From Eubacteriales bacterium (GTDB lineage Bacteria; Bacillota; Clostridia; Oscillospirales; CAG-272), in assembly GCA_045652645.1 (NCBI GenBank), contig JAZRUP010000179.1, positions 1-34,078 on the forward strand: a DNA stretch of 34,078 nucleotides, in the 5' to 3' direction. The position numbers and the translations under genes are program-made. The notes beneath the pieces were generated by a model that was given only the letters and a program-made list of their open reading frames with translations, was not told where the DNA came from and made no database searches. Shown here in pieces: positions 1 through 34,078 of this stretch; the stretch's first letter is position 1, and every line of letters starts with the position of its first letter.

Positions 1-648
1 TGCAACAGCCTCAAGAAGCATTTCGTGATACTTCTCGGCAGCTTCCATAGATTCATCGGGAATGGGATGAATGGAGTGAGTTCCGTTCTTGTCGAAAACG
101 TGCGCGTCCATATCAACAAGGTCGATAGCACCGACAACGGCTCCGTCCTTTACCATCGGAATGGTAAGAGGGCAGATCTTCTTACCCCACTTGTCGTGGA
201 GAGCGTCGAGAACCTTTGCGAAACGAGCCTCGTTATCGTCGAACTTATTTATAAAGAAGGATTTGGGAAGTCCCGCGTCGGTTGCCTCATCCCAAGCAAG
301 CTCTGTACCAACCTGAATACCTGCTTTTGCGTCAACAACGATGATAGCGCTGTCAGCAACGCGGAGCATCTGCTTTACTTCGCCGGCAAAATCAAGATAT
401 CCGGGAGTATCAAGAACGTTGACCTTTATATCCTTCCACATAAGATTTGCAACAGATCCCGAAAGAGAGAACTTTCTTGCAATTTCTTCTGCATCGTAGT
501 CGGAGACTGTGTTTCCGTCGTTTATTTTTCCGAGACGGTCGGTAACACCGGAAATATAAAGCATTGCTTCGTTAAGGGATGTTTTTCCGCAGCCGCCGTG
601 ACCGAGCAGCGCAACGTTTCTGATTCTGTCTGTTATAATTTTTGCCAT
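1..648 (-). CDS. Translational GTPase of the elongation factor G family (N-terminal 216 codons; the rest lies beyond the window start)
   Basis: Reverse-strand translation from ATG at 646-648 gives MAKIITDRIRNVALLGHGGCGKTSLNEAMLYISGVTDRLGKI...DTPGYLDFAGEV...PDESMEAAEKYHEMLLEAVA. It has a GHGGCGKT P-loop and a DTPG switch II motif. GGAGG SD at 654-658 (reverse strand), 5 nt from the ATG. The ends I translated (codons 1-36 and the last 20) are stop-free and the rest was read by eye as open to position 1. It is absent from the ORF track because the window edge truncates it. Confidence 0.85.
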   Translation of the reverse strand, partial: MAKIITDRIRNVALLGHGGCGKTSLNEAMLYISGVTDRLGKINDGNTVSDYDAEEIARKFSLSGSVANLMWKDIKVNVLDTPGYLDFAGEVKQMLRVADSAIIVVDAKAGIQVGTELAWDEATDAGLPKSFFINKFDDNEARFAKVLDALHDKWGKKICPLTIPMVKDGAVVGAIDLVDMDAHVFDKNGTHSIHPIPDESMEAAEKYHEMLLEAVA

Positions 649-733
649 GGTTTCCTCCTGTGTCCCCGCTTGGGGGCATTGTTAGTTTTTGGTGTTTTTT
701 ATATAATGCATAAAATATACAACCACGATTCTT

Positions 734-762
734 ATTATACAACAATATTGCACAAATTGCAA
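734..762 (-). promoter_or_regulatory. Sigma-A-type promoter for the EF-G-family gene
   Basis: Reverse strand reads TTGCAA (762-757), a 17-nt spacer, then TATAAT (739-734), about 85 nt upstream of the ATG at 648. Confidence 0.45.
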
Positions 763-786
763 GAGAAAATTTAGATTTTTTTATAA

Positions 787-1575
787 TTATTTATCAAAAA
801 ATCTCAAAGAATTCTCAAAAATTGCCTCCGCAAGGCTTTCTTCGTCCTCGTTTCTGGCTTCCGCGACCGCTTTAAGCGTAAAAGGGAGGTAATCCGAGCG
901 GTTAAGCTTGCCTCGCATCGGATGCGGCGCGAGGTACGGAGCGTCGGTCTCAATAAGTATTCTGTCGCGAGGAACGACCGCCGCGACCTCTTTTGTCTTT
1001 CTCGCGTTCTTGAAGCTTATGACTCCCGAGAACGAGATGTACCAACCTCGCTTGATAAGCTCAGTTGCCATTTCCGCGCTTCCGCTAAAGCTGTGCAAAA
1101 CACCCTTGACCTCGGGGTGTTTTATAAGTGTTTCGAAAATGTCGCCGTGAGCCTCTCTGTCGTGAATTACTACTGGCAGATTATATTCAACCGCCAGACG
1201 GAGCTGGCGGTTGAAATATTCTTTTTGAAGCTCTTTGTGCTCTGTATCCCAATAATAATCGAGACCTATCTCACCGAGCGCGACTATTTTCAGCTCTTCC
1301 TTTCGTTCAAGAAGGGAAGCGAGCATCTTTATTTCGGTATCGATATCGGAGAGATGAAGGCAATCCTCGGGATGTATACCCGCTGTCGCGAACATGTTTT
1401 CGTATCTTGCCGCCATTTCCGTGACGCGAAGCGCGTTTTCGTTATTTGTGGCTGTGTTTACTATATATTTGACGTCCGAGGAAAACACCTCGTTTAGAAG
1501 CGCGTCGACTCCACCTTCAAATTCTTCCGTAAAGCGGTCGTCGGTATAATGCGCGTGAGTATCAAAGAATCTCAT
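787..1575 (-). CDS. TatD-family metal-dependent hydrolase/DNase
   Basis: 262 aa with TatD signature blocks FDTHAH, GEIGLDY, HSFSG and ETDAPYL. It lies 7 nt downstream of metG in the same orientation. Confidence 0.9.
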   Translation of the reverse strand: MRFFDTHAHYTDDRFTEEFEGGVDALLNEVFSSDVKYIVNTATNNENALRVTEMAARYENMFATAGIHPEDCLHLSDIDTEIKMLASLLERKEELKIVALGEIGLDYYWDTEHKELQKEYFNRQLRLAVEYNLPVVIHDREAHGDIFETLIKHPEVKGVLHSFSGSAEMATELIKRGWYISFSGVISFKNARKTKEVAAVVPRDRILIETDAPYLAPHPMRGKLNRSDYLPFTLKAVAEARNEDEESLAEAIFENSLRFFDK

Positions 1576-1582
1576 TTGGGAT

Positions 1583-3541
1583 TTATCTTACTCTTTCGCC
1601 GAGAGGAGTATCGTCCGCGAGGAATACCACGCGAACCTGCTCCTCGCCCGATGCAAGAAGCATTCCGTTGCTCTCAATTCCGCAAAGCGTTGCGGGACGG
1701 AGGTTTGCGACAACGATTACTTTCTTTCCGATAAGAGCGTCGGGCTCGTAGAACTTGGCGATACCCGAAACTACCTGACGCTGCTCGTATCCGAGATCTA
1801 TCATGAGCTTAAGGAGTTTTTTAGCCTTCGGAACCTTTTCGCAGGCGATGATCTTTGCAGTACGAAGCTCGACGTTCATAAAGTCCTCGATCCCGATAAG
1901 AGCGCAGCCCTCGGGTTTTTCGGGTTTCTTCTGGGCAGCTTCAGCTGCGGCAGCAGCCGCGGCGCGCTCTGCTTCGATCTCCGCGAGCATCTTAGCCTCG
2001 TCAATACGTGCAAAAAGAACCTTAGAATTAGCTACCGTGTCGCCGGCAACAAGAGCACCGAACTGCTCAGCGCTTCCGATAGACGCGTAGCCTCGCTTGT
2101 CGGTATTAAGCTCTGCGAGTATCTCTTCACTGGTTTCCGGAATAAAAGGAGCAAGGAGTACAGCACCCCAACGGATAGCCTCAAGAAGGGTATAGAGAAC
2201 CGTTCCGAGGCGTTCCTTGTTGGCTTCATCCTTTGCGAGCGTCCAAGGAGTCGTTTCGTCGATGTATTTGTTGGCTCTTGAGAGCATCGTGAATATGGCA
2301 TCGAGCGCGTCTGCTATTCTGTAGCCGTCCATGCACTCGATGACCTTATTGTAAGCGGTAACGCAAGCCTCAACTACCTCACCGTCAAGCGCGTCCTTTG
2401 CAGTGGGCGCCTGGATAACGCTTCCGAAATACTTCTTCTGCATATCAAGCGTACGCTTTACAAGGTTTCCGAGATTGTTGACAAGGTCTGTATTGAATCT
2501 CTTGATGACGTTTTCGTAAGTGATAGATCCGTCATTTGCGTAAGGCATTTCCGCGAGAGCGTAATAGCGAACACCGTCAACAGTAAAGCGCTCTGCAAGC
2601 TTGTCGGCGTAAATTACGTTTCCACGGGACTTTGACATCTTGTCCATACCGAAGTTGAACCACGGATGGGCGAATACCTTTTTGGGGAGGGGAAGCCCCA
2701 GTGCCATAAGGAAGATGGGCCAATAGATGGTGTGGAAACGGATAATATCCTTTCCAATGATATGAACGTCTGCCGGCCAGAGCTTTTTGAATTTTTCGCT
2801 CTGTTCCTCATATGTTTTGTCAGGGTCGTATCCGATAGCGGTTATATAATTTGTAAGCGCATCGAGCCAAACGTAGGTTACGTGTTTTGGGTCGCTGTCA
2901 ACGGGGATACCCCAAGTGAAGGACGTACGCGAAACGCAAAGATCCTGAAGTCCTGCCTTGAGAAAGTTGTTTACTATCTCTTTTTTGCGGCTTTCGGGTT
3001 CAATGAATTCGGGATGGGTCTCAATATGATCCATAAGCTTGTCCGCATATTTTTTCATATTAAAGAAATATGCTTCCTCGCTTGCTCTCTCTACGGGTCT
3101 GCCGCAGTCGGGGCATTTACCGTCGACTGCCTGTGTGTCCGTGAAGAAAGACTCACAGGGCGTGCAGTACCAGCCTTCATATCGACCCTTGTAAATATCG
3201 CCGCTTTCAAGGAAACGGTTGAATATCTTTTTGACGGCGGCTTCATGATAATCGTCAGTGGTTCTGATAAAGTGGTCGTATTTGACGTTCATATGATCCC
3301 AGAGCCCCTTTATCTCGCCCGCTACGTTATCTACGTAGAGTTTAGGTGTAATACCTGCATCTTTTGCAAGATCCTCGATCTTTTGACCGTGTTCGTCAGT
3401 TCCCGTACACATAAATACATCATATCCCATCTCGCGTTTATAACGAGTGATGGCATCTGTCATAATAGCTTCGTACGTGTTGCCAAAGTGAGGTTTTTTA
3501 GATGCGTATGCAATAGCTGTCGTGATATAAAACTTTTCCAT
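1583..3541 (-). CDS. metG: Methionine--tRNA ligase with a C-terminal tRNA-binding (Trbp111/EMAP-like) domain
   Basis: 652 aa. Class I HIGH-type motif (KKPHFGNTYE), KMSKS motif (DKMSKSRGN), zinc knuckle CTPCESFF...CPDCGRP, poly-Ala/Lys linker, then a C-terminal OB-fold-like tail (GIEDFMNVELRTAKI...LRPATLCGIESNGMLLA). Confidence 0.97.
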   Translation of the reverse strand: MEKFYITTAIAYASKKPHFGNTYEAIMTDAITRYKREMGYDVFMCTGTDEHGQKIEDLAKDAGITPKLYVDNVAGEIKGLWDHMNVKYDHFIRTTDDYHEAAVKKIFNRFLESGDIYKGRYEGWYCTPCESFFTDTQAVDGKCPDCGRPVERASEEAYFFNMKKYADKLMDHIETHPEFIEPESRKKEIVNNFLKAGLQDLCVSRTSFTWGIPVDSDPKHVTYVWLDALTNYITAIGYDPDKTYEEQSEKFKKLWPADVHIIGKDIIRFHTIYWPIFLMALGLPLPKKVFAHPWFNFGMDKMSKSRGNVIYADKLAERFTVDGVRYYALAEMPYANDGSITYENVIKRFNTDLVNNLGNLVKRTLDMQKKYFGSVIQAPTAKDALDGEVVEACVTAYNKVIECMDGYRIADALDAIFTMLSRANKYIDETTPWTLAKDEANKERLGTVLYTLLEAIRWGAVLLAPFIPETSEEILAELNTDKRGYASIGSAEQFGALVAGDTVANSKVLFARIDEAKMLAEIEAERAAAAAAAEAAQKKPEKPEGCALIGIEDFMNVELRTAKIIACEKVPKAKKLLKLMIDLGYEQRQVVSGIAKFYEPDALIGKKVIVVANLRPATLCGIESNGMLLASGEEQVRVVFLADDTPLGERVR

Positions 3542-4347
3542 TATAAAGTTTCCTCCGTAATGTGATCTCGGTATTCACCGGTTAGTAGATATTTTGAGTA
3601 AAGACATTCCGCTATAAGCATATAAGGGAATGTAAAAATTATAAAAAGCACGCCTGCTGTAAGAAGTGAAAGAAATATCCACGGTATAAAGCTGAGAGGG
3701 AAAGCCCAAAGCTTCCACATTTTGCCGCTTGTAGCTTTCAGCGAGGCATTAAGGCAAAGAGAGATAGGTTGATCTGCGCCGCATACAACAGCATTTATAA
3801 AAGGAAATAGTCTCGCGGTAATAAATACCGAAGTGAAAAAATATACGACGGACAGGATCAAGCTTATTCCCCATAGGGAGAGTTGAATCGATCTTTTATC
3901 AGTTTGTATCAATGATATAAGGTTAAAAAGCGCATTGATTATAGCTAAGGGAAGATGAAGGATCAATGCTAAGGCCCACGCCTTTTTTATTTTTTTAAAC
4001 GAACTGTAATATGTGAAGATATCAATAAATTCAACCGAATTGTCATTTGAGAGCCCGGCGGCAACTTTCCATAGTCCGATAAAAAGCGGATATATTAATA
4101 AAATATAAGGAATTGTGCAAACGGTGTCAAATATAAAAGAATATACTTGAAGCTCTCTTTCATCTACTGTTTTATAAAAAGCAGCGGAAAAGGCGTAGCT
4201 TCTGAAAAGCTCAAACATTATTTCAATAGAAATATAGAAAAGACCGCAGAATATAAGCTTTAAAAGTACATCCCGATTTGAAAGTACGGCTTTAGCGTCA
4301 GATTTTATTTTTTTTCTTGTTATGAGGTTCGAAGCATCAGAGGTCAT
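3541..4347 (-). CDS. Polytopic integral membrane protein, possibly DUF975-like
   Basis: 268 aa with about 6 hydrophobic segments. The N-terminus (ITRKKIKSDAKAVLSNRDVLLKLIF) resembles DUF975 openings. Its stop overlaps the metG ATG by 1 nt (TAATG) and its start overlaps the nagA stop by 11 nt. Confidence 0.7.
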   Translation of the reverse strand: MTSDASNLITRKKIKSDAKAVLSNRDVLLKLIFCGLFYISIEIMFELFRSYAFSAAFYKTVDERELQVYSFIFDTVCTIPYILLIYPLFIGLWKVAAGLSNDNSVEFIDIFTYYSSFKKIKKAWALALILHLPLAIINALFNLISLIQTDKRSIQLSLWGISLILSVVYFFTSVFITARLFPFINAVVCGADQPISLCLNASLKATSGKMWKLWAFPLSFIPWIFLSLLTAGVLFIIFTFPYMLIAECLYSKYLLTGEYRDHITEETL

Positions 4348-5482
4348 AAGCCATACCTCCGACCCAAACTCGCTCGATATTTATACGTCTATCGGTGCTT
4401 CGCGCCATAAGTATATCGCTTCTCTTGCCAATATCGATCGACCCTACTTCTTTATCTACACCGACCTGTTCGGCAGGTGTAAGCGTTGCGCAACGAAGCG
4501 CGGTTTCAAGCGGGATATCGCAAAAGCGCATAAGATTTTCAAGTGCCGTTTTCAAATCAAGAGTGCTTCCCGCAAGCTTTCCTTCGCCGGTAAGAGCCTT
4601 GCCGTCTTTAACGGTACATGGATTTCCTGCTATAAAGTATTCTCCGTCGGCGCATCCCGCCGCCATCATAGAATCCGTTATGAGGGACAGCCTTGTGTTT
4701 CCAAGGCAACGATACGCAAGCTTTATCATCTCGGGGGATATATGAAGTCCGTCGCAGATGATCTCGCAGTATGCGCCGGATGTAAGACCCGCCGCGACAG
4801 CTCCGCTTTCTCTGTGCCCGAGAGGTGGCATAGCATTGAAAAGATGAGTAAAGCTTATCCCGAATCTTTCATAGGCTGTTATTGCCGTATCATAGTTAGA
4901 TTCGGTGTGAGCAAGCCCCAAAGTAGCGCCGAGCTCCTTTGCCTCTTCCGCAAAAGCGAAGCCGCCATCAAGCTCAAAAGCCGAGCTTATGTGACACGGT
5001 CTACGCATTCGGAAAACAAGCTCTTGAAGTTCTTGATCGTTGTGAGGCGCAAGCAGGTCTTTTGAGTGCGCTCCGCGCTTGTTTTGATTTAAGTATCTGC
5101 CCTCAAGGTGAATACCAAGGAACTCCGCGCCGTTTGTATTTCCTTTTAGCGCATTTATTTTATCGGACATTAACAAGAGCTGTTCGTACGGAGCCGAAGC
5201 GAGAGTTGGAAAAAGGGAAGTGGTTCCGACAGAGAGATAGCTCCGAGCCATATTCTTTAAATCATCCGTATCAGCATTGGTAAAATCATATCCCGCGCGG
5301 CCGTGAGTATGAACATCAACGAATCCTGGAATGAGTAAAGCTTCGTGCGCGTCAATTTCTGTATCGGTGCCGCCGCTAACATCGCCGATTTCAATTATAC
5401 GGTCAGAGAAAAGCAAGGAGCCTTTTATAAAAGACTCTGCTTCCGTAGAATAAATGAAAGCGTTATTTATAAGCGTTTTCAC
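4337..5482 (-). CDS. nagA: N-acetylglucosamine-6-phosphate deacetylase
   Basis: 381 aa amidohydrolase with GFVDVHTHG, HLEGRYLN and THLFNAM motifs typical of NagA. GTG start at 5482 is preceded by AAGGAGA (reverse strand) with a 6-nt spacer. Confidence 0.9.
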   Translation of the reverse strand: MKTLINNAFIYSTEAESFIKGSLLFSDRIIEIGDVSGGTDTEIDAHEALLIPGFVDVHTHGRAGYDFTNADTDDLKNMARSYLSVGTTSLFPTLASAPYEQLLLMSDKINALKGNTNGAEFLGIHLEGRYLNQNKRGAHSKDLLAPHNDQELQELVFRMRRPCHISSAFELDGGFAFAEEAKELGATLGLAHTESNYDTAITAYERFGISFTHLFNAMPPLGHRESGAVAAGLTSGAYCEIICDGLHISPEMIKLAYRCLGNTRLSLITDSMMAAGCADGEYFIAGNPCTVKDGKALTGEGKLAGSTLDLKTALENLMRFCDIPLETALRCATLTPAEQVGVDKEVGSIDIGKRSDILMARSTDRRINIERVWVGGMAYDL

Positions 5483-5514
5483 GGCGCATCTCCTTACATA
5501 TCTAATATTATTAT

Positions 5515-5543
5515 ATTATATCAGCTTTTTTGATTTTTTACAA
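5515..5543 (-). promoter_or_regulatory. Sigma-A-type promoter for the nagA-membrane protein-metG-tatD operon
   Basis: Reverse strand reads TTGTAA (5543-5538), a 17-nt spacer, then TGaTATAAT (extended -10; hexamer 5520-5515). Confidence 0.45.
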
Positions 5544-5657
5544 TAGCAATATAAATAATTTAACGATTATTTGGTAAAAATATTGATTTTTTGTGGAAAA
5601 ATAATGATTTTGAAGGCTTTGGAAGTAACGGTAATTTCCGCCAATTCGTCAAACCAG

Positions 5658-5687
5658 TTTACAAATACATACAGAATATGATATAAT
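5658..5687 (+). promoter_or_regulatory. Sigma-A-type promoter for the CHAP-domain gene
   Basis: TTTACA (5658-5663), an 18-nt spacer, then TGaTATAAT (hexamer 5682-5687), about 40 nt upstream of the GTG at 5730. Confidence 0.45.
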
Positions 5688-5729
5688 TTCACTCGGGGAT
5701 CGGCAAAGAAAATCAAAAAGGAGGAGAAA

Positions 5730-7322
5730 GTGAAAAAGAAATTTATATATTTTTTTATAGCTATTATTTTTTTGTTACATACCTTCGCGGCATCCGTGAG
5801 TGCGGTAAAAACAACTTATACTGTCAGTGACGCCTATCGCGAAAGCATCTATTATGAAAGACTCTCGGCTCTTGATCTGACGGGTGACGAGCGTCGTGAT
5901 ATCGTTAATGTAGCGATGACCCAACTCGGATATCACGAAGGAAACAGCGCATCCGAGCTTGGAGGCGGAAATTGGAACGGGACAGGAAATTGTGTTGAGT
6001 ATAATTACGGAAATAAATCTGTTTACAGCAACGGAGGAACATACAGCTATGCTTGGTGCGCCTCATTCGTGACTTGGTGCGCCCGTCAGGCAGGAATATC
6101 GACGTCAACTGTTATAAACTCCGTAAGCTGTGATAATTTCGTTTCTAATTTCAAATCAAGATCGCAGTACAAGACAAGATCCTCGGGATATAAGCCTATC
6201 GCGGGAGATCTTATATTTTTCCTTTCAAGCGATTCTAACAGAACATATGCCTCACACGTCGGAATAGTCGTCGGAACCGACTCTTCAGGTGTATATACTA
6301 TTGAAGGGAATACGACTCGCGGATTTGTGAATTACAGGAGATATTCTTTAAATTCGACATACATAGTAGGATACGGAATTCCTGCTTATGCGGGTACAAG
6401 CGGAAAATACGAAGATTTTTCTTTCCATTCGGGATATATAGAGCCAGGTATATACGCTGTTAACAGTAGTTCAGGCATACTTAATTTGAGGTCCGGGCCA
6501 TCAACATCGTATTCTTCCTTGACAACTATCCCCTCAGGAACGTTATTGGCGATCTCTGAGGCGTCTGGTGATTGGGGACGGGTCGTTTATAAAGGGAAAA
6601 GCGGTTGGATCTCTCTTAATTATGTGGAACCTTCGCAAATAACAGTAAGCTACAACGCCAACGGAGGAGAAAGCGCGCCAGCTTCTACTGTAAACAAGAG
6701 CCTGAAAGCTGTCACTCTCAGTAGTGATATACCATCTCGCGAAGGATATACTTTTCTCGGTTGGGCTAAAAAATCAAATTCCTCGACAGTAGACTATTTG
6801 CCGGGGGATATTTATGTTGATATATCAGATATAACGCTTTACGCCATTTGGGAGAGAACACAATACACCGTTGAATTTCTTGACTATGACGGGAGAGTCA
6901 TAAGTCAAAAAATATACTATTATGGAGATGAGACAGAGATCCCTGACGATCCCCAAAAAGAATCTGACGGAAAGTACGAATACAGTTTTTTTGGTTGGGA
7001 CCGCGAAATAGTTAACAGAGTAACCGCCGATATCAGCTATAAAGCCGTATACGTTGCGCTTCCCGTCGAAGAGGAGGAGGACAAGCCAAACGATACGGAA
7101 CATCTTGAGTCGGAGAAAACGGATACGGAAACACAGGCACCCGAAACCGATACACGCGAAGAAACGTATACTGAAGCTGTTTTACGATCAGAAACTTTGA
7201 AAGAAGAAAATCTTACGTTGAACGAATCGTCCTGTGCCCAAACAGGAATTGAAGCTGTCGTTTCATCGCTTCTTCTTGTCTTTGTCACTGTGTGCTTTGC
7301 AGTGCTTGATAAAAAGAAATAA
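5730..7322 (+). CDS. Secreted, membrane-anchored cell-wall hydrolase: signal peptide, CHAP amidase/peptidase domain, SH3b domain, two Listeria-Bacteroides (Flg_new-like) repeats, acidic linker, C-terminal TM helix
   Basis: 530 aa. GTG start follows AGGAGG. N-terminal signal MKKKFIYFFIAIIFLLHTFAASVSA. CHAP-like Cys and His blocks (YAWCASFVTWCARQAG ... ASHVGIVVG). SH3b-like block (GILNLRSGPSTSYSSLTTIPSGTLLAISEASGDWGRVVYKGKSGWISLNYV). Repeats end in YTFLGWA and YSFFGWD. E/D/T-rich linker, then hydrophobic tail IEAVVSSLLLVFVTVCFAVL-DKKK. Confidence 0.85.
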   Translation: MKKKFIYFFIAIIFLLHTFAASVSAVKTTYTVSDAYRESIYYERLSALDLTGDERRDIVNVAMTQLGYHEGNSASELGGGNWNGTGNCVEYNYGNKSVYSNGGTYSYAWCASFVTWCARQAGISTSTVINSVSCDNFVSNFKSRSQYKTRSSGYKPIAGDLIFFLSSDSNRTYASHVGIVVGTDSSGVYTIEGNTTRGFVNYRRYSLNSTYIVGYGIPAYAGTSGKYEDFSFHSGYIEPGIYAVNSSSGILNLRSGPSTSYSSLTTIPSGTLLAISEASGDWGRVVYKGKSGWISLNYVEPSQITVSYNANGGESAPASTVNKSLKAVTLSSDIPSREGYTFLGWAKKSNSSTVDYLPGDIYVDISDITLYAIWERTQYTVEFLDYDGRVISQKIYYYGDETEIPDDPQKESDGKYEYSFFGWDREIVNRVTADISYKAVYVALPVEEEEDKPNDTEHLESEKTDTETQAPETDTREETYTEAVLRSETLKEENLTLNESSCAQTGIEAVVSSLLLVFVTVCFAVLDKKK

Positions 7323-7331
7323 AAACAAAAA

Positions 7332-7377
7332 AGAGGCAAGCTACTATTAGTTTGCCTCTGATTTGTTTTGCGTTTTT
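7332..7377. terminator. Bidirectional rho-independent terminator between the convergent CHAP gene and radC
   Basis: Stem 7332-7343 (agaggcaagcta) pairs with 7348-7359 (tagtttgcctct; one G-U pair) around a 4-nt loop. A T-rich tract follows (gatttgttttgcgtttttt) and an A-run precedes it. Confidence 0.6.
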
Positions 7378-7380
7378 TGC

Positions 7381-8097
7381 TCAGAATTTTTTGAAATATA
7401 TTTCACCTGTATCAGCAAGGTTCTTTTTTATGATGGGAGCGAAAGAATTTCCGGCTACAACGATATGTTCCACGAGATTGATGTCGATCTGATTGCAACA
7501 ATAACGCAGTTGAGACGTGAATTCAATATCCGCGCCCGAAGGTACTGCGAGCCCCGTGGGGTGATTGTGGGCTATAACTATTCCGACCGCATCTTCCTTT
7601 ATAGCTGTACTTACTATATTTTTTACCAATGCGGGATTTGAATTTACAGAGCCTTCGCAAATAAGCTTACAATTTGTCATTTCGTTTTTGCCGTTGAACG
7701 TTAAAACGTAAGCTTTTTCATTAGTGGTCCCCATGAAAAGATTAACGAGGAATTTTCCGACTTTATCGATCGTATCATATTGCTCTCCGATCTTTAATTC
7801 GGAAGATGCATAGTACTTTGATACAGCCGCGATCAATTTCAAAAAGATAGCTGTATTTTCACCGACACCATCTACTGAAACGAGATCCTCGTGCTTTGCG
7901 TCAAGAATACCTTTGACTGAACCGAAACGGTCTATAAGTCGGTGACCGTGCTCATTGGTGTCTATTCTTGGGATAGAGTAAAAAAGTAAAAATTCCAGAA
8001 TTTGATGTGGGGCAAAGCCCTCAAGACTGAAGTCGTTATTGATGAAACGTATTTTTACCCGATTTCTGTGATTTTCATGAGGGTTTTTGTTAGTCAT
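7381..8097 (-). CDS. radC: RadC-family JAB/MPN domain protein
   Basis: 238 aa. N-terminal helix-hairpin-helix-like region (LVSVDGVGENTAIFLKLI) and C-terminal JAB motif (VIAHNHPTGLAVPSGADIEFT). Confidence 0.85.
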   Translation of the reverse strand: MTNKNPHENHRNRVKIRFINNDFSLEGFAPHQILEFLLFYSIPRIDTNEHGHRLIDRFGSVKGILDAKHEDLVSVDGVGENTAIFLKLIAAVSKYYASSELKIGEQYDTIDKVGKFLVNLFMGTTNEKAYVLTFNGKNEMTNCKLICEGSVNSNPALVKNIVSTAIKEDAVGIVIAHNHPTGLAVPSGADIEFTSQLRYCCNQIDINLVEHIVVAGNSFAPIIKKNLADTGEIYFKKF

Positions 8098-8099
8098 AA

Positions 8100-9584
8100 T
8101 TATTTGTGATATAATTTTTTAGTTTGATATTGCGGTTCGCATGTAAGATTTACGCCGAGTTTGCTGAAAACTCCGCTGTCCACCTGCGAAAGAATTACTG
8201 TTGAATGAGCCTCACAGCCTTTTAGCTTAGGGAGTTGCTCGAGCGCAAGCTTTGCTCTTTCGTCTGTCAGCGCACAGATTGAAAGCGCGATAAGGATCTC
8301 GTCCGTGTGCAAACGGGGATTGTGATTGCCCATATTGTTAACTTTAAGTTTTTGAATAGGTTCAATTATTGACGGGGAAATAAGATCGTATTTATCATCT
8401 ATATTTCCTAGTACCTTGAGTACGTTAAGGAGTGCCGCGGCTGAAGCGCCGAGAAGATTTGACGTCTTTCCCTCAACGATACGACCGTCATTTGTTTCAA
8501 TAGCGAGAGAAGGAGTTCCCGAATCTTTAGCTTTTTTAAGAGCAGCCTTAACCACGGGGCGTATTTCGGGAGAGATCTCAAGGGAGTTCATAAGAAGTTC
8601 AAGCTTCATTATCTCCGATTGCTCACTCATACCTTTTCTTACAGCACATAGCGCAGAATAATAGCGTCTTACTATCTCCTGCTTTGACGCGTCGCATACT
8701 GCGTCATTATCTGTTATGCAGTATCCTGCCATATTTACGCCCATATCAGTAGGGCTCTCGTAAGGGCTCTTACCGTATATCTGCGTGAACATAGCTTTAA
8801 GTACCGGAAAGATCTCTATGTCACGGTTGTAATTAACCGCCGTTTCGTTATAAGCCGCTAAATGATAAGGATCTATCATATTAAGGTCGTTAAGATCGGC
8901 GGTTGCTGCCTCATACGCAAGATTTACAGGGTGCTTTAACGGAAGGTTCCATACGGGGAAGGTCTCAAATTTTGCATACCCAGCATTGACGCCTCTTTGA
9001 TGCTCGTGGTAAAGCTGGGATAGGCATATCTCCATTTTTCCGCTTCCTGGCCCCGGCGCGGTTACGACTACAAGAGAACGCGTTGTTTCTATATATTGAT
9101 TTTTTCCAAACCCGTCCTCACTGATTATTTTAGCAACATTTGAAGGATAATCCGCGATGGGGTAATGACGGAAGACCTTTATGCCGAGCGCTTTAAGCTT
9201 TTTTTCAAAAAGCTTTGCGGCGGGCTGTCCCGAAAACATTGTAACCACAACGCTTCCGACATAAAGACCGATCTCTCGGAAAGCGTCGATAAGACGCATT
9301 ACCTCTTGATCGTAGGTAATGCCTGAATCTCCACGACGCTTGTTCTGCTCAATGGCGTTTGCAGAGATCGCAATGATTATTTCAGCGTCATCTTTCATCT
9401 CAAACAGCATTTTGACTTTGCTATCCGGTTGAAATCCCGGAAGAACTCTAGCCGCGTGGAAATCGTCAAAAAGCTTTCCTCCGAATTCAAGATAAAGCTT
9501 TCCGCCTATAGAGTTGATTCGGTCTCTGATGTTCTGAGTCTGAAGTTTTATATACTTATCGTTGTCAAAGCCGATTTTTAACAT
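8100..9584 (-). CDS. UPF0371/DUF1846-family protein of unknown function
   Basis: 494 aa. The N-terminus (GFDNDKYIKLQTQNIRDRI...GKLYLEFGGKLFDDFHAARVLPGFQPDSK) matches my memory of the conserved UPF0371 opening. It is 17 nt downstream of the CofE-like gene and 2 nt upstream of radC. Confidence 0.8.
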   Translation of the reverse strand: MLKIGFDNDKYIKLQTQNIRDRINSIGGKLYLEFGGKLFDDFHAARVLPGFQPDSKVKMLFEMKDDAEIIIAISANAIEQNKRRGDSGITYDQEVMRLIDAFREIGLYVGSVVVTMFSGQPAAKLFEKKLKALGIKVFRHYPIADYPSNVAKIISEDGFGKNQYIETTRSLVVVTAPGPGSGKMEICLSQLYHEHQRGVNAGYAKFETFPVWNLPLKHPVNLAYEAATADLNDLNMIDPYHLAAYNETAVNYNRDIEIFPVLKAMFTQIYGKSPYESPTDMGVNMAGYCITDNDAVCDASKQEIVRRYYSALCAVRKGMSEQSEIMKLELLMNSLEISPEIRPVVKAALKKAKDSGTPSLAIETNDGRIVEGKTSNLLGASAAALLNVLKVLGNIDDKYDLISPSIIEPIQKLKVNNMGNHNPRLHTDEILIALSICALTDERAKLALEQLPKLKGCEAHSTVILSQVDSGVFSKLGVNLTCEPQYQTKKLYHK

Positions 9585-9601
9585 GATAAATTTCTTTCTT
9601 G

Positions 9602-10792
9602 TCAGTTTGTATAATTGTCAAAATATCCTTGGATCCAAACGATGGGAGTACCCTTATCTCCGGAGCCAGAGGTGAGGTCGCAAAGAGAACCGATAAGGTC
9701 TGTAAGACGTCTTGGAGTCGTTCCTTGAGACACCATCTGACCTACAAGGTCTGAATCCTTGTTGCGGATATAGTTTGAAATAGCTGCCTTCAGCTCGTCG
9801 CCCTTAAGATCCGCGAAATCGTTGTCTGCGAGGTATTTGAGCTTGACTTCGTTAGGCTGACCGACAAGTCCCGAAGTGAAAGCGGGGGATACGACCGGGT
9901 CAGCAAGCTCCCATATTTTTCCGACGGGATCCTTAAACGCGCCGTCACCGTAGATCATAACCTCAACATGTTTACCTGTAGCGTCCGCAATTATTTTCTG
10001 GATCTCATCTACAACGGGCTGACCGTCGCGAGGGAAAAGCTTTACCGTATCCTCTGTTGCCTTGTTGCTTCCGAGAAGTCCGTAATTTTCGTTGTAACCG
10101 CTTCCGTCAACAGATTCTGTGAGTATCTCGTCGATTCCATAAACGGTTTCCGCGCCTGCTGCCTTAAGAAGACGTTTTGTGCGAGCACGGGTATGAATAT
10201 CGCAGTTGAGGACATTCTTCGTGTATTTAAGGATCGTGCGGCAGTCATTTGCGAGAATCACCTCAGCATCGCATCCGCAGTCGATTATGAGCTGCTTATA
10301 ATAGTCGATATAGTCAACACCCGTGAACGTATGCTTGATATAGCCGAATTTTTCTCTCCAATCAGCCTCTGTGAGCACATCTGTCCAAGGGTTTACCCCT
10401 GCTGCGTCAAGAAGATCGAGGTCAACAAGGTGGTTTCCTACTTCGTCCGAGGGGTAGCTGAGCATAATGTATATTTTCTTTGCGCCCATAGCGATTCCCT
10501 TAAGGCAAATGGAAAAACGGTTGCGGCTGAGGATCGGGAAAATTACTCCGATCTCTCCCGAGGGGAATTTTGATCTGATATCCGATGCGATCTGCTCGGT
10601 TGTTGCGTAGTTACCCTGAGCGCGGGCAACGACAGCTTCGGTCACAGCGACGACATCACGGTCTCTGATCTCAATGTTTTCCGATTTTGCGGCATCGAGC
10701 ACGCTTTCGGCAACAATTTTCGCGATGTTGTCCCCGCTGCGGATTATGGGGGCACGCACACCCCTTGAAACGGTTCCGATAAGTCTTTCCAT
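9602..10792 (-). CDS. CofE-like (F420-0:gamma-glutamyl ligase superfamily) protein, extended form
   Basis: 396 aa. The N-terminal block (SRGVRAPIIRSGDNIAKIV...RDRDVVAVTEAVVARAQGNY) resembles the CofE ligase fold signature (D-x-V-V-x-T-x-K-V-V-S-K-A-E-G type). GGAGG SD lies 6 nt before the ATG. Confidence 0.65.
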   Translation of the reverse strand: MERLIGTVSRGVRAPIIRSGDNIAKIVAESVLDAAKSENIEIRDRDVVAVTEAVVARAQGNYATTEQIASDIRSKFPSGEIGVIFPILSRNRFSICLKGIAMGAKKIYIMLSYPSDEVGNHLVDLDLLDAAGVNPWTDVLTEADWREKFGYIKHTFTGVDYIDYYKQLIIDCGCDAEVILANDCRTILKYTKNVLNCDIHTRARTKRLLKAAGAETVYGIDEILTESVDGSGYNENYGLLGSNKATEDTVKLFPRDGQPVVDEIQKIIADATGKHVEVMIYGDGAFKDPVGKIWELADPVVSPAFTSGLVGQPNEVKLKYLADNDFADLKGDELKAAISNYIRNKDSDLVGQMVSQGTTPRRLTDLIGSLCDLTSGSGDKGTPIVWIQGYFDNYTN

Positions 10793-10839
10793 AGGTTTAC
10801 CTCCAAAAATATATGAACAAAAATTATCAACACTAAAAT

Positions 10840-10868
10840 ATTATAAAACATATTTTTTCATTCGTCAA
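10840..10868 (-). promoter_or_regulatory. Sigma-A-type promoter for the CofE-like/DUF1846/radC operon
   Basis: Reverse strand reads TTGACG (10868-10863), a 17-nt spacer, then TATAAT (10845-10840). Confidence 0.5.
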
Positions 10869-10949
10869 GAGAGTTTTATATATTTTTTTGAGCTTTTTTA
10901 TAAATTATTATAATAAAACAATTTATTTAACAAAATATTTCAAAAACTG

Positions 10950-10978
10950 TTGCAAAACGGATCGAAATATTGTATAAT
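10950..10978 (+). promoter_or_regulatory. Sigma-A-type promoter for mreB-pepD
   Basis: TTGCAA (10950-10955), a 17-nt spacer, then TATAAT (10973-10978). Confidence 0.5.
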
Positions 10979-11012
10979 TTACTATGTATAACTTTGTTTA
11001 TCGGAGGACGAA

Positions 11013-12050
11013 ATGTTTAAAAAGATAAAAGGTGTGTTCAGCAGTGACATAGGCATCGATCTCGGCACAGCGACTGTTTTGGTATATGTCAAGGGAAAAG
11101 GGATCGTGCTTCGTGAGCCTTCGGTCGTAGCGATCGATCAGTCAACTGATAAAATACTTAAGGTGGGACGCGAGGCTCAGCAAATGCTTGGACGCACACC
11201 CGGAAATATAACGGCTATCCGTCCTCTTCGGGAAGGAGTTATAAGCCAATATGAAGTTACGCTTAAAATGCTTCAGTATTTTATACGCAGAGCTTGCGGA
11301 AATATGTTCTTCAAGCCGAGAGTTATGATCTGTGTTCCGACAGGAATCACTGAGGTCGAGGAAAGAGCCGTTGTTGACGCCGCGAACCAAGCGGGAGCGC
11401 GTCAGACTCATCTTATTGAAGAGCCACTCGCAGCGGCTATCGGAGCTGGTCTTGACGTATCGGGACCCACAGGTAGAATGGTGGTTGATATCGGTGGCGG
11501 AACTACGGATATAGCGGTAATATCGCTCGGAGGCATAGTTGTTTCCGAATCTATTAAGGTGGCGGGCGATAAGATGGACGAATCTATTATGCGTTACGTT
11601 CGCAGAAAATATAATATGCTTATAGGAGAACGTACTGCCGAGCGCATAAAAATTACGGTTGGCGCAGTATATTCTCACAAAACTCCCAAGACTATGAAAG
11701 TAAAGGGAAGGGATCTCTATGAGGGACTTCCAAAGGAGATCGAGATAAGCTCGACCGAGATGCTTGAGGCTCTCGTAGAGCCGATAACGGCAATTCTTGA
11801 CGGGGTCTGCTCCGTTATAGAAAAAACGCCCCCAGAGCTTGTCGGCGACATAATTCAGAACGGTATTGTAATGACGGGCGGCGGAAGCCTTATATATGGC
11901 TTCGATAAGCTTATAACCGAGGTTACAAATATTAAGACCCGCGTGGCGGAAGATCCGATTTCCTGCGTAGCAATCGGAACCGGTGAATCGCTTGAGCATC
12001 TTTCCTCGATTCCAGAGGGCGCGGTGAATTTTTCAAAATACCATAATTGA
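11013..12050 (+). CDS. mreB: Rod-shape-determining actin homologue MreB/Mbl
   Basis: 345 aa. Actin-fold phosphate motifs (GIDLGTATVLVY, VVDIGGGTTDIAVISLGG, GIVMTGGGSL) and the canonical MreB N-terminus. GGAGG SD lies 5 nt upstream. Confidence 0.95.
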   Translation: MFKKIKGVFSSDIGIDLGTATVLVYVKGKGIVLREPSVVAIDQSTDKILKVGREAQQMLGRTPGNITAIRPLREGVISQYEVTLKMLQYFIRRACGNMFFKPRVMICVPTGITEVEERAVVDAANQAGARQTHLIEEPLAAAIGAGLDVSGPTGRMVVDIGGGTTDIAVISLGGIVVSESIKVAGDKMDESIMRYVRRKYNMLIGERTAERIKITVGAVYSHKTPKTMKVKGRDLYEGLPKEIEISSTEMLEALVEPITAILDGVCSVIEKTPPELVGDIIQNGIVMTGGGSLIYGFDKLITEVTNIKTRVAEDPISCVAIGTGESLEHLSSIPEGAVNFSKYHN

Positions 12051-12071
12051 TAACTTGTTTTGGAGGTTTTG

Positions 12072-13505
12072 ATGAAATACATTATAGAAGGAAGAAAGCC
12101 AGAGCAAATATTCAGATTTTTTGAGGAGATCTCAGCTATTCCTCACGGTTCGGGAAACGAAAAGGAGATTGCGGATTATCTTGAAAAATTCGCTAAGGAA
12201 AGAGGTCTTTTCTTTATTCACGACGAAATACACAATATATTTATAAGAAAGCCCGCTACAAATGGACGAGAGAATGAGCCGCCCTTGCTGTTTCAAGCGC
12301 ATACCGATATGGTTTGTGAGAAGAACGCGGATACGATTCACGATTTCATGACAGACCCGCTTGAGCTTTATCTTGACGGTAAATATCTTCGCGCAAGGGG
12401 AACTACACTCGGCGCGGATGACGGCATAGGTGTGACTATTATGCTCGCGCTTCTTGACGGAGCCGTAGAATCTCATCCTGAGATAGAGTGCCTTTTTACG
12501 GTGTCCGAGGAAACGGGAATGGACGGTGTCAACGGGTTTGATTTTTCTGTCGTAAAATCAAGAAAAATGATAAACCTTGATTCAGAGTCTATCGATCATG
12601 CTGTTGCAGGATGCGCGGGCGGTGTCAGAAACAATCTTATAATAGATATAAAAAAAGAGCCTGTGACGGCGGGGGCGGCTCTGAAAATAGTTCTAGGCGG
12701 ACTTGCGGGTGGACATTCGGGCGAAAATATCGCGGACGGACGCGCTAACGCAAACAAGCTTATGGGGCGTGTACTTCTTGCGATTTCAAATATAGATCAT
12801 AGACTGGTTTCACTTAACGGAGGCGGAAAATCAAACGCCATCCCCAGAGAAGCAACTGCTGTGATAATAACAGAAAAACCCGACGAAGTATCGTGTTGCA
12901 TAAAAAAACTTGCCGCTGATATTGCGTTTGAGCTTTCGAGTGAAGATAAGTCCTTTTTCCTAACTTGCGAAAAGACAGAGCTCCCAAATGAGTCGTTTGA
13001 CAAGGCTACTACTGAGGTCGCTGTAAGACTTCTCGGCGTCGTTGACAACGGAGTTTTTGAGATGAGCAAGAAAACGGAAGGGTTCGTTGAGTTTTCGAGA
13101 AATCTCGGAGTTATCACGACTGACGAGGATAAGCTCACATACACTTTTTTTGCCCGTTCGGGTATCGAGGCTCAGCTTGACTCGTCAAACAAAGAGCTTG
13201 AAGCTCTCGCAAAGCTTTGCGGCGCCACAGTAGAATGTTCTGAAAGATATGGGGGCTGGGCATTTGCTCCCTCGTCACCAATCAGGGATGATTATATGGC
13301 TGCGTACAAAAAAGTCACGGGGAAAGATCTTGTCGTTATACAAATACACGCAGGTCTTGAGTGCGGCATAATAAAGGCGAAGATACCAGATATGGATATC
13401 ATTTCGGTAGGTCCCAACGCGTTCGGGATCCACTCGCCCGACGAGGCTCTGGATCTTGATTCGGTCGAGGTTCTTGCGTCTGTTATTGAGGAGATCCTTT
13501 CTTAA
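12072..13505 (+). CDS. pepD: Aminoacyl-histidine (Xaa-His) dipeptidase, peptidase M20C
   Basis: M20 metal-ligand blocks QAHTDMV, GADDGIGV and SEETGMDG, at PepD length. I prefer the ATG at 12072 (GGAGG at 12063-12067) over the TTG at 12060 used in the ORF track. Confidence 0.9.
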   Translation: MKYIIEGRKPEQIFRFFEEISAIPHGSGNEKEIADYLEKFAKERGLFFIHDEIHNIFIRKPATNGRENEPPLLFQAHTDMVCEKNADTIHDFMTDPLELYLDGKYLRARGTTLGADDGIGVTIMLALLDGAVESHPEIECLFTVSEETGMDGVNGFDFSVVKSRKMINLDSESIDHAVAGCAGGVRNNLIIDIKKEPVTAGAALKIVLGGLAGGHSGENIADGRANANKLMGRVLLAISNIDHRLVSLNGGGKSNAIPREATAVIITEKPDEVSCCIKKLAADIAFELSSEDKSFFLTCEKTELPNESFDKATTEVAVRLLGVVDNGVFEMSKKTEGFVEFSRNLGVITTDEDKLTYTFFARSGIEAQLDSSNKELEALAKLCGATVECSERYGGWAFAPSSPIRDDYMAAYKKVTGKDLVVIQIHAGLECGIIKAKIPDMDIISVGPNAFGIHSPDEALDLDSVEVLASVIEEILS

Positions 13506-13507
13506 GA

Positions 13508-14179
13508 TCACATAAATTCGTTTAACTTATATCCGTCTTTGAATACTATAAGTCGTCGTTCGGTGATCCGGGCGGCGGCTTTATTTATTGTGTTTATGTG
13601 TACTGCAAGGCAGTTGTCGGTCATTGTTGGTAAGATTGACCTTAAAGAGGAAAGATCCAGTTCGTTTGGATATGCCTTTGTTGTAAGTCTTAATATAATG
13701 TAGTTGTTTTTTGAAAGCGAAAGACGTTCGCCCAAAAGAGTTACGCATTTTCTTCCTCTGCCAAGATCGAGTTGATTCACTTTTATAAAAGGAGGATACA
13801 GGGCAACAAACGCGTGGATCAGATCATCTGATGAGCAGGGGAGATCTATCTGCCTGTGGCTGCCCTCAATATCAAGATAAAGAGATGGCGAATCCTCGGA
13901 TTTTTCAACGGCTGTGAGTATTTTCGCTTCAGGTGTTCGAAGGGCAATTGCAGAAACGCACTCTTTAGCAAGGATCTCGGAATTTTCTGGGGAATGAACG
14001 ACCGCAATATCAGCTTTTGATCTCTTTATAATATCAACGGCGTTTTCATAATTTGACGACATAAAAATATATCCAATATGATTTGCGGTATCCGAACAGA
14101 ATTTTATGAATTTTTGATCGTTTGAAATTATTATTACCATTTTTTCGTACAGTTCTTTTGATTTTTTATATTGTATCAC
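13508..14179 (-). CDS. Atypical receiver-like + OmpR/PhoB-type winged-helix DNA-binding protein (orphan)
   Basis: The C-terminus (LLGERLSLSKNNYIILRLTT...CLAVHINTINKAAARITERRLIVFKDGYKL) follows the trans_reg_C pattern. The N-terminus from MVIIISNDQ looks like a receiver beta1 strand, but the beta3 position reads IAVVH instead of ending in Asp. The start is uncertain: GTG at 14179 is the maximal ORF, while ATG at 14140 (MVIIISND) fits the domain boundary and the predicted promoter better. Confidence 0.55.
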   Translation of the reverse strand: MIQYKKSKELYEKMVIIISNDQKFIKFCSDTANHIGYIFMSSNYENAVDIIKRSKADIAVVHSPENSEILAKECVSAIALRTPEAKILTAVEKSEDSPSLYLDIEGSHRQIDLPCSSDDLIHAFVALYPPFIKVNQLDLGRGRKCVTLLGERLSLSKNNYIILRLTTKAYPNELDLSSLRSILPTMTDNCLAVHINTINKAAARITERRLIVFKDGYKLNEFM

Positions 14180-14198
14180 TTCTTTGACGACAAGTCAA
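14170..14198 (-). promoter_or_regulatory. Possible sigma-A-type promoter for the receiver-like regulator
   Basis: Reverse strand reads TTGACT (14198-14193), a 17-nt spacer, then TGaTACAAT (hexamer 14175-14170). The -10 box overlaps the GTG at 14179, which argues for the ATG at 14140 as the real start. Confidence 0.4.
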
Positions 14199-14250
14199 TT
14201 AAAATTTTCCGTTTTTTTCTAAAGATTTCGTCTTAAAAAGAACTAAACTA

Positions 14251-14279
14251 TTGACAATTTTGAAAAAATATTGTATAAT
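14251..14279 (+). promoter_or_regulatory. Sigma-A-type promoter for rny
   Basis: Consensus TTGACA (14251-14256), a 17-nt spacer, then TATAAT (14274-14279). Confidence 0.55.
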
Positions 14280-14357
14280 CTATATAATAATTCAATAAAA
14301 TGCCAAAAATATTGGCGTTTTGCTGAATACATAAATTAAAATATAAGGAGGTGCTGA

Positions 14358-15902
14358 ATGGGATATCTTATAGGTGCCATTATTGGAATCGTCGTCGGTG
14401 CCGTTATCGGAGTGTTTGTCGGTATCGTTTCTCGCAAGAAAGTAGCCGAAAAGGCAATAGGTTCTGCTGAGGTCCACGCCAAGAAGTTGGTTGAGGACGG
14501 CGAAAAGCAGGCTGAAACTCTGAAAAAAGAGGCTTTGCTTGAAGCTAAAGAGGATATACTCCGCCAACGCAATGAGGCTGACCGAGAGATCAAGGAGCGT
14601 CGCTCCGAGGTCACAAGAATGGAACGAAGACTTGCTCAAAAGGAAGAAACACTTGACAAGAAAACCGAGCAGCTTGAACGCAAGAACGAGCAGCTTGACA
14701 AGAGTATTCACGAAACAGAGCTTGAGCGCGCCGAGATAGACAAGGTCTTAAGACAACATCTTAAAACACTTGAGGAAATTTCGGGTATCAGCGTTGACGA
14801 CGCTAAAGCGCAGCTCTTTGAGCGAGTTGAGTCCGAGACCAAGTATGAGCTTGCTCAGAGAATGATCGAACTTGAAAATGAATTCAAAGAGGAAGCGGAC
14901 ACCAAAGCGAGAAATATTATTTCTCTGGCTATTCAGCGTTCTGCTGCCGATCAGGTCGTGGAATCTACTATCTCGGTTGTAAATCTTCCGAGTGAGGAAA
15001 TGAAGGGACGTATAATCGGACGAGAGGGGCGCAACATTCAGAAGCTCGAGACCCTCACGGGAGTTGAGCTTATCATTGATGATACCCCCGAGGCGATAAC
15101 TCTTTCGGGATTTGATCCCGTAAGACGCGAGATCGCAAGACTCGCTCTTGAAAAGCTTATCGCTGACGGACGCATTCATCCGGCAAGAATTGAGGAAATG
15201 GTAGACAAGGCGACACATGAAGTGGAAGCCGCTATCAAACAGGCAGGTGAGCGAGCAACCTTTGAGGTTGGCGTTCACGGTATCAATACCGAGCTTGTAA
15301 GATTACTCGGAAGGCTACGGTACAGACAGAGCTACGGTCAGAACGTGCTCAAGCATTCGGTAGAGGTCGCATTCCTTGCGGGAATAATGGCTGACGAGCT
15401 TGGACTTGACAGTACGCTCGCAAGACGCGCGGGCTTGCTTCACGACATTGGTAAAGCATTCCCACACGACGTTGAAGGCTCACACGTTGAGATCGGTGTA
15501 AACGCCGCTAAGAAATATAAGGAAAGCCGCGAGGTCGTACACGCTATCGAGGCTCATCACAATGACGTTGAACCCAAGACAATTATCGCAATTCTCGTTC
15601 AGGCGGCAGACGCTATATCCGCGGCAAGACCCGGTGCCAGACGAGAAGATCTTGAAAACTACATCAAGCGACTTGAAAAGCTTGAGGAGATCGCAGTCAG
15701 CTTTGACGGCGTTGAAAAAGCGTTCGCTATTCAGGCGGGACGTGAGCTTCGCGTAATGGTGAAGCCTGAGGACGTTAACGATGACGCGATGAAATTTATT
15801 GCACGAGACATGGCTCAGAAGATCAAGAACGAGGTCAAGTACCCCGGTCAGATCAAGATAAACGTTATCAGAGAGAGCCGTGCCGTCGATTATGCAAAAT
15901 AA
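14358..15902 (+). CDS. rny: Ribonuclease Y
   Basis: 514 aa. N-terminal TM helix ([21 protein letters not shown]), long coiled-coil, KH domain ([15 protein letters not shown]) and HD domain ([10 protein letters not shown] ... IEAHH). AAGGAGG SD lies 6 nt upstream. Confidence 0.97.
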
Positions 15903-16014
15903 TCGAAGCTCGTATATTCCTAACCCGTCGTACGACGTGATGATATAGATAACATAAAATCACGATGGTATCAATTGCGGCTCTGCCGTTTAGACTATAA
16001 AGAATAGAAGAGTA

Positions 16015-16054
16015 GGGGCTGACGCAAATGCGTCAGCCCCGATTTCTGTTTGTT
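16015..16054. terminator. Bidirectional rho-independent terminator shared by rny and the helicase operon
   Basis: A perfect 11-bp GC-rich stem (ggggctgacgc 16015-16025 / gcgtcagcccc 16030-16040) around a 4-nt loop, followed by gatttctgtttgtt. The reverse strand also has a pyrimidine/U-rich tract after the stem. Confidence 0.7.
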
Positions 16055-16055
16055 G

Positions 16056-16067
16056 AGAAAGGTTTTG
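16056..16067 (+). repeat. Left copy of the 12-nt direct repeat AGAAAGGTTTTG flanking the three-gene operon
   Basis: It is identical to 21438-21449. It sits between the terminator hairpin and the helicase stop codon (16075). Confidence 0.4.
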
Positions 16068-16074
16068 TAAAGAA

Positions 16075-18312
16075 TTAATACTCATTTAGTATATCCTTGA
16101 TTCTCTCAATTACCTCGTCCGTGCGGAGGCGGTCGGCGGCGTACTGACGGCGAAGCAGGGAATCAGGGATGAAAGTATCGTACTTCTCAAAAAGCGGCAC
16201 CTCTCCCGACGCGACAAGAGCTTCCGTGTCAATTCCATCGCGCTCGATTTTGTCCGCAAGTCCTTTTATGAACTCATAATCTGATGCGTGCTCCATTTTG
16301 AAGGTCATATAACAGCAGCCGTCAAACTCAAGTCCCGTTATTTTATATTTTCCGGCGTTGCCCCCGATATATTTGCGGAGCGTTCTGAACGAGCGCGTTC
16401 CGAGCCACGGGAAAAGACACCATGTATATCCTCCGAGGCATACCATAGAATGCTCAAGCATTCCGCTGTTTCTTGCGGCGTTTCTCGCTTCATCAAGTCG
16501 TCGCATAGCGTTGGGTTTAAGATAAGGATAAACTGTATCCTCCATCAGTACCTGCTTCATTCTGAGGAGTATTTTCGTGTCGATCTCACCGTAGTCGCCC
16601 GGCCACGAGATCTCCATTTTTCCTTCAACTGCTTTGACGTATATAAGCTTGCGCTTTATATCAAGCTCCTCTACCTCCCAAACCTTTCCCGCAAGCGCGA
16701 ACCTGTCACCAACAGGGGGCGGTGTAGTTATAGTTCCTATTTCATCGGAGCCGCAACGTACGGTGAAGTCCTCCGTGTCCTTAAATACGGCGTAAAACTT
16801 AAAGCTTCCGAGTAAACGCTCGCCCGCAAGACCGATAATAAGACCTTTTTCCTCGGTCATTTCGAGAAAATCGTTCTGAACCATAGAAACGATAAGCGTG
16901 CGGAGATCCTCGCGAGTTATCTCGGTAAAAGGAGGCATCGCGAGTATTATCTCGGCAAGGCGCTTCGGTGTCATCTCACCTGAGGCAGCGAGAGTGCTGA
17001 GTATCTGATGGAAAAGCAGGCTGAAGGGCATTTTCTTGCGCTTTGGAGGCTCGATGTAGCGTTCCTCAATATAAAGCTGTATTATGGCTATAGCGCGAAG
17101 TAGCTCCCATGGAATTATCTGAGGCAGAGGAGCATTCGGAAGCGCTTCCTCCTCGCGCATTACCATCATCATCTCTGGCGGGTCTCCCCTACGTCCCGAG
17201 CGTCCGAGTCTTTGCAAAAAGCTTGAAACGGAGCAGGGCGCGCCTATATGTCCTATGCGTTCGAGCTTGCCTATGTCAATACCAAGCTCCATCGTGACCG
17301 TCGCGCAGGTGACAGCGCGTATTTCCTCATCTTTCATTTTAGCCTCGGCTTCCTCCCGCAAAGACGCGGAGAGATTTCCGTGGTGAATGAGGAAAATGTC
17401 GGGCTCTTTTCTTGCCTTCGCTATCTGACGAAGGGTTGCTGTGAGGTATTCCGTTTCCTCTCTTGAATTTGAGAAAATGAGGGCCTTTTTGCTCTTGACG
17501 CAGTCGTACATATATTCATATCCCGCGTCGATCTCGGCGGCAGGTTGCTTCGGCAGCTTGAATTTTATTTCCTCCGTCGCATCCTGAATGGGGTTAAGAT
17601 TTTGAATGTAAAAATGCTCAAGTCCGAGTCGCCAATGAATTTTTTCTACGGGAATCTTCGGGATATCCACCATGGAGGCGTTTCCGCCCGATAGCCAATC
17701 AGCGGCTTTTACGGGATCGCCGAGCGTTGCCGAAAGACCTATTCTTCGCGCGCGTCTGCCTATAAGTCTGTCAATACGGGAGAGCTGACAGATTATCTGA
17801 TTTCCTCTGTCGGATGCCGTGAGCGTATGAATTTCGTCGATTATTATGAAACGAAGGTCTGAGAAAAGTCTTATTATGTCATTTGAGCGGTTAATAAGAA
17901 GACTTTCAAGCGATTCGGGAGTTATTTGAAGTATTCCTTTCGGGTCTTCAAGGAGCTTTTTTTTGTGCGATCGCGCGACGTCTCCGTGCCAATGAGTGAC
18001 CTTGATACCGGTTTCGTCAAGCAGACCGTCGATGCGCAAAAACTGGTCGTTTATGAGGGATTTCAGAGGCGCGATATAGAGAACTCCGACGCTCTGCGGC
18101 ATATCGCGGCAAAGCTCGGCAAGTATCGGAAAAAACGCCGCCTCGGTCTTACCGCTTGCGGTCGATGACGTAAGAAGCAGATCGTTATTCGTTTCGAATA
18201 TCGTTTTTGCCGCCTCTATCTGAACGTCGCGAAGGCTGTCCCACGAGTGACTGTAAATATATTCTCGGATAAAGTCGGGAAATTTCAGAAAAATTCTGTC
18301 GGCTTCTGTCAT
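16075..18312 (-). CDS. sngC: Superfamily-2 DEAH-box helicase, Lhr/BrxHI-like (SngC-like component)
   Basis: 745 aa. Motif I TASGKT (18145-18162), Ia YIAPLKSLINDQ, II IIIDEIH, III LSATLG, V/VI TVTMELGIDIG and FLQRLGRSGRRG. About 340 aa of C-terminal extension follow. AAGGAG SD lies 6 nt upstream of the ATG at 18312. Confidence 0.85.
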   Translation of the reverse strand: MTEADRIFLKFPDFIREYIYSHSWDSLRDVQIEAAKTIFETNNDLLLTSSTASGKTEAAFFPILAELCRDMPQSVGVLYIAPLKSLINDQFLRIDGLLDETGIKVTHWHGDVARSHKKKLLEDPKGILQITPESLESLLINRSNDIIRLFSDLRFIIIDEIHTLTASDRGNQIICQLSRIDRLIGRRARRIGLSATLGDPVKAADWLSGGNASMVDIPKIPVEKIHWRLGLEHFYIQNLNPIQDATEEIKFKLPKQPAAEIDAGYEYMYDCVKSKKALIFSNSREETEYLTATLRQIAKARKEPDIFLIHHGNLSASLREEAEAKMKDEEIRAVTCATVTMELGIDIGKLERIGHIGAPCSVSSFLQRLGRSGRRGDPPEMMMVMREEEALPNAPLPQIIPWELLRAIAIIQLYIEERYIEPPKRKKMPFSLLFHQILSTLAASGEMTPKRLAEIILAMPPFTEITREDLRTLIVSMVQNDFLEMTEEKGLIIGLAGERLLGSFKFYAVFKDTEDFTVRCGSDEIGTITTPPPVGDRFALAGKVWEVEELDIKRKLIYVKAVEGKMEISWPGDYGEIDTKILLRMKQVLMEDTVYPYLKPNAMRRLDEARNAARNSGMLEHSMVCLGGYTWCLFPWLGTRSFRTLRKYIGGNAGKYKITGLEFDGCCYMTFKMEHASDYEFIKGLADKIERDGIDTEALVASGEVPLFEKYDTFIPDSLLRRQYAADRLRTDEVIERIKDILNEY

Positions 18313-18324
18313 ATTGACTCCTTT

Positions 18325-19689
18325 TTATATGTCTATGTCGTTCGGGTCGAAATCCGCCTTTTTCGGCGGCGCTGTCTGTACGGGGACAGGTTCTTCTGTG
18401 TCAGGTTCAGTCTTAAGTGTTACAGCGGTTCCCGCGATGTCGGAAAAACAGACGTTTTCATTCTGCATTAAAATATTAAGCACAGTCATATAATCACGTA
18501 TCATCTCACGCGGGGTTATCATAGCGTCGGCTCCAGCCCTGGACAGACAAATTTTAAGAAATTCGACCATCTCCTCCTGCGAGATACGCGGTGTCCAAGA
18601 ATAATTTTGACCATGGAGCTTCGTAATTCTTACGATAAGCGCGAAAAGCTCATCATCGGTAAGACGTCGGAGTCTTATAACAGGACCTATGAGGTTTTTG
18701 AACCCTTCTGCTTCAAAACGACTGTCGCAAAGTCTTGAGCGCAGTGCTTCATAGCCGAAAAGTCCCCGTCTTGTGTCCTCTAAGAATTGCGGAGTTCCGC
18801 CGAAGATTATCTCAAGTCCCGGAGCGCGTCCTTGAAGGGTGTCGTTGAACATTGAAAGTATTTTTTCGTAATTGTTTTCGCGGCTGACTCGGTGAGTTAT
18901 TTTGTAGAGATTCACGCACTCATCAATAAACACGACGAGTCCGCGGTATCCCATACGCTTAACGAGAGTTGCCCAAAGTTTCAGAAAATCGTACCAGTTT
19001 TCGTCGTCGATAATGACTGAAACAGAGAAGCCGAGGTCGCGTCTCGCCTCTGTCTTGGTTGAAAACTCTCCGCGAAGCCAACGGATACAGGCGCTCTTCT
19101 TTTCTTCGTCGCCACTCGTGTAAGCTGAATAATATTCGGATATAACTCGGGCGAAATCAAAGCCTCCTACAAGATCCTCGACCTCTCGAATCTCCCCGTA
19201 AATGCGAGAATTAAGCTCATGGATAAATGCTTCGCTTTCGGGCTCGTAACCCTGTCCCGCTATCTTTGATTGAATATCACTTATCCAACGCGCGATTATT
19301 TTAGGCAGCGCGCCTCCGTCGGGAGAGGCTTTTGACGCGAGATTTTTCATAAGCTCACGATAAGTTGCGACTCCGCTTCCTCCCGTACCGTAAAGTCTTC
19401 TCTCAGGAGAGAGATCAGCATCGGCGGTTATAAATCCGCGCTCAAGAGCGTAGCCTCGTATGAGCTGGATAAGAAAGCTCTTTCCGCTTCCGTAACGTCC
19501 TATAAGAAAGCGCATAGCTCCGCCGCCGTCGTTGACAAGCTCGAGGTCGGAGAGTATCGCGGATATTTCGTCCGCACGTCCTATCGCTATATATGGCGCG
19601 CCGCTTCTCGGTACAACACCCGCGGAAACGGATGCGAGAAGGGAAGACAGGACACGTTTAGGTATTTTCTTTATATTTTCGTCTGTCAT
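18325..19689 (-). CDS. sngB: DUF2791/BrxD-like P-loop ATPase (SngB-like component)
   Basis: 454 aa. Walker A GRYGSGKS (19477-19500) and Walker B GLVVFIDE. The overall layout resembles BREX-associated ATP-binding proteins. The start overlaps the upstream stop (ATGA at 19686-19689). Confidence 0.8.
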   Translation of the reverse strand: MTDENIKKIPKRVLSSLLASVSAGVVPRSGAPYIAIGRADEISAILSDLELVNDGGGAMRFLIGRYGSGKSFLIQLIRGYALERGFITADADLSPERRLYGTGGSGVATYRELMKNLASKASPDGGALPKIIARWISDIQSKIAGQGYEPESEAFIHELNSRIYGEIREVEDLVGGFDFARVISEYYSAYTSGDEEKKSACIRWLRGEFSTKTEARRDLGFSVSVIIDDENWYDFLKLWATLVKRMGYRGLVVFIDECVNLYKITHRVSRENNYEKILSMFNDTLQGRAPGLEIIFGGTPQFLEDTRRGLFGYEALRSRLCDSRFEAEGFKNLIGPVIRLRRLTDDELFALIVRITKLHGQNYSWTPRISQEEMVEFLKICLSRAGADAMITPREMIRDYMTVLNILMQNENVCFSDIAGTAVTLKTEPDTEEPVPVQTAPPKKADFDPNDIDI

Positions 19690-21323
19690 TTTTCAAAAAT
19701 CTCCCTGTAATCTTCAATTATGGTGTATCCAAAGCCGCAGTCCTCGAGGATAATGTCGCCAAAAACATCCGCGGCGGCATCATTTATTGAGTCGGCAATC
19801 GCATCGGACATCATGGAAAGCTTTTTGGCTATCTCTTTTTGCAACGTAAAGTTTTCGTGCATCGCGGCTTCTATAAATTCGTATTTTTCTTTGAGTATCT
19901 CTTTTAATTGACTTACCTCGTCCGTGTTTTCAACAGAAATATCGGAGCAGCTTTCGATAACTTGAGGCGCTTCATATTCCGGATATCCTGACTCTTTTTC
20001 CTCGAAAGCATCTTCAAGCATCGCTGTAGTGTTCCAAGAGCTTTCCTCGATAAACTCGGCGTTCTTTAGCGAAAACTCCGTTTTCGGAGGCTCGTATAGC
20101 TTGTCGTATTCCTCGAGGGGGCGTTCTTTTTCGGTGCGGGTATGGCGAATTACGGGCAACTCGCGCGAGAAATAGGCGTCAAGCGCCCCGGTTATTTCTT
20201 TTGAAAGACCAAACACGCTGAGTCTTGATTTTACGCCGAGATGCGCTCGTATTTTGTTTTCCGAATATTTTACTATGTCGGCAATAATAAAGCGCAGCTC
20301 GTGAGAGCTTGAAAACGAGCAAAACTCGATTTCGATACGGCGTTTGATATCAGAGGCGCAAAGCGCGCCGGGATATGCATCGCGGGTTATAAAATTGTTT
20401 TCAAGAGTCGCGCCCGTGATGAGCTTCGTTCCGTCACTTGAGATATTAATGGAGTGAGAAAGCGCGCCCGTTATATGCTTGTCGTAAACTTGAATAGCAT
20501 CGCCGACTGCAAATTTACTCTTTTTATAGTCGTAAGCCGAGCAGTAACGTATAAGCAGTTTCGCGTAAGAATCCGTTGCTCCAACACCTTTAAAATAAGC
20601 GTAAAACTCTTTTAGGGTAGAAGCGTCAGCCAAGGCAGGATGTGCGTTTGTCGGAGGGGGTAGTTGGTGAAGTATCGAATAATCGCATATCCAATCTCCA
20701 AGAAGACGGTCAAGCTTCGGATAAGACTTCCTGTAGTGCTTGTGTATTTCGCAAAGAAGATCCTGACCTTCCTTGACATCGGAGATATCTCCGAGATTGA
20801 TCGTTTCATATATCAAAAGCAGAATATAGCTGTAATCACATTCTGGAAAGCAGCCGCGCTTGACGGAATCCCTGAAATACAGATACCACGAAAGCTGAGC
20901 GCTGTTTAATTGAACGTATTGAGGAACGTAGGAAAAATACGGAACATGAGGGCAAGGGGGAGCGCTCATATTTTTGTATCTTATGGCGTCCTTTTTGAAG
21001 TCCTCATAATAATTATAGCTGTTTTTCCATTTGTATATTTTAACCTTGCTGATGAGAGGCGATACCGGAGAATATTCAAGCTCGGGTTTCTGAGATTCTG
21101 TGGGGGCAACGGGAGCCGCGACTTTGACTAAACCTGTGAGATTAAGCCTTGATTCGCCATTCGGTCTTTCGGTCGCATCTGATATTATATCAACCGCGCT
21201 TACGTCCGGCACGCTCCGTACGTGAGTCGGAAAATTACGCGGCTTTTGTGTTTTAGGTATAAGTTTTTCAATAGCCCAAAAATCGTTTTTCGCGTCGATT
21301 TTTCTGTCTTGCAAACCTCTCAC
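19686..21323 (-). CDS. sngA: TerB-N and TerB-C domain protein (SngA-like component)
   Basis: 545 aa. The central block (PYFSYVPQYVQLNSAQLSWYLYFRDSVKRG...YSYILLLIYETINL) fits the TerB_N pattern. The C-terminal block (KKLSMMSDAIADSINDAAADVFGDIILEDCGFGYTIIEDYREIF) fits TerB_C. There is no ATG near the 5' end, so the start is GTG at 21323 or TTG at 21314. Confidence 0.8.
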   Translation of the reverse strand: MRGLQDRKIDAKNDFWAIEKLIPKTQKPRNFPTHVRSVPDVSAVDIISDATERPNGESRLNLTGLVKVAAPVAPTESQKPELEYSPVSPLISKVKIYKWKNSYNYYEDFKKDAIRYKNMSAPPCPHVPYFSYVPQYVQLNSAQLSWYLYFRDSVKRGCFPECDYSYILLLIYETINLGDISDVKEGQDLLCEIHKHYRKSYPKLDRLLGDWICDYSILHQLPPPTNAHPALADASTLKEFYAYFKGVGATDSYAKLLIRYCSAYDYKKSKFAVGDAIQVYDKHITGALSHSINISSDGTKLITGATLENNFITRDAYPGALCASDIKRRIEIEFCSFSSSHELRFIIADIVKYSENKIRAHLGVKSRLSVFGLSKEITGALDAYFSRELPVIRHTRTEKERPLEEYDKLYEPPKTEFSLKNAEFIEESSWNTTAMLEDAFEEKESGYPEYEAPQVIESCSDISVENTDEVSQLKEILKEKYEFIEAAMHENFTLQKEIAKKLSMMSDAIADSINDAAADVFGDIILEDCGFGYTIIEDYREIFEK

Positions 21324-21346
21324 CCGCCTTTCTTCTGTAAATAAAT

Positions 21347-21375
21347 ATTATATCACAAAAAACTTCATTTGTCAA
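21347..21375 (-). promoter_or_regulatory. Sigma-A-type promoter of the three-gene (Sng-like) operon
   Basis: Reverse strand reads consensus TTGACA (21375-21370), a 17-nt spacer, then TGaTATAAT (extended -10; hexamer 21352-21347), about 20 nt upstream of the start codon. Confidence 0.55.
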
Positions 21376-21437
21376 TCTTTGTAATGCGGTAAATATTATC
21401 GTGTGAATTTGAATTTATAAAGTAAATTCATCATCAA

Positions 21438-21449
21438 AGAAAGGTTTTG
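21438..21449 (+). repeat. Right copy of the 12-nt direct repeat AGAAAGGTTTTG
   Basis: It is identical to 16056-16067 and lies about 60 nt beyond the -35 box of the operon promoter. Confidence 0.4.
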
Positions 21450-21525
21450 CTATGAAATTTACCCATCAAAATACTGTTATTTATGTTATTTATGTGTATT
21501 TGAGGTGAAATGTTTCTTCTTTTCC

Positions 21526-21554
21526 TTGAAAGTATAAAAGAAATATGTTATAAT
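21526..21554 (+). promoter_or_regulatory. Sigma-A-type promoter for the lipoprotein/DUF5685/J-protein operon
   Basis: TTGAAA (21526-21531), a 17-nt spacer, then TGtTATAAT (hexamer 21549-21554). Confidence 0.5.
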
Positions 21555-21587
21555 TATAATAATATGATTTTATTGAGGTATTTTTTG

Positions 21588-22772
21588 ATGAAATTAAGAT
21601 TGACTGTATTACTTCTCTCTGTGTTGATGTTGTTCACCACGGTGCTTTCGTCGTGTGGAACGTATGATGACGGATCTTCGGCAACCACACCGCAGACAAC
21701 AACGACACCTAAGGTCGGTTTTGTTGATCCCAATTATCCTTTAATGGATCTTATGGCAGAGGATCTGACGAAGTATGTAAACATTCCCGATCTTTCTGAT
21801 CTGAAAATAGAATATAGCGTTTACGTTGATGACGAGACCCTTGAAAAGAAGCTTTCCGAGCTTGCTAAAAAGAATTCTTATTATATAGCTGAGCCCTCAA
21901 GAGAAACGCTTGAAGGAGATACGCTATGTGTTAAATACGTAGGAAGAATAGACGGTGTTGCTTTTTCGGGAGGAAGCGCGGAAACCGCTTTTGTTTCTCT
22001 TACCGAAAACAATGGCTATATTGATGGCTTTGCTAAGGATCTTTACGGAATAGCTCCCGGAACTACGGTATATACGACCGTAAAATTTCCCGATGATTAC
22101 GGGGTCAAGGAGGTAAACGGCAAGGAGGCTGTGTTTGAAATTACGGTTAAGGACATTGTCGGAGAGTACGGTTTTACCGATGAAACAATCTCCGAGTACA
22201 GCGCGGGCACATATACTTCTTACGAATCCTTCAAGGAAGAATACAGAAATAATCTTATCGTTGAAAACTTAAAAGCGTACGAGAATGAGATATATGATAT
22301 CGCGCTTGATACTCTTGAAAGCGCCGCTACTGTCATAACTCTTCCAAAAGCTCACGTTGACAGTTATTTTAATATTTATTATAATGACGAGCGTGCTTAT
22401 TATGAAGCGTATGCGGATCAATTCAGGGACACCTACAATATAGCGAGCTTTGAGGCTTATCGCAAATTCTTTGGAATAACCGACGAATGGCTGAAGGGAA
22501 GCGCGGAGGTGTCTGTTGCCGAGGACCTTGTTCTTGTTTCCGCGGCAAAAGCATTGGGACTTGAATTTACGAAGGATGAATACGATGACCTTATAGAGTC
22601 GCTGGCTGAAAATTGGGGATTTGATTCTGTTGAGCTTTTCGTTTCTTATTACGGAAAAGAATATCTTAAGCTTTGCGTGATTAAAGATCAAGCGGTCAAG
22701 GCATTTATAGCTACTGCTACAGTTGATTCGGATTACGACGAATATAAGCATCTTTTAGGCGAGGAAAATTAA
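21588..22772 (+). CDS. Lipoprotein with a trigger-factor-type FKBP PPIase domain and trigger-factor C-terminal-like domain (extracytoplasmic foldase candidate)
   Basis: Start chosen at ATG 21588 (GAGGT 8 nt upstream), giving MKLRLTVLLLSVLMLFTTVLSSC with lipobox LSSC. The PPIase block (EGDTLCVKYVGRIDGVAFSGGSAE...GYIDGFAKDLYGIAPGTTVYTTVKFPDDYGVKEVNGKEAVFEITVKDI) closely follows the trigger-factor PPIase pattern. The track's 21510 start adds a non-signal leader. Confidence 0.8.
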   Translation: MKLRLTVLLLSVLMLFTTVLSSCGTYDDGSSATTPQTTTTPKVGFVDPNYPLMDLMAEDLTKYVNIPDLSDLKIEYSVYVDDETLEKKLSELAKKNSYYIAEPSRETLEGDTLCVKYVGRIDGVAFSGGSAETAFVSLTENNGYIDGFAKDLYGIAPGTTVYTTVKFPDDYGVKEVNGKEAVFEITVKDIVGEYGFTDETISEYSAGTYTSYESFKEEYRNNLIVENLKAYENEIYDIALDTLESAATVITLPKAHVDSYFNIYYNDERAYYEAYADQFRDTYNIASFEAYRKFFGITDEWLKGSAEVSVAEDLVLVSAAKALGLEFTKDEYDDLIESLAENWGFDSVELFVSYYGKEYLKLCVIKDQAVKAFIATATVDSDYDEYKHLLGEEN

Positions 22773-22773
22773 A

Positions 22774-23673
22774 ATGTTCGGATACGTAAGACCGTATATT
22801 CCCGAGCTTCGAGTGAGGGATAACGAATATTTTAGAGCAATATACTGCGGACTTTGCCGCTCTCTCGGGAAATGCACGGGAACGGTGTCCCGTATGACGC
22901 TCAATTACGATTTCGTCTTTGCCGCGTTGCTCAGACTCGCGGCAACGGGAGAAACTACTGAAATTTCTGCTAAACGCTGTATAGCTCATCCAATAAAAAA
23001 GCGTCCAATGGCAACGCCATGCGTAGAACTCGATTTTTGCGCACGCATAGGAATTCTTCTTTCTTTTCATAAAATCACCGATGATATTACCGACGAGCGA
23101 GGATCCAGGCGTTTTCGCGCAAAATTTCTTAAAGCTCTTATGAAGGGAATGAGAAAACGCGCTAAAAAGGAGCTTGTTGAAGGAGATAAAATAATTTCCT
23201 ACGGACTTGCTCTTATGTCAGATATGGAAAAAACCAAGATACCGTCTGTTGATTCGTTTGCTGATGAATTCGGCAAGATAATGAGTGCGCTTTTGTCGAT
23301 AGGACTTAATGGAGCGACGGCAAGAATAATAAAGAAGATCGGATTCCATCTCGGCCGTTGGCTATATATAATAGACGCGGCAGATGATTATTACGATGAC
23401 ATAGAAAAGGGAAGATTCAACCCGTTAGCTATTATGTATGAAGAAAAGCCTCTTGATGAGGCGCAAAAATACAACATTTTCAATGCCTTGTCTGCGGAGC
23501 TTATGGAAATATACTCGGCATTCGAGCTTGTTGATAAAGCTGACGGTCAGGACGAGATATTCAATATAATTGATAACATATTGCGCCTCGGTATGCCACA
23601 CGCGGCAGCGACAGCGCTTGAGCTTGAAAAAGATAATAACGGTAATAAAAAGATAGGAGATAATAATGACTGA
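22774..23673 (+). CDS. Conserved hypothetical protein, DUF5685-like
   Basis: 299 aa. The N-terminus ([36 protein letters not shown]...[11 protein letters not shown]) matches my recollection of the DUF5685 signature. It starts 1 nt after the upstream stop and overlaps the next gene by 8 nt. Confidence 0.65.
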
Positions 23674-24271
23674 TCCATATAAGGTTCTCGGCGTTTCTAA
23701 AGACGCCTCAGATGACGAGATAAAGAAAGCCTATCGCGAGCTTGCGAGAAAATATCACCCCGACAAGTATCAGGATTCAGATCTTGCCGATCTCGCGAGC
23801 GAGAAAATGAAGGAAGTCAATGCGGCTTACGACCAGATACAGGCAGAACGCGCGAACAAGGGCAACACCAAGGCAAATTACGGCTCAGGCGTTAATAATG
23901 ATAGCGCATCGGGTAAAGACGCTTACAGAAGAGTAAGAAATCTTATAAATAACAGACAGCTTGCCGAGGCGGAATCAATACTTATGGGAATACCTCCTGA
24001 GGACCGCGACGCCGAATGGGATTTCCTTTTTGGAACGGCTCTTATGGCAAGAGGGCATTACATTGATGCGCAGAATTATTACGATCGCGCATGCGCAAGA
24101 GATCCCGGTAATGCGGAATATGCCAACGCAAGAGAAATGTTAAGACGCCATACTGCAAATTATAACGGCGGTTATACTATGTCAAGAAGCTCCTCCTGCG
24201 GTATTTGCGACTGTTGCGCAACGCTTATGTGTATTGACTGTTGTTGCGGTTGCTCGGGAGGCGGTTGTTGA
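23666..24271 (+). CDS. J-domain (DnaJ-like) protein with a TPR-like middle region and a C-terminal cysteine string
   Basis: 201 aa. J domain with HPD ([33 protein letters not shown]). TPR-like segment ([28 protein letters not shown]). Tail [27 protein letters not shown]. Confidence 0.85.
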
Positions 24272-24819
24272 TGAAACGCACAGGCAAAAAAATAAAAAGT
24301 CTTGCGCTTTGCTCGATGCTGGCGGCACTCGGAGTTGTTGTGCTTCTGCTCGGATCTTTTATTGAGGTGCTTGACCTCAGCGCGGCTATGTTCGCCTCTC
24401 TTATAGTGGTGATTGCCGTAATAGAGGCGGGAAAATATTGGCCGTGGCTAACGTATGCGGTTACATCTTTGACAGCGCTTCTTCTTTTACCGTATAAATT
24501 ACCTGCCGTTATGTATCTTTTGGCGGGATACTATCCGATAATAAAAGAAAAAATAGAGAAGCTTCCGAAACCCATTGCTTGGATCATAAAGCTTTCCTTA
24601 TTCAACTTGTCTCTCGCACTGGTTTTGCTTGTGCTGAAGCTGTTTTTGCCGGGAGTTTCGATAGAGCTTGTTCCTGGACTTAAAGATATTTACACATATC
24701 TCATATATTACGCCTCGGGAAATATTATTTTTATACTTTACGACATTCTTTTGACAAGACTTGTTTCTTTCTATGTTTTTAAGCTGCGAGACCGTCTTGG
24801 GATAGGTAACAAAAAATAA
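24271..24819 (+). CDS. Small polytopic membrane protein of unknown function
   Basis: Start at ATG 24271 overlaps the J-protein stop by 1 nt (TGATG). About 183 aa with 5-6 hydrophobic helices and a positively charged N-terminus ([10 protein letters not shown]). Confidence 0.7.
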   Translation: MKRTGKKIKSLALCSMLAALGVVVLLLGSFIEVLDLSAAMFASLIVVIAVIEAGKYWPWLTYAVTSLTALLLLPYKLPAVMYLLAGYYPIIKEKIEKLPKPIAWIIKLSLFNLSLALVLLVLKLFLPGVSIELVPGLKDIYTYLIYYASGNIIFILYDILLTRLVSFYVFKLRDRLGIGNKK

Positions 24820-24820
24820 A

Positions 24821-24869
24821 AATCATTCCGACAGAACGGAGAAACGCGTTTTGTCGGAATGATTTTTTA
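24821..24869. terminator. Bidirectional rho-independent terminator
   Basis: A 13-bp perfect stem (aatcattccgaca 24821-24833 / tgtcggaatgatt 24852-24864) followed by a T-run (24863-24868) and preceded by an A-run. It sits between two convergent operons. Confidence 0.75.
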
Positions 24870-24935
24870 TAATTTCAAGAAAAGAGAAAACTCGGTTTAT
24901 GCTTTAAAATAAATTATATGAAAACAGAACCAATC

Positions 24936-26336
24936 TTATCTTCGCTTTGTTTTTTTGTTATTTCTTTTTCGGAATATTTTGCTTCTGAACAAAATTACGT
25001 TCATTACCGCAAAAAACAGTATAAAAATAATAAGTGTTAGTATTGGCTTCTTAGGAGCTAAGGTTGCTAAGAACATCATCGGAAAACCGAAAACTATGGC
25101 AGGAAAGTTCTGATATACCATATTGTCTGATGCGGGCGTTCTGAAATCTCCGTCGATCTCACGTAGAAGTATAACACCCGTACTTGCCGTGCCTGTGAGC
25201 ATTCCGTACATAGTGAGAAACTGTTCTTCCGCATAGTCGGGGAAAAGAACCTTGGCAACTATTCGGTTGTAAACGTAGGTTATTATCATTCCTACAACAC
25301 CGAGAATAAGTATTATGCCCCAGTTGTTTTCGAGAACATCAAGTCTGATGGCGGCAATTCCCGCAACTACCATTATGTCAAAGAAGAAGTTGCACGCGCG
25401 AGTCATAAGAAAGTTGTTTGTGTATTTTCTTTTCATAATTTTCTTCTTGCGAAGGAAATTTATTATAAGCTTTATAATTGTAGCCGAAAGAACTCCGAGC
25501 AAGAAATTGAAGCCGTAAACAACAGATGCCATACCGGGGAAAAGCTTTCCGAGCCCAAACATAATAAGATACGTAACGACGTAAGCGACAAATATGAGAG
25601 CAACCTGAACCGTGAATTTATCTATGCTCTCCTGCATGGGAATTTCGTTGTCGGATTCGATCTCGTCTGTATGAAGACTTCCGTCACGTCTTTCGGAAAT
25701 AACAAGCTTTCCTCGCTTTTTCATTATGTTAAGATGGAGTACGCCTCCAAGGCTTGCGCAAATGAATCCGAGAGCGGCTATCGTAAGACCGAAGCTCTTG
25801 CCTCCGACAAAGCCGAAATCCTTTTCATAAATATTTCCGTAGTTAAGCGCCTGCCCCGTACCTTGACCGTAACCGAAGGGAAGCAGAACACCCGCAGCTG
25901 AGAAGAAGTCCTTTATAACAAGCGCCGCTATAAGTGTTATGACAAATCCGAATATAGCCTGGATCAGATAAGTTGCTACGGTGGTTATGCCGGTATTGAA
26001 TATTTCGGTAGATCTTTGCTTTGAGAGTTTTGAATTTGTCGTTTTAAAAGACGAAGCAATAAATCCGAGTGCCAAAGCGTGATACGTAATTATTTCAAGA
26101 TAAGTATATCCGTTTCCCGCAAAAGCAAGAGTGTTGAACAATGCGACTCCTGTTATTGCTTTATAAATGGCGGCTATGCTAAGAAGAACAAGTCCGCCTA
26201 TGACCGATGTCGGTATCAACGAATTTCTCAAAAACGGTGTTTTTCGTTTGATGATGTTTCCGAGAAGCAAGCTTCCAAGAAGCGCGGACACGAGTAGTAT
26301 CCAACCCCAGACACTATAATCCCAAAAATTGTTCAT
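24936..26336 (-). CDS. GltS-family (ESS) sodium/glutamate symporter-like transporter
   Basis: 466 aa polytopic. Blocks resemble E. coli GltS as I recall it: GNIIKRKTPFLRNSLIPTSVIGGLVLL versus LGRKLV..FLKKYTIPEPVAGGLLV, a GYGQGTGQA block, and MLTGTASTGVILLREI versus GLGATPTAIANMQAI. The start overlaps the upstream gene by 23 nt. Confidence 0.75.
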   Translation of the reverse strand: MNNFWDYSVWGWILLVSALLGSLLLGNIIKRKTPFLRNSLIPTSVIGGLVLLSIAAIYKAITGVALFNTLAFAGNGYTYLEIITYHALALGFIASSFKTTNSKLSKQRSTEIFNTGITTVATYLIQAIFGFVITLIAALVIKDFFSAAGVLLPFGYGQGTGQALNYGNIYEKDFGFVGGKSFGLTIAALGFICASLGGVLHLNIMKKRGKLVISERRDGSLHTDEIESDNEIPMQESIDKFTVQVALIFVAYVVTYLIMFGLGKLFPGMASVVYGFNFLLGVLSATIIKLIINFLRKKKIMKRKYTNNFLMTRACNFFFDIMVVAGIAAIRLDVLENNWGIILILGVVGMIITYVYNRIVAKVLFPDYAEEQFLTMYGMLTGTASTGVILLREIDGDFRTPASDNMVYQNFPAIVFGFPMMFLATLAPKKPILTLIIFILFFAVMNVILFRSKIFRKRNNKKTKRR

Positions 26337-27537
26337 TTTCCGCTCCTTTTGTAATATTTGTATACCTATGATAAATGTGTACGTATTTTAAAGCGTTGAA
26401 TCTCTTTCCGCCCTTGAGCTGATATATTTTGTTTCCGTAATAAATATTCAGTTTGTTTCTTCCAAGAACCGCGACGGATGATGTTGAATCAAAATCAAAC
26501 AGAAGAGGGGGATTATCCGTTGTTATCTGAATACGGTCCCCGTAAAGGATTATTTTAGCGTTCTCGGCAATAAGCTGTTTGTTACTGCAGGGGATAACTT
26601 CAGAGATCGAAGCTTCATCGTGATACAAAGGTTCTTCTTTGTACGCCGTTACGTCAAGCTTGTTTATATGATCCTTTTGATAATCGTACCAATCGGCAAC
26701 GAATTTGAAAGGAAAATCAAAATCAATACCGACAAGCTCTTTTTTTGAAGAATAGCGGATCTTTCGGTTGCATTTTTTACATTCGATAATGTCGCCGCAA
26801 CTTTCAAATTCGGAAAGACCGCAATAAGGACAGACATATACGGCGCGTTCGAGATATTCCGCGCATTTTTTATGACGAAACTCACAGTCCGCAACAGCTT
26901 CATCGACGTAAAGCCCTTCTTTTATGATATTGAAAAGCTCTTCGTCAGTCATAGAGGCATATTCCTCGGGCTCTATGACTCTTGAAACATACCCTTTCAT
27001 TTTTCCTTTGCGGATGACGTCGCTCCATCTCGGCTGAACGCCGTATCCTCCTTCGATCCTGTAAAGCGCGATAGGCATTTTCAGCTTTCTCGCAAGAGGA
27101 GCTATAGAGGGGCTCATATATTCAGTTCTGCCGCTGTAGGTTCGGTTTCCTTCGGGGGCAATCGCGATAGTTCCGCCTTCTTTTGAGACCTTTATGCAAT
27201 TAAGAATTGCTCTTACGTCGGTGGTCTGCTTTTTTATCGGAATAGGAGCAACCAAATATTTTATTACCGATGATATCCATCCGTTTGAGAAAATATCTTC
27301 TGTTGCAAGGTAATATACCGGACCTTTAAACGCCATTCCAACGAAGAATTGGTCAAACGGAGTCTGATGATTAAGGAGAATAAGATACGGAGTCTTCTTC
27401 TTTTGCTCTTTAAAGCGACTTACGCGCATACCGTATTTGATTCGTGAATACGGAGCTAAGAATATGTAAAGTATGTTTCTGGCAAGGTAGTGCCGGGGCT
27501 TTATCCATTTTTTTCTCTTTTTATCATCTTTTTTCAT
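26314..27537 (-). CDS. PlsC-type (lysophospholipid) acyltransferase-family protein with an internal zinc ribbon and a C-terminal extension
   Basis: 407 aa. HX4D acyltransferase motif NHQTPFD and a downstream APEGNRTYSG block (EGTR-type). Zinc ribbon CPYCGLSEFESCGDIIECKKCNRK. About 150 aa of unassigned C-terminus. Confidence 0.8.
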   Translation of the reverse strand: MKKDDKKRKKWIKPRHYLARNILYIFLAPYSRIKYGMRVSRFKEQKKKTPYLILLNHQTPFDQFFVGMAFKGPVYYLATEDIFSNGWISSVIKYLVAPIPIKKQTTDVRAILNCIKVSKEGGTIAIAPEGNRTYSGRTEYMSPSIAPLARKLKMPIALYRIEGGYGVQPRWSDVIRKGKMKGYVSRVIEPEEYASMTDEELFNIIKEGLYVDEAVADCEFRHKKCAEYLERAVYVCPYCGLSEFESCGDIIECKKCNRKIRYSSKKELVGIDFDFPFKFVADWYDYQKDHINKLDVTAYKEEPLYHDEASISEVIPCSNKQLIAENAKIILYGDRIQITTDNPPLLFDFDSTSSVAVLGRNKLNIYYGNKIYQLKGGKRFNALKYVHIYHRYTNITKGAENEQFLGL

Positions 27538-27540
27538 AGA

Positions 27541-29253
27541 TCAGTTTACTTTAAATCTCATTATTTTTTTTGCGGTGTTTCGCTCAAACGGTTCTTTTCT
27601 GATTTCTACTTTAAGCATCTTCTTATAAGTAGGAAGATCGCGGTTTATCTTGTCGATCTCTGATTTGATGATAGAATATATTTCCTCATCGCTTTTGCCT
27701 TCAAGCAGTTCCATATTGGGAACGCAGATAGCTGTTAAAGCGGGCTCACCTTCAGTTTCACGAACCGTTACAACAGATTCAAGTATGTAAGTAACGGGAA
27801 CGATATGTTCTTCAAGTTCCTCAGGGAATACGTTCTTTCCGTTCGAGAGAATGATTACGTTTTTCTTACGTCCGGTAATGAAAATATAGCCTTCATCATC
27901 AATGTAACCGATGTCACCCGTGCGGAACCAACCGTCGTCTGTAAAAACTTCTTTCGTGGATTCGGGATCTTTGAAATATCCCATCATAACATTGTCACCC
28001 TTGACACAGATCTCTCCTGTTTCATCGGATGGATCCTGCTTTTCTATCATAACGCGGCAATTCTTTACGGGCTGTCCTACAGAATGGAAACGAACCTTTC
28101 CCGGAGAGTTGACCGCAACTAGAGGAGCACACTCGGTTATTCCGTAGCCCTCAAGCACAGTGATACCGAAAGCATAAAAATCTTTGATTATTTGTGGCGA
28201 GAGAGGAGCGCCTCCGCAGACGATGCTCTTGAGATTTCCACCGAAAGCTCCCGTTATCTTGCTAAAAAGTTTATTTCTTATATCTATATGACAGAAGAGC
28301 AGCGCTTTGTTTAAGCCCATAAGGAATTTAAGCGTTCCCGTAAGCTTTTTCTTTTTTACCTCGTCCCAAATTCTCTTGTGCATAGTTTCAACGAAAAGCG
28401 GAACGAGCATAAGCGCGTTGGGTTTGTATTCTCCCATATTTCGGAGAATGTGCTTAAGGCTGTCGTTGATGAGTATCTCAGCGCCGAGAGACATTATAGC
28501 CATCTCACCGCAGGTTATCTCATATGAGTGGTGCGGCGGGAGCGCGGATATAAAAGTATTGTTTTTGTCATAGGACATAGAAAGAACAGCAGCATTTGTT
28601 GCGGCTGTAAGGTTTTTATGAGAAAGCATAACTCCTTTTGCCGTTCCTGTTGTTCCTGACGTAAAGAGAAGGGCGGACATTTTATCCATATCGATCTCGT
28701 GATCGATAAATTCACGGTTTTCGTCGGATATTGCCTTTTTGCCTATTTCTATGATCTCGTCGATCGTTTTCACACGGTCACAGAATCTAAAATTTTCCCC
28801 GGGCTGAAGAGGGATAAAATACTTGACATCCGGCAGTTCTTTTGCGATTTCCTCGATCTTTGTGTTTTGTATTCTTGTATACACTACTGCTTTTGATTCG
28901 GATCTGATAATAAAATTCGCCGTTTGTTCAGGAGAAATGTCTCGGTCGATCGGAACTGCGTAACCACCTCCCGTGACTGTTGCCAAATATGTGGCAAAAA
29001 ATCTCGGATAAACCTCACCGGTTAAAGCAATTCCGCAATCAAGTAAACCAAGCACGGCAAATGCAGTTCCTATAGCATCTACTTCTTCGCGAAGCTTTCC
29101 ATAGGTATAAGTTTTAAACTCGCTTTTGCTGTCTTCTTTGTAGCGATAAAGAACCTTATTTCCGTATTTTTCGTCATTTCGGTAGACAAGATGTCTGAGA
29201 TTGTCAATAGCGCTTTGCGGTTCTGCGCCTTTTAGATTATTTATCATTTTCAT
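27541..29253 (-). CDS. AMP-dependent long-chain fatty acid--CoA ligase family enzyme
   Basis: AMP-binding motifs LFTSGTTGTAKGVMLSH, GYGITE and WFRTGDIGYIDDEGYIFITGRKKNVI. Start chosen at ATG 29253 (MKMINNLKG), which has GGTGGAG upstream. The track's 29337 start would run through the predicted promoter. Confidence 0.85.
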   Translation of the reverse strand: MKMINNLKGAEPQSAIDNLRHLVYRNDEKYGNKVLYRYKEDSKSEFKTYTYGKLREEVDAIGTAFAVLGLLDCGIALTGEVYPRFFATYLATVTGGGYAVPIDRDISPEQTANFIIRSESKAVVYTRIQNTKIEEIAKELPDVKYFIPLQPGENFRFCDRVKTIDEIIEIGKKAISDENREFIDHEIDMDKMSALLFTSGTTGTAKGVMLSHKNLTAATNAAVLSMSYDKNNTFISALPPHHSYEITCGEMAIMSLGAEILINDSLKHILRNMGEYKPNALMLVPLFVETMHKRIWDEVKKKKLTGTLKFLMGLNKALLFCHIDIRNKLFSKITGAFGGNLKSIVCGGAPLSPQIIKDFYAFGITVLEGYGITECAPLVAVNSPGKVRFHSVGQPVKNCRVMIEKQDPSDETGEICVKGDNVMMGYFKDPESTKEVFTDDGWFRTGDIGYIDDEGYIFITGRKKNVIILSNGKNVFPEELEEHIVPVTYILESVVTVRETEGEPALTAICVPNMELLEGKSDEEIYSIIKSEIDKINRDLPTYKKMLKVEIRKEPFERNTAKKIMRFKVN

Positions 29254-29308
29254 AAAATACCCACTCCACCTTTCTGTAAAACGCAAAGTTAACAGTGATA
29301 ACATTGAT

Positions 29309-29337
29309 ATTTTACAAATTTTTGGAAGAATTATCAA
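29309..29337 (-). promoter_or_regulatory. Sigma-A-type promoter for the acyl-CoA ligase operon
   Basis: Reverse strand reads TTGATA (29337-29332), a 17-nt spacer, then TAAAAT (29314-29309). Confidence 0.4.
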
Positions 29338-29342
29338 GTGAA

Positions 29343-29368
29343 TATATGTTAAATCTTGTTAACATATA
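29343..29368. promoter_or_regulatory. Perfect 10-nt inverted repeat (candidate operator)
   Basis: TATATGTTAA (29343-29352), 6 nt atcttg, then TTAACATATA (29359-29368). It lies immediately upstream of the -35 box of the acyl-CoA ligase promoter. Confidence 0.35.
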
Positions 29369-29408
29369 GTAAATATAATTAATAATTTACTATAAATTAG
29401 AAAACTTC

Positions 29409-29437
29409 TTGACAATTTAAAACATTTAGATTATAAT
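29409..29437 (+). promoter_or_regulatory. Sigma-A-type promoter for proS
   Basis: Perfect consensus TTGACA (29409-29414), a 17-nt spacer, then TATAAT (29432-29437). Confidence 0.6.
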
Positions 29438-29478
29438 ATTACATTATAATTATTATCATTTACCGAAAGGATATAAAA

Positions 29479-30921
29479 ATGGCTAAGAATGAAAAAATGG
29501 TTGAGCAGATAACGTCTATGGATGTTGATTTTGCTCAGTGGTATACAGACGTTGTAAAAAAAGCCGAACTTGCCGACTATTCGGGAGTTAAGGGCTGTAT
29601 GATAATTCGTCCATACGGATACGCTATATGGGAAAATATACAAAAGGAGCTTGACGAGAGATTCAAAGCTCTTGGACATGAGAACGTATATATGCCGATG
29701 TTCATTCCCGAAAGCCTTTTGCAAAAGGAAAAGGATCACGTGGAGGGGTTTGCTCCCGAATGTGCTATTGTAACAATAGGAGGTCAGAATAAGCTCTCTG
29801 AAAGACTTATCGTCCGTCCTACGTCGGAAACTCTTTTCTGCGATCACTTTAAGGATATAATTCATTCTTACCGCGACCTGCCTAAGCTCTATAATCAGTG
29901 GGTAAACGTAGTTCGTTGGGAAAAGACCACTCGTCCTTTCCTGCGTACATCAGAGTTCCTTTGGCAGGAAGGCCATACAATGCATGAGACAGAGGAAGAG
30001 GCAAGAGAAGAAACACTTCAGATGCTTAAGGTATATGAAGAATTCTATCTTAACTGCCTTGCTATCCCCGCGATCACGGGTCAGAAAACAGAGAAGGAAA
30101 AATTTGCGGGCGCGGTCGAAACATACACTATCGAGCCTATGATGCATAACGGTGTCGCGCTTCAGGGCGGAACAACACACTATTTCGGTGACGGATTCGC
30201 AAAGGCGTTTGATATTACGTTTGCGGGCAGAGATAATAAGATATATTATCCCCACCAGACGTCTTGGGGCGTTTCTACTCGTATGATCGGCGCTATCATT
30301 ATGTCTCACGGTGACGATAACGGTCTTATTCTTCCTCCGAAGGTTGCTCCCATTCAGGTTGTTATCATTCCCGTTGCTCAGCACAAGGAAGGCGTTCTTG
30401 AGAAGGCAAACGAGATCAAAGACAGGCTTATTGCCGCGGGATACAGAGTTAAGCTTGATGACAGCGATCAGAGCACAGGTTGGAAGTACAGCCAGTATGA
30501 GATGAAGGGTGTTCCCGTTCGTCTTGAGATAGGTCCTCGCGATATCGAGAGCGGAAACTGTGTGCTCGTCAGCCGTGTTTCGAGAGAAAAGAATTTCGTT
30601 GCTATTGACGGCGTTGAGAACGAGGTCGCAAAGATGCTTCAGTTCGTTCACGACGAGCTTGTTGAGCGCGCGAGAAAAAATCTCGCTGAGAAAACAAACG
30701 ACGCTCACAGCTACGAGGAGTTCCTTGACATCGCGGAGAATAAGCCCGGATTTATACGCGCTATGTGGTGCGGCTGCTCTGAGTGCGAGGATAAGCTCAA
30801 GGAAGTTACGGGCGGCGTAAAATCGCGTTGCATACCGTTCAACGAAGAAAGCCTCGGTGAGACCTGCGTTTGCTGCGGAAAGCCTGCGAAGCATATGGTC
30901 GTCTGGGGCAGACAGTATTAA
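29479..30921 (+). CDS. proS: Proline--tRNA ligase, archaeal/eukaryote-like type (no INS editing domain)
   Basis: 480 aa. N-terminus [35 protein letters not shown], class II motif region [15 protein letters not shown]-terminal zinc-binding domain ([10 protein letters not shown]...CVCCGKPA) ending in WGRQY. Confidence 0.95.
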
Positions 30922-30931
30922 TAGATTTTTT

Positions 30932-30967
30932 GAAGGAAGAAAACGCGGATACACGTTTTCTTCCTTT
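30932..30967 (+). terminator. Hairpin terminator downstream of proS (weak U-tract)
   Basis: A 14-bp stem (gaaggaagaaaacg 30932-30945 / cgttttcttccttt 30954-30967; one G-U pair) around an 8-nt loop. Only a short T-run follows. Confidence 0.5.
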
Positions 30968-31003
30968 CAGTAAACAATAAAAATCAAGGGAAGGGAGAAA
31001 AAT

Positions 31004-32104
31004 GTGCAATTTATAAAAGATAAAATAAGAAATATAGATCCCATACTGTTTTTCGCGACATCTTTTCTTTCCCTTATAAGCCTTGTTGTTTTGTTCGGCG
31101 CGAGGAACAGTGAGTTCGGAAGTACGAGAAACTTTATAATGCAAGTCGCGATGACTTTTGTAGGATTGCTTTTTATGGTTGTTATCTCAAACGTTGATTT
31201 CTCTAATTTGCATCCTTTTGTTTATATAACTGTTTACGGATTGTCGTGCGTACTTCTTGTGCTTTTACTGTTCGTCGGAGAAAGTGCGGGAACAAATCAG
31301 AATTGGATCAAGATTCCCGGTATAGGGATCAGCATTCAGCCATCAGAGTTTGTCAGAGCGAGCTTTATTTTAACCTTTGCAAAACATTTAAGTGTTATAA
31401 AAGATGAAATAAACCGTCCTAAAAATGTATTATTGTTAATGCTTCACGCAGGAATAATAATGGCCTTGCTTCTCGCCTCCGGAGATCTTGGAATGACTCT
31501 CGTTTATTTTGGCATCATGATCGTGATGCTTTATTGCGCGGGACTTTCATTGTGGTATTTTTTTACGGCTATTATATTGATAGTAGCCGCATTCCCGTTT
31601 TTGTGGAAATTCCTCGCGGAATATCAAAAAGAACGGATACTTGTTGGGTTCAATCCTGATGTTGATCCGTCGGGAGTCGGACTTCAGCAAATACAAAGCA
31701 GAACAGCCATTGCCGGAGGAGGCTTTTTCGGCCGCGGAATAAACGGGGCGGGGAGCTATAAAGGAATGTACGCCTCGACAACGGACTTTTTCTTTTCGAC
31801 TTATGCCGAAATGTTCGGATTTTTTGGCTGTATCGTTTTGCTTGCGGTAATCACTCTCATTGTTGTTCGTCTTATAATTTTGGCAAGACGTTCACGCGAT
31901 TTTTACAGTGCGTTTGTTTGCGCCGGAGTTGCAGGTATGATGGTCGTGCAGACCGTTGAGAACCTCGGAATGTGTCTTTGCCTTCTGCCCGTTGTAGGAA
32001 TTACTTTGCCGTTTTTGAGTGCCGGAGGATCGTCTGTCCTGTCTATTTACCTGATTTTCGGACTTGTTCACGGAACATCGAGAGAAAAGCGAAAATTACT
32101 GTAA
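31004..32104 (+). CDS. SEDS-family peptidoglycan glycosyltransferase (FtsW/RodA/SpoVE)
   Basis: 366 aa polytopic with a GTG start after GGGAAGGGAG. SEDS blocks QPSEFVRASFILTFAKHL, IAGGGFFGRG and LLPVVGITLPFLSAGGSS. Confidence 0.9.
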   Translation: MQFIKDKIRNIDPILFFATSFLSLISLVVLFGARNSEFGSTRNFIMQVAMTFVGLLFMVVISNVDFSNLHPFVYITVYGLSCVLLVLLLFVGESAGTNQNWIKIPGIGISIQPSEFVRASFILTFAKHLSVIKDEINRPKNVLLLMLHAGIIMALLLASGDLGMTLVYFGIMIVMLYCAGLSLWYFFTAIILIVAAFPFLWKFLAEYQKERILVGFNPDVDPSGVGLQQIQSRTAIAGGGFFGRGINGAGSYKGMYASTTDFFFSTYAEMFGFFGCIVLLAVITLIVVRLIILARRSRDFYSAFVCAGVAGMMVVQTVENLGMCLCLLPVVGITLPFLSAGGSSVLSIYLIFGLVHGTSREKRKLL

Positions 32105-32105
32105 T

Positions 32106-32169
32106 AAACTGCCTCATTTCATAATATAATTTCAATGAAACAAGAAATTATATTACGGAGGCAGTTTTT
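32106..32169 (+). promoter_or_regulatory. Long two-tier hairpin plus T-run; a terminator/attenuator that sequesters the SD of the next gene
   Basis: Outer 10-bp stem (aaactgcctc 32106-32115 / gaggcagttt 32158-32167), inner 11-bp stem (aatataatttc 32123-32133 / gaaattatatt 32144-32154), 10-nt loop, T-run 32165-32169. The GGAGG SD (32157-32161) of the ATG at 32170 lies in the 3' arm. Confidence 0.55.
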
Positions 32170-32652
32170 ATGTTCGTATATTCACTTAAAGCCAGTACGC
32201 TGAAATTTTTCGGTATTATTTGTGTCGCTATGGTCGCGCTTATTACTCTTATCGTTTTTATTCCGACTTATGATTCGGGTGCAGATGATATTGCGGTTGG
32301 AGCTGAGGTAAATTACAGCAAAATAAAAACGGACGAAGACAGGATAGCTTTTTTAAAGCAGTTTGGATGGGAGGTAAATCCCGTCGCCGTTGAAATCAAA
32401 GAAACGAAGATACCAAAGGAATTTGATACCGTTTTCAATACTTATAATGAAATACAGAAGCGTCAGGGCCTTGATCTTGGCAGTTATAAAGGCAAAGCAA
32501 TAACACGTTATACATACGAGATCACAAATTACGAAGGGTACGAGGGCACGGTCTATGCTAATATTATCATCTATAAAAACAAGGTGATAGGAGGCGACGT
32601 TTGCACAGCTGATGTTGAAGGGTTTATTCACGGGTTTGAAAAAGCAGCTTGA
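32170..32652 (+). CDS. DUF4830-like membrane-anchored protein
   Basis: 160 aa. N-terminal TM helix (LKFFGIICVAMVALITLIVFI), then the block EDRIAFLKQFGWEV...IPKEFDTVFNTYNEIQKRQGLDL...ITRYTY, as I recall for DUF4830. Confidence 0.75.
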   Translation: MFVYSLKASTLKFFGIICVAMVALITLIVFIPTYDSGADDIAVGAEVNYSKIKTDEDRIAFLKQFGWEVNPVAVEIKETKIPKEFDTVFNTYNEIQKRQGLDLGSYKGKAITRYTYEITNYEGYEGTVYANIIIYKNKVIGGDVCTADVEGFIHGFEKAA

Positions 32653-32667
32653 ATAATATAACGTAAG

Positions 32668-32698
32668 AAGCATTGTTCATGTGGGACAATGCTTTTTT
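32668..32698 (+). terminator. Rho-independent terminator
   Basis: A 9-bp stem (aagcattgt 32668-32676 / acaatgctt 32686-32694) around a 9-nt loop, with a T-run at 32693-32698. Confidence 0.7.
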
Positions 32699-32701
32699 AT
32701 A

Positions 32702-32730
32702 TTGACATATTTCGATATTAGGTGTATAAT
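32702..32730 (+). promoter_or_regulatory. Sigma-A-type promoter for the antiporter gene
   Basis: Consensus TTGACA (32702-32707), a 17-nt spacer, then TATAAT (32725-32730). Confidence 0.55.
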
Positions 32731-32761
32731 ACAAGTATAAAATATGGAAGAGGTGAGAATC

Positions 32762-34069
32762 ATGACAACGCTTATAATTTTTATGTTCGTATTTCTTATC
32801 ATTATCGTTGTCGGAATACTCAATGAAAAATTTATACATATACCGAACGATATAGCGCTCGTTTTGTTTTCGACCTTCATAGGCGTAGCGTTACTATTGT
32901 TCTCAAAAATTGGTCCTGCCAATATTTTCAACAATGTTATAGATGCATATTCTTCATTTGATTTTGCGGAGTTCCTTTTCCATGGAGTACACTGTTTTAT
33001 GCTTTTCGCGGGTGCCAGTAAACTGAATTTTTCAAAGCTTATCGGCAACGCGAAATCAGTGGGATTTCTCTCAACGCTCACAACGGTAATTTTTGCCGGA
33101 GCTTTTGGACTTATGTTTTGGGGGATAACTCTCCTGCTTGGAATCAATATAAATGTTTGGGTGTGCATAATGCTCGGATGTCTGCTTTCACCAACCTCGC
33201 CGCTTGCGGTTACAGGAATACTTGACAAAATGGGGGTAGCCAAGAACGTAACATCAATTATGGAGGGAGAATCTCTCTTTAACGAAGGTGTAGGTGTTGC
33301 TCTTTTTGTTTTTGTTGAGGGAATCGTAGGGGCATCTAACGCTCATATGGAAAACTTTATGCTTGCGATCATAAAAGAGCTTTTGGGTGCGATAATTATA
33401 GCACTTGCGCTTTCTTTCATAACGTTTTGGCTCGTTCGTCAGACGAGAGATCCAATAAAGCAGATAATCATTAGTTTACTCAATGTTTCCTGCGCGTACG
33501 TTATCTGTGAGAGCTTTGGCTTTTCGGGCGCTGTCGCATCGGTTGTTTGCGGACTTTATTACGCATATTCTATGGAAAAGCATAAAAGAGTACGAAAGGT
33601 TACGGATACTAAGGATCTTTATAATGATTTTTGGTATATTATAGATGATCTTATAAACAATGTTCTGTTCGTTTTGATAGGTCTCTCCGTGCTTACTATC
33701 ACATTCGATGTGAAATCTATTTGGCTTTGCCTTGCTGCTGTTGTTATTGCGATAGTAGCTCGCGCGATAGGTGTATTAATTTCAACTTTTGCGGTCGGAA
33801 AGAAACATATACCCATGGGATACAACTCGGGCGAATATACTGTGCTTATGACATGGTCGGGCCTTCGGGGAGGTCTTTCTCTGGCTCTTATTATGAGCAC
33901 GAAAGTGCTTTTTGCAGATATTCCTATTGTATATACGGAGCTTCTTGATGTTACTTATATCGTCATATTGTTTACTGTCATCGTTCAAGGGCTTTCTTCC
34001 TCCAAAGTATATCGATTGGTAGAAAAGCATAAGGTCAAGAGATTTAACAAAAAGAGGTCAAATATATGA
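32762..34069 (+). CDS. CPA1-family Na+/H+ antiporter
   Basis: Polytopic, with ESLFNEGVGVALF and WSGLRGGLSLAL blocks typical of NhaP/CPA1 exchangers. Start chosen at ATG 32762 (GAGGTGA upstream) rather than 32744. Confidence 0.85.
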   Translation: MTTLIIFMFVFLIIIVVGILNEKFIHIPNDIALVLFSTFIGVALLLFSKIGPANIFNNVIDAYSSFDFAEFLFHGVHCFMLFAGASKLNFSKLIGNAKSVGFLSTLTTVIFAGAFGLMFWGITLLLGININVWVCIMLGCLLSPTSPLAVTGILDKMGVAKNVTSIMEGESLFNEGVGVALFVFVEGIVGASNAHMENFMLAIIKELLGAIIIALALSFITFWLVRQTRDPIKQIIISLLNVSCAYVICESFGFSGAVASVVCGLYYAYSMEKHKRVRKVTDTKDLYNDFWYIIDDLINNVLFVLIGLSVLTITFDVKSIWLCLAAVVIAIVARAIGVLISTFAVGKKHIPMGYNSGEYTVLMTWSGLRGGLSLALIMSTKVLFADIPIVYTELLDVTYIVILFTVIVQGLSSSKVYRLVEKHKVKRFNKKRSNI

Positions 34070-34078
34070 AAATACTTG
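34066..34078 (+). CDS. Possible 5' end of a downstream gene (only 4 codons visible)
   Basis: ATG at 34066 overlaps the antiporter stop (ATGA). AAGAGGT SD lies 7 nt upstream. It reads MKIL and then leaves the window. Confidence 0.3.

Follow-up and report, generated by a model that had tools for sequence, protein, structure and literature searches.

A probable, compact chromosomal Shango defence operon in an uncultured gut member of the Clostridia

In an uncultured gut bacterium of the Clostridia (Oscillospirales-like), a tight three-gene chromosomal unit raises two questions: whether it is an anti-phage system of the Shango type, as a preliminary description had proposed, and what its three products would do. 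Shango was validated in E. coli (Millman et al. 2022) and in P. aeruginosa PA14 (Johnson et al. 2023), in agreement with the phage restriction that the description had listed under this name, and the protection afforded by both systems is reported to be modest (10-100-fold). Its mechanism is still called unknown in the literature of late 2025 and early 2026, as had also been said. Within the window (the whole stretch of 34,078 nt analysed), positions 16015-21375 are identified from their sequence as a complete, intact and self-contained Shango operon in the order sngA-sngB-sngC, and a defence operon of this type is very probably the best explanation of the locus overall. The part of this reading that concerns mechanism is graded apart and is put forward tentatively.

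Three co-directional minus-strand ORFs, listed at 19686-21323, 18325-19689 and 16075-18312, are packed tightly within positions 16075-21314 ( Table 1 ). The sngA stop and sngB start overlap as ATGA (19686-19689), and sngB and sngC are separated by 12 nt (18313-18324) that hold the Shine-Dalgarno sequence of sngC; these junctions, and all other sequence features given in the preliminary description, lie at the positions stated there. The three genes follow each other directly in one orientation and have one promoter and one terminator between them, which is the arrangement expected of Shango.

Table 1. Positions of the Shango operon features in the window.
Feature	Coordinates	Strand	Basis
Operon promoter, TTGACA, 17-nt spacer, TG-extended TATAAT	21347..21375	-	Consensus 12/12; invariant in four cassettes
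Shine-Dalgarno GGTGAG of sngA	21319..21324	-	Invariant in four-locus alignment
sngA, 542 aa from TTG 21314, TerB_N + TerB_C	19686..21314	-	Pfam, PADLOC
sngB, 454 aa, BrxD-like ORC/Cdc6-type AAA+ ATPase	18325..19689	-	Pfam, PADLOC
Shine-Dalgarno AAGGAG of sngC, within the sngB-sngC gap	18318..18323	-	Read from sequence
sngC, 745 aa, SF2 Lhr/BrxHI-like helicase	16075..18312	-	Pfam, PADLOC, AF2 model
GC-rich hairpin between convergent rny and sngC	16015..16040	.	11-bp stem, folding energy

The operon promoter is predicted to be a strong one of the sigma-70 type. The promoter originally proposed for the unit turned out to be perfect at all consensus positions, with an extended -10 TG in addition, and no other site in a 6-kb scan resembled a promoter as closely. 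Four homologous cassettes, one of which (L084) lies in an unrelated genomic context, show no variation in its -35, TG and -10 elements. When the four upstream regions are aligned, the Shine-Dalgarno sequence of sngA is conserved with a start codon 4 nt downstream, and the same alignment column holds TTG in the window, GTG in L082 and ATG in L084. Also, the gene caller gives a 542-aa SngA in the near-identical contig L081. Together, the conserved Shine-Dalgarno sequence, the aligned starts and the length in L081 suggest that the listed sngA start (GTG 21323, 545 aa) is probably not the true one and that the gene extends over 19686-21314. At the opposite end, the region 15990-16074 folds with -26.8 kcal/mol (z = -7.5 versus shuffles) around a hairpin with nine GC pairs in its stem and a T-tract that is interrupted on both strands. 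This hairpin, which had been thought to end the unit, is likely to be a bidirectional intrinsic terminator. The L084 and L086 cassettes each end in a strong, unrelated hairpin of their own.

The PADLOC models for SngA, SngB and SngC are the best matches for the three genes, each across nearly the whole model, and all three components of the PADLOC / DefenseFinder definition are represented. The families are the same, and in the same order, as in the E. coli and PA14 systems (TerB_N/TerB_C, DUF2791/BrxD-like ATPase, Lhr-like DEAH helicase), and here too the three genes stand alone as an operon under a promoter of their own, each protein being collinear with its PADLOC model. The Shango-type assignment, and with it the families that Pfam and PADLOC searches were expected to return, was thereby borne out.

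SngB matches Pfam BrxC_BrxD (formerly DUF2791) with 530 bits (7e-159) and PADLOC PDLC03959 with 3.1e-168 over model positions 4-419 of 439, BrxD being second (8.7e-51). The P-loop ATPase seen initially is supported by a Walker A GSGKS at aa 67-71 and a Walker B VVFIDE at aa 252-257. SngC, likewise recognised from the start as an SF2 helicase, matches Pfam DEAD (3.5e-29), Helicase_C (1.5e-15) and, weakly, WH_Lhr, and PADLOC PDLC03960 with 1.8e-237 over model positions 6-715 of 720, followed by BrxHI (1.8e-125); its motifs are I TASGKT (51-56), II DEIH (159-162), III SAT (194-196) and VI QRLGRSGRRG (367-376). The catalytic motifs of both proteins are thus all intact on inspection of the sequence. 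Within the species SngB shows 0 non-synonymous and 7 synonymous differences and SngC 4 and 16, and by these counts both are under purifying selection. The gene junctions, the conserved promoter and Shine-Dalgarno sequence, the strong hairpin, the intact motifs and the purifying selection indicate that the operon is a functional unit. Phage resistance by this particular locus is predicted by extrapolation from its proteobacterial homologues.

The Hachiman study assigned SngC to an SF2 clade specific to defence, alongside BrxHI, DruE and DpdJ. The nearest solved chains are those of the repair helicases Lhr (5v9x, 9e-32; 7lhl) and MrfA (6znp). An AF2 model of aa 380-745 (pLDDT 83) shows, as a predicted structure, a winged helix, then a beta-barrel and then an alpha+beta C-terminal domain beyond the helicase core, and a fold search with the C-terminal model returned winged-helix matches, with no nuclease among them. 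SngC would thereby share with BrxHI the SF2 core and the layout of winged helix, beta-barrel and Lhr-CTD-like domain described for that helicase (PMC12839542).

SngA is the least familiar of the three proteins. The TerB_N-like and TerB_C-like blocks quoted for it are present and exceed the Pfam gathering cut-offs (TerB_N, 7.7e-14, 52.4 bits versus 25; TerB_C, 4.9e-9, 37 bits versus 26.3), and PADLOC PDLC03958 matches residues 101-544 at model positions 75-524 of 528 (4.2e-44), although this relationship is remote (150 bits) and leaves the N-terminal 100 aa without a match. The TerB core domain (PF05099) was undetected in the Pfam search even at E<=10. The 'TerB-type' label of the preliminary description therefore stands for the two flanking domains, TerB_N and TerB_C, and not for the core, and by sequence is nominal. 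A tellurite-resistance module was ruled out, the TerB core domain being missing. With the AF2 model of SngA (pLDDT 80) as query, the fold search gave nothing at E<=1e-3 in either PDB or BFVD, and a part of about 70 aa gave weak recurring matches to LysR-type HTH domains in both structure libraries that are not significant (E = 0.4-0.6). On the predicted model, SngA is without a solved or viral structural relative except for this small winged-helix-like module. Neither Pfam nor fold searches of the Sng proteins detected a recognisable nuclease or any other effector domain, although a catalytic fold of a new type may still be present in SngA.

The TerB_N and TerB_C domain names, and a historical prediction of biological conflict for Ter-linked modules, link the locus to Ter proteins, Bunzi and Dionysus, and published speculation ties Shango and Bunzi to TerB membrane surveillance. 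Accordingly, SngA could be a TerB-like amphitropic sensor of membrane or ion stress that detects envelope perturbation, upon which ATPase and helicase would elicit an abortive or growth-arrest response; membrane surveillance by TerB could still occur through peripheral membrane association, and Dionysus, another TerB-containing system, acts on the early infection vesicles of jumbo phages. This reading is nonetheless unlikely for the present operon, which differs from those systems in lacking the TerB core, TerC, TerD, other Ter genes and any transmembrane or pore-forming partner or other membrane effector. No transmembrane segment is predicted in SngA, SngB or SngC (Kyte-Doolittle 19-residue maximum <=1.2), and SngB and SngC both belong to DNA-handling families. 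The lack of a predicted membrane segment and of the TerB core domain argues for SngA being a soluble sensor or adaptor that works with DNA-handling proteins, against the membrane surveillance reiterated in reviews.

SngA also stands apart in comparisons among cassettes, being less conserved than SngB and SngC in all 15 pairs (23-59% identity, versus 44-85% for the other two) and diverging at about twice their rate. Identity among SngA alleles is down to about 30%, compared with about 70% for the SngB/SngC machinery that they accompany. Also, a small test on a single strain pair within the species counted 9 non-synonymous and 12 synonymous differences in SngA versus 11 and 56 in all remaining genes (Fisher p = 0.018). 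The fastest divergence in all pairs and the within-species excess of non-synonymous differences point to SngA as a putative specificity subunit. Relaxed constraint could instead underlie its faster divergence: about 120 of 545 residues are predicted to be disordered and are highly variable, which would account for the pattern without an arms race.

A possible mechanism, put forward with less confidence than the identity of the operon, is that the Sng proteins work on DNA as a soluble machine devoid of nuclease. SngA would be the variable subunit that recognises a phage-specific cue (DNA or a replication intermediate, or a protein of the phage) and determines the range of phages detected. SngB would oligomerise with ATP and load or activate SngC, and SngC, an SF2 translocase of the Lhr/BrxHI type that has winged-helix, beta-barrel and C-terminal DNA-binding domains in addition, would track along phage DNA, disrupting its replication or exposing it to host nucleases. 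Protection would then be expected to be as modest as in the two validated systems. The model leans, by analogy, on BrxD and BrxHI, a pair whose role is itself only proposed: BrxD, an AAA+ ATPase of the ORC/Cdc6 class in tight linkage with BrxHI, has been suggested as the loader of this helicase (PMC12839542). If SngA is indeed a fast-evolving infection sensor and specificity subunit of a nuclease-free Shango in which the SngB loader places SngC on phage DNA, which is conceivable but rather less than even odds, exchange of sngA alleles between Clostridial cassettes would retarget defence and would give an experimental handle on what TerB_N/TerB_C proteins sense.

The locus is a further example of an already named system, real but not surprising, of the kind that routine PADLOC/DefenseFinder-type matching recovers; comparative data leave its classification unchanged and its value is incremental. 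The validated Shango examples are all proteobacterial, whereas this one comes from an uncultured gut member of the Clostridia and adds a compact, intact Firmicute example. With its native promoter, corrected start codon, terminator and mapped catalytic residues, the locus is therefore ready to clone. The comparative lead that it offers is that SngA is always the fast-evolving partner and SngB and SngC the conserved ones.

The cassette is flanked by rny on one side and by a foldase-DUF5685-DnaJ cluster on the other, and no integrase, transposase, tRNA, mobile-element gene or GC anomaly was found in its surroundings. Comparison of the rny-to-foldase interval in relatives showed the accessory nature of the cassette, which most related species lack, L001 (the nearest of them) included. 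However, the sngA-foldase junction is common to species whose SngA is only 55-77% identical, and the rny-side position is found again in three other species. The patchy presence, the conserved junctions and the lack of mobile-element marks or GC anomaly suggest that the cassette is, by its sequence context, an old accessory resident and not a fresh insertion. The earlier picture of a cassette dropped among housekeeping genes consequently holds for its accessory status and its flanks, while the recency that it implies was overstated.

A stable chromosomal position between core genes, with junctions conserved across species and no mobile-element gene or GC anomaly, would also suit a housekeeping DNA-repair module in which an Lhr- or MrfA-type helicase and accessory proteins serve the host genome, and it draws some appeal from Lhr and MrfA/YprA being the nearest solved relatives of the SngC helicase core. 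Such a role is very improbable. SngC has a weak WH_Lhr match in common with these helicases and differs from Lhr and MrfA in its C-terminal region and in being part of an accessory operon with SngA and SngB, and falls far under the cut-offs of the Lhr-type equivalogs TIGR04121, PRK13767 and PRK09751 (217/850, 193/849 and 110/1496 bits), the Shango models scoring far higher. The cassette is absent from most related species, the fast divergence of SngA is atypical of repair factors, SngB homologues occur on 697 plasmid records (542 conjugative), and homologous trios restrict phages in experiments.

Least credible, and hardly to be entertained, is a derivation from type 2 BREX (Pgl), with the locus as its remnant or satellite made up of an orphan BrxD-BrxHI pair and an unrelated upstream gene: BrxD and BrxHI, correctly named at the outset as relatives of genes 2 and 3, do rank second in PADLOC, SngB shares the ORC/Cdc6-type AAA+ fold family and Pfam BrxC_BrxD, and ATPase and helicase genes are tightly linked in both, but the SngB and SngC models outscore BrxD and BrxHI threefold and twofold in bits, SngB reaches 170.4 bits against the 350-bit cut-off of the NCBIfam BrxD equivalog NF033438, none of the 24 other proteins of the 34-kb window is a PglZ, PglX, BrxC or PglW by Pfam or PADLOC, and in their place stands a TerB_N/TerB_C partner, a full-length SngA whose gene overlaps gene 2 translationally.

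The Shango operon lies outside any defence island or hotspot in terms of the window proteins scanned, with stable housekeeping linkage across species; ten more of these proteins gave no further PADLOC match, and the remaining ones belong only to housekeeping families by Pfam annotation. The Shango trio described here is also carried by an annotated plasmid of Clostridium estertheticum, in keeping with the identity of the operon.

All three genes of the cassette return a Shango model as their best PADLOC match: SngA (4.2e-44, model positions 75-524 of 528), SngB (3.1e-168, positions 4-419 of 439; second-best BrxD, 8.7e-51) and SngC (1.8e-237, positions 6-715 of 720; second-best BrxHI, 1.8e-125). 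In Pfam, gene 1 matches TerB_N (52.4 bits, cut-off 25) and TerB_C (37.0 bits, cut-off 26.3), gene 2 matches BrxC_BrxD (7e-159), and gene 3 matches DEAD, Helicase_C, ResIII and, weakly, WH_Lhr. No NCBIfam model is passed by SngB or SngC, the former scoring 170 bits against BrxD (cut-off 350) and the latter 110-217 bits against Lhr-type helicases (cut-offs 849-1496). On these profile matches the locus is identified as a Shango system, and both the observation and the Shango interpretation of the preliminary description, which had named these families, hold. Annotation with a standard defence pipeline would report it as such, an already named system. Gene order is identical in the validated Shango of P. 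aeruginosa PA14, and the same trio in the same order is annotated on a Clostridium estertheticum plasmid, there beside a relaxase and an IS110 transposase. A BREX fragment and a defence island were both rejected, as Pfam and PADLOC annotation showed no BREX core protein among the 24 other window proteins and no match to any other PADLOC family (ten of them scanned with PADLOC, the rest annotated by Pfam).

Coordinates of the cassette, its signals and other features of the window
Feature	Coordinates	Strand	Remarks
ORF	25-774	+	no Pfam or PADLOC match
Surface protein gene	5730-7322	+	530 aa, secreted
DUF1846 and F420-0:gamma-glutamyl ligase-like genes	8100-10792	-	neighbouring genes
ORF	13508-14179	-	no Pfam or PADLOC match
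Hairpin	16015-16040		11-bp stem, 9 GC pairs
Direct repeat, copy 1	16056-16074		19 nt
sngC ORF	16075-18312	-	ORF listing
sngB ORF	18325-19689	-	ORF listing
sngA stop/sngB start	19686-19689	-	shared ATGA
sngA ORF as listed	19686-21323	-	ORF listing; more likely start 21314
Operon promoter	21375-21347	-	TTGACA, 17 nt, TATAAT with extended -10 TG; 12/12 positions
Direct repeat, copy 2	21438-21456		19 nt
Foldase ORF	21510-22772	+	listed from ATG 21510; ATG 21588 probably true start
Foldase promoter-like site	21526-21554	+	TTGAAA, 17 nt, TATAAT with TG; 11/12
DUF5685-DnaJ/TPR cluster	22774-24819
ORF	24241-24819	+	no Pfam or PADLOC match

The operon layout set out in the preliminary description was recovered throughout: three minus-strand ORFs, the overlap of sngA with sngB, a 12-nt sngB-sngC gap with AAGGAG inside, the promoter, the hairpin, and every quoted protein motif, whose positions were mapped. 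The promoter is the top promoter-like site in a 6-kb scan, and the hairpin lies where the rny and sngC genes converge; RNA 15990-16074 there has a folding energy of -26.8 kcal/mol (z = -7.5 versus shuffles). The promoter travels with the cassette: in an upstream alignment it is also kept in L084, a homologous locus with unrelated neighbour genes. A GGTGAG motif is invariant in the four homologous upstream regions aligned, followed 4 nt later, in the same column, by TTG in the window (21314), GTG in the related locus L082 and ATG in L084. Given this alignment in four loci and a 542-aa gene call on the near-identical contig, 21314 is most likely the start of sngA.

The operon is intact and under purifying selection, and its subunits evolve unequally. 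In each of the 15 pairs, themselves non-independent, drawn from six complete cassettes, SngA shows the lowest identity of the three proteins (SngA/SngB/SngC identities in sample pairs of 59/83/85, 31/72/69 and 39/79/75 percent), and the divergent SngA proteins retain a collinear TerB_N...TerB_C architecture. Between the window-type cassette and the L010 or L015 type, identity is about 70% for SngB and SngC and about 30% for SngA. Within the species, comparison of the window with a 99.2% identical strain yielded non-synonymous:synonymous counts of 9:12 for SngA, 0:7 for SngB, 4:16 for SngC and 7:33 for six flanking genes combined (SngA versus all other genes, Fisher p = 0.018). Divergence of SngA derives in part from two disordered segments, and its folded blocks still average just ~50-65% identity. 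This pattern fits a putative role of SngA as the specificity or sensor subunit; relaxed constraint is another candidate cause.

An AF2 model of SngA (54 aligned sequences, mean pLDDT 80) places the disordered, hypervariable stretches at about aa 1-80 and 441-467, the folded parts between and after them being the TerB_N, central and TerB_C regions. The helix of SngA with the strongest conservation is at aa 338-359 (YSENKIRA). Against PDB, neither sequence nor profile searches with SngA gave a significant hit, and Foldseek comparison of its fold with PDB and the viral structure library BFVD gave no match at E<=1e-3. Its sole recurring local fold matches were to a LysR-type HTH of ~70-80 residues (probability up to 0.84 and 0.91), which would fit the three-helix plus hairpin end of TerB_C, the matched residues being absent from the search output. 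By sequence, SngB has no solved relative in PDB, and the nearest solved structures to the SngC helicase core are Lhr (5v9x, 7lhl) and MrfA (6znp). The model of SngC aa 380-745 (pLDDT 83) comprises a winged helix, a five-stranded barrel and an alpha+beta domain, matching the published C-terminal layout of BrxHI, in which the SF2 core is followed by wHTH, HAS beta-barrel and Lhr-CTD-like domains (2026 NAR study, PMC12839542). Fold search of this half confirmed the winged helix and found no nuclease. The products of the operon comprise one soluble TerB_N/TerB_C protein, an AAA+ ATPase of the BrxD class and a helicase of the Lhr/BrxHI class, with no recognisable effector. A hidden one was rejected, since no nuclease, protease, TIR, SIR2, PLD or pore domain emerged from a Pfam scan at permissive settings covering SngA and the SngC C-terminus, from searching PDB sequences with each protein singly and with a SngA profile, or from Foldseek comparison of the AF2 models with PDB and BFVD.

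The triad was reportedly first predicted by Anantharaman and co-workers in 2012, as relayed by Millman and Johnson. Millman et al. 2022 reported Shango, as did Johnson et al. 2023 independently, the latter describing, in data given without mutants, a 10-100-fold drop in plating efficiency for several Pseudomonas phage families; a review of February 2026 lists its mechanism as unknown. In the Hachiman study, SngC, BrxHI, DruE and DpdJ form a distinct SF2 clade associated with defence. According to the 2026 NAR study, BrxD is an ORC/Cdc6 AAA+ ATPase that stands alone and is closely tied to BrxHI, the helicase it is proposed to load or activate. As a tentative joint model, SngA would sense a phage cue and fix specificity, SngB would oligomerise with ATP and load or activate SngC, and SngC would translocate along phage DNA, with replication blocked or the DNA exposed to host nucleases. 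Its main rival, membrane surveillance with an abortive outcome, draws on the tentative link made by Millman et al. for the TerB protein. It appears improbable, given that SngA has no TerB core (undetected even at E<=10 in the permissive Pfam scan), that none of the three proteins has a transmembrane-like segment and that there is no membrane effector. 'TerB' in SngA is merely the name of the flanking domains, and no other Ter genes occur in the window. The locus bears on the wider problem of the Shango mechanism, adding the lead that SngA may be its variable partner.

Among 23 related species (RNase Y at least 69% identical; a few loci with little sequence downstream of rny), Shango occurs near rny in only three (loci L003, L010 and L015). 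The closest relative, L001, is without the cassette, and rny and the DUF5685-DnaJ cluster are immediate neighbours in the related locus L013, with neither cassette nor foldase between. The window itself belongs to an uncultured lineage of gut Clostridia; its nearest species-level genome has an RNase Y 87% identical, and a contig 99.2% identical to the window is present in another sample. The preliminary description had pictured a cassette dropped among housekeeping genes. Judged by its patchy occurrence the cassette is indeed accessory, yet the divergent sngA-foldase junction is common to the related contigs L082/L083 (SngA 77%) and L086/L087 (SngA 55%), which argues against recent insertion. 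Recent horizontal transfer was likewise rejected, the window containing no tRNA, integrase or transposase and the cassette having a GC of 0.474 versus 0.436 +/- 0.038 in other genes. Because the junction is conserved across species, mobile genes are absent and GC is unremarkable, we read the history as a long-standing presence marked by repeated losses and rearrangements, not as a fresh insertion.

An imperfect direct repeat (16/19 identical) brackets the cassette and promoter. Its 12-nt exact core, AGAAAGGTTTTG, has only two sites in the 34-kb window, both at the cassette flanks, and a direct match of at least 12 nt arose in 9/2000 shuffles of the two intergenic regions (p ~0.005). An insertion scar was nonetheless rejected: the motif is absent from L082, though its sngA-foldase junction is that of the window, and bracketing repeats in the five other complete cassettes were never longer than 8-11 nt. 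The repeat probably reflects chance.

The Shango system overall is mobile: SngB homologues occur in 697 plasmid records, 542 of them conjugative; phage carriage was rejected (0 of 50,697 phage records). A defence hotspot flanking rny was also rejected: Shango adjoins rny in three more species, but the other occupants are ordinary, those downstream of rny in 12 other relatives being ATP synthase, PTS, transporter, histidine kinase and SbcCD-like genes. The sole defence-like occupant in this sample is in the related locus L025, where a possible defence gene at 12918-16328 (minus strand), located ~1.4 kb downstream from rny, codes for 1136 aa with a TIR / ThsB-like TIR domain at the N-terminus.

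Translated from ATG 21588, the foldase has the N-terminus MKLRLTVLLLSVLMLFTTVLSSCG, a lipoprotein signal peptide with lipobox, and the gene called on the near-identical contig L081, at 394 aa, agrees with this probable start. With it, the foldase promoter falls just upstream of the start, not within the gene, and the 273-nt sngA-foldase spacer holds two divergent strong promoters. Its combined FKBP_C and Trigger_C domains identify the product as a predicted secreted trigger-factor-like lipoprotein PPIase. The adjoining cluster of DUF5685, DnaJ/TPR and an unannotated 180-192-aa protein is kept together across the clade (L009, L013, L082, L086), usually preceded by the lipoprotein foldase. It is followed in L082 and L086 by an ECF sigma factor, a vWA protein and DUF4349, and lies downstream of rny in the window and L013 and upstream in L009.

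The three ORFs lacking Pfam and PADLOC matches encode 192-249 aa. The 223-aa one of these, adjoining rny, is AT-rich (GC 0.38), and by eye its C-terminus resembles the winged-helix output domain of a response regulator. CHAP, SH3_3 and Listeria-Bacteroides repeat domains mark the secreted 5730-7322 product as a putative cell-wall hydrolase-like surface protein; repeat proteins of this type are far larger in relatives (1105 aa in L004, 1506 aa in L022 and 1472 aa in L009). Finally, the DUF1846 protein (494 aa, E 2e-176) neighbours a 396-aa F420-0:gamma-glutamyl ligase-like protein, a family unexpected in a gut Clostridia genome that may have a non-F420 role here.
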